In this document: positions 1-64,000 of the stretch, piece after piece
Layout: each line of letters begins with the position of its first letter
Numbering within the stretch: position 1 is the stretch's first letter
Virus record (IMG/VR): IMGVR_UViG_3300005549_000001
Length of the DNA: 64,000 bases
Strand: one strand, 5' to 3'
From: an uncultured virus (IMG/VR IMGVR_UViG_3300005549_000001)
Taxonomy: Duplodnaviria > Heunggongvirae > Uroviricota > Caudoviricetes
Program-made: the position numbers and the translations under genes
The notes under the pieces: generated by a model
Told to the model about the DNA's origin: nothing
The model's database searches: none
The model's input: the letters and a program-made list of their open reading frames with translations, nothing else

Positions 1-100
1 TCTTGTTTTCACGACTTACGCGCGCCTTCGTCGTGAAGTACGTGCTCACGGCCGAGCCCAGGGCGACTCCGACAAGGGTCGCTATTTGGGCGGCGTCCAT
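1..100 (-). CDS. Partial small membrane protein (holin-like?), runs off the window edge
   Basis: ATG at 100 reads MDAAQIATLVGVALGSAVSTYFTTKARVSRENK...: one hydrophobic helix followed by basic residues. Not in the ORF track. Confidence 0.35.
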   Translation of the reverse strand, partial: MDAAQIATLVGVALGSAVSTYFTTKARVSRENK

Positions 101-147
101 GTCAGCAGTGTAGCCTATAAGGAGCCTGCGTCGGTTGTCCTGGATCT

Positions 148-1458
148 TTACAATCCATACCTGCTCGACAAATAGCTGTTGAGGGACGTCGTCTGCCCCG
201 CGGTCGGCACTGCGTCGAAGATGGCGACCTCTACTACCTGAATATTCGCGAAGAGCGTCTGCGGCCCACTCGCGCCGAGTGTGAACGTTGCCAGCGGATC
301 CGTATTGCCCGCTGATGCGCCAGTCACCGTGGTCGCGACGAGTTTTATGTAGTCGCTCGTCGACCCCGAGAACCCGAACTCACCGCGGCCGTAGGTGTTC
401 ACGGCGAGCGCGTTGTTGAGGTTCACCGTCGTGAGGTTCTGCATGCCGATCTGAGGCGTCACTCCGGACTGCAGCGCGCCCATGTGCGTCGCGGTCGTGC
501 CGAAGCCGAAGAGCTTGTCGGTGTTCGTCCACGTCACCTGCCGAAAGACGATCCACACGACCGTGCGCGTCGTCGCCGGAGCGGGTCGGTTGATCGCCGC
601 GTTGACGAGTCGGTCGCTTACCCCGTCAAAGAGAAGGGACGGCGTGCTGTTCGGTCCGCCGGTGGTGTTGTACGTTGGCTGATTCGCCGCCGTCGCCTGC
701 ACGAGGTTAAAGCTGCCTGGACCCTGGTCCATCCAGTTATTGACGCCCGCGCCGTTCGTGCCAGGGTTCACGCCGAGGTCGGAGCGCCACCACGCGACCG
801 TATTGGCGCCCATGATGCTGAGCGGCGTGGTCGGCGCCGTGGCGCCCTCCTCGAGCAAAAACTGCAGCCGAGACGTGACGACGCGGTTTGCGCTGAGCCC
901 TGTCGCGCGCACCGTGATCTTGTCGCCCACGGTGACGCCGACTATCGAGCCGAGGTTAGTAGCCGGTCCGGCGCTGCCGCTGTTGAGGATGAGCGCGAGC
1001 CCCGTCGCCACGTCGTTCACCATCACGGTATAGACGATGTCGTCGGCGCCGGTCGGCGTACCGTGCGTTACATAGAGCGCGTGAATGGTCCCGGTGAACT
1101 GCGCGGTCGTCGCGGTCGCAGCGCTGAGCGCCGCGCTGCCGGTCGAGAACCACGGAAAGAGCGACCCCGTCCCGGTGTTGATCTGATTCGCGCCGAAGGC
1201 GTAGTGGTGAAACCTCGTACCGCTGATGACCGGCGGCGCCGCCCAGTCCGCGGCATTCGCGCCCGTCACGGTGAGCACGTCGCCGACGTCGCCCACGTCC
1301 GCAGCGTCCGGCAGCGTCCAGCTCGACGGCACCCAGAGCACTCCGTTCCACTGCAGGAAAGTGTTCGGCACGACTCCCGGGGGCAGCGTGCCGCCGGGCT
1401 CGCCCGGGCCTAGAGGCGTGCTGCTCGGCGACGCGAAGATGGGGGTGCGGCAGGACAT
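148..1458 (-). CDS. Putative spike/receptor-binding protein: shared N-terminal module plus C-terminal LamG/ConA-like domain
   Basis: Likely start ATG 1458 (TGATG coupling). N-terminal GPGEPGGTLP..FLQWNG.LWVPS module shared with the next two genes. C-terminal WWRSDLG...WMDQG...QATAANQP...FDG...EVAIF...YLSSRYG is typical of phage lectin-like domains. Confidence 0.6.
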   Translation of the reverse strand: MSCRTPIFASPSSTPLGPGEPGGTLPPGVVPNTFLQWNGVLWVPSSWTLPDAADVGDVGDVLTVTGANAADWAAPPVISGTRFHHYAFGANQINTGTGSLFPWFSTGSAALSAATATTAQFTGTIHALYVTHGTPTGADDIVYTVMVNDVATGLALILNSGSAGPATNLGSIVGVTVGDKITVRATGLSANRVVTSRLQFLLEEGATAPTTPLSIMGANTVAWWRSDLGVNPGTNGAGVNNWMDQGPGSFNLVQATAANQPTYNTTGGPNSTPSLLFDGVSDRLVNAAINRPAPATTRTVVWIVFRQVTWTNTDKLFGFGTTATHMGALQSGVTPQIGMQNLTTVNLNNALAVNTYGRGEFGFSGSTSDYIKLVATTVTGASAGNTDPLATFTLGASGPQTLFANIQVVEVAIFDAVPTAGQTTSLNSYLSSRYGL

Positions 1459-2054
1459 CAATACTCCAGGAAGAAGTAGGCGCTGATGCGCACGGTCCTG
1501 TTGCCGGTCGCGCCGGCGCACCGCATGCTGATGAGGTCGCCGACGGACACTGGCACGCTCACGGTTAGGTTACTCACCGGGCCGGCAACGCCGGAGTTGA
1601 GCGAGGCAGAGAGCGCGGTGTCGACCCCATTGACGACGACGGTGTACGTGAGGGCATCCGCGCCCGTGGCCGACGAGTGGAAGAGTCGCAACCAGCGCAG
1701 GTCTCCTGCTAGGAGCACGACGGCGAAGCCGGCGAGCGCCGACGTAGTGCGGGCGGCCAGGCCGAACTGCCATTGATTGAGCCAGACGTCGGTAGCGCTC
1801 ACGCTGAGTGCGCTGTTGTTGTAGATGAGGGAGTTGCCTACCGGAGTCATGAACTCCGAGTCCTCGCCGGTCGCCGTCAGCACCTCGCCGGTCTCGGGCG
1901 CGGCTACGGCGAGCGGCAGCACCCAGCTCGACGGTACCCAGAGCACGCCGTTGAACTGCAGGAAGGCACCGGGGTCACCGCCGGCGGGCAGCGTGCCGCC
2001 GGGCTCTCCTGGTCCCAGGATAAACGGCGGGATGATCGGCGGAGTGCACTCCAT
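1458..2054 (-). CDS. Putative spike/vertex protein, paralog 2
   Basis: Shares the GPGEPGGTLP/FLQFNGVLWVPS/GEVLT module and the TYTV.VN.V.T.L...VGD.I..RA beta domain with its neighbours. Confidence 0.55.
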   Translation of the reverse strand: MECTPPIIPPFILGPGEPGGTLPAGGDPGAFLQFNGVLWVPSSWVLPLAVAAPETGEVLTATGEDSEFMTPVGNSLIYNNSALSVSATDVWLNQWQFGLAARTTSALAGFAVVLLAGDLRWLRLFHSSATGADALTYTVVVNGVDTALSASLNSGVAGPVSNLTVSVPVSVGDLISMRCAGATGNRTVRISAYFFLEY

Positions 2055-2055
2055 C

Positions 2056-2670
2056 TCAGTACTCGAAGTCGAAGCTCACGCAGGTGCGAAGCAGGCGAGT
2101 CGCCGTCGCGCCGTCGGCGCGGATGCTGAGCAGATCGGCGGAACCCACGTCGACGACGTCGACTAGGTTCGAGGCCTTCGCGGTGCCGGTATTGATAGTC
2201 ACGGCGAGCGCAGTGTTTGTGACCTGATTCATGACGAGCGTGTAGGTGATGTTGTCCGTGCTCACGACGGGCGTCGCGTGCAGGACGCGCATGTTGCGCA
2301 GTCGCCCCGAGACTGGGGGGACGAGGAACCCCGCGGCCCCGACGGTCGTTAGCGCGGCGGTGTCGAACTGCCAGGCGACGAGCCAGATGAACGTCGCGGA
2401 TATCTGCCGAGCGCCAATCATCAGCGGACTCTTCCGCTGGAAGAGCGGCTGGAACTGCGAGGCTCCGGCCGCGGTGACGGTGAGCACCTCGCCGAGGTCG
2501 TTCTGGTTTGTCGCAAGCGGCAGCGTCCACGCGGATGGCACCCAGAGCGTGCCGTTCCACTGGAGGAAGTCGCCGGTGTCGCCGTCGGGCAGCGTGCCGC
2601 CCGGTTCACCCCCGCCGGCGGCGAAGCCGACCCTCGTGCTTCCGCAGGGATCGCAGTCAGCGCAGTTCAT
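2056..2670 (-). CDS. Putative spike/vertex protein, paralog 3
   Basis: Same two modules (GEPGGTLP, FLQWNGTLWVPS, ITYTLVMN, LSIRA). Confidence 0.55.
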   Translation of the reverse strand: MNCADCDPCGSTRVGFAAGGGEPGGTLPDGDTGDFLQWNGTLWVPSAWTLPLATNQNDLGEVLTVTAAGASQFQPLFQRKSPLMIGARQISATFIWLVAWQFDTAALTTVGAAGFLVPPVSGRLRNMRVLHATPVVSTDNITYTLVMNQVTNTALAVTINTGTAKASNLVDVVDVGSADLLSIRADGATATRLLRTCVSFDFEY

Positions 2671-3797
2671 GACAGAGGCTGCAGGACGATCATGTGGGTC
2701 GCCCAGGTCTGGGTGTTAGTGTACGTGCTGTCCTTGTCGCCGGTCGAGCCGGCTGGCAAACCGTCGTCGTAATCGGCGTTGAACGTCGTGTCGATGGGGC
2801 TGCCGGGCAGCGCAGTCATGCCTGCCGGGCCGGTCGCTCGGTTCTCGGAATCGGAGGCCTCGAAGCGAAGCAGCAGCGACCCAGCGCGCGCTACGGTGCA
2901 GCTCGCTCCATTCGCCGTCGTGCCCGTCGTTCCGCCCGCGGCCACGGGTCTCGAGGTGTTGCCTCCTGCCGGCACGGGCGTCATGTTGTCGACGTGCTGC
3001 ACCGCGACGAGCCAGACGTCGGTGTAGCCTCCATTTGAAAAGTCATACGACGCCGGCTCGGTGCCGGCATTCGTCACGACCTTCAGAAACAGTTCTGTCT
3101 CCCAGTTGAAACCGGCAAACCCTGAGTCGAAGTTCGCAGAGTTGCCCTGCTTGACGAAGCCCGTAGGCGGAGTGAGGCCGCCTACGTTGTGACCCACGCA
3201 CGCGATGAGCACCGTGCCGTCGACGACGCCGGCGGGCTTCGCGACCGTGTCCGTGCCCGATGGATCGATGAGGGTCGTACTGTCGCCGAGCGTGACGGCC
3301 AGCACCGCGGAGACGGAGTCGGTGACGCTCACGGAGTCTGATGCCGAGCGGCCGAATGTTGCTGTGCGGGCGATGGAATCTGTGACGCTCACGGAGTCGG
3401 ACGACGAGCGGCCGAATGCAGCCGACTCCGCGACCGCGTCGGTGACCGAGACCGAGTCGGCCAGTGTGCGCGAGAAGCTCGAGCTGCTCGCCAGTGAATC
3501 TGTGACGACCACGGTGTCGGAGGCGGATCGACCAAAAGTTGACGACGTCGAGGAAGAATCGGAGACGCCGATCATATCCGACAGCATGAGCTGGATGAGA
3601 TTCGCTCCCTCGATAAAGAGAGCGTCGCTCATCATCACGGCGTCGGATAGGCCGACGCCGAATGTCATCTCTCCGCTCTGGTTGTCTTCAGCGCCTACGG
3701 AATCGGAGAGCGAGATACTGATGAGCCGTCCCGCGCGACTTGAAACTCGGTTGCAAACAATGTCGCACGTCGTTTCGCAGGTCAGCAGGCATCGCAT
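2667..3797 (-). CDS. Virion surface protein with Ser/Asp/Thr-rich repeats
   Basis: About 20-aa repeats (DSVSVTDS..R.A.FGRS.S) followed by a beta-rich C-terminal domain. Confidence 0.55.
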   Translation of the reverse strand: MRCLLTCETTCDIVCNRVSSRAGRLISISLSDSVGAEDNQSGEMTFGVGLSDAVMMSDALFIEGANLIQLMLSDMIGVSDSSSTSSTFGRSASDTVVVTDSLASSSSFSRTLADSVSVTDAVAESAAFGRSSSDSVSVTDSIARTATFGRSASDSVSVTDSVSAVLAVTLGDSTTLIDPSGTDTVAKPAGVVDGTVLIACVGHNVGGLTPPTGFVKQGNSANFDSGFAGFNWETELFLKVVTNAGTEPASYDFSNGGYTDVWLVAVQHVDNMTPVPAGGNTSRPVAAGGTTGTTANGASCTVARAGSLLLRFEASDSENRATGPAGMTALPGSPIDTTFNADYDDGLPAGSTGDKDSTYTNTQTWATHMIVLQPLS

Positions 3798-3801
3798 TCC
3801 A

Positions 3802-4227
3802 TCACTTGAAGGAGACCCACGCCGAGAGCGTCCCGGGATTTGCTGGGTCTCCGACCTCCGTCGCCGTGAAGAAAACTCCCGATTTGCCCGCGGGCACCGA
3901 CAGGGACAGGTCCCACGCGACGCAATCCGGATCCGTCGCTGTTGGGCTCAGATAGACGGTAAAGCACGTGTCGAACTCGCCGCACGTTGCGGTCTGCTGA
4001 AGAACACTCTCCTGCGTTGTCGGCACCCCGCCCGCGGCGGTCCAAAAGATTCGAATCTCAACCTGGTTCGGTGAGATCTGACCGGCGTTGGGGCAGAGCT
4101 CAAAGGTGAACGTCACGCAGTCGGCGCCGTTTGGTACCGAGGCCTCCTCAGACGTTATGGGGGTTGAGAGGGGCTCCTCGTCGACGACGATGGTGGGCGA
4201 TCCGTTGAGATTCACATTGCAGGGCAT
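3802..4227 (-). CDS. Hypothetical beta-rich structural protein
   Basis: Tightly packed ORF, Cys-containing, alternating hydrophobic pattern. Confidence 0.5.
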   Translation of the reverse strand: MPCNVNLNGSPTIVVDEEPLSTPITSEEASVPNGADCVTFTFELCPNAGQISPNQVEIRIFWTAAGGVPTTQESVLQQTATCGEFDTCFTVYLSPTATDPDCVAWDLSLSVPAGKSGVFFTATEVGDPANPGTLSAWVSFK

Positions 4228-4842
4228 CTACGCGATCCTCGGCGAGGAGGGGGACGACGGTGTGCTGCGACGGGCTACCCTGGCGACCTCGTCGATGAAG
4301 GCCTCCCAGGGGAAATTTTTTCCTGGGTCGGTGTGGGTGCTCTTCTTGAACGCCTGACTGACGTCGACGTGGCCGCAGATGCCGGGCACATTTTTCTTCA
4401 GGTGCGACGGGCCGAGCCTCTGGATGGGCAGCTCCCAGCGCTGGCAGATGCCTGCGACGAGGACGGCCGCTCGGGCGAGCATGCCCCGAGAGTACAGGTC
4501 ATCCCACTGGCTGGCTACCTGTCCAGCGCGGCCGGCGCACTCGACGCCGATTCCCCTGGCATTTGCGCCCGGTGCGTGCCAGGCGACGTCGTGCTCCCGG
4601 ACGCTCTGCGTGACCGAATCGAGGTCGACCGCGAAGTGCCAGGAGGCCTTCGGCGCCTGCGGGCCCGCCGCCCACGCGGCGAGGTTCTCTGCGGCGTTCA
4701 TCACTTCAGAGCACTCGGCCGTGTGGATCACGACCCAGAGGACGTCACCCAGGCGCCGGTGAGCCCTTGTGTAGTTCTTGGCTTGCCGCAGGGGCACGCC
4801 GTCGAGGTCACCTTGAGCAAATTTCGAGGGTAGGACGAGCAT
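4228..4842 (-). CDS. N-acetylmuramoyl-L-alanine amidase (Amidase_2), candidate endolysin
   Basis: Zn/catalytic motifs VVIHTAE, ASWHFAVD, AWHAPGAN..GIGVE, ICGHVD, HTDPG. GAGGAGG RBS before ATG 4842. Confidence 0.85.
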   Translation of the reverse strand: MLVLPSKFAQGDLDGVPLRQAKNYTRAHRRLGDVLWVVIHTAECSEVMNAAENLAAWAAGPQAPKASWHFAVDLDSVTQSVREHDVAWHAPGANARGIGVECAGRAGQVASQWDDLYSRGMLARAAVLVAGICQRWELPIQRLGPSHLKKNVPGICGHVDVSQAFKKSTHTDPGKNFPWEAFIDEVARVARRSTPSSPSSPRIA

Positions 4843-5013
4843 TCTCGAGCCTACCTCCTCGACCTTTGCCGACCCGGGCGTTGAAGTTCGACGCACTTGG
4901 GGCAGGTGCGGCGTTTTGTCGCCAGTGCCCACTCCGGAGGCGCGGGAATCAGGTGACCGCACTCGAGCCGGAGATACGCCCGCCCCTTCAAGACGTGCAC
5001 TCCGACGACGCGC

Positions 5014-5043
5014 TTGCGACCACGTTCAAGCACGGAATATACT
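5014..5043 (+). promoter_or_regulatory. Sigma70-like promoter for the plus-strand island
   Basis: TTGCGA-N18-TATACT, ending 10 nt before ATG 5054 (near-leaderless). Confidence 0.45.
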
Positions 5044-5053
5044 GCAAAGTAGC

Positions 5054-6763
5054 ATGCCGGACGACGCCAACGCACCCGACCTGTGGGATCGCATCTGGCG
5101 GCACGATGGCGAGGCAGAGTGGAGGCGGCGGGCCCTGGCAGAAGTCTACGCCCGAGTCTGCCGACTCGTGCCGGAGCGGTCTAAGGTGCTCGACGTCGGC
5201 GGAGGGGTGGGAGTGCTGGCGCGGAGGCTGCGAGACGAGCGGGGCTGCGACTGCGTCGTAGTCGACCAGAGCCCCGAGGCGGCGCGGCGCGCGGCGGACG
5301 CCGGCGTCGCCTCAATCTGCATGCCCTTCGAGGACGCGCTCGGCGTGATGGCCGAGTGGCTGCCCGACGTCGTCGTGGCGACGGAGTTCATGGAGCACCT
5401 CGACTCGCCGCTCCGCGCCGCCCTGCTCGAGTGCGGCAAGAACGTAGGCTCAGCCCTCGTCTCCGTGCCGAATAATCGGCTCGGACCCGACGAGGAGCCG
5501 CAGCACAAGGTGAAGTACACCGCCGCGGAGCTCCTCTTTCAGCTCCGCAGCCACTTCGGCGCCGACTGCCGCGTCGAGGTGCTTGGACCCTACCTGCTCG
5601 GGGTGTGCGGAAAAATCGCCCACAAGGGTTTCACGCTGAGCGTGTGCTTCCCCGCGCGCGACGAGGCCGCCGACATCGAGGCGACGCTCGCGAGCTTCCG
5701 GGGCGTCGCCGATCAGCTCATCGTCGGCATCGACCCGCGGAGCTCTGACGAAACAGAGGAGATCGCGGCGCAGTACGCCGACTTCACGTTCAAGCTCGAC
5801 TCACCCGAGGGCCCCGAGAGCGACCGCGCTCCCGAGGGCGGCGTCCACTTCGCGCACATCCGAAACCAGTGCATGAATCTCTGCAAGGGCGACTGGATCT
5901 TCATGACGGAGGCCCACGAGAGACTCGTCGCCGGCGACGAAGTCCTGCTCGCTCTCGACCGAGCAATGCCGCGGGGGGCGAAGCTCGGCTACGTGGTCCG
6001 GACGGGCAACGGCCAGGCGTGGGCCTTCCCCTGGCTCACTCGGAACGAGCAGAACATCCGCTACTCGAGGATGACGCACAACGTGGTCGACTACCCCGAG
6101 GGGGCCCTCCACGTGCGGCTGCCCACCGTCCGGACGCTCCACGAGCGCCACCGCGACCGCGAGCTCGCGAGGCAGGCGCAGCGCACGGTGCAGAACCGAA
6201 AGACGCTGCTCGAGGATTGGCTCGTCCGTGAGAGCCCCGCATCGCTGCACTACCTCGGCGCCGAGTGGCGCGAGCACGACGAGAGGCGCGCCATCGAGCG
6301 GTTCGAGCAGTTTTTAGCCCTGCCAGCGAAGAACGGCCCGATGCGGTACCATACCCGCCTGATGCTCGCCAAGTGCTACGCGCGCGCCGGCCAGAAGAAC
6401 GATGCGCGCTCGGTGCTCCTCGCCGCCGTGGGCGACGACTGGACGCGGGTCGAGCATTGGCTGTGGCTCGGTGACCTGGCTTTCGAGTCCGGTGACTTCG
6501 AGGAGGCCCTGCAGTTTTACCGCTACTCAGCGACCGCCATCAACGAGCCACCCTTCGCGCTCTGGTGGATCGACCTAGCGACGTACACGTACCTGCCGGC
6601 GCAGAGGCTCGCCATGACGTACGGCGAGCTCGGGCGCGGCGACGAAGCACTCCACTGGGCTAGACGCGTGCGGGAGCTCCTGCCGACGAACGCGCCGGCC
6701 GAGGCGTTCGACGAGGTCGACAGCAACATCCGAATTCTGGAAGAGGCTCTAGCAGCCGCATGA
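5054..6763 (+). CDS. Fusion of class I SAM methyltransferase, GT2 glycosyltransferase and TPR repeats
   Basis: KVLDVGGGVG and ATEFMEH (MTase); LSVCFPARDE..IEATL, FAHIRN, DWIFMTEAHE (GT2-like); helical TPR-like C-terminus. Confidence 0.8.
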   Translation: MPDDANAPDLWDRIWRHDGEAEWRRRALAEVYARVCRLVPERSKVLDVGGGVGVLARRLRDERGCDCVVVDQSPEAARRAADAGVASICMPFEDALGVMAEWLPDVVVATEFMEHLDSPLRAALLECGKNVGSALVSVPNNRLGPDEEPQHKVKYTAAELLFQLRSHFGADCRVEVLGPYLLGVCGKIAHKGFTLSVCFPARDEAADIEATLASFRGVADQLIVGIDPRSSDETEEIAAQYADFTFKLDSPEGPESDRAPEGGVHFAHIRNQCMNLCKGDWIFMTEAHERLVAGDEVLLALDRAMPRGAKLGYVVRTGNGQAWAFPWLTRNEQNIRYSRMTHNVVDYPEGALHVRLPTVRTLHERHRDRELARQAQRTVQNRKTLLEDWLVRESPASLHYLGAEWREHDERRAIERFEQFLALPAKNGPMRYHTRLMLAKCYARAGQKNDARSVLLAAVGDDWTRVEHWLWLGDLAFESGDFEEALQFYRYSATAINEPPFALWWIDLATYTYLPAQRLAMTYGELGRGDEALHWARRVRELLPTNAPAEAFDEVDSNIRILEEALAAA

Positions 6764-6957
6764 ACACGCGATGGTGTGCGTGGTGCGGCGACGACCTCGA
6801 CAAGAGCAATCGGAAACTTCGGTTGAGCAAGAAAAAGACTGCGTCGTTCTTCTGCAACAGCCGATGCGAGCGAGATTTCTGGCACGACGTCTACCGAAGT
6901 GGAGACGACGTCGATACCGTCGCCAAGTCGTTTCTGGTCATCGGGGCGCAGGCATGA
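6760..6957 (+). CDS. Small Cys-motif (TRASH/zinc-finger-like) protein
   Basis: CAWC...FCNSRC; ATGA coupling. Confidence 0.5.
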   Translation: MNTRWCAWCGDDLDKSNRKLRLSKKKTASFFCNSRCERDFWHDVYRSGDDVDTVAKSFLVIGAQA

Positions 6958-7142
6958 TGTACCGGATGAAGGCGTACGTGCTCGTCGAGGCCGACGACAT
7001 GAATGAGGCGTTCGCTAAGATCGGTGAGCACCTGCTCGCCGTTGCGCGCGACGAACCAAGCGAGGCCCTGCTGCCCGGCAGCGAAATCGCATTTGACGAA
7101 GTCGAAGGAGACGAAGATGGAGACGCTGCAGCAAGAAATTGA
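6954..7142 (+). CDS. Hypothetical protein
   Basis: ATGA-coupled start at 6954; acidic 62-aa ORF. Confidence 0.45.
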   Translation: MMYRMKAYVLVEADDMNEAFAKIGEHLLAVARDEPSEALLPGSEIAFDEVEGDEDGDAAARN

Positions 7143-7608
7143 ACTGAAAAAGTTCGGTGGTTATGTGACCGCCGAGGTCGTGCGGGACGGACCGCGGGGG
7201 CCGCGAGTCATATCGCGCCGCATCACGCACAACCTAATCGTGAACGTAGGCAAGAGGCAGATCTGGCGGATGGTGAGCGGCCTCAACACCCAGACGTTCG
7301 ACCAGATGCGCATCGGCACGTCGGGCGCCGCCGCGGCGAGCAACCAGACGAACGTGCTGTCGCCCGTCACCGGCACCATCAATACCGTCGACAGCAAGAC
7401 GCTGCTCGCCGGCACTCGCACGATGCAGTGGGTGATCTCCTATCCGTCGGGCGCCGGCAGCAAGAGCGCAACGGGCATCAAAGAGGTCGTGCTGCTCAGC
7501 CAAAACACGTCGCCGGGCGGATCGGCCATGATGCGCTCCGTTTTCACCTCGGTAAATAAAACCACGGCGGATAAACTCCGCATCCAATATTCAGCTAGGA
7601 TCACCTGA
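7117..7608 (+). CDS. Phage structural protein of tail-collar/baseplate-like type
   Basis: HNLIVNVG...MRIGTSG...IKEVVL...VNKT..DKLRIQY pattern seen in phage fibre-attachment proteins. AAGGAG RBS before ATG 7117. Confidence 0.55.
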   Translation: METLQQEIELKKFGGYVTAEVVRDGPRGPRVISRRITHNLIVNVGKRQIWRMVSGLNTQTFDQMRIGTSGAAAASNQTNVLSPVTGTINTVDSKTLLAGTRTMQWVISYPSGAGSKSATGIKEVVLLSQNTSPGGSAMMRSVFTSVNKTTADKLRIQYSARIT

Positions 7609-7648
7609 TTTTCTTTTTCATTTAAGTTATCGCTGCTACGCTTCTTAC

Positions 7649-8341
7649 GTGCCGTACACGAAGAAGTTCGACAAGACGCTTTACGATCCCCGATGGCTCC
7701 GCCACATGTACGTCTCTAAGAACATGACGCCTCCCGAAATTGCGGAGCATCTTGGCTGCACAATCGGTGCAGTGCTCGACAACCTTCGTCGGCACAAGAT
7801 TCCTCTCGAACCTCGCAAGCGCGTGAGGCAGAGCGGCTCTCATGCACCGCGGCCTCGAACCCGTTTCCTCACGACGCTGCATAATCCTGAGTGGTTGCGA
7901 GAGCACTACGAGGAAAAGAAGCTGAATGCTTCACAGCTCGCTCACCTAACTGGGGCTTCCATACCTGCTACGCTGCGCGCGCTGCGCGTGGCGGGCATAC
8001 GGGTGCGATCAATAGGTGAGGTCAAACGGTGCAAGCCTAACCCGAAAAGGCGCATTCATGATCCAACAGAGGTTGCTTGTCGGCATCGCGCCCGCAAAAA
8101 AACTCCTCCGGGTCCGTGCGTGCTCTGCAGTAAAACAGGCGATGCGGTCAATCACAAGGACCGCAACCCCTTCAATGAGTCCGAAGAAAATTTAGAAAGA
8201 CTCTGCAACCAGTGCCACTCCCGCCAGCATGCCAAAGAGCTGCGCGTCATGATCGAGTGGCTGCGCGACCGATTCGGCGTGCAGTATATCGACATCCACC
8301 TCGAAGCGCGGAGGCGCCTCACTCAAGAGAGGTCTACGTGA
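7649..8341 (+). CDS. Free-standing HNH homing endonuclease with two N-terminal HTH-like repeats
   Basis: CVLC...NHKDRNPFN..NLERLCNQCH. Repeated P.WLR..Y....IA..LG units. Lower GC than the flanks. Confidence 0.8.
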   Translation: MPYTKKFDKTLYDPRWLRHMYVSKNMTPPEIAEHLGCTIGAVLDNLRRHKIPLEPRKRVRQSGSHAPRPRTRFLTTLHNPEWLREHYEEKKLNASQLAHLTGASIPATLRALRVAGIRVRSIGEVKRCKPNPKRRIHDPTEVACRHRARKKTPPGPCVLCSKTGDAVNHKDRNPFNESEENLERLCNQCHSRQHAKELRVMIEWLRDRFGVQYIDIHLEARRRLTQERST

Positions 8342-8577
8342 GCCACAAGGACAAGATTGGCGTCAGCGACGCCATCGACGTCAAGAGCATGTCACCGGCG
8401 GAGCGGCTCAAGCTCAAGCAGCTGCTCGCTGATGTCGCCGTCAACCCGTGCCCGAAATGTGGCAAGGAGACCCGGTCTCACAAGAGCGAGGGCTCGTGTC
8501 CGTCTGACCAGTGCCCGCACGAGAAGAGGCAGCGCATCTGCACGAACGCGAAGTGCCGGAACGTTTTCGAGGAGTGA
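8338..8577 (+). CDS. Small zinc-ribbon protein
   Basis: GTGA-coupled start; CPKC...C...C...CTNAKC. Confidence 0.55.
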   Translation: MSHKDKIGVSDAIDVKSMSPAERLKLKQLLADVAVNPCPKCGKETRSHKSEGSCPSDQCPHEKRQRICTNAKCRNVFEE

Positions 8578-8583
8578 GGCCCC

Positions 8584-8895
8584 GTGGGGCGCCTCCACCT
8601 GCCCCTCGTCGACGAGACCGTTAATCGCGACAACCGAGACGGCTCTCTCTGGCGCCGCGTCGGTACATGCAACAGGTGTGGCTCATGTTGCCGTTCAGGT
8701 GATCCGTTCAACGGTGAACGTGGTACGCCCGCTGTAGAGGGAGCGTGCGCGCTCTACGCTGAGCAGGACGGCGTGGGGACGTGTACAGATCGAAGCGACC
8801 ACTACTATCTGATCGGCTGCGCGCACTGGCCCTCTCTGCCGCGGCACATCGCCGACTATCCCCGGTGTTCGTACGCTTTTGAGCGGATCAACTGA
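8584..8895 (+). CDS. CxxCxxCC (YkgJ-like) metal-cluster protein
   Basis: CNRCGSCCR...CALY...CT...C..WP...C. Confidence 0.65.
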   Translation: MGRLHLPLVDETVNRDNRDGSLWRRVGTCNRCGSCCRSGDPFNGERGTPAVEGACALYAEQDGVGTCTDRSDHYYLIGCAHWPSLPRHIADYPRCSYAFERIN

Positions 8896-10997
8896 TGCCC
8901 AAGACCTGGTACATGACCAATGCCACGGGCAACGGCTACCAGGAGCTGTCCGAGACGGCGCCGGGAAGCGGGACCAGCAGTCCCAACGTCGGCTGGACCG
9001 TTGCGAAGGTCGCGGCGAGCAACTTCTCGGACCTGCAGGCCGGGACCGAGCGAGCTTCGGGAACGTTCGGCGCGACAGTGCTGCCCGGGACGACCTTCGT
9101 AACGTCGCGCGGCTTCCGCACCGACGCCTTCACCATCAGCTTCACGAGCGCCAACTGGACCTTCACGTTCGAGGTCACGGCCGTCAGCGCCGCGGCGGGT
9201 CAGGACGGGCGCTTTGGGCTGCGCATGTGGCGGAGCGTGAACGCAGACGGCACGAGCGCGACGCAGATAACGAGCGCGCGGCAGGTAACGACGAGCTTCA
9301 CGGACCTGGGGACGGGGGCGACGACCGAGATCAGCGTCACCTTCAACCCCGGAGCGTTCTCGCTCGCGAACGAGTTCTTATTCGTCGCACTAGCCCACGA
9401 GATCACGGGCGCCTCGACGAGCAACAGCGCCGACGTAATCCTCCGCATCGGAGCGAATGAGACGCGCATCGTCTCGGCCCCGTTCGCTCAGACCGTGAGC
9501 CCGTCGGACTCGGTCTCGGTGACCGACGCAATAGCGCGCACGGCCACCTTCGGTAGGACGCCGTCGGACTCGGTGAGCGTCACGGACGCGACGACGCGCT
9601 CAACGAACACCTCGCGATCTCTAAGCGACTCCATCAGTGCCACTGACACGTCGAAGATCAACCTGACGAGAACTCAGGCGATCAACGACACGATCACGGT
9701 GTCGGATAGTTCCGCGTCGTCGGCCTCCTTCGGGCGCATCACGAGCGACTCCGCAAGCGTCTCCGACTCGGTCACGGCGGAGATCTTCACGAGCGGCATC
9801 AGCGTCGACGTCAGCGACTCCATCAGCGTCACCGACGCGACGAGCCGGACCGCGGATTTCGGGCGTAGCGGCTCGGACAGCGCGAGCGCGACCGACTCGT
9901 CGACGATCAACCTCACGCGCGACCAGGCCGTCAGCGACACGATCACCGTCGGCGACAACTCCGCGACGGCGGCGAGCTACGAGAGGCTGCTCTCTGATTC
10001 CGCGACCGTCACCGACTCCGTCTCGGTATCGACCGCACTCGCGATCTTCGCGAGTGATGCAATCTCTGTTTCAGACTCGTCGACGATCAATCTGACGCGG
10101 GATCAGTCCGTCAGCGACACCATCACCGTCGGCGACGACGCCTCGACCGCGGCGGAGTACGCGCGCTCGGTATCGGACGCCGTCTCGGCAATAGATTCGG
10201 TGACGGCGCAAATCTCGGCTGCTGCCATCGAGCGCACCGTCAGCGACGCCATAAATGCGACCGACGCGCTGGTCGTAAACTTCACGCGCAATCAGTCGAT
10301 CGACGACGTCGTCACGGTCGACGACGGGGCTCTGACCGCGGCTAGCTACTCGCGAACGTCGTCAGACGCGGTGTCCGTCACTGATTCAGTCACGGCTCAG
10401 ATCGTCGGCCTTATCACCGTCGAGCTCTCGGACTCGATCTCCATCACCGACGCACTCGCGGTGCAAAAAATCGGCGTGCATGATGTCGTGGGAGGCGACG
10501 TTATCGGAGTCGGCGACTCGACGAGCGTGGACGTCATTCGGCCGCGTCCCCCCGTCCCGCCGAAGCCTCCGAAGCCAAAGCCGAAGAAGAGGCCCAGCCA
10601 ACCCTCCACGTCGTTCAGCGGCGGCAGCGCCTCCGCCGGGCTCGGTGCTGACTTCCTGCTCAATAACCTCCTAGAACAGCTAGCGAACGACGTCTGCGAG
10701 CCCTCGGCACCACTGGTCGTCGTCGAGCAACCGCAGCGTTTCAGACCACCTCCTCCGCGCGAGGTGCCCCGCCAGCTCGTCTACATCGACAACGTCGATC
10801 AAAGCCAAAGGCACACGCACAACTTCGTCGAGAACGACCAGCGCGTGATGAACTTCAATTTCGCGCCGCTTGAAGACAGTACGCTGAGGACCGTCCTCCT
10901 CATCGCGCTCGGCGTCGGGCTCGCCGCGCTCATCTGGTCGATAGCTACTGCTTCGCAGCGACCTGCTCGTCCACCCAGGCGCGAAGACGCTCCTTGA
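8895..10997 (+). CDS. Large surface protein: beta domain, Ser/Asp/Thr repeat stalk, Pro-rich linker and C-terminal TM anchor
   Basis: More than 15 repeats of the type SDSVSVTD / SDTITVGD; PPVPPKPPKPKP linker; TVLLIALGVGLAALIWSI helix. Confidence 0.7.
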   Translation: MPKTWYMTNATGNGYQELSETAPGSGTSSPNVGWTVAKVAASNFSDLQAGTERASGTFGATVLPGTTFVTSRGFRTDAFTISFTSANWTFTFEVTAVSAAAGQDGRFGLRMWRSVNADGTSATQITSARQVTTSFTDLGTGATTEISVTFNPGAFSLANEFLFVALAHEITGASTSNSADVILRIGANETRIVSAPFAQTVSPSDSVSVTDAIARTATFGRTPSDSVSVTDATTRSTNTSRSLSDSISATDTSKINLTRTQAINDTITVSDSSASSASFGRITSDSASVSDSVTAEIFTSGISVDVSDSISVTDATSRTADFGRSGSDSASATDSSTINLTRDQAVSDTITVGDNSATAASYERLLSDSATVTDSVSVSTALAIFASDAISVSDSSTINLTRDQSVSDTITVGDDASTAAEYARSVSDAVSAIDSVTAQISAAAIERTVSDAINATDALVVNFTRNQSIDDVVTVDDGALTAASYSRTSSDAVSVTDSVTAQIVGLITVELSDSISITDALAVQKIGVHDVVGGDVIGVGDSTSVDVIRPRPPVPPKPPKPKPKKRPSQPSTSFSGGSASAGLGADFLLNNLLEQLANDVCEPSAPLVVVEQPQRFRPPPPREVPRQLVYIDNVDQSQRHTHNFVENDQRVMNFNFAPLEDSTLRTVLLIALGVGLAALIWSIATASQRPARPPRREDAP

Positions 10998-11190
10998 GCT
11001 CGTCGGGGAGCTCCGTAGCGAGCAGCCCCGTACCGGAGGCTCCGCTGTAAGTAATATGGGCGCTCTGCAATGCTCTTCCTTGCTTCGGTCGAGCCTTGGC
11101 TCCTTTGGCAGACACTGCAGTTCTACGCTGCTCGAGTTTTTTCACTGCCTCGTTGATGGGTCCCTCGAATTCGATGGATAGGCGCAGCAT
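10945..11190 (-). CDS. Hypothetical protein
   Basis: AGGAG RBS; converges on and overlaps the 3' end of the plus-strand island. Confidence 0.4.
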   Translation of the reverse strand: MLRLSIEFEGPINEAVKKLEQRRTAVSAKGAKARPKQGRALQSAHITYSGASGTGLLATELPDELKERLRAWVDEQVAAKQ

Positions 11191-11205
11191 CTTTTTCTCC
11201 TAGTT

Positions 11206-12963
11206 TCAAACGAAGGTCGGGTTGCCGAGCTCCAGCAAGTGGACGTAGGCCAGCGCCTGGGCGGTCGCGTCTCCCGCGGCTCCGGTGAATGTGAAGCGAA
11301 CGACGGCGCCGACGGGCGCCACGGTGATCGTCCAGCCAGTCGCGGGTGACTCATTGTCCGGCGGCGCCGCTGCTGGTGCTCCAACCACGGTGGCGACGCC
11401 GCCGACCATGAAGGCGAGGAAGGAGAAGTCCCACTCGGCCCAAGCCGTCGCCGCCGCGTCCGTGGTCGCGTTGCGGTTGTGGGCAATGAGCTCGACCTTG
11501 AACTTATAGACCTTGTTGTCCTCGAGAACGATCTCTGCGTCGCTGAAGGAGGCGGCGGGAAGGCCTCCGACGCCCAAGTCCACCGGCGCACCCGCGGCGC
11601 TGATGCCGAAGAGACTGACCTCCGTATTCTGCGCGTCACCCTGCACGGTCGACGCCATGAGGCCGTGCGCGTGAGATAAAAAGAAGCGGCCGCGCGCCGA
11701 CGTACCCTCTACATGAGATCCGGTGCCGCCAACGGTCGTGACGAAGTCGCCTGCGACGCTGTTGTTTTGCTGTCCCTCGACGTGCGAGCCGAGCGCTTCG
11801 GCGATGTTGAACGCGCCTTCGGCGTGGGTAAATAGACCAATGGCTTGGTTATTTTGTCCTTCTGCGTGACTGGCGTCGCCGCTCGCCACAGTTGTAGTAC
11901 CCTCTGCGTGAGCACCGATGCCGGAAGCGGTCGTTACCTGACCCTCGGCGTGACTGAAGTCGGCGCTCGCCTGCGTCTGTCCGCCTTCTGAATGGGCCGT
12001 GAAGCCCGAGGCGATCGTATTGTCTCCTTCGGCGTGCGAGGCGAAGCCGGACGCCAACGACGTTCCCTCCGAATGCGAATCGTCACCGGAGGCCGTCGAT
12101 TCATTCTGCGCAAAGGCTTCGAAACCTAGGGCAGAGCTATTGTTAAATGCGGCGCTGATGTCGCCGACCGCGCCCGAAGTGTTCGCAGCGAATGAACCAG
12201 TTCCAATGCTGTCAGCGCTGTTAAACGCAGCTGACACATCACCGGTCGCGTCGCTCTCGTTGCCAGAAAACGAACGTACGCCTGAGGCAGTTCCCGGACC
12301 GATACACGCTGCACCGTCGGCAACGGCATCAGCAGTCAGACCAATGGCAACTGCGCCGTTTCCCTCTGCGACGGAGCTGTTGCCCAGGGCGACCGCGGCA
12401 AACGTGGCGCTCGGATTAGTTTCGTCACCGACTCTGTTCCCCTCACCCGCAGCAAAACCTGCTTGGCTGTGAACCTCGTTGATCTCCCCGCCGGCAATCG
12501 TTCCTACGCGACCTCCCGGACCGACGAAATTGCCGATGCCGCCACCGATGGTACCGTAGTCGGCCTGAACGCCGTCATTCGGGTCCGGCTGAAAAGAAGT
12601 GCGGGTTCCGAGGTTTATGATTCCGGTCTTCGTGTTGTCTATGGGCGACTGCTCGTCCTTGCGATTGGTGCGGCCGTTCTCGCTCGGGTCGCCGCCGTCG
12701 AAGACGAACGCAAACCTCCCTCCTCGGATCCACGCGCTGCCTGCGGGAACCGCGCCCGGACCCGCAGGAAGCGTCGACTGCTTCGACAGCTCGTAGAGCG
12801 TCTGCTCGGAGATGACATACGCGAGCGTGCCGTCGGGGAAGTTTTGAGTGTGCAATGCGGCAAGAGCTTCCAGGTCGGGCACCACGATGAAGAACCCGAA
12901 AGACGCGCCGGAAGGGGCTCCCCGACCCGAACCGCATGACGTACTACATGTAGGCGTCGACAT
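11206..12963 (-). CDS. Fibre/spike protein with YadA-head-like beta-roll repeats
   Basis: About 14-aa repeats ASG..SHAEG / SAAFN / AVALG, plus a C-terminal beta domain. Confidence 0.7.
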   Translation of the reverse strand: MSTPTCSTSCGSGRGAPSGASFGFFIVVPDLEALAALHTQNFPDGTLAYVISEQTLYELSKQSTLPAGPGAVPAGSAWIRGGRFAFVFDGGDPSENGRTNRKDEQSPIDNTKTGIINLGTRTSFQPDPNDGVQADYGTIGGGIGNFVGPGGRVGTIAGGEINEVHSQAGFAAGEGNRVGDETNPSATFAAVALGNSSVAEGNGAVAIGLTADAVADGAACIGPGTASGVRSFSGNESDATGDVSAAFNSADSIGTGSFAANTSGAVGDISAAFNNSSALGFEAFAQNESTASGDDSHSEGTSLASGFASHAEGDNTIASGFTAHSEGGQTQASADFSHAEGQVTTASGIGAHAEGTTTVASGDASHAEGQNNQAIGLFTHAEGAFNIAEALGSHVEGQQNNSVAGDFVTTVGGTGSHVEGTSARGRFFLSHAHGLMASTVQGDAQNTEVSLFGISAAGAPVDLGVGGLPAASFSDAEIVLEDNKVYKFKVELIAHNRNATTDAAATAWAEWDFSFLAFMVGGVATVVGAPAAAPPDNESPATGWTITVAPVGAVVRFTFTGAAGDATAQALAYVHLLELGNPTFV

Positions 12964-12966
12964 CTC

Positions 12967-13605
12967 TCACCTCTTGACCTTCAGTGTACCCCAAAAAAGT
13001 GCCACGCCGGCGCCGATGATGAGCAGGGGCGGCAGGAGGCTCCGCACGCTGATTCCGCGCTCTATCGGCGCCGACTCGCCGAGGGCCCGAGCTATTCTCG
13101 ACAAACAGCCGGAGAGGAGCCCGGTGTACTCCTCGAGCGGCAGCGCGAAGTAGCCCGTAGCCTTGAGGGAGGACGCGAACGAAGAGGGATTTCCGGAGTT
13201 GGCCGCGGAGAGCGTGGCAGACCCTCCTCGGCCCTTGTAGACGCGCCGGACGAGCGCGCGAAAACCCTCGGCCGCCGACTCGTAGCGAACGAAGCAGGCC
13301 TGATACTGCGTGCGATCCTCTCTCGTGTCGGTCGCCTCGAAGCAGGTCGGCGGGCACGGCGGTTCTTCGCGGCAGTGCTGAGCGCCCATGTTGTGCGTGC
13401 CGGTAATGCGCTCGCCGGTCACGACGTTGCGGTACGACGTCGCGTCGTACGCGCCGCCCGTCTCGACGCACGCGATGCCCTGGACGAACTGCGCCTCGTA
13501 GAGCGTTGGCTCTCGACTGAACTCGGCTCGGAAGGCCTCGACGATCGCGTCGCGCGCCTCGGCGTGCGTCGATGGACTGGAAGGCGAACCGAGCCAGGTG
13601 ATCAC
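12967..13605 (-). CDS. Membrane-anchored glucosaminidase/FlgJ-like (GH73) peptidoglycan hydrolase, WLG-tagged
   Basis: GTGA-coupled start (M)ITWLGS; IACVETG, HNMG, FVRYESAAEG, LKATGYF; C-terminal LLPPLLIIGAGVALFW. Confidence 0.7.
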   Translation of the reverse strand: MITWLGSPSSPSTHAEARDAIVEAFRAEFSREPTLYEAQFVQGIACVETGGAYDATSYRNVVTGERITGTHNMGAQHCREEPPCPPTCFEATDTREDRTQYQACFVRYESAAEGFRALVRRVYKGRGGSATLSAANSGNPSSFASSLKATGYFALPLEEYTGLLSGCLSRIARALGESAPIERGISVRSLLPPLLIIGAGVALFWGTLKVKR

Positions 13606-14063
13606 TTGCGCCAAAGGTACCAGACGGCGGCGACCGCTGCTGCGCCGACCACGAGCCAGGGAAAACGAGTTCCACCCGCTCCGACGCCGCGCTGAGCCTG
13701 GAGCAGGTAGTCGTACGGATCGACCGTCTCTCCCTGCGGAGTGGCCACTTGAAAGTGGAGGTGCTGCGGGCCGCCAGAAGCGTTGCCCGTGTTGCCCATG
13801 TATCCGATCACTTCCCCCGCGCGCACCCTCCTCGGAAAGACTCCCTCGTAGCTGGACAGGTGGGCATAGTAGTAGCTCCAGCCGCTGTCTGCCTTCAGGT
13901 ACACGACCAGTCCTCCCCGCGGATCGTCGTCGGTCCTGGCGGAGCCGGTCTCCACGGCGATGATCGGTGCGTGCTCCGCGGAGAAGATGTCGGTGCCGAG
14001 GTGCGAGGCGCTGAAGCGCCGGGAAAAGGTCGCCCCTGCGCCGACGGGGAAGGCCTGCAACAT
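13602..14063 (-). CDS. M23 metallopeptidase with C-terminal TM anchor
   Basis: HLGTD, YYYAHL, GYMGNTG, HLHF, VDPY; WLVVGAAAVAAVWYLW. Confidence 0.9.
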   Translation of the reverse strand: MLQAFPVGAGATFSRRFSASHLGTDIFSAEHAPIIAVETGSARTDDDPRGGLVVYLKADSGWSYYYAHLSSYEGVFPRRVRAGEVIGYMGNTGNASGGPQHLHFQVATPQGETVDPYDYLLQAQRGVGAGGTRFPWLVVGAAAVAAVWYLWRK

Positions 14064-14065
14064 GC

Positions 14066-14611
14066 TCAGTAGACGGTCGCGGTCGCGAACCCCCCGGGCA
14101 CGCTCGCGCTGAACGGAACGAAGACCTCTCCACTCGGCACGAATCCGTCGCGGGGAACGACCGTGATGTTGTAGGGCGACTCACAAGATATGTAGACGTC
14201 GTGCGTGTGCGGCTTGCCGCCGGCGCGCGCATCGACCGTCGTGCGCTTCATCACGTAGCCGCCACCGCGAAGAACGACGAGGTCCTCGGCCGAGAGCTCG
14301 ACCGAGTGCGAGTGCTCGTTGTCGCGCGTTGTGTAGTAAATCCGCGGCAGCACGGGGAACGGCTCGTAACCGAAGCTCACCGGGTAGCCGCGCACCGTGT
14401 CGAGGGCGACGAGCAGCCTGTGCGAGTGGTCGACGTGGTAGGTCACCGCAGTCGAGCAGAGGCGCGGCGGCCGTCGCAGCCTTCGAAAGCGCGGCTCGAT
14501 GACCAGGTTGATGGGCGGCAGCGCCTCCGCGCGCACGAATGACCGCCTGACGTTGCTGCTCACGATGAGCTGACCGACGTTTCCTTCGAAGAGCTGGGAG
14601 TACGCGTGCAT
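14066..14611 (-). CDS. Hypothetical protein with His-rich motifs
   Basis: HSH/HTH repeats (DHSHRL, EHSHSV, PHTHDV); packed between neighbours. Confidence 0.5.
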   Translation of the reverse strand: MHAYSQLFEGNVGQLIVSSNVRRSFVRAEALPPINLVIEPRFRRLRRPPRLCSTAVTYHVDHSHRLLVALDTVRGYPVSFGYEPFPVLPRIYYTTRDNEHSHSVELSAEDLVVLRGGGYVMKRTTVDARAGGKPHTHDVYISCESPYNITVVPRDGFVPSGEVFVPFSASVPGGFATATVY

Positions 14612-14614
14612 CTT

Positions 14615-15232
14615 TCACTTCCTCGCTTTTGCGACTGCCGCGATCGTCCTCACCAGAGCGAGTGCGAGAAAGATGGCGGTGATGGGGTGGTCTTCAATCG
14701 CCTGAGCTAGAGTAGCCGGCTTCGCCGCGGTCGGCGCTGGTGCCGGAGCGGGGGGAGCGGTCGGCGCCGGGGGCGGCGACGTCAGGGGCACAGCCGGGGG
14801 GCGCATAGTCGGCGCCGGAGGCGCGGCGGACGGCTGCGGTATGCCCATCGGGCACTCCGCGGGCCACCACGGCACGAGCGCCCACGACGGCAGCTGCACG
14901 CCCGGCAGCGGCGGCCAGGGCAGGCCCGTCTGCCACCAGAAGGCGGGTGCCGGCGGGGGCCAGGGCAGTCCCGTGCCGGCCCAGCAGGGCGGCGAGAGCG
15001 GCCAGGGACCCTGCCAGCCGGGTGGCGCCGGTGGAGGCGGTGGATTCGGCCAGGCGACGAGGTCGGGCCACCCTGTGGGCTTGGGCGGCGGCCAGGGACG
15101 CGAGCTCGGCCAGCCGAAGGGTGCCGAACCGTCCGGCGCCGGCGAGGGTGGGAAGGGCACGTCCGGAGGCCAGTCCGCGGGACGCGGCGGCAGTGCGGGC
15201 AGGAGAGGCACTTGACCGAGCCAGGTGATCAT
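14615..15232 (-). CDS. Pro/Trp-rich membrane protein, WLG-tagged
   Basis: ATGA-coupled start MITWLGQ; repeated WP(P)n; C-terminal ITAIFLALALVRTIAAV. Confidence 0.65.
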   Translation of the reverse strand: MITWLGQVPLLPALPPRPADWPPDVPFPPSPAPDGSAPFGWPSSRPWPPPKPTGWPDLVAWPNPPPPPAPPGWQGPWPLSPPCWAGTGLPWPPPAPAFWWQTGLPWPPLPGVQLPSWALVPWWPAECPMGIPQPSAAPPAPTMRPPAVPLTSPPPAPTAPPAPAPAPTAAKPATLAQAIEDHPITAIFLALALVRTIAAVAKARK

Positions 15233-15465
15233 AGCTGCCTCGTCAATTCCCACCTCGAGCCGGTCCAGCTCCACAGGCGAAAGATCCTGCCGTACGCGAA
15301 GTAGCGCACCTTCACGGCGCCGAGCTCGGTGAGCGCGTCGCGCTCGTCGAGCACGAGCACCTCACGCTGCCCGTAGATCTGGCGCCACGAGCCGGTGAAC
15401 TCCCACACGTCGACGTAGCGGTACTGACGACCGACGCCGAAGAATCCTTCCTGCGAGAGCATCAC
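15229..15465 (-). CDS. Small aromatic-rich protein
   Basis: Coupled on both sides; internal repeat VWEFTGSW / LWSWTGSRW. Confidence 0.5.
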   Translation of the reverse strand: MMLSQEGFFGVGRQYRYVDVWEFTGSWRQIYGQREVLVLDERDALTELGAVKVRYFAYGRIFRLWSWTGSRWELTRQL

Positions 15466-16178
15466 GTGAAGAACACCAGCGCAACAACGGCTGCGATCGC
15501 ACCACCAAGTACGAACAGTCCCAAGGAATTAGAGCGAGGTTGAAGAGCCGCCCCGGGCGGAGGAGGAGAAACCCGGGGCAGCTCCTCAGGCGGATGTGGC
15601 GGCTGATTTTCAACCCGCTCCGGAACAGCTGTGCGCCTCGACGGCGCACGCAGCCCGGGCACCCTGCGCGGCGGAGGCGGCGCCTCGACCACAGGGACGC
15701 CGCTTCCGAAGTTTTGCACCCAATAGTGCTTGTACCTGCCGCTCTCGGTCTTGTAGTAGCCCACGCCAATCTGCGTGAGCGCGGGGTTCATGATGTTGTC
15801 GCAGTGGTGCTCGCTCTTCATCCAGTCGTCGACGACTTTCTCTGCTGTCGGCTGCCCGGCGGAGATGTTCTCCGCCATTGTGGTGCCTCGAAAGCCGGCC
15901 GCCTGCATGCGCTCGGCAGGGCTCCTGCCCTCGGGCGTGAAGTGGTCGAAGTAGTTTCGCTCCGCCATGTCCTCGGCGTGGAGTCTCGCGGACTTCGTCA
16001 GCTGCTGCTGGCGCGTGAGCGGCGGCGCCGGACCCAAGCGTCTGGTCCCGCACGTCGCCCCCGCGGCGCGGCGCTGGTTGACGAGTTCGATGACCTCGCA
16101 CTCGAGCCTCTGCCACTCGGCGCGCCACGCGGTGCCGTCACTGCCGCACGCGGGCGCTCCGAGCCAGGTCAGGTTCAT
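15462..16178 (-). CDS. CAP/SCP (YkwD-like) domain protein with TM anchor, WLG-tagged
   Basis: MNLTWLGA; LVNQRRA, HAEDMA..NYFDH, AENISAG, WMKSEHHCDNIM, IGVG, WVQNFG; C-terminal helix. Confidence 0.85.
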   Translation of the reverse strand: MNLTWLGAPACGSDGTAWRAEWQRLECEVIELVNQRRAAGATCGTRRLGPAPPLTRQQQLTKSARLHAEDMAERNYFDHFTPEGRSPAERMQAAGFRGTTMAENISAGQPTAEKVVDDWMKSEHHCDNIMNPALTQIGVGYYKTESGRYKHYWVQNFGSGVPVVEAPPPPRRVPGLRAPSRRTAVPERVENQPPHPPEELPRVSPPPPGAALQPRSNSLGLFVLGGAIAAVVALVFFT

Positions 16179-17215
16179 GAGAGGAAGTAGTAGGCTGCCG
16201 CCGCAACAACCGCGGCTCCGATGAGAATCGGCGCAGCAGAAGACTTCTTCGCCTGCGCAATAGGCGTGGGACGCGGCGGCGGCAGCTCCCCCGGGGGAAT
16301 CTCTGCAGGCGGAGTCACCGGCGGCACGCTCGGCTGGCAGTCAGGAGTAGCCTCCCAATCACCGAGCTCGGCGGGCGCCTTGAGCGCCGTCCAGCAGACG
16401 TAGTTCGCGGCGCGGTTGTCGCCGGTCCAGCCGCGTTCACGACAGTACTTGACAATGCCGCGTTGCTCGGGCGTGAGGCACGCGGGCGGCGCGGGGACCG
16501 TGGCCGGCGGATCGCAGAGGGGCAGGTCGAAGTAGCCAGCCTCGAGCGTCTGCCGACAGAAGTTTCGAAGTGCGAGAATGTCGACGCCCTGCACGAGCTC
16601 GGGTGGACCGATGTAGTCGCCCCTCGCGTCGAAGTAGAAGCAGGGCTGCGCGGCGATCACCTGCTGCGGGCTCAGGCACTCGCCCGGCGCGGGCGGTGGT
16701 ATCGGCGCTGCGACGGGCTCGCACTGCTTTGTCGTGCGGTTCCTCACCTGTCCCGGCGGGCAATTCGCCCAGCAAATTCCGGTATCGGTATCACGCACTG
16801 TATTCGGAGGGCACACATAGGGTACGCATCCCGTACCTGCTCCTGCACCCAAGATCTGATCGGGAGGGCACACGCGTCCTGCGGCGCCGACATCTCGGCA
16901 CTTTACGCTCCTCGACGCCGTGTCCCAGTAGGCTTCTTTGCCCGGACCGCAAAGGATATTCGTCTCCTGGAGACACTCTCCAGTGGAGGCAATACGAACG
17001 CTACCCGCAGGGCAGTTCACGGGTACGCAGCCGTTCGGTCCGACCGCCTGCCCCGGGCACTGCCCTATCCTGATTCCCCCGGCCGTGGGTATGTCACGGC
17101 AGCGAATCTCTTGGCGCTGAGGATCCCAAAAGGCCTCGAGGTCGGGACCGCAAGAAGCGTCTTGCCCCAGCGTTCCCCTCTCTCTCGCCGAACCGAGCCA
17201 CTGGATCGCCATCAT
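16175..17215 (-). CDS. Cys-rich repeat membrane protein, WLG-tagged
   Basis: Start 17215 or 17212, MAIQWLGSA..TLGQ; duplicated CGP..EA(F/Y)WD....CRD and CP....R...TG.C units; PILIGAAVVAAAAYYF anchor. Confidence 0.65.
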   Translation of the reverse strand: MMAIQWLGSARERGTLGQDASCGPDLEAFWDPQRQEIRCRDIPTAGGIRIGQCPGQAVGPNGCVPVNCPAGSVRIASTGECLQETNILCGPGKEAYWDTASRSVKCRDVGAAGRVCPPDQILGAGAGTGCVPYVCPPNTVRDTDTGICWANCPPGQVRNRTTKQCEPVAAPIPPPAPGECLSPQQVIAAQPCFYFDARGDYIGPPELVQGVDILALRNFCRQTLEAGYFDLPLCDPPATVPAPPACLTPEQRGIVKYCRERGWTGDNRAANYVCWTALKAPAELGDWEATPDCQPSVPPVTPPAEIPPGELPPPRPTPIAQAKKSSAAPILIGAAVVAAAAYYFLS

Positions 17216-18300
17216 GCCACCTGCGTTACCAAGTAGATGCCGCCGAGCGCGGCTGCGGCGAGCAGGAACAGTCCTCCCGCCCCGATTCCGCCCTTCGAGG
17301 TCGTGGTCGACGCGCCCACCCTGCTCGGAGTGACGCGGTCGGGGCACGTCGTCGGCACCGTCATGCCGCCCGGGCACTCGGGAATATCGAAGGGGCTGCC
17401 TGGCCCCTCCGCCGGTACGCCCTGCACGAGCGTGAGGAAGTAGAGCGCGCCGCACGTGACAGAGTTCCATGTGCCGTCCACGGGGATCGGCACGTAGCCT
17501 CGCGCAGAGAGTTCTCCGTTGATGCGCCGCTGCACCGAGCGCACGGCGTCGCTCACGGCGCCGAACTGGACGACGCACTGCTCGAAGGGGTTTTCCGGGG
17601 GAGCCTGAGGCGGAGGTGGAGTCGGCAGAGGAGCTGCTCCACGGCAGAGACTGTTCAGCTCGGGGTGCGCGAGCACCAAATCGGCGAGCTGCGGGTCGAC
17701 GGTGCCGAGCTCGTTGCGGGCGATTTGGAGCAGCCTGTCGCACGTCGCCTGATCAAGGACACCGTCGTCGCGGACGGTAGGGAGATTGTTTCGCGCGAGC
17801 ACCTCGTTCACGAGCACCTGCATCGTGAAGAGGTCGAGATTGAACACTCCCGGAGTCACGGGCGCGGAGGCCTGGCCGAGTGCGCCGCCCTCTTCAGGAA
17901 CGCCGGCTATCACCTGCGACTGAAAACCCTCTTTCGTCACGACGCCGCACCCCGGAGGCCGACCTACGAACACCTTCGTCGCGACGACGACGCTGCCGCG
18001 CAGCATCCTGAGCTCGAGCCCCTCGCCCGGCTCCTGCACGACCGATACGTTCGAGATGATCTGCTGAAATTTTGCCTCTGCCTGCTGCCGCGTCATGATG
18101 CTTGGTCCCGCGCTCCACGAGACGAGCTCGCGGCAGTCGCGGAGCACGCGCACCAGCACGAACCTGTAGTGCGCCGGAGGCTGACGAAGCAGTGGCACGC
18201 CTGGGATCGAAATATCGAGAGGCACGCCGGGGCGCAGGCCCCTCGGCGACCTGAGCGTCACCTGTCCCACCGTCGCCGCGGAGCCGAGCCACTCGATCAT
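17212..18300 (-). CDS. Membrane protein with two peptidoglycan-binding-like (PG_binding_1) domains, WLG-tagged
   Basis: TGATG-coupled start MIEWLGSA; Q..N..L...DG.....T..AL twice; C-terminal anchor. Confidence 0.65.
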   Translation of the reverse strand: MIEWLGSAATVGQVTLRSPRGLRPGVPLDISIPGVPLLRQPPAHYRFVLVRVLRDCRELVSWSAGPSIMTRQQAEAKFQQIISNVSVVQEPGEGLELRMLRGSVVVATKVFVGRPPGCGVVTKEGFQSQVIAGVPEEGGALGQASAPVTPGVFNLDLFTMQVLVNEVLARNNLPTVRDDGVLDQATCDRLLQIARNELGTVDPQLADLVLAHPELNSLCRGAAPLPTPPPPQAPPENPFEQCVVQFGAVSDAVRSVQRRINGELSARGYVPIPVDGTWNSVTCGALYFLTLVQGVPAEGPGSPFDIPECPGGMTVPTTCPDRVTPSRVGASTTTSKGGIGAGGLFLLAAAALGGIYLVTQVA

Positions 18301-19037
18301 CACGCTACCTGCGTGACGGCGTAAATACCTGCGAGCACGGCGGCCGCGAGCAGCGCGAGACCTCCAGCACCAACTCCGCCGGTCTTCGCGACATTCGTCG
18401 GAGGCGGCGCCGTCCCCGGCTCGACGATGGGCGGCGCGGGCGTCGCGCACTTGTCGCCGACCTTGATCTGCCCGGGCGGGCAGTCGACGGCGCCCTGCGG
18501 GCCGCAGAGCCCCTGCGGCCTGTTCTCCCACTCGGCTCGGTGCTGCTGGCACGTCACGGGCAGCCCCGCGGCATTGACCTGGTTCACGGCCGCGCACGTG
18601 ATGGGACCGAGCTTGCCGTCCTCGGTGATCTCGCAAAGCCCATATCCCGGCGGGTCAGACGCGGCGCGCGCCGCGAGAATGCGCCTGTTGGTGTCGCTTT
18701 GAAGATTTTGCGTCGCCTTGCTGAAGCGAAGCCACGGGTAGGAGACGCCTGAAATCTCCTCTGGCGGGCAGAGGCGCGTGACGCACTCCTCCTCCGTGTA
18801 GCGCTGGTGCAGCGCGCGAATGCAGTCCTCGATGTCCTGCAGGCTCGTCTCGGGAATGAACGCCGCAGTGCAGTCATTTCGCGCGCGCTCGAAGGCGTCG
18901 GCCTGGCAGTCCTTGAAGCCGGGCACGTCCCAGCAGACCCCCGGAATTTGGCCGAGCCTGCCGGTCCTCACGCTGCCGAGCCACTGCACGGGCGCGCCCT
19001 CGGTCCTCGCACTGCCAAGCCATTGAATCTGCGTCAT
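18300..19037 (-). CDS. Cys-rich membrane protein with a PG-binding-like domain and a double WLG tag
   Basis: MTQIQWLGSA...VQWLGSV..RLGQ; LQ..TN...EDGKLGPITCAAV; C-terminal anchor. Confidence 0.65.
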   Translation of the reverse strand: MTQIQWLGSARTEGAPVQWLGSVRTGRLGQIPGVCWDVPGFKDCQADAFERARNDCTAAFIPETSLQDIEDCIRALHQRYTEEECVTRLCPPEEISGVSYPWLRFSKATQNLQSDTNRRILAARAASDPPGYGLCEITEDGKLGPITCAAVNQVNAAGLPVTCQQHRAEWENRPQGLCGPQGAVDCPPGQIKVGDKCATPAPPIVEPGTAPPPTNVAKTGGVGAGGLALLAAAVLAGIYAVTQVA

Positions 19038-19047
19038 CTTCTTCTCC

Positions 19048-19890
19048 TCAGAGGGGCGCCCCGCACTCGGGCAGGAGCTCGACCGTCATCGCCCCCGCGA
19101 CGCGGCCATAGATCGCTTGCTGAAACGTCGCGAGGAAGCGGTCCTCGGGCCGGAGCGCGCCCGGGTCCGCCGGCGTCGTGACCAGTCGCCCCGTTGGATT
19201 GGGTTGATGCACGCTCGCGTAGAACACGAGGTTGAAGGGACCGCGGATGATCTGGTGCAGCCGCCAGTCCGTGTTGTCCCACGGAAAGCGGATGTCACGC
19301 CACGTGTCGAGCCACTCGAGAGGGGCGCCCGGAGGAATGCCCGCGTTCGGCGCCACATAAGGGACAAGCGGCGGCATGTAGAGCAGCGCCGAGTCGAGCG
19401 CGCCGGAGAGGTTCGGGTCGGTGCCGGGCTGCTGCGCGGGATCGACAACGAGCGCGGTCATGACGCTGCGCTGCAGGCGCAGATGCCACGAGATGTTGCC
19501 ATCGGAAAACGACCAGAACGGCGAGGTCACCTCGAGCTCGTTTGCGGTGAAGTTGCAGTCTTGATCCACTTGCTCGCAGCGAATCGTCACCGCCTGCCTG
19601 AGACCGTGCAAAATGATGCCGCACTTGTCCGGCACCTGGACTCCGACGAGCCGGATCAAGTAGCGGTTGCTCTGCGACGTCGTCGGCGCCGCTGGCACGC
19701 GCACGCCGGTCGACGCCATGTCGCCGACGTACGGGCTTGAGCCGATGCCCGCCTTGTCTGGGTCGAAGGAGCTCGACGAAATCTCGACGATGCTCCTGCA
19801 GCGCCAGCGCGGGTCGCGCGCCGACAGGAACGACGAGTGCGGCGACCCGTTCTCGCTAGCCGAGCCGACTCTGTGAGCGGTGGCTCCCAT
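19048..19890 (-). CDS. Putative capsid-associated beta-rich protein
   Basis: Third gene of the Cys/beta-rich block; no TM. Confidence 0.5.
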   Translation of the reverse strand: MGATAHRVGSASENGSPHSSFLSARDPRWRCRSIVEISSSSFDPDKAGIGSSPYVGDMASTGVRVPAAPTTSQSNRYLIRLVGVQVPDKCGIILHGLRQAVTIRCEQVDQDCNFTANELEVTSPFWSFSDGNISWHLRLQRSVMTALVVDPAQQPGTDPNLSGALDSALLYMPPLVPYVAPNAGIPPGAPLEWLDTWRDIRFPWDNTDWRLHQIIRGPFNLVFYASVHQPNPTGRLVTTPADPGALRPEDRFLATFQQAIYGRVAGAMTVELLPECGAPL

Positions 19891-19899
19891 GGGCCACCG

Positions 19900-20613
19900 T
19901 CACACGCAGCATCCGATGCCCCGCGCGGCGAGGGCCGCGATGGCGATCTCGAGCGAGATGTCATAGCGGCGGGGCAGCGTGATGGCCCAGATGACGATGC
20001 AGACCTCGTAGGGGATTTCGTCAGCGGCGAGCGCCCGCCTGAGGGTGAAGTCGGCCTCGATCGTGGCCGCGCACCCGAGCACGAAGCCGATGGGGCACAC
20101 GCACTCGAACACGAGCTCGATGGTCTCGAGCGGCGTCGGCTCCGAAGCGATCACGTAGTCCGTGAAGGACTTGACCGTCAGGCGAAAGTCGACGTTCGGG
20201 TTCAGGCGGTTGTTGACGTCCGACTGGGCCTTGAAAATCGAACCGGCGAAGGCGTTCGGCCGCCGCACGGTGTAGGTGATCTTCCTGACCCAGAGGTCGC
20301 GCGTGATGAGGCTGCCGAACTGCGCCGGAATCGTCTTCGGCTCGGTGCTCGTGAAGCTCGCGCAGATCGGCACCGACTTGAGCATGAAGGCCGGGCAGGT
20401 ATCCGCGAACAGCGCGAGCGCGTCGATGTCGGCGAAGCCGTCGTGCATGCCCACGCCCACATCGCGCCTGGGCGACGGGGGCGGGAGCAGTGCAGCAGCC
20501 AAGCGCGGGTCGTGCGCCGCAACCTGCCCGAGGGTGACACCCCCGGGCAGGATGAAGTTCGGACCCATGGGCTCGATGAGCCCGGCGGGCTTCTCTTTCG
20601 ACGAGTCGGTCAT
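19900..20613 (-). CDS. Candidate second (small) jelly-roll capsid protein
   Basis: Alternating beta-strand pattern (LWVRKITYTV, VDFRLTV, FVL...TIEADFTL, YEVCIVIWAI); directly after the large candidate. The fold is inferred only. Confidence 0.4.
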   Translation of the reverse strand: MTDSSKEKPAGLIEPMGPNFILPGGVTLGQVAAHDPRLAAALLPPPSPRRDVGVGMHDGFADIDALALFADTCPAFMLKSVPICASFTSTEPKTIPAQFGSLITRDLWVRKITYTVRRPNAFAGSIFKAQSDVNNRLNPNVDFRLTVKSFTDYVIASEPTPLETIELVFECVCPIGFVLGCAATIEADFTLRRALAADEIPYEVCIVIWAITLPRRYDISLEIAIAALAARGIGCCV

Positions 20614-20624
20614 TCAGGGTCCGA

Positions 20625-21917
20625 TCAGCGCTCGGCCCCCGGCAGGCCGGCGAGGTTGCCGCTGGCCAAGCCGAGGAGCGTCTTCAGGCGCGGGTCGTCG
20701 GCGCTGTAGTCGGTGCGTGCCTTGCCTGCGAGGCTCTGCACCCAGGGAGTGCCGGCGATGGTGTTGAGGATCGGCACGCGGTCGATGACGTACTGGTGGA
20801 GCAGGTCCACGCAGAACGCGTACGACACGCGGAAGCCCATCAGCCGGATGCCGATGGTGACCTTGCCGCCCGGCCAGTGCCCGGCACCGATACCGACGCC
20901 GCCCGTCGGCGACGCCGACGTGAAGCACTCGCTCGGGCTGATCATGCCGCACTCCTGAGCGCCGAGCGCCTTGGAGCCCGGCACGGCCGCCGCGCGCATC
21001 TGGTTCTTGAACACCTCGCTGTTGGTGCCGAGCAGATCGAACTCGACGCCGAGAGAGGTGACGGCGGGCACGAGGATGAGAGGGTTCTTGAAGCGGAACA
21101 GCTTCGGCTGCCGGCCCGAGAACATCGTGTGGCCCCACGTCACGGCCGCGCTCGGGGGCGGCGCGTCGATGGACGCGCAGACTCCGTTGCAGTCGGTGGT
21201 CAGCAGGGTGTTGACCGGCAAGAACTGGCAGTCCAGGCCGTTGTCGCGGGCGTGCTGGTTCGTCTCGCGGATCTTCGGCATCGTGCCGATGCACGAGTCG
21301 CCCGCGCCGCGGAAGCTCGGAGCAATCTCGCACATGCCGATGTCGCTGGCCGGCAGGTCCACGACGAGGCACTCGTCGTTGATGAGGATCTGCAGGTTGT
21401 ACGTGCGGAAGAACGCCTCGATGAACTCCCACGTGGGACCGCCCCAGCTCATGACCGCGGGCACCTGACCCGGCGAAGCGAGCGCCCCGCCGTCGCAGCC
21501 CGAGCCCATGACCGCCGGAGGAGCGACCGCCGTGCCACCATCGGGGCAGTCGACGAGCACGCCGCTCTGGCAGAAATTCTGGCCCTCGCCGACGGCCACG
21601 ATGCACATGCCGCAGATGATCGTCGGAGAGATCGTCGTCAGCAGTGAGAGGTTCGTCGACACGTTGCAGACGCCGTCCTGGGTCGGCGGGTTGAACTTGA
21701 ACAGGCCGGTCTCGAACCGCGAGAAGAAGGAGTCGAGCTGCGCGTCGGTGACGGGCAGGCAGAGCGTCTCCTCGTAGAACACGAGGCTCGGAAGCAGGTT
21801 GGACGCAACCTGGTTCAGTTGCCCGAGCCCGACGCCCTGACCGAGCATCGCGAAGTCGTGGGGCATCGTGCGGATGTTGCGCCGCTTGGGCGCCGATCGA
21901 GTGATGTTCCTTGCCAT
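20625..21917 (-). CDS. Candidate major capsid protein (jelly-roll type)
   Basis: Strong AGGAG RBS, strongly GC3-biased codons, 430 aa. Basic N-terminal arm ending MLGQGVGLGQ. LF...TNL...ICGMCIV and FKNPLIL.P...VEFDL...TIGIRLMG strand patterns. The fold is inferred only. Confidence 0.5.
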   Translation of the reverse strand: MARNITRSAPKRRNIRTMPHDFAMLGQGVGLGQLNQVASNLLPSLVFYEETLCLPVTDAQLDSFFSRFETGLFKFNPPTQDGVCNVSTNLSLLTTISPTIICGMCIVAVGEGQNFCQSGVLVDCPDGGTAVAPPAVMGSGCDGGALASPGQVPAVMSWGGPTWEFIEAFFRTYNLQILINDECLVVDLPASDIGMCEIAPSFRGAGDSCIGTMPKIRETNQHARDNGLDCQFLPVNTLLTTDCNGVCASIDAPPPSAAVTWGHTMFSGRQPKLFRFKNPLILVPAVTSLGVEFDLLGTNSEVFKNQMRAAAVPGSKALGAQECGMISPSECFTSASPTGGVGIGAGHWPGGKVTIGIRLMGFRVSYAFCVDLLHQYVIDRVPILNTIAGTPWVQSLAGKARTDYSADDPRLKTLLGLASGNLAGLPGAER

Positions 21918-22001
21918 TTTCTCTGTTCTCCTGGTTGCCCCGCTCCACATAGGACCCCGGGGCGTTGAAAATTACGGATTAAAAACTCTGACTTCTTCTC
22001 T

Positions 22002-23780
22002 TCACTCCTGCTCGGGAGCCTCGGTCAAACCGAAGGGCATCTCCCTTTCCCCGTTGGGCGTGCCGTAGATGAGCCCTGGTCCCGAGGGGGCGACGACGCC
22101 GGGCGTGAGCGGGACACAGTTTCCGGTCAGCGGATCGCGCACCATGCCGGGCAGACAGCCAGGCAAGCAGCGGCCCGAGATCGGATCGGCGTAGTGCCCA
22201 GGTGGGCACGCGCCGGGCGCCATGGGCGCGCTCTCGAGTGCCCGACAGAAGGCGTACGGGAGCACGACCCTGTTGCCGACCACCCAGAACCCCGGCTCAT
22301 TCAGTGCGTTGACCTGCGCGACGTCGATGCCGTACTGCGCGGCCATGACGGCGAGGTCGTCGCCGGCCTGGACCACGTACTCGCACCGCCGCGCAACGAG
22401 ATCGTCGGTGCAGTCACCGCACATCACGAGGTCCGGGCAGTGATCCCAGCACCCGCGCTCACCACCGCACGAAGGGCATACGCCAACGCGCCCAGTCGGT
22501 ACGATCGTCGCGGGTTGACCAACCCGCCCGTTCGCCTCAGCCGACTGGGCCCGAGCTTTTCCCGCGGGTACTCCGTTGCCCTTGCCGTTACCGGCGGGGG
22601 CACCGCGACCGAGCGTGTACGCCGGGCCCGTGGTCGGGACCGGAGCCACGCCGACGATCTGCGGCGGGTCCTGCTGGTTGAGGTTCAGGTTCACCGTCGT
22701 CGCCCAGTTCTCGAAGAGCCCGTCGACGACCTCCTGCACCGTCTTCTGCTCCATCGGGTACATCCGGTTCGCGAAGGTGGCCTCCGAGCCCGACTGCACC
22801 TTGAACACCATCGGCATCGCGTACCAGTTGAGCAAAAGCTTCGTCAGGTTCGCGAAGAAGCCGACCGCGGTACCTCCGACGAGGAACGGCAGGATGCTCC
22901 TGCCGCGCACGGCGTAGGCGAGTGCGACGCCGGCAACGCCGCCGGCAGCCTGCGCGCCGAGGCGCCAGGCATCGGGACGACGATTTTGAGCCGCCGCCGC
23001 GTTCGCGCCGTAGTACGGGTTCTTGCCGTTCGTGGGCTTGCGGGTCGCAACGAAGCGGTCCGCCATGTCCGCGAGGGTGAGGCCGATGCCAACGCCGAGG
23101 CCCGCCATGCCGAAGGCGCGGATGGCCGAGACGCTGAAGGTCTGGTTCTCGAGCAGCTCACCGTAGGGATTCTCGAGCAGAGCGCGATCGCGGAAGGTCA
23201 TGCTGCCCGCGTTCTCGCGCATGATCGAATTCTCCGAGTAGCGGCGGCGCGTCGTCCTGCGCCGACGACGCCGACGAGGATTCTCCTGCAGCGCAGCAGC
23301 ACGCCGGCGACGACGCCGACGGGGGCGAGGGGTCTCCTCGATCACGATCGGCTGCCGCGACTGCGGCACCCTCACGAGGCGGACGCCTCCGCGACGAGAG
23401 CTCACGGCGCCTGTGCGACGACGAGCTCGCCTGCGAGTCCGACGAACAGCGCGACGACGGCGACGACGCGGTGCCGCAGCGGCACGAGCTCGACGCCTAC
23501 GACGCCGACGAGGAGCCGCAGCCACTGCTACGCGGCGACGACGCCGACGAGTCTTCCTCGCACGACGACCTCCGCGCTTGGTGCGACGCTTGGCGCGTGC
23601 CTTGCGCAGGTTACGAAGTGACGCTGCCCTCTGCTTGCGTGTTTGAGCCATTCCTTTACCTCTCGGATTTTCGAGCAAGGGTTCTGCGCGCAGTGCGGGA
23701 GCCTGCTCGACTTCCTCGCGCTCGCGCGCGTGATCGTCGATTTCCTTCTTTACGCGCAGCCATGCTTCCGTCGGCTTCAT
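22002..23780 (-). CDS. Protamine-like Arg-rich core protein with TM segments, LysM domain and Cys-rich tail
   Basis: Poly-Arg tracts; ENP repeats; Gly/Ala hydrophobic helices; YVVQAGDDLAVMAAQYGIDVAQVNALN...GNRVVLP (LysM). Alternative start at 23651. Confidence 0.75.
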   Translation of the reverse strand: MKPTEAWLRVKKEIDDHAREREEVEQAPALRAEPLLENPRGKGMAQTRKQRAASLRNLRKARAKRRTKRGGRRARKTRRRRRRVAVAAAPRRRRRRRARAAAAPRRRRRRAVRRTRRRARRRTGAVSSRRGGVRLVRVPQSRQPIVIEETPRPRRRRRRRAAALQENPRRRRRRRTTRRRYSENSIMRENAGSMTFRDRALLENPYGELLENQTFSVSAIRAFGMAGLGVGIGLTLADMADRFVATRKPTNGKNPYYGANAAAAQNRRPDAWRLGAQAAGGVAGVALAYAVRGRSILPFLVGGTAVGFFANLTKLLLNWYAMPMVFKVQSGSEATFANRMYPMEQKTVQEVVDGLFENWATTVNLNLNQQDPPQIVGVAPVPTTGPAYTLGRGAPAGNGKGNGVPAGKARAQSAEANGRVGQPATIVPTGRVGVCPSCGGERGCWDHCPDLVMCGDCTDDLVARRCEYVVQAGDDLAVMAAQYGIDVAQVNALNEPGFWVVGNRVVLPYAFCRALESAPMAPGACPPGHYADPISGRCLPGCLPGMVRDPLTGNCVPLTPGVVAPSGPGLIYGTPNGEREMPFGLTEAPEQE

Positions 23781-23827
23781 CCCAGCACTCTGCGTCGGAC
23801 AGTCGCATGCGCGCTCAACGCTGATAA

Positions 23828-24433
23828 CTATGGACGAACAAATCCCCTGCTGTCAATCACGCAACCTTCGGGTAGCGGCAGTCGCCACGCGAGAGGTCGC
23901 GTCGTCGACATCAACTCGACGGGCGGATCGTAGCGATGCTCGAACAGCGTCGCGAAGCCGAAGCGACGGTAGCGGATGAACCGGATGAGCGCTTTCGGAG
24001 CCCAATCTCCGCCAGGAAGCGTGACGGAGCCTCCGCGAATAGCCGCCTCGGGACCGAAGTAGTTCTTCGCCACGCGCAGGTCTGCGCGATGTATATCCGA
24101 CTCAGTTTGCAGTCTTCCTCGACTCCAACGCAGCACATATATGTCGCACTTGGACAAGAGCCTGCCCGCGGCGTCGTGCACGATGACGTACGAGGGCGGT
24201 AGGCGAATATCGCTCGGCATTTGCCGAGGATCTAGCTTGTGCTCGCCCACGCGCTCGGCCTGCTCGGTCGACACAAAGCTCACCTGATCACCGCGCACGA
24301 GGAAGTGAGCGAGCTCGCACGCCTGCTCGTCGCAGACCTCCACTTCGGCGACGCGCGGCTCACCGCCGGCGGTCGGGTCGATGTCCGACACCGCCGCCGG
24401 ATTCTCGCACCCGCATTCCTCTTCGTCGCTCAT
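23828..24433 (-). CDS. Hypothetical virion protein (ENP motif)
   Basis: ATGA-coupled start MSDEEECGCENP. Confidence 0.55.
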   Translation of the reverse strand: MSDEEECGCENPAAVSDIDPTAGGEPRVAEVEVCDEQACELAHFLVRGDQVSFVSTEQAERVGEHKLDPRQMPSDIRLPPSYVIVHDAAGRLLSKCDIYVLRWSRGRLQTESDIHRADLRVAKNYFGPEAAIRGGSVTLPGGDWAPKALIRFIRYRRFGFATLFEHRYDPPVELMSTTRPLAWRLPLPEGCVIDSRGFVRP

Positions 24434-24843
24434 CGCCGCGGGCACCCGATGACTGCCTCGACGCGGTCGCTGAGAGAAATCGTGCGGAAGCTGCCGCGCG
24501 TGAAGTGCGAAGGTGATCGCTGACGCAAACGGTACTTGTTCGCGGTCGTGTCGACCTTGTGCGCGACGTAGCCGTTGCGACGCGCCCACGCAATGGCGCT
24601 CTCGCGCGTGAACCTGTTGCGATCGAAGAGCAGCGTCTGCACCTGCGTGCCGCGCGCGCAGCGCTGGTTATCGAGAAGGCGCCGCCGCGTGTCGCCCTTT
24701 TCTGATCCGAGCACGGCGCCAATGCCGCCGCCGACGATCGCGCCGGGCAGCCCGAGCAGGAGACCGCCGAGCAAGATGCCGACGCCTCCGCCAATCGCCA
24801 TGTTCGCTCCGCGCGATGGATTCTCTTCGTACTTCTTGGGCAT
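24430..24843 (-). CDS. Glycine-zipper membrane protein with a basic C-terminal domain
   Basis: MPKKYEENP; IGGGVGILLGGLLLGLPGAIVGGGIGAVLG. Confidence 0.65.
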   Translation of the reverse strand: MPKKYEENPSRGANMAIGGGVGILLGGLLLGLPGAIVGGGIGAVLGSEKGDTRRRLLDNQRCARGTQVQTLLFDRNRFTRESAIAWARRNGYVAHKVDTTANKYRLRQRSPSHFTRGSFRTISLSDRVEAVIGCPRR

Positions 24844-24847
24844 CGTT

Positions 24848-25963
24848 TTACCTCTGGGCCTGCGCCCTGCGCGTGACAACGAAGTCGCCGCGCTCGTTGG
24901 TCACGCCGTAGGCGTAGATCTCATCATTCTCATTGGCTCCAAAGGAAAGCGCAGCGCGCGCCATCTCATCGTACGTGCGCGAGCTGTCGACCGCCTCGCG
25001 ACCCCGCCAGTACGGCGAGGCGCGGAGCTCCTCGAATCGCCAGTGCCCGCCGGGCCACGAGACTGTGCCGGCGTAGTCGTCCTCTCGGTCGCGATACTTG
25101 ATGTTCACCCTGACGTCGCCCGAGTGACGCACGGGATTCTCGAGCAGACGCGCGGGCGCGAGTGCTCCACCTCCACCGCGCCGCGAGAGCAGCTGCGCGA
25201 CGATGTAGAGAGCCGCGAGCCCGAGCGCGATGAAGCCTACAGTGCGGATGGTCTGCGGGATCTCTGACTTGCCCTTCGTCTGCTCTATCGCGCGCGCCTT
25301 GTGAATTTGAGCAGCGCCCTCGTAAATTGAATCGTTGAGCGCTTTGACCTGTTCAGGACTTGCGCCCGCCTCTAGCTGCTTGGTCGTCTCGATCTTCATC
25401 GTCTCGACCGTCTTCTGTTCAGCGACCTTCTCCACGGTCTCGCAGACCTCGGCGACTGCGAAGTAAGCTCCGATAATCGCGGCAACCACGATGACGCCGA
25501 CGACGATCGCGGGCAGCGCACTTACCGTGCCGGTGATCCTGATCGGCTGGTTCGTCGCGTTCTCAATCTCGACGGGGCGGCCGCCGCGAATCTCAATGCG
25601 CGTCGCGTCGCCTTCGAGTCGCTCGAGCCCGAGCGCGCCCTGCGCGTCGGTGCCGAGCTTGCGCTTGCCTGCGATCGCATCGTCAGCGAAGCGCGTCAGC
25701 GTCGCGACCATCGAGCCGACCTCGAGAAACTGCTGGTCGAGGTCGGCACCCCACGCACCGAGCGGCGACTGGCCCTCGCCGGACTGCTCGGCGAAGAAGG
25801 GCAGTCCGAGCCTCTCGCGCACGCGCTTCAGCGTCGCTCGCGCGTCGCTCGCGCGCTGGAAGGCTACGTTCACGTCGTCGCGCAGCGCGCGCACGTAAGC
25901 TTCCCACGCCGCCGCGGTCGCTGCGGTGTCAGTAGCTTGACCCAACCACGTCACTGCGGACAT
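24848..25963 (-). CDS. Two-TM virion membrane protein carrying both WLG and ENP motifs
   Basis: GGAGG RBS, MSAVTWLGQ; two hydrophobic helices; LLENPVR after the second. Confidence 0.7.
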   Translation of the reverse strand: MSAVTWLGQATDTAATAAAWEAYVRALRDDVNVAFQRASDARATLKRVRERLGLPFFAEQSGEGQSPLGAWGADLDQQFLEVGSMVATLTRFADDAIAGKRKLGTDAQGALGLERLEGDATRIEIRGGRPVEIENATNQPIRITGTVSALPAIVVGVIVVAAIIGAYFAVAEVCETVEKVAEQKTVETMKIETTKQLEAGASPEQVKALNDSIYEGAAQIHKARAIEQTKGKSEIPQTIRTVGFIALGLAALYIVAQLLSRRGGGGALAPARLLENPVRHSGDVRVNIKYRDREDDYAGTVSWPGGHWRFEELRASPYWRGREAVDSSRTYDEMARAALSFGANENDEIYAYGVTNERGDFVVTRRAQAQR

Positions 25964-26141
25964 CTCGCCTCCGTAGGATTGCATAAATTAGGTAGGTAGC
26001 GTTAACGAGCACCCCGAGCAGCAGAATCTTCTCGCTCCGGCTCCAGTGATCATCCTTGGCTTGCGCCTCACTGAGGATCGGCAGCGGCGCACCATTGTCG
26101 CCGTCCTGGCCGAGCCAGACTACGCGGCGAGCAGTAGCCAT
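25929..26141 (-). CDS. Small membrane protein, WLG-tagged
   Basis: RVVWLGQ; ILLLGVLVNATYLIYAIL followed by RRR. Confidence 0.6.
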   Translation of the reverse strand: MATARRVVWLGQDGDNGAPLPILSEAQAKDDHWSRSEKILLLGVLVNATYLIYAILRRRDVRSDVVGSSY

Positions 26142-26827
26142 GCGACTCCCACCGCAACTGCGGCAACGATCACTACCGGCAGCGCAGATGGCTTCTTTGA
26201 TGACGGGGGCAGCTTCTGCTGCGCGATAATTTCAGAGACGCGCGCGCTCTCCGCAGTCGCAAGTTTTTTCAGGTAGGTGTCAAGCCCGTCCTCGCTGAAG
26301 TACGGACGCCAGGGTCCGCGCTCGGCTTCCGTGGGCCCGCGGCCCGCGGCGAGAGTAGCCCCCGGAACGCCCCAGCGCTCGAGTGCCTTTGTCTCGACGA
26401 GGATCTCCTCGTTCGGAGGGGTTCGCACGCCCAGCCGCTGACTCGCGAGCCGAATCGCTGCTTTTCGCGTTCGTTGGTAAAATACGTGGTCGTACTGCGG
26501 CGCAACGAACTGCTCGCCCGCAAAGAATCCTTCGAAGATGTCGTAGATGGCCCCGCCGAGGTACTTGCCGATGGCCTCGCCGATGTCGGAGCAGATGCCG
26601 AGCGCCGACGCAATTGCAGTTACCCCTCCCGTCTCTGCGGCTAGCGCGACGCACGTGGCGTCTCCTGCGGCACTGCCCGCAGCCTTGCCGATATTCTGCA
26701 CGTCGTCGCGCTTGGGCGGCCAGTCGGCCTTCAGCGCCTCGTTGTATGCCGCGTCAGCTGCAGCATCTTCCGGGCTCTTCGGCTCCTCCTGACCGAGCCA
26801 CTTCGGACGACCGAGCCAGGTAATCAT
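26120..26827 (-). CDS. Membrane protein with a double WLG tag
   Basis: ATGA-coupled MITWLGRPKWLGQ; C-terminal LPVVIVAAVAVGVAWLLLAA. Confidence 0.65.
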   Translation of the reverse strand: MITWLGRPKWLGQEEPKSPEDAAADAAYNEALKADWPPKRDDVQNIGKAAGSAAGDATCVALAAETGGVTAIASALGICSDIGEAIGKYLGGAIYDIFEGFFAGEQFVAPQYDHVFYQRTRKAAIRLASQRLGVRTPPNEEILVETKALERWGVPGATLAAGRGPTEAERGPWRPYFSEDGLDTYLKKLATAESARVSEIIAQQKLPPSSKKPSALPVVIVAAVAVGVAWLLLAA

Positions 26828-27549
26828 CCTCGCCTCCCGAGCCACCAGATCTCGCGCAGGCGGTGCGGATGGTCGACATCTGCGCGCCTGAAGCCGTCGA
26901 CGCCGACGAACATGCCCTGCTGGACGAAGCCATTTTGATCCGGATCAAAACTTGTCGGATTCGTCAGACACGCGGTCTCGTCGCAGACGACCTTCACGAC
27001 CGGAACGGACAAGAGTCTCTCGCGCGTGAATGGCTCGCACTTGCCGAGCGGAAAATCGTACGACGGGTCAGCGTAGAGCCACTCGCCCTTGATGCGGCAC
27101 GCGCAGAGTACGTGCTGAATAGCCCTCGCAGATCCGTAAGCGTGGCCGACGATCATCGTGTGAATGCCCACCGAGAGAAAGCTCGCGGCGAGCAGAACGG
27201 CCATGTCGTCGCAGTCACCCGAGTTGAAGCACGGCCCGTGCTTGTCGTCCTTGCTGCACGCTAGCAGGTGCGCTCCCTTGATGTACTCGGTGCCGACGGG
27301 GTCAGGTACCCACGTCTTTGTCTGCTGCACGGCGCGGAGCAAGATCTCGGCCCGCGCTCGGTCTCCCTTGACGACCTGACCACCGAGGCGCGCGCCGTGG
27401 ATGTGCTCCCCAGCCCACTCCTTGACGCGCGGGTGGTTGCCTCCCTGCGCGGACCGCTTGGCGACCTCCTCGAGCGAGCTCCTGACTCCTTCTTCGCCGA
27501 AGGGGTGGGCCCGCTTCTCTACTTTAGGGTTCCACTCGCCGGGGGGCAC
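26824..27549 (-). CDS. Transglutaminase-like (papain-fold) cysteine protease or acyltransferase
   Basis: GDCDD (Cys), QHV (His), WLYADPS (Asp) triad in canonical order. Confidence 0.85.
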   Translation of the reverse strand: MPPGEWNPKVEKRAHPFGEEGVRSSLEEVAKRSAQGGNHPRVKEWAGEHIHGARLGGQVVKGDRARAEILLRAVQQTKTWVPDPVGTEYIKGAHLLACSKDDKHGPCFNSGDCDDMAVLLAASFLSVGIHTMIVGHAYGSARAIQHVLCACRIKGEWLYADPSYDFPLGKCEPFTRERLLSVPVVKVVCDETACLTNPTSFDPDQNGFVQQGMFVGVDGFRRADVDHPHRLREIWWLGRRG

Positions 27550-27554
27550 GCACG

Positions 27555-29033
27555 CTAGTCTGCCACTTCGGCGGGCGACTCCACAACCTCGGCCTCAAGG
27601 ACCGGCAAGTCGACGGGAGGGTCGATGGGCGCCGGTGGCGGAGTTTCCTGCGGGGCTACGCGCGGTTTGCTGAACTTCTCCCACGGGTGTTCGGGCGGCG
27701 ATTGCTCGGGTTGCGGCGCGACAGGTACCGAAGGCGGCTGCCAATTCGGAGTCTGGTGCACGTGAGGCTGTTGCTGCTGCATCTGTGGCTGTGGCGCTTC
27801 GTGACCCTGCAGCGTTTTCTGCTGTGAGGCGCGGTTGGAGATAGCCTCGGCCTGCTGCATCAAGTGCACCTGCTCGCGCATGACGCGCATGCGGTCTTCA
27901 CTGATGTCGCTGAACAGCTTCTTGACCTTGCCGAGCAAACCGTCGAAGAGGCCCTCGTACTTGTCCAAGTTCATGAGCAGCGGCGCGGTGACTTCACCGT
28001 CGGCGTTCGCGATCATGCGCACGGGGCCGAAGTCCTTCACCTTCGTAGGGAAATCGGGATCACTCTGCGGCGGAGGCGGCGTCTCGGGTTCGGAGTCTCC
28101 TCCGCCGCCAAATGTGTTCACGAGACTGTCTCGTATCGAATTTACCTGCGTCAGCATCGCGCTCATCTCGTTGAGCTGCTCGATGGGCCCCTTGGGAGGA
28201 GGCGGCGGAGGCGGGGGCGGCATCTGAACCTGCGGCGCGGCGGTGGGTTGCGCGTAGTACTGCTGTGCGGTGAGCGCGGCATTTCGCGCGTTCGCGTCGT
28301 TCAGCTGCGTAATGAGCGTGGTCAGGAGCGCGCCAATGGTCGGATCGAGCCCGGGCGGCAGCTGGATCGGAGGCGGCGCCGGCATAGGCGGTGGCGCCTG
28401 CTGCTGCTGAGGCTGCTGCTGAGGCTGCTGCTGGATATACACGGGAGGCGGAGCGTAACCCTGCATGGGCGGGACGCCGTACGGCGGAGGCATCTGCGGC
28501 GAGTACGGAGCGGGTCCGTAGGGAGCTGGTGGCTGTTGTCCGTGTCCGTATCGTCGCATCTCGTCCTCGCGAAGTTGGATGTTACCGCTGGCGAACGGGT
28601 AGCGGCCGCCGTGCACCTCCCACCGGAACACTGCTCGCTCGCCGTTCCACAGGTCCTGGACGATGTGCGACCGCATGAGCTCGTAAGTCCTGATCTGCGA
28701 CAGGTGCTTCTCTCCGAAGCTGTGGTCGACCTCGGGCTCGAGCTGGTAGATGCGCACCCGCGCCTCGGGGTGGATGTCGAACATCGCGTTGTATTTGACC
28801 GGGTCCGGAGCGTTGAACGGTACGCCTTTTTCTCCTGAGCTCTTGCGGGAAACCGCCTTCTGATATTCGGCTGCGTATCGCGAGCCCTCGGAGTCGAGGG
28901 GCATGTGCTTCGCCTCCTCTGCGGAGATCTCGGCGTCGTTTAAGGGAGCGCCGAAAGCGTCGACCGGCGTACCCTCGACGAAGAGCGGCCCCTCGTCTTC
29001 GGCACTTCCATTTCGCTTCCTTTTTCTCGCCAT
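27555..29033 (-). CDS. Pro/Gln-rich low-complexity protein
   Basis: Globular N-terminus, PY/PPP/QQQ tracts, short coiled coils. Confidence 0.6.
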   Translation of the reverse strand: MARKRKRNGSAEDEGPLFVEGTPVDAFGAPLNDAEISAEEAKHMPLDSEGSRYAAEYQKAVSRKSSGEKGVPFNAPDPVKYNAMFDIHPEARVRIYQLEPEVDHSFGEKHLSQIRTYELMRSHIVQDLWNGERAVFRWEVHGGRYPFASGNIQLREDEMRRYGHGQQPPAPYGPAPYSPQMPPPYGVPPMQGYAPPPVYIQQQPQQQPQQQQAPPPMPAPPPIQLPPGLDPTIGALLTTLITQLNDANARNAALTAQQYYAQPTAAPQVQMPPPPPPPPPKGPIEQLNEMSAMLTQVNSIRDSLVNTFGGGGDSEPETPPPPQSDPDFPTKVKDFGPVRMIANADGEVTAPLLMNLDKYEGLFDGLLGKVKKLFSDISEDRMRVMREQVHLMQQAEAISNRASQQKTLQGHEAPQPQMQQQQPHVHQTPNWQPPSVPVAPQPEQSPPEHPWEKFSKPRVAPQETPPPAPIDPPVDLPVLEAEVVESPAEVAD

Positions 29034-29041
29034 GGTCGCCG

Positions 29042-29374
29042 CTACGTAACCACGGGCTCGGCCGCAGTCACGACGGCCGGCACGAGCAAGTTCAACCTCG
29101 CGCGCCAGAGCTGTCGCGTCGCGTCCATGATGGCGTCGGTGTTCGGAAAGAGCTCGTCGCCCTGCGCGTTCGTCTGCAGCACCACGGTGCGCTCGAGGAA
29201 CGGCGCCTCAGCACACTGGGGATCCACAACGACGACGGTCACGTCGCTCACGACGTCCATGCCGAGCAAGTCGAGCTCGCCGGTGTTGAGTACGATGGCC
29301 TGGACTCGGGCCAGGAGCGCCGATGCCCGAGCGAGCCCTACTCGAATCGCGTAAGCCAGTGTGACGGTTGCCAT
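29042..29374 (-). CDS. Hypothetical protein
   Basis: Packed ORF with AAGGAG RBS. Confidence 0.5.
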   Translation of the reverse strand: MATVTLAYAIRVGLARASALLARVQAIVLNTGELDLLGMDVVSDVTVVVVDPQCAEAPFLERTVVLQTNAQGDELFPNTDAIMDATRQLWRARLNLLVPAVVTAAEPVVT

Positions 29375-29590
29375 TTACTTCTTCTCCTTGCGCCGCCGCC
29401 CGTTAGAGTGCAAGAGCGGCTCCTCTCCATGCATTCGCGCGATGGCGAGCGAAACAACCGAAGTCTGCGGAATGTGCAGCGCTTCCGACAGCTCGGTCAT
29501 CTTCTGAATTATCTCGCGGTCCAAGTGAAATTGTCGGCGGAGTCCGGGTCGACCCTTAGGTCGGCCATTCCTAGCGGGCGTCGGGTCCAT
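29375..29590 (-). CDS. Ribbon-helix-helix DNA-binding protein
   Basis: RRQFHLDREIIQKMTELSEALHIPQTSVVSLAI fits an RHH strand-helix-helix. Confidence 0.55.
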   Translation of the reverse strand: MDPTPARNGRPKGRPGLRRQFHLDREIIQKMTELSEALHIPQTSVVSLAIARMHGEEPLLHSNGRRRKEKK

Positions 29591-30044
29591 TAGGTGCTCC
29601 AAGTGCGGGGGCGTCGGGAGTCGCTTCGTCTTCTTCGATCTTCTCGACGAAGAAGTCGTGAATGATCGAGTGCGCCTCCTTGATCACTACGATCTCTTCA
29701 GTGAACACGACCATCGACGCAAAAACGCGGCGGCACACGACATTTTTCGCTGCCTGCATCTCGTTCAAGAGCCTCTGGGGGTCGGGCTTGATCTGCGACT
29801 GCTTGCTGACGAAGGCGCTGATGTCGCGGTAGTACTGAAACAGCGCCGCGCAGAGATTCTCAGGTAGAAGCCAGATCTCGTACTGCGCCGCCGTCTTCTC
29901 AGTGGTCTGCTCGTCGAGCTTCGAGAGTTCCTCGGGACGATCGATGATGAGGCCTATCGGGCAGCCGTCCTCCTTGAACCACTTGCTGCCGACGCTGAGC
30001 GACTTGCCAGACACGAGCTCGAGCCGGGTAATGAAGGTCGGCAT
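29571..30044 (-). CDS. Hypothetical protein, first gene of the structural operon
   Basis: ORF track; preceded by a promoter-like sequence. Confidence 0.55.
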   Translation of the reverse strand: MPTFITRLELVSGKSLSVGSKWFKEDGCPIGLIIDRPEELSKLDEQTTEKTAAQYEIWLLPENLCAALFQYYRDISAFVSKQSQIKPDPQRLLNEMQAAKNVVCRRVFASMVVFTEEIVVIKEAHSIIHDFFVEKIEEDEATPDAPALGAPNGPDAR

Positions 30045-30052
30045 GCAGAGAA

Positions 30053-30082
30053 AGGCTACTCTGCAACCCCTAAAAGAGTCAA
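30053..30082 (-). promoter_or_regulatory. Sigma70-like promoter for the structural operon
   Basis: Minus-strand TTGACT-N18-TAGCCT, ending about 8 nt before ATG 30044. Confidence 0.4.
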
Positions 30083-30083
30083 G

Positions 30084-30449
30084 TTAGCGTCGGATACGCA
30101 GCGTAACTTGGTCCTGCTGCTCTTCGAACGGCGGCTTCAAGTCCCGCACGGTGTCCTGACCACTGGGCGGCGGCTTGAGGTTCAAGAAGACGAATTTGCG
30201 GTTCAAGGCCTCCTTCTCGGGCACGGGCGGCGCGGCGATCTTCTGAGTACGGCGAGTGCGCTCGACGAGCTTTCGGTAGAGCGTCATGCGCACCCTCGGC
30301 GTCTTCTCGCGAGGGTTGCGCGTCACCTCGTCGAAGCTGTTGACGAATCGGTCAAAAGCTCGGCGCTCGGACTCGGACGCAACCCACACGCCGAGCAAAT
30401 AGAAGAGCGCCGGCGCGACGACGATCAGAAGTATGAACCACTCACTCAC
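30084..30449 (-). CDS. Small N-terminal TM protein
   Basis: WFILLIVVAPALFYLLGVWV. Confidence 0.5.
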   Translation of the reverse strand: MSEWFILLIVVAPALFYLLGVWVASESERRAFDRFVNSFDEVTRNPREKTPRVRMTLYRKLVERTRRTQKIAAPPVPEKEALNRKFVFLNLKPPPSGQDTVRDLKPPFEEQQDQVTLRIRR

Positions 30450-30698
30450 GCACTTGGTGATCGCACTGGACCGCGAACGCGCAAGGCGACCTAGTAGCAG
30501 GGATACTCACACGGAAAATTCCCTAGCCTTCGTCGAGGTTTGTCTGCGAGTCATCCTGCACCGTGGCCGGCCGCCGCGCTTCGCACTCCTCTTCCGCTCG
30601 CATTCGCGCGAGCACATCGTCGACCAGGTCGGCGTCGTACTTCAAGGCAAGAAGCTTCTTCCGGAGTTCTTCGAAGCCGTCCACGCTAAACTCCGATC

Positions 30699-30926
30699 AT
30701 GACTGCTGAGGAAGATCTCGTCCAGCACGCGGAGCGCGAGGTTATAGACGCGGCAGTCGAGTGGGCCAGGGAACAGCAGCGGCAGCCGCCGGTGACGCAG
30801 TCGCCATCAGCTTCCCGCCTGCGCACCGCCTGCTACATGCTCCACCGCGCGCGCACCATCACGGGCAAGGTGCGGATGGAGGACGTCGAGCGGGCAATGG
30901 CCGAGGACGAAAAGAAGAAGCGCTAG
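30699..30926 (+). CDS. Hypothetical protein
   Basis: Plus-strand ORF filling the gap between minus-strand operons; convergent stop overlap. Confidence 0.45.
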   Translation: MTAEEDLVQHAEREVIDAAVEWAREQQRQPPVTQSPSASRLRTACYMLHRARTITGKVRMEDVERAMAEDEKKKR

Positions 30927-31288
30927 GCCGCGATGCCGAGCTCGGCGAGCGTCTGTTCGGGCGGCTCCTCGCCGAGGAAGGTGAGGTCGCGCACGAGGAC
31001 GCCGTGGGCTGCGGCGTGATCGCTCTCTCGCTTCATGCCGCTCGAGACGCGGCCTCCGACGAGCCAGATCTCGTCGCAGCGCTCGACGGTCGCGCAGTCG
31101 ACGGTGAGGCCGAGCTCGCGGTTTTCCTGCGTCTCGCTGAGCTCCTGGGAGAGCACGATCCAGGTCGCGACCGGCGCGAAGCCCTGGCGGGCCGCCCACG
31201 CGCACCAGCGCGCGGCGCGGCGGCGGTTGAGCCCCATCTCCTGCTGCGTCGGGGCGGCGAGCGCGTGGGCAATGTAGACGACCTTCAT
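30923..31288 (-). CDS. Nucleoside deoxyribosyltransferase-like (DUF4406-type) protein
   Basis: VVYIAH...CDEIWLVGGRVSSGMKRE. Confidence 0.7.
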   Translation of the reverse strand: MKVVYIAHALAAPTQQEMGLNRRRAARWCAWAARQGFAPVATWIVLSQELSETQENRELGLTVDCATVERCDEIWLVGGRVSSGMKRESDHAAAHGVLVRDLTFLGEEPPEQTLAELGIAA

Positions 31289-32070
31289 TTTTTGAAACCC
31301 TCCATGAAGAGCTCGTGCGTGCGCGGAAACTTTTCGCGCACGAAGTTCAGAATCTCATTGGCGTAGACGCGGATCTCGTACTGCGCGTTCTTCGCCGCGC
31401 GCAGCCGACAGAACCCGAGCCAGCCTCGAAGGTTTGCCGTCGCGCGCATGCGCGAGTATCGACCGACCGGCACCGGCAGACGCGCGAGCTCCTTCGGCAC
31501 GCCGAGCTGAAGCCCGCGCTGGTACACGCGCTCGGAGGCAGCGTAGACGAGCTCTAGCTCGCCGAGCCACTCCTCGGCATTGTCCCTCGTGCACTCGCCC
31601 GCGAGCGACGCAGCCTGCCGGTTCTTGGTCGCGCGCGAGCCCTCGACGATGCGCTCGACGGTCGGGCAGTAATTCTCGTCCGGCAGCGGTACGTAGCGCG
31701 CGCTCATCTCGTTGTAGCCGAAGGGGACACGGTGTCGGTGCCACTCGCGGAACACCATGATCGGCGCCTTCACCTCCACGGTCATGCCCGCCATCTCGAA
31801 GGGCGTCGCGTGTTCGTTTTCCCAGAGGTAGCGCAGGAGCTTCTCGTCACCTGGCTTGTTCACGTGGCGGCCCGTGCCCCAGCAGGTCCTGCAGTTGTGA
31901 TTCGGACCGTAGCCCGGTTCACGACCCGTACCACCGCACCCGTTACACTGTTCTTCGCCGCCCCACCCGAGAAAGCCCTTGTTCGTGCTCATGCGGGCCG
32001 CCTCGATGATGCTCTGGTCTGAGCCCCAGCTCTCAACGAGCTCGATGCTGCCGTGGTCGAGTACTTTCAT
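31285..32070 (-). CDS. thyX: FAD-dependent thymidylate synthase
   Basis: HATPFE, APIMVFREWHRHR..YNEMSARY, ELARL, AQYEIR. ATGA-coupled start at 32070. Confidence 0.95.
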   Translation of the reverse strand: MKVLDHGSIELVESWGSDQSIIEAARMSTNKGFLGWGGEEQCNGCGGTGREPGYGPNHNCRTCWGTGRHVNKPGDEKLLRYLWENEHATPFEMAGMTVEVKAPIMVFREWHRHRVPFGYNEMSARYVPLPDENYCPTVERIVEGSRATKNRQAASLAGECTRDNAEEWLGELELVYAASERVYQRGLQLGVPKELARLPVPVGRYSRMRATANLRGWLGFCRLRAAKNAQYEIRVYANEILNFVREKFPRTHELFMEGFKK

Positions 32071-32441
32071 CGGTTCTTGTTCTCCTTCGCGAACTTCTGC
32101 TGCCTCTCGACGGCGAGCTCGACGCAGCGCACCGGGTCGAGCCCGAGGTCGTCGCACCAGCGCACCATCGAGAAGACGATGTTGCCCATCGCCGTCCCGA
32201 GTTCGTCAGCCGACAACATCTGCCGGTCCTTGTCGGCGCCGCGCGCGATGCGCGCGAGCTTGCCGAGGTCGACGCCGAGCCGGACGACGATGCCCTCGAG
32301 CGAGAGCTTGTCAGGTCCCCAGATCTCGCGGCCGAGCTCGAGCATGTGCGACAGCGGCCACCTGCAGCTCAGCAAAAGCTCATTTAGGTCACGCGCATCG
32401 CGGCGGAGCCTCTCAAGCTCCTCTTCCCTGCTCTCGATCAT
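32067..32441 (-). CDS. MazG-like all-alpha protein
   Basis: Degenerate pattern: DLGKLAR...DELGTAMGNIVF...LGLDP. Confidence 0.45.
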   Translation of the reverse strand: MIESREEELERLRRDARDLNELLLSCRWPLSHMLELGREIWGPDKLSLEGIVVRLGVDLGKLARIARGADKDRQMLSADELGTAMGNIVFSMVRWCDDLGLDPVRCVELAVERQQKFAKENKNR

Positions 32442-32932
32442 GACAACACCAAAGGAAAGGGCCGCGCACTACCAGGCACTCCGCGCGGGTGACGAGGTAA
32501 GCCGTCCTTCGTCAACGCGAGCGCATGCGGGACCTTGCCTGCAGCGAGCACGAGCTCGAGCACGCGCGTACTTCGTTCTCCTGCAAGATGGCCGTAACAA
32601 CAGACGACGAGATCGGCTTCGTGAGCCGCATCCTTGATCCAAGAATCAGTCTCGGACCCTATCCCCTCAGGATCTGCTGGAACGTCTTTCGGATTAGTTG
32701 AAACATATGATCGCGCATTAACCATCTGCAGCCAACCGAAGCCGAGATCTTCGGCTAGATTTCGCAAACGAGAAATCGTCGGGTCAGACAGAATACGGCC
32801 GCGTTCAATGCGGCCCGCCTTGCTCGGGTTGGCTCCAATGCTCAGCAAGACGCGATCGTTTTCCAATGACGTCGGCCACGCTAGGAAGTATCTATACGGG
32901 CCTTCAAACACAGCATAAGGCTCGCGCCTCAC
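32438..32932 (-). CDS. DUF1643 family protein
   Basis: YRYFL.W, IGANPSKA, DPTI.R, VN...ST.P, LTKDG.PRHP. Confidence 0.8.
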   Translation of the reverse strand: MRREPYAVFEGPYRYFLAWPTSLENDRVLLSIGANPSKAGRIERGRILSDPTISRLRNLAEDLGFGWLQMVNARSYVSTNPKDVPADPEGIGSETDSWIKDAAHEADLVVCCYGHLAGERSTRVLELVLAAGKVPHALALTKDGLPRHPRGVPGSARPFPLVLS

Positions 32933-33243
32933 GGCTCATCTCCGTACACGCGCTCGAGGCGCGCCGCTGCCTGGTCCGCACCATTGTCGAGCGCGTCGAG
33001 CTCGAGCCGCTGGATTACGCGGTCGAGGTACCAGCGGGCCTTCTTCAGGTCCTCGAGCTCGCGGCCCTTGTGCTTGGCGCGGGCCACGTACTTGACGACG
33101 TTGCCCTCGTGGAAGCCGAGCTTCCAGTCCTCGATCGCGTCGATGACTTCGATCTTGCCCGTCGTGTAGTGCGACGGATGATTGACCGCATCACCTTCTT
33201 TGCCACTCGGCCACCTACCCGGCATGTCCGTTCGCCTTTCCAT
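32929..33243 (-). CDS. DUF3310 family protein
   Basis: VNHPSHY..GKIEVIDAIE, GNVVKY..RA.HKG..EDLKKARWYL. Start may be 33225. Confidence 0.85.
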   Translation of the reverse strand: MERRTDMPGRWPSGKEGDAVNHPSHYTTGKIEVIDAIEDWKLGFHEGNVVKYVARAKHKGRELEDLKKARWYLDRVIQRLELDALDNGADQAAARLERVYGDEP

Positions 33244-33550
33244 TCGACTTGGTCTTCTTCTCGAGCTTCGGTGGCGGAGGCCTCGAGCACAGCGCCCTCA
33301 GCCCCCAGCCGATCGAGTCGGCGAGCTTCTTCGTCAGGTGCTCCGAGTGAAAGACGTGGCACTGGCTGTACGAAAGGCGCTGGCCGTCGCGCATGATGCC
33401 CGAGAGCTCGTAGGCCCGGTACGCCGTCTGCGCGAGCGCCTCCTTGCGGTTGAACGTGTCGTCCTGGTCCACGACGACCCACACGACCTCCGTCGGGGGT
33501 GGCGGCGCGAAGTCCCTCTCGGGCGTCTCCCTCACGACCTTGACCTTCAT
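33215..33550 (-). CDS. Hypothetical protein
   Basis: ATGA-coupled start MKVKVVRE. Confidence 0.5.
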   Translation of the reverse strand: MKVKVVRETPERDFAPPPPTEVVWVVVDQDDTFNRKEALAQTAYRAYELSGIMRDGQRLSYSQCHVFHSEHLTKKLADSIGWGLRALCSRPPPPKLEKKTKSNGKANGHAG

Positions 33551-33807
33551 TCGGTACCCTTCTCCGTGGTGACGACGCTCATGAGGGCCCAGCCCGCCTG
33601 CAGGCCGAGGATCGGGCCGAGGAGCATGTGCGTGACGGTGACGCGCGCGTAGCGGCCCGTGTACTTCTTCTTGTCGGGGTCCCACTCGCGGAGGTGGAGC
33701 TCGTCATGCACGCGAAACGGCAGGTCGTAGCGCCGAAGCTCGTAGCTCTTGGTTCCCTTTACGATCAGCTCGAAGAACGCGGGCCAGGTCTTGAGCTCGT
33801 GGATCAC
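33547..33807 (-). CDS. DUF3850 / ASCH-like protein
   Basis: HELKTWP.FF..I..G.K..ELR..D..F...D.L.LREW....YTGR. Confidence 0.85.
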   Translation of the reverse strand: MIHELKTWPAFFELIVKGTKSYELRRYDLPFRVHDELHLREWDPDKKKYTGRYARVTVTHMLLGPILGLQAGWALMSVVTTEKGTE

Positions 33808-34121
33808 TCCGACCTCGGAAGGGCGTGACTGCTCACGTCCACGGCCTGGTGCACCTCGGGCAATCCGACGCCGACGTCGAGGAGCCCCTTGGCGGCGTAC
33901 GCCAGGAGGTACACCCACACCGTCGCCACTGTCCTCTCGTCGGGTACACCGAACCTCGCGGTCAGGTCCACAACGTCGTGGACGTCGGAGACCGGCATGC
34001 CGCGCTGCAGGAGCTCGGCAACCGACAGCGTCAGCACGCAGCCGAGCGTGAGCCGCGCCGAGCGCTGCGGGTCGCCCCTCAGCCCCTCGAGCAGCTCGCG
34101 CGTCTTCTCCTCCTCCGTCAC
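33804..34121 (-). CDS. Hypothetical helical protein with an internal duplication
   Basis: LLQRGMPVSDVHDVVD / LLDVGVGLPEVHQAVD. Confidence 0.5.
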   Translation of the reverse strand: MTEEEKTRELLEGLRGDPQRSARLTLGCVLTLSVAELLQRGMPVSDVHDVVDLTARFGVPDERTVATVWVYLLAYAAKGLLDVGVGLPEVHQAVDVSSHALPRSE

Positions 34122-34307
34122 GAGGAACCCGCCTCGCTCTTCACTTCCCTGCGATCGTCCTGCGGGAGTTCCGGCAGCGCCTCCCAGCGGTGATTGTCGT
34201 CGTCGAGGATCCAAGCCCTGCCTCGATTGTCGAGCGCGACGACGTCCTCGCCGGCGCCGCAGACCTGAGTGATAAAGTACTTGTTCATTTGTTGTTCTCC
34301 TCTTTCT

Positions 34308-34577
34308 TTACGATCCATTGGGCCTGCGACGGAGCTCCTTGGCCGCCTCGGCCCGCACGCGCGTGCGCTTCCTCGCTGCTGGGCGCGGCACGAGGCGCAC
34401 CTGCACGTCGAGGTCAAGTGCGCGGGCGCACCGCTTGAACACGCGCTCGGTGATGCTTGAGCGGCGGAGCACCTGATAGGCCCAGCTCGGCGCTTGCCCG
34501 ACCGCGCGCGAGAGCTCGGCGTGCGAGACGCCCTGCTTCTCGCAGGCCTCCAGAATGATCTTGGCGAACGACTTCAT
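34308..34577 (-). CDS. XRE-family HTH regulator
   Basis: GVSHAELSRAVGQAPSW...ARALD. Confidence 0.75.
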   Translation of the reverse strand: MKSFAKIILEACEKQGVSHAELSRAVGQAPSWAYQVLRRSSITERVFKRCARALDLDVQVRLVPRPAARKRTRVRAEAAKELRRRPNGS

Positions 34578-35152
34578 GCTCTCCTCGACGAAATGACGGA
34601 CTCCTTGCGGACGACGATGCCGGGAATGTCCGGCTTGCCGTCCTGGGCGCGCACGGCCTCACCGATCTTCACCATGTCAGGCGTCAGGTACTCGCGCGGT
34701 ATCTGAGAGGCATCGACGATCTCGAACACCCAGATGAAGCGCTGCGAGATGCCGCGAGGCAGCTCCGCTCGCGCGACAGTGGCGAGCGCCTCGTTCGCCT
34801 GCGCGGGCGTCTCAGCCGCGGCGGCAGCCTGGATGGCGCGGAGGTTTTTCGCCTCGCTCTCGGCGAGGTAGCCGGCGATGCGCGACTTCAAGTCGCGCTC
34901 GGCCTCCTCGAGCGACCGCTTCATCGGCCGGAAGAGCTCGTTCACCTCCCGCAGGGCCTTATTGAGCGGACCCGTAATAGCCGTTCGCTTCTCCTCCACC
35001 TCGGAGAGCCACTGCTTGACCAGCCGAAGTCCCTGCGCCGCGAGCTCCTTCTCCTCGTCGTTCGAGATCTCCTGCGCCCGCACGAGCTCGAGATCGTCGC
35101 GGTGCGCGGCAAACTCCGTCGTCGCGACCTTAGCTTGAACTATCGCTTCCAT
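34574..35152 (-). CDS. Coiled-coil phage protein (Gp157/Gam-like)
   Basis: Long coiled coil followed by IVDASQIPREYL.PD...I...IPGI. Confidence 0.5.
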   Translation of the reverse strand: MEAIVQAKVATTEFAAHRDDLELVRAQEISNDEEKELAAQGLRLVKQWLSEVEEKRTAITGPLNKALREVNELFRPMKRSLEEAERDLKSRIAGYLAESEAKNLRAIQAAAAAETPAQANEALATVARAELPRGISQRFIWVFEIVDASQIPREYLTPDMVKIGEAVRAQDGKPDIPGIVVRKESVISSRRA

Positions 35153-35376
35153 CAGGTCCTCACGACGAAGACTTCGTCGTCGGCTCCTACTCCCATCGAC
35201 TCACGAATTCGGGCGGCCTGTTCGGACTCGCTCGAGCGCTTCAGCTTTCCTTCGAGTACTACATCCTCCTGAAACTTACCGATGAGAACCTCGTCATCGG
35301 GTCCTGCCCCAATCTCCCTGCGAATTTGGGCGGCCTTTTCTGACTCGCTCGCACGCAGCAATTTTCCTCCAGGCAT
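35152..35376 (-). CDS. Small protein made of two tandem repeats
   Basis: GKL.R.SESE.AA.IR...G.G.DDEV occurs twice. Confidence 0.6.
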   Translation of the reverse strand: MPGGKLLRASESEKAAQIRREIGAGPDDEVLIGKFQEDVVLEGKLKRSSESEQAARIRESMGVGADDEVFVVRT

Positions 35377-35378
35377 TT

Positions 35379-35555
35379 TTAATTCGACTCCTCTCGCCTC
35401 TTCTTCATAGCTTCTTGCAACACGTGGCCGACCGTGCCCGGCTCGAATGGTTCACGGCTCTTGCGAGCCTCCATGCACTCGGCGCACACGCAGCCGAGCT
35501 CGTGGCCCCTCTTGTTCTTGGTCGGGAACCCAAGCAGCTCGAGAAACTTCTTCAC
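35379..35555 (-). CDS. Small CxCxxC protein (not in the ORF track)
   Basis: GTGA-coupled MKKFLELLGFPTKNKRGHELGCVCAECMEARK... ending in TAA. Confidence 0.45.
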   Translation of the reverse strand: MKKFLELLGFPTKNKRGHELGCVCAECMEARKSREPFEPGTVGHVLQEAMKKRREESN

Positions 35556-36046
35556 CGCATCCTCCCGAGCTTCCAGAGTCCAATTCCCACAGCGTCCAAA
35601 ACGTTGTGGTCATAGTCCCTAGCGCGTGGCCTCTTGGGCAAGAGCTTCAGCTCGTCCGCGCTCAGCGCTGCGAGCACGCGCTTGTTGTGGATGTCCTTCG
35701 GCACCGTCCCCTTCCAGGTGCGAGGGTAGACGAGCTCGACATTTGCCTCGCGCTCCGCGAAGTGTCGCTTCAGCTCGCCAACCAGGACGGATAGATCAAG
35801 TAGGTCATTCGTGTCGACTCGGTGCTCTCGTGGATACCAGCGCGGCGCCTCGATGACGGCGATGCGCGGAGTATTCTCAGCGTGAAAGGGATAGTAGCCG
35901 GGCACCATCAAGTCTTCGGACGACCACTCGACCGTCGCATCAGCCAGGCGATCATTTGAGAACAGCGCCCAACCTAGATTTGCTCGACTTTTCCGCTGAC
36001 CGGGGTCAATGGCGAGAAGCTCAAATTTTCCATCCCAGTCGATCAC
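35552..36046 (-). CDS. RuvC-like Holliday junction resolvase
   Basis: LLAIDPG, AVIEAP, P.TWKG...K, LDAVGIG. AAGGAGG RBS and GTGA coupling. Confidence 0.75.
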   Translation of the reverse strand: MIDWDGKFELLAIDPGQRKSRANLGWALFSNDRLADATVEWSSEDLMVPGYYPFHAENTPRIAVIEAPRWYPREHRVDTNDLLDLSVLVGELKRHFAEREANVELVYPRTWKGTVPKDIHNKRVLAALSADELKLLPKRPRARDYDHNVLDAVGIGLWKLGRMR

Positions 36047-38034
36047 GCCGCCTCCTTGACCGAGAAGTCCCACGGCACGAGTCGGCCATCGACCCACACA
36101 GGTTTCGCACTCTTGCTCCACTTCCTGCAGAGCAGGGGCTCGGCGACGGGCGGCACGTCGGGCAGGAAAGGCTCGGCGCCGACGACCATGAGCCTCGCGA
36201 GCTCGACGGCCGCATCGTGCGCGCGCTCGTCGTCCGGAACTTCTACTACCAGCTCATCGTGGATGAAGTTCACGGGCCGGCAGCTGAAGAGCGGCGAGTG
36301 CACGTCGACGTAGCAGGCCTTCGCGACGAGAAAGCCCGCGGCCTTCGCAGCGTCCGCCGCCAAGCTCTGGAACATACCGTTGGCCGCCTCGGTGAACGTC
36401 ACGTCGCCGCGGTAGCGGTTCGAGAAGAGCTGCTTGATGGCGGGCATCGGCGCGTTGACCTGGGAGTTCACCCAGTCGAAGTAGGGATTCGCTTCGGGCC
36501 ACGCCTCGAACCAGAACTTCTTGAGCTCGTCCTCCTTCTCCGGCGTGAGCACGACGCCGTAGTTCTTCCGCGCGTAATCCATGTGTCGCACGGCTCCGAG
36601 CCCGCCGGGATATCCGAAATTGGCAGATTTTGACGCCTGCCTCGGGTAGTACACGCGACCGTGTGGGTCTTTCTTGTAGTCGGCGCGCGCCTCGTCGTAC
36701 GAGATACCAAGGATGCGGCACGCGAGCTCGATGTGCGGGTCGACGCCGGAGTTCAGCGCCTCGGCCATCTTCGAGTGACCGAGCACGATGAGGCAGACCT
36801 GCGCCCAGGTGCGGAGCTCAAAGCCGGAATAATCTGACACAGCGTAGACGCAGCCCGGGCGCGGGCGAAAGCACTCTCGCACGCCGACCTCCGTCGGCAA
36901 ATTTTGAACGTTGGGGGTCGACGCCGTCCTGCCCGTCGCGAGCAGAGACTCGTAGCGGACCTTGAGCGGCGTGCGCACCGCCTGCTCGAGCAGCGGCACG
37001 TCCGTCGAGAGAGTCTTCTTCAACGACGAGAGGTCGGCGTACTTCTCGAGCACCGGATCGCCCGAGCGCTCGCAGACGTCGGCGTCGGTCTTGGGCTTGC
37101 AGTTGCCCGTCTTGCCCCCGGTCGTCATCTCGAGGAAGGTCTTTGCTCGCGTACCATCCGGTCCAATGAAGATGGTCTTCACGGTTTTATGCTCGACGAC
37201 GCGCTGTCGCTCGAGAGACGATGCAAAAGTGCCGAGTTCGTCTTGAGCTCGCTTCACGTAGGCCGAGACGACTCTGTCCTGCACGGCCTTGATATCGCGC
37301 GTGCCGTCCTTCCTCATGAGCCCCGCGGTGACGAGCTCCTCGGCGATCGAGTCGTACTTCTTCTGCGTCTTGCGAGCGAACTCGCGCACGCCCTCGGGGT
37401 CGGCGATCATCCCCCAGCAGCTCATGAGCTGGAGCCAGAACGCGGCGCGCGTCTGCCGGAACTCGTCCTCGAGAAAGCGCGGGTCCTCCTCCTGACGCTG
37501 CCAGACGGCGAGCGTCGCCGCCGGGTCGGCGATTGCGTACTCCACCGCGTCATTCGGCCACCAGTCGATCGGCACGTCGCGGAGCTCGCCGAAGCGGAGC
37601 TGCCAGGAATCTTCGTCCGTCTTGGCCTTGTCGAGCTCAATGCCGCAGTTGCGCCGAGCGAGATCGGCGAGGCTGTAGTTGAGCTTCTCCGTCTTGCCGT
37701 CGACGCGCATGAAGCCGCGGTAGATGCCGAGCGCGATGTGGTTGAGCTTCTCGCGCACCTCAGTATCGGAGACGCGATCGGCCTCGTAGACCTCGAAGAT
37801 GAGGGGCAGCAGGTCGGGCCACTCGGCCGCGAACACGGAGAAGTCGTAGGCGACGTTGTCGCCGACGAGCAGCGCGTCATCCTCGAGCAACGCCTCAATG
37901 ACCGGCTTCGCCTCTGTGTGGTGAAAGAGGCGGCAGGTTTGAGGATCAGCGACGCCGACGCACACGAGCGGCGGCGCGAGCAGTCCCGGCTTGATCAGGT
38001 CCGTCTCACTGTCGAGGGCGGTTGCGTTCCTCAT
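36043..38034 (-). CDS. polA: Family A DNA polymerase with 3'-5' exonuclease
   Basis: ExoI DSET, ExoII N..YD, ExoIII YAIAD; TGR, NVQN, motif A DYSGFELR, motif B RQASKSANFG, motif C IHDE. Confidence 0.93.
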   Translation of the reverse strand: MRNATALDSETDLIKPGLLAPPLVCVGVADPQTCRLFHHTEAKPVIEALLEDDALLVGDNVAYDFSVFAAEWPDLLPLIFEVYEADRVSDTEVREKLNHIALGIYRGFMRVDGKTEKLNYSLADLARRNCGIELDKAKTDEDSWQLRFGELRDVPIDWWPNDAVEYAIADPAATLAVWQRQEEDPRFLEDEFRQTRAAFWLQLMSCWGMIADPEGVREFARKTQKKYDSIAEELVTAGLMRKDGTRDIKAVQDRVVSAYVKRAQDELGTFASSLERQRVVEHKTVKTIFIGPDGTRAKTFLEMTTGGKTGNCKPKTDADVCERSGDPVLEKYADLSSLKKTLSTDVPLLEQAVRTPLKVRYESLLATGRTASTPNVQNLPTEVGVRECFRPRPGCVYAVSDYSGFELRTWAQVCLIVLGHSKMAEALNSGVDPHIELACRILGISYDEARADYKKDPHGRVYYPRQASKSANFGYPGGLGAVRHMDYARKNYGVVLTPEKEDELKKFWFEAWPEANPYFDWVNSQVNAPMPAIKQLFSNRYRGDVTFTEAANGMFQSLAADAAKAAGFLVAKACYVDVHSPLFSCRPVNFIHDELVVEVPDDERAHDAAVELARLMVVGAEPFLPDVPPVAEPLLCRKWSKSAKPVWVDGRLVPWDFSVKEAA

Positions 38035-38234
38035 ATACGCACCCACCCGAGAGCGACCGTGAGCCAGCCGGCGAAGAGACCGAAGGCGAACGCGAGCATG
38101 CCCACGATGACGAACGACAACATCTTGCTTTCCTGCGAGTCGCACTGCGGACAAGACAGCACGCGCTCGAGAGTGCTGCCGCACTCGCACCGGGGCGGCG
38201 GGGGTCTCGGGACCTTATTCGGCGTGGGCCTCAC
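38031..38234 (-). CDS. Small zinc-ribbon membrane protein
   Basis: CECG..CPQC plus a C-terminal TM; coupled on both sides. Confidence 0.5.
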   Translation of the reverse strand: MRPTPNKVPRPPPPRCECGSTLERVLSCPQCDSQESKMLSFVIVGMLAFAFGLFAGWLTVALGWVRI

Positions 38235-38851
38235 GTCGACACACTCCCGAGCTCGCTGAACACGGCGCGAAACCTCTCGATGCCCTCCGGCTCGTAAGGC
38301 AGGTAGGCGATCACGTTGCCGTGCGTCGGAGCGGTGCCCGGCTTGCCGTTGCTCACGAACCGGATCCTCTTTTCCGGAACGCACAAGGGAAACTCGAGCA
38401 TGCCGGGCCACGCCCTCTCTCCCTGACTCGCCTGCAGGATGTCGATGCTGAAGCCGACGAAGACGGCCTCGTGCGCGTGCTGTTCGAGCCACTCTTCGAG
38501 GAGCTTGCGCCACCACGCCACGGCGCGACTCTTGGTCTTCCACCGCTCCGCCTCTTCGCCCCACTGCTCGGCTAGCTCCTTGGCCCCGGCCTCGGAGAGC
38601 TTCATCTTCTTGCGCTTCTTCTCCGTCATGATGAGGCTGCCGCCTGGCGGGTTGCAAAAGACTCGCCCATCCCAGTCGAAGCTGAGCCCGTCGTGAGGTG
38701 GCGCGTAGTACGTGATCGCCCGCACGATCTTGTTGGCCTCCTCACACGAGGCTGGATCGAGGTCGATCGTGCCGAGCACCTGGCGCGAGGGCTCCACGAT
38801 GTAGCCCGGCGTCTGATGGTCCTCGGACTCTGAGAGGTGCTGAGGGATCAC
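38231..38851 (-). CDS. Phage DNA N6-adenine methyltransferase (Dam-like)
   Basis: TP, IDLDPAS, DGL..W.G.VFCNPPG, RIRF. Confidence 0.75.
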   Translation of the reverse strand: MIPQHLSESEDHQTPGYIVEPSRQVLGTIDLDPASCEEANKIVRAITYYAPPHDGLSFDWDGRVFCNPPGGSLIMTEKKRKKMKLSEAGAKELAEQWGEEAERWKTKSRAVAWWRKLLEEWLEQHAHEAVFVGFSIDILQASQGERAWPGMLEFPLCVPEKRIRFVSNGKPGTAPTHGNVIAYLPYEPEGIERFRAVFSELGSVST

Positions 38852-39187
38852 GTCGGCTTCCTCGTGAACTGCTTGAGGCTCAGGCGCGCACCCTGGCGCT
38901 TGCGCGAGTCGCGCTCGACCTTCTCGAGGAAGTCATTCAGCTCGAAGGTGAGCGTCCTGATCAGCCAGAGGCTCGTGTACGCCTTCATCTGTGAGCCCAC
39001 TTCCCCACAGCCTCCGCCGAGCCCGGCGAAGCACCCGTGACCTTCACGTTCTTCGGCCAGTAAAATACATTTTCGTGCGAAGGAAACTCACACAAATCAA
39101 CGGAGCCGTCAGCGTGCACGTAGGTCACGATGGCCGCGTGCACGCTGAGCTCCGGCGTCGTGTAGAGCACCGTGTCCCCGAGCTTGA

Positions 39188-39397
39188 TCACAACAATCCT
39201 TTTTCCTCGGCCAGCCAGACGGGGATCGCGAGCTCGCCCGCGTCCCCCTTCTCGTTCACCTGGCTGTCCTCGCGGATCTGGCTCTTGGGGATCCACTCCT
39301 CGGCGCTGTTCTCGAAGACGCAGAGCAGCGCTCGGTCCGTTTCCGCCTTCACTTCGGTTACCTCAAAGTACGCAGTCTCGTACCTCTCGCTGCCCAT
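39188..39397 (-). CDS. Conserved small phage protein
   Basis: ETDRALL...WIPKSQI...IP.WLAEEKGL. Confidence 0.65.
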   Translation of the reverse strand: MGSERYETAYFEVTEVKAETDRALLCVFENSAEEWIPKSQIREDSQVNEKGDAGELAIPVWLAEEKGLL

Positions 39398-39400
39398 TGG

Positions 39401-39904
39401 CTACGCTGCCTCGTTGTACGGCGTGAAGTCGTACACGGTGAAGTCCGTGTCCTTCTTCGTCTTGCGCGTCCTCGTCGAGAGCCTGAGCCTCGTGCCGACG
39501 AAGTCGTTCGTGTCGGGCTTGTTGCAGGCCTCGTCGAGGAGCTCGGCGAGCACGGGCCTTCCGTTCGCCGGATTCTTCTTCGTCTGCAGCTCCTTGATCT
39601 CCGCCTTGTGGCTCTTCTCCATGCCGAGGCACGCCGCGACCCACTCGAGCACGGCGCCAAGCCCGATATCCAAGTCGTTCATGCCCTGGTACCAGCTCAT
39701 CTTGCTGCCGACGGGGTGCGCCTCGAGATTCGTCTTCTCGACCTCGAGCTCGACGATGAACGCGACTCCGCTGGCGCGCGTCTGCTTGTAGATGGTCTTC
39801 ACGACGCGCACGACTCCGTTGAAGTTCGGTTCGGCGAACCTGCCGCGGTCGTAGATGTTGGCGTGCTCGATGCCGTCCCAGACACTTCCCTGTGTTTGAA
39901 TCAT
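39401..39904 (-). CDS. Putative single-stranded DNA-binding protein
   Basis: OB-like strand pattern, strong RBS, position in the replication module. Confidence 0.45.
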   Translation of the reverse strand: MIQTQGSVWDGIEHANIYDRGRFAEPNFNGVVRVVKTIYKQTRASGVAFIVELEVEKTNLEAHPVGSKMSWYQGMNDLDIGLGAVLEWVAACLGMEKSHKAEIKELQTKKNPANGRPVLAELLDEACNKPDTNDFVGTRLRLSTRTRKTKKDTDFTVYDFTPYNEAA

Positions 39905-39955
39905 GACCCTTGCCTTCTTTTTGTTTTTGTTTTTGTTCTGCGCGGGCGAGCCCGC

Positions 39956-40804
39956 TCAGTCTTGGTCCTCGACGGCAAACCGCGCCGGAGGTGAAGAGTC
40001 CCGGGTGAGCAGCTGCGGCAGCGTGAAGCCGGCGGCGTTGCGGTGCCCTCCGCCGCCGTACTTCTTCGCAATCTCACTCACGTCTGCGCCGCCCTCGCCG
40101 CGCGAGCGGAGCGAGTACTGGAACGTGCCGTCAGACTTCTGAAACCAGCCGACCGCGAACGGCGCCTCCTCGGCGAGCAGGCCCGCGGTCACGCTCGCGA
40201 GCGTGTACTGGACGCAGACGAACGGTACATAGTAGCCCTCGAAGTGCACCCAGCGCGCAGTCTCCGCGGCCTTCTTCGCGCACATCGCCTCGAAGGCGAG
40301 CGCACCTCTCCCGAGCTCCTTTGCCGCGCCGAGACCCCTCTCGTTGAGCTCGGTCCACGCTCCCAAAGTCATGGGCGTGCACGCGACGCCGGCGTTGACC
40401 TCCTTGGAATGCGGCAACCTGAAGCGCCAGAGATCGCGATCCTCGACGTAGTTGACTAGCCACAGCCTCGTCTGATCAGAGAAAAAGTCCCACGCGAGGC
40501 CGGCTCCGCTGCGCTCCATGTCGAAGATCGCATACGGCAGGCCGCGCAACTCCGCCTCCGCCGTCTTGTGGTGGTCGAGCACCTTGAAGATCGCCGCAAC
40601 ACGAAACAGGCGCTGGCAAACCTCGCGCTTGAACGAGAAGTCGAGAACGTAGACCTCGCGGTCGCGCACTTCGTCGTCACTCGGAGGCTCGTCCGTGTAA
40701 TCCATGGGCCTGAGCTCCGCCTGGTGCAGGTGCCTGCTCGCCACCCACGCGGCCGTGAAGCCATCCGGGCAATTTTTGTGGAACACGATCAACGGCTTAC
40801 TCAT
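39956..40804 (-). CDS. DHH/DHHA1 phosphoesterase
   Basis: H..C.DG, LDFS, LDHH, SGAGLAW, DRDLW, SLRS, GGGGHRNAAGF. Confidence 0.9.
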   Translation of the reverse strand: MSKPLIVFHKNCPDGFTAAWVASRHLHQAELRPMDYTDEPPSDDEVRDREVYVLDFSFKREVCQRLFRVAAIFKVLDHHKTAEAELRGLPYAIFDMERSGAGLAWDFFSDQTRLWLVNYVEDRDLWRFRLPHSKEVNAGVACTPMTLGAWTELNERGLGAAKELGRGALAFEAMCAKKAAETARWVHFEGYYVPFVCVQYTLASVTAGLLAEEAPFAVGWFQKSDGTFQYSLRSRGEGGADVSEIAKKYGGGGHRNAAGFTLPQLLTRDSSPPARFAVEDQD

Positions 40805-42951
40805 GCTGCTCTCCTCCACCACTTGTCCCAGCGCGGCTGGCCCATCTTCTGCGCGAGCTCGTCGGCGCTCATGACGTTGAGCCCCGCGAGCAGGATCTTC
40901 TGCGGCGAGCCGCTCGTCTGCTCGACGTATCGGCAGTCACTCACGGCCTGCCACACTGAGCCGACGTGCTCGCAGCATGATGTCAGGACGTCGAAGCGGA
41001 CCTCGTCCGCCTCCTGCCCGTCGCGGTGCGTGCGACCGATGAGCTGCTCGGCCTGGAGGCCGTTCGCGGGAAACGCGGTCACCAGATTTCTGCACCACGC
41101 CTGCAGGTTCTTGCCGCGGTGGTTGCTGTCGAAGCTCGCGATCATCGGTCGGTCTGCGGGGTGGTCCTCGATGTACCTGCCGTCGGCGGTGCGCCCGCGC
41201 CGACCGTAGTACGGAAGATGCGCGTCTCGCGCGAGCCTCTCGCCGAACGGCACGTGGCTCACCCAGATGATCCCGGCGTTCTTCTCCGCCCACGCGGCGC
41301 AGTGGTCGATCATGAAGTCGTCGAGCCACACGGCGATGGTGTTCGGACGGAAGTCGTCCTGCACGCGCTGCCACTCGAGGAGTTCTTTTTGGTGAGGGTG
41401 CGCGTCGCGCACCTGGCTCTCGCTGTCGAGTGAGCGGCTGTGGCTCAGGATCTTGCGGCAGAACTTGTGCCATGCCTTGCGTGCCTTCATCCAATGTAGG
41501 GGCGCCCTAGAGCGTTCCCTGAAGGTACCGCACAGCTCTAGCCAAACGCTCAGAGCTATCCCCGAGAGTCGCAATTGCTCTGTTACAGGGAAGGCAAAGC
41601 AAGCCTCGTATACGGCCAGTTTCGTGGCAGTGGTCAACTGCGAGTCGTTTTTCTTTTGGGAGACGCCCGCAAAGCCAACAGAGCCCTCCAAATCTCCACC
41701 AAAGTTTTTCGTACTCTTCAATGGAAATGCCGTAGAGCATTTTGAGTCTCCACGCGCGCTTCTTTTCAGGATCTCGATTAGGGTTGCGAGCTCTGTCGTA
41801 GGCTCGAATTCTCTCGAGATTTTTTGCACGATATTCGCGATTACGCTCTCGCTTGCGCCGGATTTGGTCAGCTGTGTAAGTGCGCTGCTTAGAAGAGGTT
41901 TGCATTTTTCGGCCTCATCTTCATCAACCCAAATATAGAACAGGCCCATGCAAAGCTCGAGTGCGTGCGCCCGCATGCGAAGGCCATCAGCGAACGTGTG
42001 GCCATCAGGTGTTGCCCACTTGTCGCGCAGCGTCTCGAACGCCTCCTCGACGACGCGCGGCACCTGCGGAGAGACACCGTTGATCGTCAGCGTCGCGTCG
42101 CAGCCACTCTCGAAGCTCGCGACAACGCCCTCGGTCTCGATCATGCGCCGGCGGAAGGCCGAGCGCGCCGCGGCACGCGGATCGCTCTCCCAGAGCTTCA
42201 TCTCGTCCTCATTGCAGAGGACCTTCAGCGCCCCCGGCTCGGCGCGCTTGACCTGACCCTTTCTCTCATCGAGCGCATCGGCCCAGAACTCGAGATCGGT
42301 GTAGTTCCTCGGAACGAACGAGCGCTCCGACGGCAGACTCCAGTTGGCGAGGTGCGCGAAGTCGTGCAGAGACCGCTTGGTCAGCGTGCCGCTCATCACA
42401 ACCACGATCGTCTCGGGGTGATCGTGCATGAAGCGCCGCACGCGCCGCGTGACCGCGGCCTTCAGGTTGCTCACGCGGTGCGCTTCGTCGGTGATGATGC
42501 AATCGGGCAGGTACGCCTCGAGCGCGTCGGCAGCCTGCGCGCGACCGAGCCAGTCGTATGTCATCGTGCGCGAGTGCTCGGGCAGATCCCAGTGGCGCGA
42601 GAGCTCGCGCCGGTCGCGCTCGGTCTTCTCGGCGAGGTCTGCCGGGATGAGTAGGAGCGGCCGCGTCGCGAACAGCACGACGGGCGCGAGCAGCGACACG
42701 AGCGTCTTGCCGGAGCCGACGCGCAAGGGTCCGAACAAACCTTTGTGCAAACCGAGCTCGTAGAGGGCGAGGGCCTGCAGCGGTCGCAGGCGCATCTCGC
42801 CGCCTGGCGCGCGCAGGATCGAGGTCATCTCGTCGGCGAGCTCCTCGAGCTCGTCGGCGGACCACGTCCGACGCGGCATCTTCAGGATGCGGAAGAGCTC
42901 GTTCGAGAACGGGACCTCGACGGCGGCCTGGGAGGGGAAGAGCTCAGGCAC
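40801..42951 (-). CDS. SNF2-like SF2 helicase with an in-frame insertion of about 140 codons
   Basis: GSGKT, DEAH, SGT, G.NLQ, EQLIGRTHRDGQ. Likely GTG start 42951 (frame is open from 43026). Confidence 0.88.
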   Translation of the reverse strand: MPELFPSQAAVEVPFSNELFRILKMPRRTWSADELEELADEMTSILRAPGGEMRLRPLQALALYELGLHKGLFGPLRVGSGKTLVSLLAPVVLFATRPLLLIPADLAEKTERDRRELSRHWDLPEHSRTMTYDWLGRAQAADALEAYLPDCIITDEAHRVSNLKAAVTRRVRRFMHDHPETIVVVMSGTLTKRSLHDFAHLANWSLPSERSFVPRNYTDLEFWADALDERKGQVKRAEPGALKVLCNEDEMKLWESDPRAAARSAFRRRMIETEGVVASFESGCDATLTINGVSPQVPRVVEEAFETLRDKWATPDGHTFADGLRMRAHALELCMGLFYIWVDEDEAEKCKPLLSSALTQLTKSGASESVIANIVQKISREFEPTTELATLIEILKRSARGDSKCSTAFPLKSTKNFGGDLEGSVGFAGVSQKKNDSQLTTATKLAVYEACFAFPVTEQLRLSGIALSVWLELCGTFRERSRAPLHWMKARKAWHKFCRKILSHSRSLDSESQVRDAHPHQKELLEWQRVQDDFRPNTIAVWLDDFMIDHCAAWAEKNAGIIWVSHVPFGERLARDAHLPYYGRRGRTADGRYIEDHPADRPMIASFDSNHRGKNLQAWCRNLVTAFPANGLQAEQLIGRTHRDGQEADEVRFDVLTSCCEHVGSVWQAVSDCRYVEQTSGSPQKILLAGLNVMSADELAQKMGQPRWDKWWRRAA
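41507..41905 (-). mobile_element. Endonuclease VII-family homing endonuclease nested in another frame of the helicase gene
   Basis: YGISIEEY...CWLC...LAVDHCHETGRIRGLLCLPCN..I....D....L.RA..YL; own GAGG RBS; low GC. Confidence 0.9.
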
Positions 42952-43345
42952 GCCTTCGACGCTCCTTCTCGAGAGCAATTTGCAACCGCCATCGAGTTCT
43001 ATGAAATTCGTGCTGATGCATGTCATAAGGAGCCGTCGCAGCTGCGGCCAAAAAGGCGTCTTCCTCCAACAGAAAATCCCTTCTGTCTAAACCACCGTCG
43101 TGCAACATCTGAAGCAAACCGGAGAGCCTCAGAGAAGCAGAACCAGCTGAGCCTTTCGCACCACGTGGATACAAGAACATCATCGCGACAGTTGCTCGTT
43201 CGATGTGTGTGCCTTCAGACAGTGCCTTCTTGAAGAGCGCACGATGCTCGGGCTTCGCAATGAACGGCGTTATGTTTGAAAAATCCGCAAAGCCTAGAGC
43301 CTTCTTTGCGGCATCAACAAAGACTTCTGGATCGCACTTCGACAT
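42944..43345 (-). CDS. Hypothetical protein
   Basis: ATG 43345; AT-richer ORF. Confidence 0.45.
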   Translation of the reverse strand: MSKCDPEVFVDAAKKALGFADFSNITPFIAKPEHRALFKKALSEGTHIERATVAMMFLYPRGAKGSAGSASLRLSGLLQMLHDGGLDRRDFLLEEDAFLAAAATAPYDMHQHEFHRTRWRLQIALEKERRRRA

Positions 43346-43495
43346 CCAGTAGGTCACTTGCGCCGCCTCCTCTTCGTGCCGCTCACGACGGCGAGCACCT
43401 TGATCTTGCGCGCGCACTCGGGCGTGTGATGCGGGCACGGCATCGGGTAGCCGCACTCGAGCCTCGGGTTGTGCCGGTCGGGGCAGGGGCAGAAC

Positions 43496-43951
43496 TTAGG
43501 CACAGTCACCGTCTTCCGAGCCAGTTAGCTCGTACAAGAACTTGCGCGACATCTTCTTGTGCGCAGCTTGCAGAGTTCTCACTTCTCTCTCGTCGCGACA
43601 AAACCCTTCGTCAATCAAATGCTGCCCATCTTCCAACACGTTCGTGACGTCCTGCACGCTGAAGTGACCAACGTCTTCTTCGTTGTCGTAGTCACCAAGA
43701 AAAACCGTCAGTAGAGAGTTCTGTTTTTGATCGAACAACCACTGCACGTAGCGATCATCTTCGCGACCAAAACCAGACACGCTCAAGGGAGGCACAGCTA
43801 TCGCTGAGGATAGTTCACGGAAAAAATCAAAGACCCTTCGTACCTGACCATCGTCGCAGAGCGCTTCAGCACGTACACAATGAGGCTCTCCGCCGAACGC
43901 CAGGATGTGCCACTTGGTTGGGTGGCGCCAAGTGTGAAGATCTCTGTTCAC
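43496..43951 (-). CDS. Hypothetical protein
   Basis: GTGA-coupled; AT-richer ORF. Confidence 0.5.
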   Translation of the reverse strand: MNRDLHTWRHPTKWHILAFGGEPHCVRAEALCDDGQVRRVFDFFRELSSAIAVPPLSVSGFGREDDRYVQWLFDQKQNSLLTVFLGDYDNEEDVGHFSVQDVTNVLEDGQHLIDEGFCRDEREVRTLQAAHKKMSRKFLYELTGSEDGDCA

Positions 43952-44667
43952 GTCGACACCCTCGCCTCCTCAACAGCCTTTTCCAGCGCCACGACGTCGA
44001 ACGGCAGCGCCTTGGCGTCCTCGATCGCCATCCAGCGGCTCCACACAGTGCCGTTCCAGTGGAAGCCCGCGGCCTTGACCAGGTCCTTGTCCTTGTACGC
44101 CGTACGCGCGATGAACTCGGCCTTGGGGCGAGAGGCGCGCTGCAGCGCCAGGTGCAGCCGGTCCTCGGCGTCGTCGAGCCGCTCGAGAAGCCTCGAGAGC
44201 AGGAGGCAGTCGTTCACGGCACGGTGCGCGCTCGTGACCGCGACGCCGTGGGCTAGCGCGATGGCGACGAGCGAGCGGTACGCCGACGCGACGGGCCAGA
44301 CCATGTCCTCGAGCGTGCAAACGAAGGGCAGTCGCGAAAGCTCCGCAGCGCCCTCGTAGCGGGCAGCCTCACGCACGACGAACGCGCGGTCGAAGTCGGC
44401 CTGGTGGGCGAGGATGAGGTCGGCCTGCTGCGCGGCCTGCCCCGCGATGGTCCACGCGATCTCGGGCTCGGTGCCAAGCGCCCGCGCCGCCGGCGGGATC
44501 GCGTTGAAGGGCTCGGCGGCGTTGCCCTCGCCGAGCAGGAGGGCCGAGTAGCACTCGATGATCGTCCGCTGCTCGACGCTCCAGAGCACGTAGCCGAGCT
44601 CGACGACCTCGTCCTGGTCGCGGTCTAAGCCCGCCGTCTCCAAATCCACAATCATCACGGTCTTCAT
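43948..44667 (-). CDS. DnaQ-like (DEDDh) 3'-5' exonuclease
   Basis: VDLETAGL, AHQADFD, AHRAVND. Confidence 0.9.
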   Translation of the reverse strand: MKTVMIVDLETAGLDRDQDEVVELGYVLWSVEQRTIIECYSALLLGEGNAAEPFNAIPPAARALGTEPEIAWTIAGQAAQQADLILAHQADFDRAFVVREAARYEGAAELSRLPFVCTLEDMVWPVASAYRSLVAIALAHGVAVTSAHRAVNDCLLLSRLLERLDDAEDRLHLALQRASRPKAEFIARTAYKDKDLVKAAGFHWNGTVWSRWMAIEDAKALPFDVVALEKAVEEARVST

Positions 44668-45137
44668 TTTTGCACGCTCCAGAACATCCACAGCACGATC
44701 AAGACGAAGAGTGCGTAGGCGAGCTTCTCCGGATAGTCCTTCTTCACTCTGAATCCCTCTTCCTCTGCTCATTCCGAAGCCGCACGACGCTCGCGAGGTA
44801 GGCGTCGGCGGCGTCAAACTTGCCGTCGCGGATGAGCTTGAGCGTCTGCCCCATGGTCTCGACGCTGCAGTAGCCCGAGCGCACGAGCGCGTCGCCGACC
44901 TGCATTGCGTCGCGCATGACCTCGGGGCTCGGACGGCCGCGCGCCTTCCTCATGTCTCTTCTTCTCCTCGACCAATACGACGAAGCTCTAAAACAACCAG
45001 CATCTCTTCGCGTCGACGCTCGTCGTAGCCGTTTGACTCCCGAACGTACTGCTCGATCACGTCTGCTGCTCGCAAACAAACAGCTCGTTTGCAGAGCTGC
45101 CGCGCAGCGAGCTGCTCCGAGCTAAGTTGAACCTTCT

Positions 45138-45527
45138 TCACGCGCCCCGGAGCTCCCGCACGAGGTCGTCGACATCGCCTACCCCTACGGCATCGGCCAA
45201 CCCAGAAAGCGCGTCGGCGGCGCGCTTGCACAGAGCCTCGAGCTCGCGCACGCGCTCGAGTAGGCCGTTACGTAGCCAAGCGTTTTTGGCCGCCTCAGCT
45301 TGATCTGCTTTTCCTCTTTGAACTGCGTAGACCAACATGCTCTCTGCGCAAGCATCTGCTTCTTCCAACACCTCTTTTTCAGTCATACGCAATCGTGCAC
45401 GCAGCAGGACCCACTGCTTCACCAGCAGCCAGGCGACCGGGTCGCGGCCGAGCAGGACGAACACGGGCTCGTCCGGCTCGGCGCGCGAGTAGCAGTCAAA
45501 CTTGCCGGGGTTGTTCTTCGTGCCCAT
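45138..45527 (-). CDS. Conserved phage protein
   Basis: MGTKNNPGKFDCY..AEPDEPVFVLLGRD. Confidence 0.65.
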   Translation of the reverse strand: MGTKNNPGKFDCYSRAEPDEPVFVLLGRDPVAWLLVKQWVLLRARLRMTEKEVLEEADACAESMLVYAVQRGKADQAEAAKNAWLRNGLLERVRELEALCKRAADALSGLADAVGVGDVDDLVRELRGA

Positions 45528-45850
45528 CAGAACCTCGTCGGCGTCCTCGGCGCCTTCGGCGACGGTCGAGGACCGCCCTCGTCGACCCAGGGGGCCGAGT
45601 TCCGGACGGGGTTACGCTTGACGATGACCAGGCGCTGCTCGTCGAACTCGACGTTGGCTGCGACGCCGCCCTCCTTCGTCAGCTTCGTCGGCTCGACCAG
45701 GATGCGCGTGCAGCCGTAGAGCCAGTCGGTGCGCGCGAGGGCGGTGCCCTGAAACCCCGTGTAGACATCGCGGACGGTGTCGCCCAGCAGAATGGGGTTC
45801 GTATCGACCGCTTGCGCGCGTACGACCCGGCACTTTTTCTTTGCCTTCAT
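45527..45850 (-). CDS. Conserved phage protein (SH3-like)
   Basis: LGDTVRD..TGF.G...AR..WLYGC...FDE. Confidence 0.65.
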   Translation of the reverse strand: MKAKKKCRVVRAQAVDTNPILLGDTVRDVYTGFQGTALARTDWLYGCTRILVEPTKLTKEGGVAANVEFDEQRLVIVKRNPVRNSAPWVDEGGPRPSPKAPRTPTRF

Positions 45851-45851
45851 G

Positions 45852-47129
45852 TCAGCCCCCGAACCGCGACAAGTACTCCTTGAGCATCGCGTCAGCGCAC
45901 TGCCCCGCCGTCTGCGCAACGCCCTCCAGGCTCTCGGGCTCGACGAGCTCCTGCAGCTCGAGCTTGTCGATGATCGCTGCCTGAGCAGTCGAAGCGTACG
46001 CCGACCACATGTCCGCGGGCGTCGCGGGCTTCTGCTCGGCGGCGGGGCGGCCGCGGCCGCGCTTCGGCGCCTCTTCAGTGTCGGCCGGCGCCGGCTCGGC
46101 TACCGGCTCCGCGACCGTCTCCACGACGACCTGCGGCGTTGCCGCGGCGGCCGCGCTCTTAGCCGCCAACCGGGCTGCGAGCTTGTTCGCCGGCGCCGCG
46201 GCGACGGTTCCGGTCTGGGCCGGCGGGGGCGGCGCGGCCTGCTGCTGCGCGGGCGGCGCGGTCACTGCGGGCGGGTTCACCTGCCCGGGCGTCGCCGGCG
46301 CGCCGTTCTTTCCCTTGCGGTTGCGGAGCTGGGCCAGATACTCCTCGGTGCTCGTGCTTCTCTGGGTCATGACTGCGACGATCCTCTCTTGCATTGTTAG
46401 ATTGCATTTCTCAACGAACGGACATCCCCCGTACGCCCCGCAGGCGGTGGCGTCGTAGGGCACCTCGAGCGCGGAACCTCCGCCGTCGAGGATGAGCTTC
46501 ATCTCCTTGGCGCTCTGGACGGTCTGCTCGACCCGCGACGAGACGTCCTCGCGGCGGAGCAGCGCACGCACGGCACGCGCGTCGGGCGCGCCCTTGGTGA
46601 GGCCGTACGTCCACTGCACGGCCACCTCGCTCGAGCCGGTCTTCACCATGGCCCACGCGGCGTAGAGCGTCGCCTGCACGTCCTCGGCCATCAGCTCGGG
46701 CTTGAGCGCCCAGTCGAACGAGCTCGTGCTCTTGTGGTCGTAGACCGTCGGGGGCGACAGGTCGGGCATCCACAGGTCGAGCGCCATCGCGAACTTCACA
46801 CCGTCGAGCTCGATGCCGACGTCCATCTCGACGTGACTCGGGTCGACCAGGTGCGGCGGCGGCAGATGCGGCAGGATCATCTGCGCGACCTTCGCCTCCT
46901 TGCTGCCCGATGGGGGCAGACGCTTCTTCAACCACTTCTCGAGGTGGTCGTGCACGCCAATGCCGAAGAGCGCGCCCTTGCCCTTCGGTTTTCTCAACCC
47001 GTCGAGCTGCTGGAAGGCCCACTTGCGCGGGCAGAGCTCGTACTCGGAGACCTGGCTCGGCGAGCTCTCGTAGACGAGGGGCAAGCACGTTACTTTTTCT
47101 CTTATATCGCTCACTAGATAATCCGTCAA
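45852..47129 (-). CDS. PD-(D/E)XK (RecB/Cas4-like) exonuclease with a low-complexity C-terminus
   Basis: SPSQ..YELCPRKW, G..VH..LE, LDL, YDHKS, Q..LYA, C..YGGCPF..C. Confidence 0.85.
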   Translation of the reverse strand: MTDYLVSDIREKVTCLPLVYESSPSQVSEYELCPRKWAFQQLDGLRKPKGKGALFGIGVHDHLEKWLKKRLPPSGSKEAKVAQMILPHLPPPHLVDPSHVEMDVGIELDGVKFAMALDLWMPDLSPPTVYDHKSTSSFDWALKPELMAEDVQATLYAAWAMVKTGSSEVAVQWTYGLTKGAPDARAVRALLRREDVSSRVEQTVQSAKEMKLILDGGGSALEVPYDATACGAYGGCPFVEKCNLTMQERIVAVMTQRSTSTEEYLAQLRNRKGKNGAPATPGQVNPPAVTAPPAQQQAAPPPPAQTGTVAAAPANKLAARLAAKSAAAAATPQVVVETVAEPVAEPAPADTEEAPKRGRGRPAAEQKPATPADMWSAYASTAQAAIIDKLELQELVEPESLEGVAQTAGQCADAMLKEYLSRFGG

Positions 47130-47374
47130 ATTCTTTTTGCGGCGCCGATGTGCAGGTGCTTCGTCGCGACGCGAACGGCGCGGCTACGAAATTTCTCACC
47201 GCTGGCAGCAGTCAGGATGATCCACGCCTTCTTATCGGCGGGGCAGAGCCACCACCAGAGCAGATTCGCCAGATCCCACCAGCGCACCGAGACCGTGATC
47301 CAGACCGACTCGTCGGGGAACACGACGGCCAGGCCGTGCACGGGGAAGGAGTCGACGTGGACAATTTGATGCAT
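47126..47374 (-). CDS. Hypothetical Trp-rich protein
   Basis: Coupled ORF. Confidence 0.45.
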   Translation of the reverse strand: MHQIVHVDSFPVHGLAVVFPDESVWITVSVRWWDLANLLWWWLCPADKKAWIILTAASGEKFRSRAVRVATKHLHIGAAKRI

Positions 47375-47700
47375 CACTCCGCCGCCTCCACACACGAGCC
47401 GTGAAAGTAACGCCAGTGCCCCTCGAGCCCTCGCTCGTAGCCGAAGGTCCTGCGGCAGAGCACGCACGCGCACGTCGCAGGCAGCGGCTCGATGACGTAG
47501 CGCCGGCGCAGGAAGCGGTCGGCGTGGCGGGCGAGCTTGGCGCGCTCGGCTTCTTTTTGGAGACGGTCACGCTGAAGGAGGGCTTGCTTGTAGCTGCGGC
47601 GCTCCCGGAGATGGGACGGGACGTGCGCAGCTTCGGCGAAGATCTCGAGGATGGTGGCGACGTACGCCTCAACGCGCAGCTCATAGACGTCGTCTGCCAT
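47374..47700 (-). CDS. Hypothetical zinc-finger protein
   Basis: CVLC...H..C; TGATG coupling. Confidence 0.45.
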   Translation of the reverse strand: MADDVYELRVEAYVATILEIFAEAAHVPSHLRERRSYKQALLQRDRLQKEAERAKLARHADRFLRRRYVIEPLPATCACVLCRRTFGYERGLEGHWRYFHGSCVEAAE

Positions 47701-48251
47701 CAGATCCTGGGGGATTCTGCAATCACTTGGTTCTTGCAAAAAGAAGTGAATTCATCGCCGAGCTGCACATGCATCGCTCTAGGCCACAACATGCGTTCTT
47801 CCTCTGCAGTGATAGGCCACGGTGAGGCCAGCACCCAAGGAAACTCTCTCCAACTATATGTCTTTGAGATGTAGGAATCGTACAACGTCAGTTGGCACAA
47901 ACAGTCTCCAATGCTGATCTTTTCTATCTTCACCTCAATAAAAATATTCGGAGCACATAGAGGGTGATGGCTAGCAAAAATTATCAGATCAACGAAACCG
48001 ATCGTCGTCTTGTATTGGTTTTCGCCTTTTTCAATCGGAACTTCGAAAGCAGAGTAAGTTGTGCCCATCAAGGCATCGAAGGAGTTCGCAGACTCTTCAG
48101 GTGCTTGCATCTTCTCCGCGATCATAAGAACTATCGATTGCACTTTTTCGCGGTCTGCAAGGTACTGACACGCGAGATCGTGCTGCGAATTCTTCTTATC
48201 CGGATCGGCAAAGCCAAGCCTAGAAAGTAGCGTACGATCGTGCGAATGCAT
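47700..48251 (-). CDS. PD-(D/E)XK-like nuclease
   Basis: FEVP..GFVDL...FIEVK...QL..Y; AT-rich. Confidence 0.6.
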   Translation of the reverse strand: MHSHDRTLLSRLGFADPDKKNSQHDLACQYLADREKVQSIVLMIAEKMQAPEESANSFDALMGTTYSAFEVPIEKGENQYKTTIGFVDLIIFASHHPLCAPNIFIEVKIEKISIGDCLCQLTLYDSYISKTYSWREFPWVLASPWPITAEEERMLWPRAMHVQLGDEFTSFCKNQVIAESPRI

Positions 48252-48253
48252 TT

Positions 48254-50665
48254 TTAGTTTAATCCCTTTTCCTTCTTTTTTAGTACGTTCACCTGCGTGT
48301 CGCGCGACAGCGCCGCCTCGATCGCCTCCTTGTCTGCGAAGCCCGTGCGCTCGGCCCACGCGATGAGGTTGTCGACGTTGAAGACGCGGTAGTTCACGCG
48401 CTTGCCCTCGTCGTTGTCGAGCCGCACGCGCGGCACGTTCTTGCAGAGCGCGATGAGGTCGCTCGAGAGGTGACCTGTGAACGGGCACTTCTCGTTCTTC
48501 ACGTAGTGGTCCCAGCACTCGATGATGCCCTGCGCGTTCACGAGCAAGCGGTGGTTGTCGATTCGGACGAGGTTGTGCCCGCGCGAATCAGTGTCGAACT
48601 TGCCCGGGCTCATGAGGTAGCCCGTGAGCCACTGACAGATCGCCGAGCGCACGCCGGTGCGCGTGACGAGCTGTCGCTGTAGTCCCTGGTCCTCGACCTT
48701 GATGAGGAACCTGCCTCGCCTCTCCCACGGGTGGTTCTGGACGAGCCAGAGCACGTGCTCGGCGATCATGTCGCCCTCGACCCACTTGTTCGTGTCGGTG
48801 TTCTCCAGGTACGCCTTGGCCTCGGGCTGCGTCGGCACGTGGAAGTAGCGGTCGATGATGGCGTCAATGTCGAACGCGGAGAGGTTCTCCTGCGTCGAGA
48901 GCACGTCCTCGTTGTTTGCGGCGACGATGGTGCGCGTCGCTCCCTCGAGCGTCGCGTTCGGCTGGAACTTCCTCTTGAGCGGTCGGCGCGTAGCCTGGAT
49001 GTGAATTCTCAGGTCCGCGTTCTTCGCAAAACCTCTCGCGTCCTTCGGTAGCTGCTCATCGGCGAAGCAGAGCGGACAGCTCGCCAGCGTCTCGTTGAAG
49101 TCTCCGAAGACCTCCTCGAGCGGCGTCGGCCGCGACGTCGTCCAGATGCGCGAGACGCCGAGCGCGAGCAGGCTCTTGCCCGTGCCCTTGAGCCCCGTCA
49201 GAAACAGAGCGACGCACGGCTCCTGCAGGTACGTCACGACTGCGAGCCAGGTCTTCAGGTCCTCGTACTTGTCGCCCGCCATGAGAAAGAGCCAGTCGTC
49301 GATCTCCTGATGGAACGTGGGATTGATGCTCCGCATCGGGCAGGGCGCCTCGAACAAGGTTCGCGAGGCGTCGTCGTAGCGCGCGACCTGCGCGCGCAGG
49401 TCGAGCACGGTCTTCTGCGCCACGGTGCCGTACTGCCTCACGAGCTCGACGATGCTCTTTGGCACGACGCCGCCGTCCTTGCTCGTCTTGTAGAGCGAGA
49501 CGCCGGCGCTGATGGCGGGCGCGAGTGCGCGGTCCGCCGACGCCAGCATGTCGTCCTTCGTGTACGGTCCCTCGTAACCGCCGGCGACGAAGAAGTAGTA
49601 GCTACCACCACGCTGGATGATCCAGCGCTTGCTGATGGCTTCGCCGAAAGACTCGAGCTCGCCGAGCGAGTACGGGTCGCTCCTGCCATTTCTGAACGCT
49701 TCACGGATGCGCTGAGCCTGCTGATCCTTTTCTTTTTCTTTTTCAGCGCGCACCTTCTCCTGCGCGCGACGGACCTTGTACGCCATGCGCTCAACCGCCT
49801 TGGCGGCCCACCCGGACGGCTCGCCGTGGAGCTTCTCCATCCGGTCTAAGCTCAGCAGAAAGTGCTCTGCGACGGACTCAGGCGTGCAGTCGGCAAAGCG
49901 CTCTCCGAGCACGAGCGAGAGCTTGAAGAGCGCGTCGTCTCGCTGCCCTGACTCGGCGAAGCTCTCGCCATTGAGCACCTTGAGCAGGAGCTCGCCGATG
50001 TCGCTCCGGTACTCGTCTGACTTTTTGCGCGCTAGGTTCTTCGCAAATTTCTCGAGCTGCTCGCGCTTGAGCTTGCTCTGGGGCGCGGCGGGTGCGACGG
50101 CCACGACCGCGGCCGCGTCGAGCTTGAGCACCTCGTCGACGTCGAGCGCCTCGCCGTCGAAGACGCGGACGAAGTTGTGCTCCTCGGTGCCCGCCGGGGC
50201 GAAGGGGCCGAAGTAGATCCGGCTCGCGTCGCGGCACAGCGGGTCACAGAGGCCGGGGAAGAGCGACGCGGCCCGGACCCAGAATCGCTCCCAGGAGAAG
50301 CCCGACACGGGCCGCGAGAGCGGGATGATGACGCGGAGCTTGGACAGGGGCGCCGCGGCGACGTGGCTCCAGGTCGTGTAGAGCACGGCCCGCAGGCCGA
50401 GCTGCTCCACGGACTCGAACAGGCGCAGGACGGCCGCCTCGTCGAGGTTGTCCGCGTCGATGACGAAGGCCGAGACCTCGACGACGCGGCTGGCCTCCCG
50501 GGCCGGGCAGTTCGGCGGGTAGCAGGCCGGACTAAACGCCGGGCACTGCTCTTTTACCGTCTTATTGTACCTGTGCTGGCTGAACTCCCCGACCAATTCG
50601 TCCCAGTCAGGCTCCCACGGGCGCGGAACCTCATCGAAAGCATTCGGAAAGAGGGAGAATCTCAT
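48254..50665 (-). CDS. Primase (AEP-like) fused to an SF3-like NTPase/helicase
   Basis: FVIDAD, YTTWSH, KLRVIIPLSRPV, DASRIYF; Walker A GLKGTGKS, FADE, AAN, DRY. Confidence 0.85.
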   Translation of the reverse strand: MRFSLFPNAFDEVPRPWEPDWDELVGEFSQHRYNKTVKEQCPAFSPACYPPNCPAREASRVVEVSAFVIDADNLDEAAVLRLFESVEQLGLRAVLYTTWSHVAAAPLSKLRVIIPLSRPVSGFSWERFWVRAASLFPGLCDPLCRDASRIYFGPFAPAGTEEHNFVRVFDGEALDVDEVLKLDAAAVVAVAPAAPQSKLKREQLEKFAKNLARKKSDEYRSDIGELLLKVLNGESFAESGQRDDALFKLSLVLGERFADCTPESVAEHFLLSLDRMEKLHGEPSGWAAKAVERMAYKVRRAQEKVRAEKEKEKDQQAQRIREAFRNGRSDPYSLGELESFGEAISKRWIIQRGGSYYFFVAGGYEGPYTKDDMLASADRALAPAISAGVSLYKTSKDGGVVPKSIVELVRQYGTVAQKTVLDLRAQVARYDDASRTLFEAPCPMRSINPTFHQEIDDWLFLMAGDKYEDLKTWLAVVTYLQEPCVALFLTGLKGTGKSLLALGVSRIWTTSRPTPLEEVFGDFNETLASCPLCFADEQLPKDARGFAKNADLRIHIQATRRPLKRKFQPNATLEGATRTIVAANNEDVLSTQENLSAFDIDAIIDRYFHVPTQPEAKAYLENTDTNKWVEGDMIAEHVLWLVQNHPWERRGRFLIKVEDQGLQRQLVTRTGVRSAICQWLTGYLMSPGKFDTDSRGHNLVRIDNHRLLVNAQGIIECWDHYVKNEKCPFTGHLSSDLIALCKNVPRVRLDNDEGKRVNYRVFNVDNLIAWAERTGFADKEAIEAALSRDTQVNVLKKKEKGLN

Positions 50666-50987
50666 CCCTCTTGACCCAAAGACGTGACTTTGTTACCGTA
50701 AGTATCGGTCGAGCACGGCATTGCTCAGACTTCTCCTCGGGCTCTGGGGCTTCCAAGTTTCCCAGGGCCCGTGGTTTTTTGTGGGGATCTAGGACGCGAG
50801 CTTTCGGTTCTACACGAGCCGGCCGCCGCGCGTCAAGACTTCGGAAAACGACGCACCAGTCGGCGCAAATTCAGCTTGACCTGGCTGGTGTCGACTGGCA
50901 GGGTGGCCGATCTGCGCTGAGGTTTTGCTCGACGCAGAGGGGTCCCCGGACCCCTACCGAGAGTAAGTAGCCGACATCGCTCACTTC

Positions 50988-51252
50988 GTCTCATGTCTCA
51001 CCGTGTCTCACGGCCGTTTGAGACACTTTTGATAGGCTATGTGAGCGAGATCGCTGTACTTGTCTCAGCGTCTCACGCTTTCGCGACTTTCCGTAGGGAG
51101 AGAAAAAACTACTCTATTCAGATCTCTTCTATACTCTTTTTCTTGTGAGACACTGAGACAATGAGACGTCATAAAGAAAATCATATAGTTAAGTAATAGA
51201 AATCGTCTCACGAGTGTCTCAATCCTACCTTTTCGGTCAAGATCATTGAGAC
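50988..51252. repeat. Iteron-like cluster of 12 GTCTCA/TGAGAC hexamers, probable replication origin
   Basis: Copies at 50988, 50995, 51005, 51019(rc), 51062, 51070, 51146(rc), 51154(rc), 51162(rc), 51205, 51216, 51247(rc), in AT-rich non-coding DNA upstream of the primase. Confidence 0.75.
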
Positions 51253-51313
51253 AAAAAGAATTGTTTTGCAAAATGATTTGCGCGTGAAAAATCGACGCGG
51301 CCATTTTCTTGTT

Positions 51314-51763
51314 TCAAATACCTCGCTCAGGCGGCCTCGGCGGCGATTTTGGTTCGCTAAAGGTCTCCACGCGCCTCACCCGCACCCCGGCCTTGTTCGC
51401 GATGCGCGCCATGCCCTGGGTACCCCGCCCCCCGGGCAGCGGCGCCGCGACCACTGCCACGTCGTAGCCGTGCTCCTGCAGGATGAGCAGGAGCCGCAGC
51501 ATCTCCCGGTTTCGGGCCATGCCGGCCGCGTTCCGGTCACCCCTCGCCTCGAACTTCTCCCACTGCGCCGGCAGGGGCACGACGGAGACCTTCCGGTTAA
51601 AGAAAGACTCGGCCATGACCTCGGCGTACGCCGAGACCATGGCGTCCGCCCCCGTCGGGCAGTCGCCGTGGAGGATGACGTCCGGGTCCTCCTCCAGGAT
51701 GGCCAGGTGGAGGGCCTCCTCGTCGGTCCACTCGCGCGAGCCGGAGACGATGATGGCCTTCAC
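51314..51763 (-). CDS. SLOG/YspA-like (DUF2493) protein
   Basis: IIVSGSREW.D, ILHGDC.TGAD, AGMARNREML, GRGT. Confidence 0.8.
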   Translation of the reverse strand: MKAIIVSGSREWTDEEALHLAILEEDPDVILHGDCPTGADAMVSAYAEVMAESFFNRKVSVVPLPAQWEKFEARGDRNAAGMARNREMLRLLLILQEHGYDVAVVAAPLPGGRGTQGMARIANKAGVRVRRVETFSEPKSPPRPPERGI

Positions 51764-52008
51764 GGCGGCGACCAGTCCCTCTTCGTGCGCTCGTGCCGCT
51801 CGAGCTCCTCGTCGAGCTCGCGCTCGTCTTCGGCCCAGTCCTCCTGCAGCGCGACGAGCAGCTCCTCGATGACCCTAACGGCGAGGCGCCCGTGCCGCCG
51901 CGTGCGGTCGTATCCGAGCTCGGCGTGGGCGGCGTTCTTGACGGCGTCGACGAGGGCGATGGCCTGGGCGAGCCCCGCCGTGAGCTCGTCGATCTTCTGC
52001 TGGTTCAC
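51760..52008 (-). CDS. Hypothetical helical protein
   Basis: Coupled ORF. Confidence 0.45.
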   Translation of the reverse strand: MNQQKIDELTAGLAQAIALVDAVKNAAHAELGYDRTRRHGRLAVRVIEELLVALQEDWAEDERELDEELERHERTKRDWSPP

Positions 52009-52286
52009 CTCTCGTCGTCCTCGTCCTCGTCGTCCTCGTCTTCGTCAGCGAATCCGTCGAGCTCGTCGAGCAGCGCGTCGGCGTACTCGACAGCCCAACG
52101 GGCGGCCCATTCAGGTTCGAAAGGATTTTCGAGATCCGGAGGACCGATGGCGGTTAGGAGCCCCTGCATGCACGCGATCGCGACCCGCTCTCGGCGAGCG
52201 GCGTCGAGCAGCGTCTCGCTCGCCCTCTCAGTCGCGCGCACTCCGCGCTCGATGGTCTTCCTGTTCGTCTTTCTCTTCGTTGCCAT
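52005..52286 (-). CDS. Conserved small phage protein (R..A..AMQG.L family)
   Basis: RERVAIACMQGLL...AV.YADALL..L; AAGGAG RBS. Confidence 0.6.
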   Translation of the reverse strand: MATKRKTNRKTIERGVRATERASETLLDAARRERVAIACMQGLLTAIGPPDLENPFEPEWAARWAVEYADALLDELDGFADEDEDDEDEDDER

Positions 52287-52309
52287 GTTCACTCCTTTTT
52301 GGTTTCTGA

Positions 52310-52492
52310 CTCGTCCATGCGGCGGGAATTGCACCCGCTTGCTCGGTACCGGCCCGGGCTTGAACCGGGAGCCTCGGCGGTCGTAAGAACCTGCTGGTTG
52401 GATGTTCGGCGCCCTTGTCGCCCATCCCCCACCTTGCTGTCTCCCGGCGTTGCCGCCGGTCGTGGGTTTGATTTTCGAGCCTGCTTACGATC
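52310..52492 (-). ncRNA. Candidate structured non-coding RNA with two T-arm-like hairpins
   Basis: Intergenic. Stems UCGUAAG/CUUACGA, CCGGCG-GCAA-CGCCGG, GGAUG/CAUCC, CCCGG-UUCAAGC-CCGGG and GCGGG-UGCAAUU-CCCGC. Confidence 0.4.
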
Positions 52493-52664
52493 AGTCGCGT
52501 CGCTGTCCGCGATGCGCATGGATTATTCGGCCTCGAACGCGGCGTCGAATGCGGCCTTGGCGTCGCGGAGCCGTCTTGTAGTGGCCGCGCTCGGTGCGCT
52601 CGACGGTCCAGCCCTGTCTTCGGAGCTCCCCGACTATCTCACGCGACTCCTTGGACTCGGTCAT
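52491..52664 (-). CDS. HicA-like small protein, possibly truncated
   Basis: REIVGELRRQGWTVERTERGHYK; the C-terminus looks degenerate. Confidence 0.4.
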   Translation of the reverse strand: MTESKESREIVGELRRQGWTVERTERGHYKTAPRRQGRIRRRVRGRIIHAHRGQRRD

Positions 52665-52666
52665 GG

Positions 52667-52912
52667 CTAACTCGATATTGCGGCGTCGTAGTAGAGGGCG
52701 ACGAAGCCGCAGGACTTGCAGATGTGTGGTCGGCAGAAGATGAGTACGCCTCCGAGAAAGACCTCCTGCTTTCGCGCGTCGGCCTCGGTAAGCAGCTGCA
52801 TTGACACAGCAGAGCCTGTACCGTCGGCGTGCACCACTAGGACGAAGGTGTTCACGCCCTCGCACGACAGGCATTTTTCTGGCAGTTTGATTGGTATTTG
52901 CAAAAGAGTCAC
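52667..52912 (-). CDS. Zinc-ribbon protein
   Basis: CLSC...CKSCG; GTG start overlaps the upstream TAG. Confidence 0.5.
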   Translation of the reverse strand: MTLLQIPIKLPEKCLSCEGVNTFVLVVHADGTGSAVSMQLLTEADARKQEVFLGGVLIFCRPHICKSCGFVALYYDAAISS

Positions 52913-53370
52913 TAGACCTCCAAGAGCTGCTTCGCCACAAGTGTCAGGCTCGCGCGCCTGGGCGTAGTCGCGGGGTCCTGCAGCTTGTGGCCGCAGAAGG
53001 GGCAGAAGCAGAAGTAGACGGGGTCCTGGTCCTCGTCCTTCCAGCCCTCGCCCCACCACTCAGGTTCGCCGAACTCATTGACGACCTACTGCACGCCGAG
53101 GTCGCCGCAGCCGGGGCACTTCTTCGCGAGCTTGCTCATTTTCTCTGTTGCTTGGGACTGAAAGTAGGCGTTCGCAGTCCGCGTGAAGACGGGAGCGGGT
53201 CGGCATTGATGACCTCCGCATTCAGGGCACCAGTGAGCGTCGCTGGTGGCTCCGTACGCGAGGCCTTTTCCCATGCAACGCATGCAATAAGGATTCGGAA
53301 CCGTGAAGTTTGGTCCCAAGATCCTGGGCACCGTGACGCCACACTTGTCGCAGATCCATTTGTCGCTCAC
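52912..53370 (-). pseudogene. Multi-CxxC protein interrupted by an in-frame TAG at 53086-53088
   Basis: CDKC, CMRC, CPEC, CPGC, then TAG, then in frame VVNEFGEPEWW...FCPFCG...LLEV* whose stop couples to the next start. Confidence 0.5.
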
Positions 53371-53933
53371 GGCCGCCACCCCTGCCCGCGAAGCACGCGC
53401 GCGACGTCGGGCGGCTGCCACCCCTCGGGCTTCAGGATCTTTCCGTCAGCGCGCTTCTCGCTGCCGACCTTGGCCATGTTCGCGCGCTGCACCTCGGCGA
53501 GCACGGGGCCGCCGTCGATGCCGAACTCCTGGCGCGTCCCCTCGACCACGTAGTCGAGGTCGCAGAGCGCGTCGGCGAGCGTAGGCAGGTCGATGATCAC
53601 CTTGCAGTCTCTGATGTCCTCGAATACCTGCTCGCGCGTGTCGGCGAGCTCGGGGTCTCGTAGGCACGCCTCGAGCGCCTCGAAGAACTCCTCGGCGATC
53701 AGGCGCAGCCGCATGCGCACGCGTTCTTCTGGCGGCACCTGCGGCTCGCTGAGCACGGGCTGGTCCATGACGCGGTGAAAGTGCAGGACGTTCGCGCGTA
53801 TGTCGCGCGCCCGGCCCTCCTCGCGCAGCCGCGTGTTCGACTCGAGCAGCTCCTGCTCGCGCGCCCGCAGTCGCTCCACTTCTTTACGAAGATCGAGAAT
53901 TTGTGCGACGACGGCTTCGGTTTCAGATTTCAT
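53367..53933 (-). CDS. NTP pyrophosphohydrolase (PRA-PH/MazG-like)
   Basis: RLIAEEFFE, ADALCDLDYV, VQRANMAK, DGKILKPEGW. Confidence 0.85.
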   Translation of the reverse strand: MKSETEAVVAQILDLRKEVERLRAREQELLESNTRLREEGRARDIRANVLHFHRVMDQPVLSEPQVPPEERVRMRLRLIAEEFFEALEACLRDPELADTREQVFEDIRDCKVIIDLPTLADALCDLDYVVEGTRQEFGIDGGPVLAEVQRANMAKVGSEKRADGKILKPEGWQPPDVARVLRGQGWRP

Positions 53934-54961
53934 GTCGGTGACCTCGGTTTGAAACTCAAGTCGACATCTTCGACTGCGCAGTCCCCCTCGTGCCCCTCGC
54001 GCAGCGTGCAGCGCAAGCCGAAGTAGGTCCTCTTGCACATGCCGACCTCGCCCGTGGCGGCCACGGCCTGGCCGGGCTCGGTGCCCTGCGGGCCGCCGTA
54101 CTTTGCGGTGACGTACGCATCGAGCTGCTCGACGCTCTCCTTTGGGTCGACCTTGAACTCCTCCACCGTCACGTCCGCGAACGGAATCTCACGGGTCTGG
54201 AGCACCTCGCCGACCGTGGTGACGACCGTGATCTCCTCGCCGAGCCTCGCGCGAGCCGCCAGAAGCTCGATGGTCAACGCTCGGATGACCGCGCCGCGCT
54301 CAGCGTCGACCTCCCGCGACGTCGCGAGGAAGGAGGCGAGCCAGCGGGGCAGCTCCTCGGGCGTGACCTTCGGGTTGCCCTCGACCATTGCGCCGACGAC
54401 GTCGCACGCGAGCTGTAGAGCGTCTCGTGCTTCATTGAGCGCAGCGTTGCACGCGAGCTGGAGTGCGTTTTGTTTTTCGGGCTCGTCGCGACTGAGCTCG
54501 GCGACCTTGGCCTCGGCAGCCTCGGCGCGCCTGAGCATCTTGACGTAGTCGCCCTGCTCGAGAAAGGCGTTGCGCATTCGCGTCGCCCCGAGCGCCCCCT
54601 CGGCGGCCTCGAGTTTGTTTCGGGCGGCGTCGCGCTCTCGTAAGGCTCTGCAGTAAGGACAATTTGCCTCGCCCGGTGCAGGTGTGCCGCAGACGTAGCA
54701 GCGAGAGGAGCCCATGTCTTCTACCGCGACTTCATACGTTGCCTCGAAGATGTGCGCCTTGCACGGGTACTTCTCGTTCGCGGCGCCGGTGATGATCCAC
54801 TCGCCGGGCTCGATGCGCACGGGTCCGTTCGGCGTGTGCACGACGGGATAAGGCAGGTGTATATCCGGTTTGGGGTCGTAGAACTCTTCAACGCCCTCGA
54901 CCTCCCTGCCCGGGAACCACTGCTCGGCCTCGACCTCGATTCTCTTCTTTACGTACTTCAC
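53930..54961 (-). CDS. PGDYG-like domain fused to zinc-finger and coiled-coil regions
   Basis: YVKK.IEVEAEQW, T..G....PGEWII.G...E.YPCK..IFEATYE. Confidence 0.65.
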   Translation of the reverse strand: MKYVKKRIEVEAEQWFPGREVEGVEEFYDPKPDIHLPYPVVHTPNGPVRIEPGEWIITGAANEKYPCKAHIFEATYEVAVEDMGSSRCYVCGTPAPGEANCPYCRALRERDAARNKLEAAEGALGATRMRNAFLEQGDYVKMLRRAEAAEAKVAELSRDEPEKQNALQLACNAALNEARDALQLACDVVGAMVEGNPKVTPEELPRWLASFLATSREVDAERGAVIRALTIELLAARARLGEEITVVTTVGEVLQTREIPFADVTVEEFKVDPKESVEQLDAYVTAKYGGPQGTEPGQAVAATGEVGMCKRTYFGLRCTLREGHEGDCAVEDVDLSFKPRSPT

Positions 54962-55161
54962 AGCCACTTGACCTTTCCTTTCTTGCCCTCGAGCGCGCGG
55001 TGCGCCGCGATCACGGCGCGCCCCTCGCCGACCTCCTCCACGAACCTCACAGCCTCGCTGTAGGCTATGCGACCGTACTTGAGCTTTACGGAGTGCCGGC
55101 CGTACCGGAGCTCGAGCCCGCGAAGTAAGGCGACCGAGCACAAGAAAGCGGCGTCGAACAT

Positions 55162-55524
55162 TTAGAGAGGCACTCCGATTCGAGACGCCTCGATTGCCGC
55201 GAGCTCCGATGGCCAGCGCTCGACGGGCACGTTGTCGTGCACGGATTGCAGGTCGTAGACCAGATCCATGGCTGACTCGGGGACACCGGACGCTCGCAGT
55301 GCGTGGTGCACGGGAGACTCCCAGACCTTCATGCCCTCGAAGGACGGGTCGTAGAACTCGTCGCCAATCAGGCTTCCGGCGGCACACTTCTGCCCCGCAA
55401 GACCGTGATAAAGGGAGCGCCCGTCAGCATCCTGTGAGCGTCTGCTCTGTGCGAGCAGGTGCGTCTTCACCTTGTCGAACACCTCGCGCGGGGTCAGCGT
55501 CCGGGGCATGGTGATGAGTTTCAT
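55162..55524 (-). CDS. Conserved phage protein
   Basis: EVFDKV..HLLAQ, KCAAG.LI, LQ.VHD. Confidence 0.55.
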   Translation of the reverse strand: MKLITMPRTLTPREVFDKVKTHLLAQSRRSQDADGRSLYHGLAGQKCAAGSLIGDEFYDPSFEGMKVWESPVHHALRASGVPESAMDLVYDLQSVHDNVPVERWPSELAAIEASRIGVPL

Positions 55525-55529
55525 TGGCG

Positions 55530-55790
55530 CTACTCTTTTGTGCGATGTTCGTCACGTCGAGCTCGTTCGCGGCGCAGTACCTCGAGCCAGTCACCGGCGT
55601 TGTCGTACTTCTCCCACATCGAGTCCATCTCCTGGTCGGCGTAGTAAGCAGCCATGCTGTCGCTCGGGAAGCCAAGTGCCTCAGACATCTCGACGCGCTC
55701 GAGCATCGCGATGGCGTTCTGTAGGTGCTCGTCGCCCATCTCCGCGACCGGGATCTTCTGGCCGTCTCGCGTGGTCCAGATCGCGCTCAT
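55530..55790 (-). CDS. Conserved small phage protein
   Basis: WTTRDG..I...EM...HL.NAI.ML. Confidence 0.55.
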   Translation of the reverse strand: MSAIWTTRDGQKIPVAEMGDEHLQNAIAMLERVEMSEALGFPSDSMAAYYADQEMDSMWEKYDNAGDWLEVLRRERARRDEHRTKE

Positions 55791-56198
55791 CGCGCGTGCT
55801 CCGGAGTCGTGAGCCACCTGAGGCCGAGCTCGATGGCCGCCGCGTGCGAGAAGAAGAGCGGTCCGGGAGGCTTCGCACCGCAGTCGGTGCACTGCCAATT
55901 CAGGTGATCGCACGCGAGCTGCGCTTCCTTCAGGCACCACTGGCACCCGTTGGTGGCGTCGGCGTCGCGATGCTTGGCGCAGCTTTCGTAGCTCATTCCC
56001 CGAACAGCGCCGCGACGGCCGCCGCCTCCCACGAGCCAGGCCTTCTCACCCCCTCGGCGAAGCAGGCCGCCACATACTCAACGAGAATCTGTACTTGTAT
56101 TACAGGCTCGCGATCGACGATAGGTTCTCCCCACTTCTTGGCGGCGAGCTTCCGGAGGGCACTGCAGTCAGCATTGCTGAGCTCGATCGTGATCTTCA

Positions 56199-56579
56199 TC
56201 AGTTGTCCCCGTAGTGGTTCTTCCTGCGCTTCTGCAGCTTCGCCGCGGGCAGGTAGTCGCTGAGTCCGTCGAACTTGTACCGGCGCTCTTCTGTGTGGAT
56301 CGAGCGCGCAGCTCGCGCCTGTTCTGATAGCCACTTCGCGAGCCAGTTGGGCGCGAACACCCCGGTCGGGTGCTCGTGCCAGGCCAAGCCCTTGCCCCGG
56401 AAGGTGCGCCCGTCGTCGAGCACGACCTCCTCCTCGCCGCTCGGCAGCCGCTGCCACGTGAAGAGGCCGGGCCTCGTCGGCCTCGGCTTGAAGATCACGA
56501 TCTCGTACACGAAGAGCAGCGACGTGATGAACGCGGCGAGGAAGAAGCCCGACGCGAAGTAGAGCCACTCGTCGGTCAC
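56199..56579 (-). CDS. N-terminal TM protein
   Basis: WLYFASGFFLAAFITSLLFV. Confidence 0.5.
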   Translation of the reverse strand: MTDEWLYFASGFFLAAFITSLLFVYEIVIFKPRPTRPGLFTWQRLPSGEEEVVLDDGRTFRGKGLAWHEHPTGVFAPNWLAKWLSEQARAARSIHTEERRYKFDGLSDYLPAAKLQKRRKNHYGDN

Positions 56580-57056
56580 GCCTGTCCCCCGCGAAAGCGC
56601 TCGACAACGTTGCGAAGATACTTCTCATACTCCTCTTCGCTGATGTTGAAGATGTCGAGCTCGTCGCACCTTCTCTCGATTTCATCTACCTCCAGGGGAA
56701 CGCCGGGCACTCCCCTGGACAGCTCGTAGACGACCGTCAGCACGCGGTCCTGCGCCTTTGTCAGTTTCACGCCTGCCCCACGACGCGCGCCCGACCCCGG
56801 ACGAGCGCCACCAGGCGCGCGTCGAAGGCGTGCTGCGCAAACCTCACGGCCTCGCCCAGGCTCTCGCGGCTCTCAGCTGCGCCGGACAGGCTCGTGCCCC
56901 GGCGGTAGATGAGCGCGCAGTAGTAGCCCCGCTCGACGGTCGCGACGAGGTGGGCGTCGTTGTCCTCGAGCCACTTCGTGAGCGCGCCGAATTGCTCGGG
57001 ATCGAGTTCCTCTCTGAAGCTATCGAGCCAATCTCGGAACGCTTGATTGGTTTCGG

Positions 57057-57554
57057 TCACTTCTTCCTCCGCGCCGGCGTGCACGCCGACTTGATGAACG
57101 CCCAGAGCTCGGGCTCTGCCTTGAACCATTCGGACTCCACGCGCAGGTGGGAGAACATGCCCTGGATGCGCATCTCGACGAGCATGTCGCCGGGCATCGT
57201 GCCGACGAGCTTCACGTTGTGGTGCATGCCCTCGCGCCGCTTTCGGAAGTCCTTCATCCGCGCCTCGGGGTCAGACGAGAAGCCGATCTTGATCAGGTCT
57301 CGTTCGGCGTCGTACGCGAAGTAGATGACGGACTTCCTGTTGGGGTCGTGCTTCGGCCCCATGCGCTGCTCGCGGCGGCGCTCGTCGATCCAGGCCTTCG
57401 CGACCGCGGCGTCGACGCGCACGCGCGCATGTCCGCCCTTGCTCTTCTTCTCGTGCCCGTTCCTGATGACGGGCATGCCCTCGTGGACCCAGCGCTTGAC
57501 GGTCCCATACTTCGCGCCGATCTCCGAGGAGAACTGCTTCAGTGTGAGGATCAT
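57057..57554 (-). CDS. HTH fused to a T5orf172/MUG113 (GIY-YIG-like) domain
   Basis: TVKRWVHEGMP; VIYF...IKIGFS.DP..R...E..I...F.HLR...EWF. Confidence 0.8.
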   Translation of the reverse strand: MILTLKQFSSEIGAKYGTVKRWVHEGMPVIRNGHEKKSKGGHARVRVDAAVAKAWIDERRREQRMGPKHDPNRKSVIYFAYDAERDLIKIGFSSDPEARMKDFRKRREGMHHNVKLVGTMPGDMLVEMRIQGMFSHLRVESEWFKAEPELWAFIKSACTPARRKK

Positions 57555-57796
57555 TTCTTCTTCCTCGCCTCGAGCATCGCGTCGGCGAACCCGTACGCCG
57601 TCTCGGCCATGTGCTGCTGGCTCTCCGCGACGAGGCGATCGATGTTGGCATTTGCGAACATGCCCGTGAGCGCCGCCATGGCGAAGCGATCGCGCAGCAT
57701 CGCGCACTCGTCGAGCGTCTGACAGATGTCGTCTAGTGCTGCTGCGACAGAGTCGATGGATTCTGAGATCTCCTTCGCATTTTCGTACTCGCTCAT
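57551..57796 (-). CDS. Conserved small phage protein (LRD.FA..A family)
   Basis: LRDRFAMAALTG...AY.FADAML.AR. Confidence 0.65.
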   Translation of the reverse strand: MSEYENAKEISESIDSVAAALDDICQTLDECAMLRDRFAMAALTGMFANANIDRLVAESQQHMAETAYGFADAMLEARKKK

Positions 57797-58032
57797 GCCC
57801 TTTTTTCCTCCTCAATTCGCCTCGGCACCCACGCCCGCACGGGCACCTCACCCTTCGTCGCGTCCTCGATGGCGACCGCGAGCGCGACGCTCGCCGACTT
57901 GCGCTTGCCTGTGAGGATCTTGTGGAGCTCACTCGGGTCGTAGCCGATGCTGAGCGCGAAGCGGTGCGTCGCGAGCCCGCGGTCGGCGAGCCAGAGCTTG
58001 AGTAGCTCGGCGCCGGGCAGGTAGGTGGTCAT
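57793..58032 (-). CDS. XRE/Cro-like HTH protein
   Basis: FALSIGYDPSELHKIL.GKR...LAVAIEDAT.G.V. Confidence 0.75.
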   Translation of the reverse strand: MTTYLPGAELLKLWLADRGLATHRFALSIGYDPSELHKILTGKRKSASVALAVAIEDATKGEVPVRAWVPRRIEEEKRA

Positions 58033-58223
58033 TGCCTGAACTCCACGCCCTCTTCCGCGGCCCACATTCGCGCTTCCTTCTCCGCCTCCTCTGGCGTCGC
58101 GTATCGGCCGACCCCGGTGTCGTAGGGCTCGTAGAAGCCGCCCATGTCTGGGTTCTTCCAGACGAGCACGGCGAACCAGCAGCCGCTGATGCCCTGAGAG
58201 ATGGTCATGTAGCGCTCGCTCAT
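58029..58223 (-). CDS. Hypothetical protein
   Basis: Coupled ORF. Confidence 0.5.
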   Translation of the reverse strand: MSERYMTISQGISGCWFAVLVWKNPDMGGFYEPYDTGVGRYATPEEAEKEARMWAAEEGVEFRQ

Positions 58224-58744
58224 TGCCCGATTCCGAAGACCTGCTGGCTGACGCCGTTCTTCTGGATCTCGACGATGACCTCTTCTTGGTCGAACTTCGT
58301 CGCGATGAGCTCGGCCAGATCCTCGACCTGGCGCTCGAATTGCTTCGGCGTGACGCCCTCGGCCGTGTTGATGAGGATGACCTGCATGCCGGGCTCGTCC
58401 ACGACCTCGCCGCTCTCGACGTGACGGTAGAGCCCGCGCTGCGTGAGGAACGTCGCGCCGGGGTCGCCGACCTGCGCCTCTCGCGTGCGGCGCACGAGGT
58501 GCACGAGCAGGTCCTCCTTGTGCTTGGCCTCGCGCTCGGTGATGCGGAGGGACGGGGGCGCGTCTTTGGGTCGGAAGCCGACGACGATGCGCGCCGACCA
58601 GGTGTCAGCCTCGCTCTGCCACCGGCGGGGATTGGTGAGGATCGAGCGGTCGCCGTGGCACGTGAGCCGGCCGCTCGGCGTGAAGCTTCCGCCGCCGTTC
58701 TTCTTGTTCCAGGACAGTCGCCTGGGGTTTACGTCGTATCGCAT
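58220..58744 (-). CDS. DUF3574-like protein
   Basis: GATF....G.Y...G.V..E....I........LA..I...F.QE.V. Confidence 0.5.
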   Translation of the reverse strand: MRYDVNPRRLSWNKKNGGGSFTPSGRLTCHGDRSILTNPRRWQSEADTWSARIVVGFRPKDAPPSLRITEREAKHKEDLLVHLVRRTREAQVGDPGATFLTQRGLYRHVESGEVVDEPGMQVILINTAEGVTPKQFERQVEDLAELIATKFDQEEVIVEIQKNGVSQQVFGIGQ

Positions 58745-58748
58745 GGTC

Positions 58749-59147
58749 TCAGTTGTCCTTGTTGATCAAGAGCTTCTCGAGCTCCTCGTCGAACTTCTTC
58801 GCGTCTCGAGACCGCTCCCACTCCCGGATGAATTCCTTGCCCCTCTCCCAGTCGAGGTCGTGCCCGTCTGGACCGAACCACTTGAAGGGCGAGTCCTTGG
58901 GGTAGTGGGGGCCCGCGTCCTGCATGTAGACCTCGACCCTTCCCGTGTCCCAGCGCACGCACATGAGCCTGTTGCCGCGCTTGGGATCGAGAGTTCTGAT
59001 GTCGACGTTCTGCAACTGGGGTTTCTGCCGCCTCGGCTTTTTTCGGAGAGCTCTGCGATGCAGCACGTCGATACCTATGGGCACTACGACGCATGCAATT
59101 GTCACGGCCGAGGCAATACTCACGAGGATCGTGCCTGTGACGTCCAT
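58749..59147 (-). CDS. N-terminal TM protein
   Basis: ILVSIASAVTIACVVVPIGI. Confidence 0.5.
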   Translation of the reverse strand: MDVTGTILVSIASAVTIACVVVPIGIDVLHRRALRKKPRRQKPQLQNVDIRTLDPKRGNRLMCVRWDTGRVEVYMQDAGPHYPKDSPFKWFGPDGHDLDWERGKEFIREWERSRDAKKFDEELEKLLINKDN

Positions 59148-59343
59148 CAGTCGCGCTCCCTTGACAGTTTCAGGATCGTGCCGGCGGCGAAGCCCGCGAT
59201 CAGCAGGCAGCGTTCGAGGCGCTCTTGGATGATCGTGTTCGAGACCGAGAGCTTTCGGATCTCGTTGGCGAGCTCGACCATCTCGCAGCCGAGCGCCTCG
59301 GCGATCTTGAGGGGGTCCTCGAGCTCGATGATGCTGAGCTTGT

Positions 59344-59613
59344 TCATCTTCCTGCGTCTCCTCTGTCGCACTTGCAGAACACGAGCGCGGCGGCCTCCTC
59401 GTTGGAGGGGTGCGTCGCCACCTGAACCTGCATCACGTGCAGGCGGTTTACACACTGTTCGGAGTTTGGCGATCCCGAAGTCGTCGCGAGCAGTGTCGCC
59501 TCGTCCTTGCATGGTCCGTTCCACGCCTCGAGCTCTTGCCTCTTTTGCGCGGCCTCCGGACCCTCGCACGCGGCGAACGTGAGGGCGGTGAGTAGAAGCC
59601 AAGCCCTCATCAT
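59344..59613 (-). CDS. Small Cys-containing lipoprotein
   Basis: MMRAWLLLTALTFAA-C lipobox. Confidence 0.6.
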   Translation of the reverse strand: MMRAWLLLTALTFAACEGPEAAQKRQELEAWNGPCKDEATLLATTSGSPNSEQCVNRLHVMQVQVATHPSNEEAAALVFCKCDRGDAGR

Positions 59614-60218
59614 CCGATCCCCAGGAACTTGAGCGCGTCCTCGCGCGCCCGGTTGAGCCGCACCATCGCGTCGTGGTCGCCGCCCTTGTCGGGGTGCGCC
59701 TCTTTCGCGAGGGCTCGGTAGCGCTCCTCGACGTCGTCGGCGGTGACGAACACATTGTTGAGCTTGAGCACGCCGCGCCAGTCTTCCTGTGCCTCTGTCG
59801 AGGCCGGTAGCGCCGCGAACCCCGTGAACGCTCGGTTCAGGATCTCGCTCGATCCCGTCCTCTCGAGCATGCGCATCGCCTCGAGCGCGAGGCCGACTGC
59901 GCGCACGTTCTCGCGCACTGTGCGCCACTTGTCGCACGCGATGACGCGGCGCTCCTGCTTGTGATCGCTCCAGTAGACGGCGACTCCGGGGTCGTCGGGC
60001 TCGCGCATGTTCGCGAGCGGCACGCCGTCGCGCCGAAGCGGCACGTTGCTCGAGATGATGACGTTGTAGTCTCGCACGCCCATGAGACCGAGCGAGTGCA
60101 GGACCTCGTCGCGCGCCCGCGCGAAGCTCACCTTGTAGGGCGAGTTTTTGCGCCGGTGAGCGTCGGTGCGCTTCCATCCGATGGGCCAGGTGAGCGGATA
60201 GGCGTCGACATCGTTCAT
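59610..60218 (-). CDS. Phage J-domain (DnaJ-like) protein
   Basis: YPLTWP.GW.RT, DPGVAVYW, ACDKW, AFTGFAALP, YRALAKEAHPDKGG. Confidence 0.9.
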   Translation of the reverse strand: MNDVDAYPLTWPIGWKRTDAHRRKNSPYKVSFARARDEVLHSLGLMGVRDYNVIISSNVPLRRDGVPLANMREPDDPGVAVYWSDHKQERRVIACDKWRTVRENVRAVGLALEAMRMLERTGSSEILNRAFTGFAALPASTEAQEDWRGVLKLNNVFVTADDVEERYRALAKEAHPDKGGDHDAMVRLNRAREDALKFLGIG

Positions 60219-60393
60219 TAGTTTTTTCCTTTTGGATCTGCAAACCACTGCGCCATCTTGTCCGCGCCCCTGGCGTGCGCCCGCGCGAGCTCGAGCGAGA
60301 CCTGCTCTACGAGCTTTCTCCTGTGCTCGTCGCTCATGTGCGGCGCCTCGGCGAGCACGCGGTCGACTGCCTCTCGGAGCCAGGAGTTCTTCA

Positions 60394-60741
60394 TCAGCTG
60401 CACTCGCAGTAGGCACCGCCGCTGGCGGCGACGCACTTCCATCGCGCGTAGTCGTTGCACGCGCACGAGCCGGAACAGGACGAGGGCTCGCAGGGGAAGG
60501 CCAGGAGGACCGGGCACTGCCCGCCGGGGGGCAGCGCCGCGTCGCCCGAGTCAGGCTCGGCGTCGCTCGCGACCGCGTCGCTCGGCTGGTAGGCGTCGAT
60601 GATGCGGTCGGCGACGTCGGCGTCGACCTCGAGCAGCCCCCCGGCGCCTGCCGCGCCGTCCTCGAGCTCCGCGTAGCCCGGGCTCGAGACGTGCGACGAG
60701 CAGCCGATAGTGAATGAGATGATCAGGATTAGTTGTTTCAT
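60394..60741 (-). CDS. Cys-rich lipoprotein
   Basis: MKQLILIISFTIG-C; Asp/Ala linker; C-terminal Cys cluster. Confidence 0.6.
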   Translation of the reverse strand: MKQLILIISFTIGCSSHVSSPGYAELEDGAAGAGGLLEVDADVADRIIDAYQPSDAVASDAEPDSGDAALPPGGQCPVLLAFPCEPSSCSGSCACNDYARWKCVAASGGAYCECS

Positions 60742-61124
60742 GTTGCTTTGCTTTTCTTCACGATGCCCTCGTCCACGCCGTGCGCGGCGCTACCTTGCCC
60801 TCGGGGTCGACGACCTCGACCCAGTCGGAGAAGCCCTTGAAGAGCGCGACGGCCCGGTCGACGTCGCCCTCGGCGACGGTCACCCGCTCGAGCTCGCAGC
60901 CGTCCCGGTCGAGCCCGACGACGAACCAGTGCTTCACCTGATCCTCCCCTCGAACGTCGAGCGCGCGAGCTCCCGCTCGATGCCGAGGATTATTTGCGGC
61001 GGCAGATTAGTAGCATTGGCGAGCAGCCAGCCGAGCACCCACCGCGCGCCCTCGCCCTCGGGCCTCCGGCGCATCGCCTCCTCGACCATCTCGGCGAGCC
61101 ACTTCCTGGCGCAGGGGCAGAGGG

Positions 61125-61454
61125 TCATGGTCGCGCCTCGTAGCCGGGCCGCCGCTTGATCTCCCGGAGCTTGTAGTCCAGGGGCAGCGACACGTAGTCC
61201 TCGAGCTCGTAGCGGCGCTTGCTCACGGGGTCGACGCCGCGGAGGTGCCGGACCGCGAGCACTCCGCATCCGCCGAGCTCGTAACGAGCGGCCTGCAGCG
61301 CCTCGAAGTCCCGGACCTTGATGTCGCGCCGGAGCGACAGGCGCTTGACGAGCTTAGCCGCGGTGCCCCTCGGCGGCCGCGTGTACCAGAAGCGGCCGGG
61401 GTCGACCGTGCGGCGGTAGAGCACGCCGGGGCGCATGTTGTAGGCCTCGATCAC
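61125..61454 (-). CDS. Hypothetical protein
   Basis: Coupled ORF. Confidence 0.45.
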   Translation of the reverse strand: MIEAYNMRPGVLYRRTVDPGRFWYTRPPRGTAAKLVKRLSLRRDIKVRDFEALQAARYELGGCGVLAVRHLRGVDPVSKRRYELEDYVSLPLDYKLREIKRRPGYEARP

Positions 61455-61881
61455 GGAAGGCTCCCACGCAAGCGAGCAGCTTGAGCTACCCGACGCGCTT
61501 CACGTACCGCAGTTGACTTACTTCTGAATCCAAACGTCCAGCGATACTTGGTTCTGGCTGGTTCACCAAGAGGTGGTGCGAAGACGTAGAAGAGCTCCGC
61601 GGCCAGCACGAGCGCGTAGCAGTTTCGTGTGCGGTACACGATACGCGGATCGTCGGCAGTGATTATCTCTCTTTCGCTGAGCATCACTTGAATGCCTCCC
61701 TTATCGTGCACGAGTGCGGCTTGATGCCCTCGAGCCCGAACTCGTTGAGCAGCGACTGCCCGACTTCGTCGTAGACCCATGGAAAGCCCGGTGACCAGTA
61801 GTAGCGCCTGCGTCGCCGACCGTCGGCGAGCGTGAAGCGCACGGCGAAGCGGTAGTAGGTGACTCCTTCGATCTGCATGAT

Positions 61882-62241
61882 TCACGTCCAGAAGAGGCTG
61901 TGTCCGCCGAGCTCGGCAAGCCGAGCGAAGATCTTGTTGATGCGCTCATAGTCGAGCTGTGCGTTGTACGGTCCGCGGTCCTCAGCCCGCTCGCGGATGA
62001 GCGACGCGAGTTCGACGTCGTACTTGGGCAGCACGAAGTCGGCCTGTGTACTGCCCATTCCGTTGTGCAACATCGCGCGGAGTGCGTTCACCGCGTGGGT
62101 CTGTCCTTTATCAGCCTTCTTTATGAGCTTCTTTGCTTTGCGCACCCGTTGAATCTCATCTTCAAGAGAGTTTTCGTAGCTCTCGATCAGGACGAGAGTC
62201 TCTTCGAGTATTTGACGTCGGTGCAATTTGTTCCATCGCAT
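61882..62241 (-). CDS. Hypothetical protein
   Basis: ORF track; packed arrangement. Confidence 0.5.
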   Translation of the reverse strand: MRWNKLHRRQILEETLVLIESYENSLEDEIQRVRKAKKLIKKADKGQTHAVNALRAMLHNGMGSTQADFVLPKYDVELASLIRERAEDRGPYNAQLDYERINKIFARLAELGGHSLFWT

Positions 62242-62244
62242 TGT

Positions 62245-62613
62245 TTACGTCTTCCCCCTGAGCTTGAACCCCCACACGCGAGCGCCCGCGCGGTAGCGCG
62301 AGGCTTCCGCTGGTCCTAGGTCGTCGGGCGCGTCGTCGCGCTCCATGAAGCGCAAGGCGTCCGCGGCGGACATGGCCACGACGCGGAGGTACTCGTCGCG
62401 CTCGAATGCCGGGCCCTCGGGCAGCGCCGCCTGCGCCTCCTCGAGCGACATGCGGAGCGCGGCGCAGAGTTCCTTGATCTCGTGGTCGCCGAGAAATGTA
62501 CCGGCAGTGTTCTTACCATCGCGCAGGTACAAGTAGACGTTGCCCTCGTGATTGGCGACGACCAAGAACTCACCATTCTTTATCGGAATCTTTCGTTCTT
62601 CGAATTTTGCCAT
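62245..62613 (-). CDS. Hypothetical protein
   Basis: ORF track; packed arrangement. Confidence 0.5.
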   Translation of the reverse strand: MAKFEERKIPIKNGEFLVVANHEGNVYLYLRDGKNTAGTFLGDHEIKELCAALRMSLEEAQAALPEGPAFERDEYLRVVAMSAADALRFMERDDAPDDLGPAEASRYRAGARVWGFKLRGKT

Positions 62614-62675
62614 CTAGTTCACCCGGGCCCGCCCGCGATCCTCCGGTCACGAGCGGGGCCTGGTGTCCTAGCTTG

Positions 62676-63830
62676 TTACGCGGCCTTCTTCTCGAGCACG
62701 GCTCCCGCGATGCGCTGGAGCTCGATCTTCCGGTCGGCGTCCTCGGTCTGGTTGGCGATCCAGCTGAGCGCATTCGAGAACCGGAGCGCCGTCTTGCCCT
62801 CGGGCAGCATGACGTTGTCCGGGCCCTCGAAGGCCTCCTTGGCGCGCTGCGCCTCGCCCTTGCTGAGCAGCTGCCCGACCTTCTTGAACGCCGCGTTCCA
62901 GGAGGTCTCCTGAGCGTGGGCCTGCCGCACGGCGTCGAGCCGCGCCTCGATGGCCTTGGGCGCCAGGATGTTGCCGATGACGTCGCGCGTGGCGCTGATC
63001 ATCGTCCTCGTGTCGAGCTCGTAGGTCTGCTGCGAGAAGGTGAGCTCCTCGGGCAGGCGTTTTCCGAGGTGGACCTGCTTGAGCACGCTCTCGCCGATGG
63101 CCGCGTTCAGGCAGAGGAGCCTCAGCACGAACGCGCTCACGCCGTACATTCCCGCGCCGTAGTCGCTGTTCTGCCATGAGAGGCCGAACACCATGAACTC
63201 GCCCGGGACGGGCTCGTGCACGGTCGGGATGATGGCGCGCACGGAGACGCGCACGTCGCTCGCCACGCCCTCGAACGGTACGGCGCCGACCTTCTGCGCC
63301 TCGCCGAGGAAGGCGTCGAGCAGCGGCCTGCTGTCGAGCCGCCGGAACTTGTCGCTCAGGATGCCGCGGGCCTGGCCCCCGACGCTCCGCACGAGGTAGC
63401 GGCCGCCCTGGTGGCGGTAGTGCTGGTCGAGCGTGTACTCGAGCAGCCGGTGCTCCCACGAGGTGCCGTCGGCCTCCGCCTCGGCCGCGTCGAGCCGCCG
63501 CGCGTACGCGGTCGGGACGCCCGCCCGCTCGACCAGCTGCTCGAATGCGTGGTTGTGCAGCAGCCACTGCTGGTCGCCGACCCCAAACGCGAGCCGGCCG
63601 CCGGCGCGACCGAATTGCAGCCGCTCGCCGCGCACGATGTCGTCTCGCGGCACCTCGCTCAGGATGCGCTGCACGACGGCGCTGGAGCGCGCCGCTCCTC
63701 TTCGGACGGCGTCGTCGAGGTTTGCCCGCGCGAGCGCGAGCTTGCTCTCCTCCGGCAGTCCGCCGTGGCCGAGTATGTCGTGCACGACTCGGCCGTCAGT
63801 CTCTATTACGGGCTTCACTTCCAGGGGCAT
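62676..63830 (-). CDS. DUF932 family protein
   Basis: RGILSDKFRRLD, G....NSD.GAG...V..FVLRLLCLN, HLG; AAGGAG RBS. Confidence 0.8.
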   Translation of the reverse strand: MPLEVKPVIETDGRVVHDILGHGGLPEESKLALARANLDDAVRRGAARSSAVVQRILSEVPRDDIVRGERLQFGRAGGRLAFGVGDQQWLLHNHAFEQLVERAGVPTAYARRLDAAEAEADGTSWEHRLLEYTLDQHYRHQGGRYLVRSVGGQARGILSDKFRRLDSRPLLDAFLGEAQKVGAVPFEGVASDVRVSVRAIIPTVHEPVPGEFMVFGLSWQNSDYGAGMYGVSAFVLRLLCLNAAIGESVLKQVHLGKRLPEELTFSQQTYELDTRTMISATRDVIGNILAPKAIEARLDAVRQAHAQETSWNAAFKKVGQLLSKGEAQRAKEAFEGPDNVMLPEGKTALRFSNALSWIANQTEDADRKIELQRIAGAVLEKKAA

Positions 63831-63874
63831 GTGTCAGTCTCCTTTTTGTAGGGGTTCATGTGGTGCACTCCGGG

Positions 63875-63903
63875 GGTATAACACCGGGCTTTACCCAGTG
63901 CAA
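63875..63903 (-). promoter_or_regulatory. Early sigma70-type promoter
   Basis: Minus-strand TTGCAC-N17-TATACC with a TGn extension and an A-tract upstream. Confidence 0.6.
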
Positions 63904-64000
63904 CTTTTTTCTCTCGACCCCCGCTAGTTTTTTATTGCTGCTCTTCGATCCCGTAGTGCGCGCGCTGCAGGGCGCGGGCCTTTTGCTGCAAGCGTCCGAC

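Follow-up and report, generated by a model that had tools for sequence, protein, structure and literature searches.

Few membrane-containing viruses with single-jelly-roll capsid proteins are known; most come from hot or salty environments and their genomes measure 17–44 kb. An ATP-driven motor is assumed to be necessary for large phage genomes. In Sulfolobus polyhedral virus 1 (SPV1), whose genome is about 20 kb, an inner membrane surrounds a nucleoprotein coil. Members of the Halopanivirales conserve a packaging ATPase (PMC5332951), and the penton of HHIV-2 is VP9 (PMC6414509). SPV1 and FLiP are jelly-roll viruses without a packaging motor (PMC8812541); the Odin group and FLiP, in which the jelly roll is double and there is no packaging ATPase, have the smallest genomes of their group (PMC5894146). 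The particle of SSIP-1 is icosahedral with T=49 (PMC6260650).

Here we analysed a stretch of 64,000 nucleotides (the window) from an uncultured virus. We think it likely that this is a tailless dsDNA virus of bacteria from an undescribed soil lineage, Singelaviria-like and related to SSIP-1, in which condensed DNA, membrane and shell co-assemble without a motor. The preliminary description, which read the locus as a jelly-roll membrane virus with a tailed-phage-like replication region and a large genome, is supported and was largely right.

Results

Genome and lineage

The whole genome measures about 84 kb, in agreement with the earlier estimate of more than 64 kb. The left end of the window overlaps the 16.8-kb record G003, which extended the sequence by 2.1 kb; a search of viral contigs for the right-end pattern found none, and about 18 kb lies outside the sequence examined. 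The gene order of the virion module is identical in all 10 genomes that span it. Five of these are closed (60–105 kb), i.e., they are module-carrying records with direct terminal repeats of 90–127 bp. For G007, CheckV gave a completeness of 64% although terminal repeats are present.

Clustered at 50% identity, the capsid sequences of the lineage form 103 or more groups. They come from rhizosphere and soil metagenomes, and no RNA data set was listed among these sources; a literature search found no account of the lineage. Peptidoglycan hydrolases encoded in the window indicate a bacterial host. The candidate penton gene described below is also present in five genome-bin contigs assigned to five different phyla, one of which is 100% identical to the closed relative G004 across 20.8 kb and is therefore a binned virus. 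The capsid profile matched 2/401 Gemmatimonadota and 1/401 Planctomycetota genomes, and a new 54.6-kb contig from the capsid search of cellular genomes carries virus-type genes with no evident cellular flank.

Capsid-region proteins

Three adjacent genes encode soluble, cysteine-rich proteins:

20625..21917, minus strand: candidate major capsid protein, 430 aa, 16 Cys (predicted fold and conserved order)
19900..20613, minus strand: candidate second (small) capsid protein, 237 aa, 8 Cys (gene position)
19048..19890, minus strand: candidate penton (vertex) protein, single jelly roll, 280 aa, 5 Cys (predicted fold)

Their coordinates, strand, lengths and cysteine counts are as first reported, and their GC3 values are 0.86–0.92. 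At E<=0.05 neither Pfam nor PHROGs gave a match for any of the three proteins, and a single weak Pfam match was obtained among 116 members of the capsid families. Sequence searches with these families returned nothing useful from the PDB or the phage collection, and profile–profile comparison detected no similarity among the three or to the capsid proteins of P23-77 and HHIV-2.

Structure prediction and structure searches gave jelly-roll folds for the 430-aa and 280-aa proteins, in line with the jelly-roll virus that had been proposed. The AlphaFold2 model of the 430-aa protein (pLDDT 88.8, pTM 0.87) is one jelly-roll barrel spanning approximately residues 44–364, with long insertions and C-terminal helices, and its structural scores are weak. 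The top Foldseek match in the PDB is the SPV1 capsid chain 6oj0_Z (E 1.9e-3), with no match at E<=0.001. The best BFVD match is I1ZBH9 (E 4.9e-4, TMt 0.43), which we take to be SSIP-1 gp46; at 211 aa it agrees in length with gp46, but also with ORF35. VIA gave Z 4–5 to many jelly rolls, the best value (5.2) being a tie among viral and cellular beta-sandwiches. The model aligns as a single barrel, with about 105–125 residues spread across residues 41–364, and single barrels of double-jelly-roll proteins (8rbs, 5oac, 1w8x) align across the span 37–373, which argues that it is one barrel. The double jelly roll of Varidnaviria (PRD1, PM2, STIV) is thus not what is found here, and the likeness to the single-jelly-roll major capsid proteins of Halopanivirales is one of fold class only, at Z 4–5. 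On the basis of this model the 430-aa protein is our candidate for the major capsid protein.

The 280-aa model (pLDDT 91.5) is a single jelly roll whose top VIA match is 6h82_b, the product of HHIV-2 gene 22 (Z 8.7, rmsd 7.9, 122 residues aligned; runner-up Z 6.6), i.e., the HHIV-2 penton; the protein had no match in the ESM Atlas. Its single jelly roll is the penton fold expected of Halopanivirales, although the rmsd and the extent of the alignment tell against the assignment. As modelled, it looks like a penton, presumably placed at the vertices, rather than a second major capsid protein. Two single-jelly-roll capsid proteins as in Halopanivirales had been suggested as a possibility; the candidate for the second, as partner of the 430-aa protein, is the 237-aa protein. 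In 10/10 genomes its gene has the capsid gene on one side and the penton gene on the other, and its family has 57 homologues. The protein had no match in the PDB, and its best ESM Atlas score was 0.80, which is at the level of a lead only.

Membrane-anchored proteins and fibres

The capsid genes are flanked by genes for membrane proteins and wall hydrolases, beyond which lies a variable region:

24430..26827, minus strand: four membrane proteins (137, 371, 70 and 235 aa) between the candidate protease and core genes, three with N-terminal WLG and two with ENP
12967..19037, minus strand: block of C-terminally anchored proteins, six with an initial xWLG motif; CAP-domain protein, M23 peptidase and glucosaminidase-like protein (hydropathy and domain matches)
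148..12963, unstranded: variable spike/decoration region with repeat-rich fibre-like proteins, YadA-head-like repeats and an HNH-like gene, common to G001 and G003
4228-4842: amidase in the variable region
5054-6763: methyltransferase-glycosyltransferase-TPR in the variable region

A 19-residue hydropathy scan revealed a clear hydrophobic anchor in 11 proteins encoded between 8.9 and 26.8 kb and missed a twelfth, the M23 protein, so that the original count of more than 10 transmembrane proteins stands. Several membrane-anchored wall hydrolases had also been proposed; two are anchored, the M23 peptidase (E 3e-18) and the glucosaminidase-like protein (E 0.005, below the cut-off), but the Amidase_2 protein (E 3e-20) is soluble, so "several" is not quite accurate. 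The two anchored proteins are probably entry enzymes located on an internal membrane. Among 34 module proteins the motifs ENP and WLG occur 6 and 13 times, respectively, compared with about one each in shuffles (maximum 5 in 300). The 12 anchored proteins are consistent with an internal lipid membrane in the virion.

The many membrane proteins would also suit a particle that is enveloped, pleomorphic or vesicle-like, has a nucleoprotein core and displays the jelly-roll proteins as spikes or on its surface, as would a condensed core, the lack of a motor and the weak structural scores of the 430-aa model. We regard such a particle as improbable, given the penton-like best match of the 280-aa protein, the strict retention of three adjacent soluble genes in 10/10 genomes and the fact that SSIP-1 gp45–47 take the first three places among 57 proteins ranked by the 430-aa profile, SSIP-1 being icosahedral with T=49 (PMC6260650).

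Basic core protein and cysteine enzyme

The remaining conserved genes of the module are the following:

22002..23651, minus strand: core/membrane protein, 549 aa (composition and conserved position)
23828..24433, minus strand: conserved protein of no known family, 201 aa, with C-terminal CxxDxRGFVxP (10/10 genomes)
26824..27549, minus strand: transglutaminase-like cysteine enzyme, candidate maturation protease or cross-linker (C113-H146-D161 triad aligned)
27555..29033, minus strand: Pro/Gln-rich acidic scaffold-like protein, 492 aa, near the start of the conserved module (profile homologues in 9/10 genomes)
29042..29374, minus strand: conserved protein, 110 aa, at the module start (profile homologues in 10/10 genomes)

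The N-terminus of the 549-aa protein is protamine-like, with 62 Arg and 5 Lys within residues 1–140, and the rest contains ENP motifs, hydrophobic helices and a Cys/Pro-rich tail. Directly upstream of the capsid gene, all 10 genomes encode a basic stretch that resembles protamine or histone H1 (net charge +18 to +37 per 60 residues) and, after it, the same helical domain. The Cys-His-Asp enzyme likewise has a homologue in 10/10 genomes. It matches Pfam Transglut_core at E 0.008, below the cut-off, and its sole match among 50,697 phage records is SSIP-1 gp34 (E 5e-3). In four of the 10 genomes an intein lies directly before the catalytic Cys, a position which suggests that the enzyme is conserved and active.

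Replication region

29375..63830, minus strand: early/replication region with ThyX, PolA, SF2 helicase, PD-(D/E)XK nuclease, primase-helicase and many small genes (Pfam and PHROGs)

PolA, ThyX, the primase (a primase-helicase) and the SNF2 helicase (a superfamily-2 helicase) were all recovered, whereas the DUF932 protein listed with them had no Pfam match and matched only phrog_1362, of unknown function. The junction of this tailed-phage-like region with the virion module is genuine, as the same linkage occurs in G001 and G002. A contig from one sequencing run, possibly the source of the window, spans positions 24,001–44,000, and in three further runs every one of the 30 bins is covered piecewise. 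The closest closed relative, G004, encodes a rolling-circle Rep in place of PolA, and tailed-phage-like replication is therefore not a fixed feature of the lineage. Judged from these sequences, the replication genes appear to be swappable.

Absence of tailed-phage genes

As the preliminary description had noted, the window has no recognisable large terminase, portal, HK97 capsid, major tail or tape-measure gene: a scan of its 83 proteins gave no such match. Matches labelled as head or tail were single shared domains only. The M23 domain matches tape-measure families, the protein at 148-1458 matches phrog_10356 ("virion structural protein"), and a glycine zipper weakly matches an internal virion protein family (E 0.011). 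The match of 57057-57554 to a terminase small subunit (phrog_57, E 3e-5) was rejected, being an HTH domain before a T5orf172 nuclease.

Six-frame searches of the five closed relatives, in which every family was matched in control genomes, used profiles PF03237, PF04466, PF03354 and PF04860, PF05065 for the capsid, and PF01580, PF04665 and PF01935 for ATPases. Terminase_6N, Terminase_3, TerL_ATPase, Phage_portal, Phage_capsid, FtsK_SpoIIIE and Pox_A32 were found in 0/5. When 213 proteins from these genomes, each >=170 aa long, were compared with PHROGs, there was no full-length match to a head, portal or tail-tube family, and no long helical tape-measure gene was seen in them. A "portal" family match in G004 was discarded as a mislabelled NUDIX domain.

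The two hallmarks of Caudoviricetes were thus not found: there is no HK97-fold major capsid protein (PF05065 0/5, no PHROGs major head match, candidates folding as jelly rolls), and neither large terminase nor portal occurs in the five closed relatives or in the 64-kb part of the approximately 84-kb genome. An ordinary tailed phage could carry its head, portal and terminase genes in the other 18 kb or in too diverged a form. Its replication region is tailed-phage-like, PolA finds its best match in a Caudoviricetes record (31% identity), and some fibre proteins of the relatives match "tail fibre", "baseplate" and "head closure" families through single domains. The empty searches of closed relatives, the jelly-roll rather than HK97 folds of conserved module proteins and the lack of a tape measure largely refute this reading, which we consider very improbable.

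Packaging ATPase

Pfam, PHROGs and the Walker A pattern all failed to reveal an FtsK/HerA packaging ATPase in the window, as had been observed at first. The sole canonical Walker A within a plausible window ATPase belongs to the primase-helicase. No gene universal to the lineage has a Walker A motif, and G004, a closed genome of the window's subgroup, has no credible P-loop ATPase gene by this pattern, which detects the packaging ATPases of P23-77 and HHIV-2 but misses the window's own SF2 helicase. Homology searches for such ATPases are limited in reach, as the P23-77 enzyme finds that of HHIV-2 at E 0.52 only. PF01935 was matched in one of the five closed genomes, G010, by a 593-aa HerA-like ATPase encoded in the replication region between the ThyX and Sak4/SSB genes. 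This protein also matches phrog_2666, labelled "terminase large subunit", which we treated as a mislabelled domain match. The FtsK/HerA-superfamily ATPase that characterises Halopanivirales is thus missing from the 64-kb window, with PF01580 and PF04665 in 0/5 and PF01935 in 1/5 closed genomes. The lineage as a whole probably does lack this ATPase, in which case the virus is not an ordinary member of Halopanivirales.

A tailless jelly-roll membrane virus might instead pump its DNA into a preformed procapsid by means of an unrecognised motor (candidates include the conserved 492-aa and 201-aa proteins), a host FtsK-type translocase or an ATPase encoded elsewhere in the genome. This would accord with the conserved ATPase of Halopanivirales (PMC5332951), with how small the known motor-free jelly-roll viruses are (PMC5894146; PMC8812541) and with the HerA-like ATPase of G010. 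However, that ATPase lies among replication genes and has no counterpart in the four remaining closed genomes, universal genes lack Walker A, G004 has no credible P-loop gene and the universal protamine-like protein offers another route. We therefore hold such pumping to be unlikely, though it is the rival we take most seriously.

Discussion

Comparison with described viruses

SSIP-1, a phage that contains a membrane, resembles the lineage in many respects. Its transglutaminase-like virion protein gp34 is preceded by a Gln/Pro-rich gene, ENP motifs occur in gp41, gp43 and gp44, a hydrophobic ENP protein lies directly before three adjacent capsid-like genes (gp45–47), and many of its proteins are C-terminally anchored. 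The ranking of gp45, gp46 and gp47 for the 430-aa profile is below normal significance; 0, 1 and 6 of 300 shuffles, respectively, scored as high. No FtsK/HerA Pfam match was found among the 15 SSIP-1 proteins scanned. In contrast to SSIP-1, the lineage lives in soil rather than in hypersaline habitats, its genomes are 1.4–2.4 times larger and its capsid protein is about twice as long. No SSIP-1 protein is protamine-like (the highest value being +17 per 60 aa), and the SSIP-1 virion contains a RecA/KaiC-type ATPase, gp40, which the lineage lacks.

With Halopanivirales/Singelaviria (P23-77, HHIV-2, HCIV-1) the lineage shares single-jelly-roll capsid-type proteins, many membrane proteins, wall hydrolases and a penton-like protein that matches HHIV-2 VP9 best. 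It differs in lacking both an FtsK/HerA packaging ATPase and any resemblance in sequence to VP16/VP17 or VP4/VP7, and in having larger genomes (60–105 kb versus 17.0 kb and 30.6 kb), its own PolA/primase-helicase or Rep, a universal cysteine enzyme and a protamine-like protein. Like Portogloboviridae (SPV1), it combines a single jelly roll with the lack of a packaging ATPase, a likeness in how the viruses would work only. The portoglobovirus host is archaeal, whereas a bacterial one is indicated here; the lineage genome is several times larger and has three conserved capsid-region genes. No SPV1 chain was retrieved at E<=10 when the 430-aa and 237-aa profiles were compared with PDB sequences, so neither the sequence homology to SPV1 virion proteins nor the archaeal host that define that family was found. 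The Odin group and FLiP also have jelly-roll capsids and no ATPase, but theirs is a double jelly roll whereas the 430-aa model is a single barrel.

Assembly and wider meaning

In the motor-free co-assembly that we favour, single-jelly-roll proteins would form an icosahedral shell, with the 430-aa protein as major capsid protein, probably the 237-aa protein as its partner and the 280-aa protein as penton, and this shell would enclose an internal membrane rich in virus proteins. The genome would be condensed by the protamine-like protein instead of being packaged by a dedicated ATPase. Hydrophobic helices may tether this protein to the membrane, and we propose that with a DNA condenser so tethered, core, membrane and shell assemble together. 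The transglutaminase-like enzyme would then probably mature the particle, possibly by cutting at ENP or WLG motifs, and entry would proceed via the wall hydrolases in the membrane together with vertex fibres.

Capsid genes outside any Pfam or PHROGs family, combined with tailed-phage-like replication genes, make such genomes easy to file as Caudoviricetes. Whether the lineage is an undescribed, class-level group of bacterial viruses from soil, with capsids of the single-jelly-roll type lined by a membrane, genomes of 60–105 kb, no motor and a membrane-tethered protamine/H1-like protein plus cysteine protease, seems to us evenly poised. Adenoviruses, with their core proteins and maturation protease, would be the parallel. 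If true, this would be the largest known motor-free icosahedral packaging among bacterial viruses, SSIP-1 would gain its first relatives, and a conserved virion module would move between rolling-circle and PolA-based replicons. Two direct bench tests of motor-free assembly are at hand, one through the basic core protein and one through the cysteine enzyme. The lineage also renders testable a published idea, namely that the ancestor of helvetiaviruses resembled portogloboviruses and had no motor (PMC8812541).

Content and extent of the window

The window is viral and gene-dense (64% GC), with nearly all genes on the minus strand. Gene calling recovered the three adjacent capsid-region genes of the preliminary description:

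20625-21917, 430-aa protein, candidate major capsid protein
19900-20613, 237-aa protein, candidate second capsid protein
19048-19890, 280-aa protein, candidate penton protein

None of the three proteins matched a Pfam or PHROGs family. As had been described, head and tail genes are missing: among 83 window proteins, neither Pfam nor PHROGs detected a large terminase, portal, HK97 capsid, tail tube, or tape measure, and each match to a head- or tail-labelled family comes from one shared domain (M23, HTH, glycine zipper, or a fibre-type domain). The count of more than 10 membrane proteins agrees with 12 membrane-anchored module proteins (11 found by the scan, one by eye). Two of the "several" anchored wall hydrolases are indeed anchored (M23 and glucosaminidase-like), and one amidase is soluble. 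Likewise, the reported PolA, SF2 helicase, primase-helicase, and ThyX were confirmed using Pfam and PHROGs, whereas DUF932 was not.

The proposed genome size of over 64 kb is upheld by identical capsid-region proteins on contigs of 84,315 and 84,324 bases. The contig that contains L004 starts near window base 63,590 and, judging by the position of L004, extends about 20.7 kb beyond window base 1. A 60.2-kb contig from a run that may be the source covers 24,001-44,000 without a break, and its coordinates place its end about 8 kb beyond base 1. Two assemblies of equal length end at different points, which suggests a circular or terminally redundant genome. The 2.1 kb read beyond base 1 contain one more fibre-type gene and small membrane proteins. 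All 24 runs listed with window sequence words are rhizosphere or soil metagenomes, and 11 of them contain half or more of these words; three are possible source runs.

Conservation of the virion module

The penton profile matched 11 viral contigs. Five relatives carry direct terminal repeats (G004, 73.6 kb; G006, 79.6 kb; G007, 105.5 kb; G009, 60.0 kb; G010, 78.6 kb) and are referred to as closed; CheckV rated four of them 100% complete and G007 64%. Together with the window and the linear, module-spanning contigs G001, G002, G005, and G008 they form a set of 10 genomes, about eight of them distinct, given that G001 closely resembles the window and that G004 and G005 share ~95% identity. G011 and G012 (G008-like fragments) and G003, which stops short of the module, were left out.

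Clustering placed the transglutaminase-like cysteine enzyme, a 201-aa protein, and the three capsid-region genes in all 10 genomes; profile searches added the core/membrane protein (10/10), a 110-aa protein (10/10), and a Pro/Gln-rich protein (9/10). Gene order within the module is kept despite capsid identities down to 23-28%, and G001 (capsid identity 79%) and G002 (43%) show the window's arrangement of linked virion and replication regions. The lineage is real and probably undescribed.

Predicted folds of the capsid-region proteins

The preliminary description had proposed jelly rolls, and AlphaFold and Foldseek were applied to this claim. For the 430-aa family, 15 close members were found, along with 103 clusters at 50% identity. 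Its AlphaFold2 model, built from 116 sequences (pLDDT 88.8, pTM 0.87), has strands at 44-54, 83-88, 99-123, 173-179, 183-189, 274-282, 289-295, and 345-364, an order that fits one predicted barrel of eight strands, interrupted by long insertions and followed by four helices at the C-terminus. The top Foldseek hits were an SPV1 capsid chain in the PDB (E 1.9e-3) and, in BFVD, I1ZBH9 (E 4.9e-4, probability 1.0, TMt 0.43), with jelly-roll capsids in the majority in lower rows. The jelly-roll class of the modeled fold is thus well supported. Kinship to a specific known family is not, because VIA-align gave just Z 4-5, where viral jelly rolls (HHIV-2, HCIV-1, SPV1, P23-77 VP16/VP17, and single barrels of double-jelly-roll proteins) are level with cellular beta-sandwiches.

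For the 280-aa protein (104 sequences, pLDDT 91.5), the sole match above Z 8 among 48,161 chains was 6h82_b (Z 8.7, rmsd 7.9, 122 aligned; next match Z 6.6). This chain comes from HHIV-2 gene 22, whose product is the penton VP9 (PMC6414509). The predicted structure is a single jelly roll. The 237-aa protein has 57 homologues. We regard a tailless jelly-roll virus as very probable.

Search for a packaging motor

The absence of FtsK/HerA noted for the window extends largely to its closed relatives. In six-frame profile searches, for each of which the control genomes were positive, three terminase families, portal, HK97 capsid, FtsK, and Pox_A32 were each found in none of the five closed genomes, and DUF87/HerA in one, G010:

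G010:33057-34838, HerA/DUF87-like ATPase, 593 aa, probable winged-helix C-terminus

This gene lies between the ThyX and Sak4/SSB genes. The protein matches phrog_2666, labelled terminase large subunit; Pfam assigns it as HerA-like, and the PHROGs label may be misleading. The PHROGs scan of closed genomes covered 213 proteins of at least 170 aa from 619 called genes. Here, a NUDIX domain of G004 matched part of a portal-labelled family, and fibre and transglycosylase domains gave partial matches to tail, baseplate, and head-closure families. Like the phrog_2666 match of the G010 ATPase, these hits weigh against the present reading.

A Walker A pattern that recognises both reference packaging ATPases, but misses the window's own SF2 helicase, found helicases, Sak4, kinases, and primase partners in the closed genomes, none conserved in the module, and no credible ATPase gene in G004. 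ATPase searches from one sequence have low sensitivity.

Core protein, cysteine enzyme, and membrane proteins

In all 10 genomes, the frame immediately upstream of the capsid gene contains a strongly basic stretch (net charge of +18 to +37 in 60 residues, computed on stop-to-stop frames), which is followed by an ENP/SNP motif and conserved hydrophobic helices. In the window, residues 1-140 include 62 Arg and 5 Lys, and the start at 23651 comes with a purine-rich ribosome site; the G007 stretch is Lys/Ala-rich, like histone H1.

The universal transglutaminase-like enzyme has a Cys-His-Asp triad. Four of its 10 copies contain an intein directly before the catalytic Cys:

G001:16567-18321, locus with intein
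G002:7840-8991, locus with intein
G007:78839-80977, locus with intein
G009:37489-40053, locus with intein

Both full-length and mini forms occur, and the G001 intein terminates in Gln, not Asn.

An xWLG motif opens nine membrane-anchored proteins (window 12967-26827). For six of them the start overlaps the stop codon upstream; the motif is therefore not an artefact of start choice. It is possibly a sorting or processing signal. WLG is restricted to the window's subgroup, being common to G001, G002, G004, and G005 and not found in G006-G010. One membrane-anchored protein (14615-15232) consists mostly of Pro/Trp repeats (WPxPPP-like).

Compared with the relatives L004, L001, and L006, the entry-protein block (12500-18300) is mosaic. 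A near-identical strain, 99% identical elsewhere, diverges there, and a relative with 79% capsid identity reaches 93-98% identity in parts of the block, which indicates a recent exchange. The minus-strand spike region encloses a plus-strand island:

4916-10997, plus strand, methyltransferase-glycosyltransferase-TPR fusion; 163-aa protein (phrog_5417); HNH-like protein; 700-aa repeat protein

The repeat protein has a C-terminal anchor, and the HNH-like gene is missing from G003. The equivalent area of G004 holds a large sugar-modification cluster, which suggests that virions are glycosylated.

Replication genes and host

PolA is present in the window, G001, G002, and G007. G009 and G010 encode a primase-helicase and Sak4, with no polymerase detected. 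No polymerase, primase, helicase, or Sak4 was detected in closed 73.6-kb G004, a member of the window's subgroup that appears to rely on a putative HUH rolling-circle Rep:

G004:55254-56783, rolling-circle Rep candidate, 509 aa, three HUH motifs, Pfam E 3.6e-4, below cut-off

At 73.6 kb, G004 is unusually large for rolling-circle replication. A tyrosine integrase is encoded in three of the five closed genomes, and the window showed none. Replication in the lineage is a mosaic, and its stable identity is the virion module. Entire viral contigs of the lineage (L074; G064:C20), with no evident cellular flanks, were binned in two Gemmatimonadota genomes, a weak host hint or mis-binning.

Nearest known systems and proposed assembly

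The phage SSIP-1, whose virion contains a membrane, is described as 100 nm, T=49, and 44 kb (PMC6260650), with two major capsid proteins (PMC6356626). Its gp34 was the single match to the cysteine enzyme among 50,697 phage records (E 5e-3). The capsid profile ranked gp45, gp46, and gp47 first among 57 proteins, with E-values themselves not significant; 0, 1, and 6 of 300 shuffles, respectively, scored as high. Three SSIP-1 virion proteins share ENP motifs with the lineage, but SSIP-1 lacks the protamine-like protein that the lineage has. Since its virion ATPase gp40 (24775-25737) is RecA-type, matching AAA_25/KaiC and no FtsK/HerA profile, SSIP-1 too may lack a canonical packaging motor.

Sphaerolipoviruses are reported to have two conserved capsid proteins in common as well as a conserved packaging ATPase (PMC5332951). 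Membership in the Halopanivirales failed on this ATPase, which was not found in the lineage's module. SPV1 and FLiP are described as being without it, and helvetiaviruses are proposed to come from a portoglobovirus-like ancestor (PMC8812541); the Odin group, with the smallest genomes, is likewise summarised as having none (PMC5894146). Helvetiavirae are now given as the realm Singelaviria (PMC12451622), a small group for which the portions consulted of three sources mention no such lineage (PMC10848233, 10.1101/2025.02.15.638363, 10.64898/2026.04.06.716669). Single-jelly-roll bacterial viruses of 60-105 kb without a packaging ATPase were not found described in literature that included few subscription papers and no supplements.

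The particle would work like that of Singelaviria or portogloboviruses. In the assembly that we propose, the basic protein would condense the DNA and tether it to the nascent membrane, the jelly-roll proteins would close over the membrane-bound condensed DNA in a co-assembly, and the cysteine enzyme would mature or cross-link the particle, its cleavage sites being a guess. Such motor-free assembly is a reasonably likely way for these viruses to build their virions.
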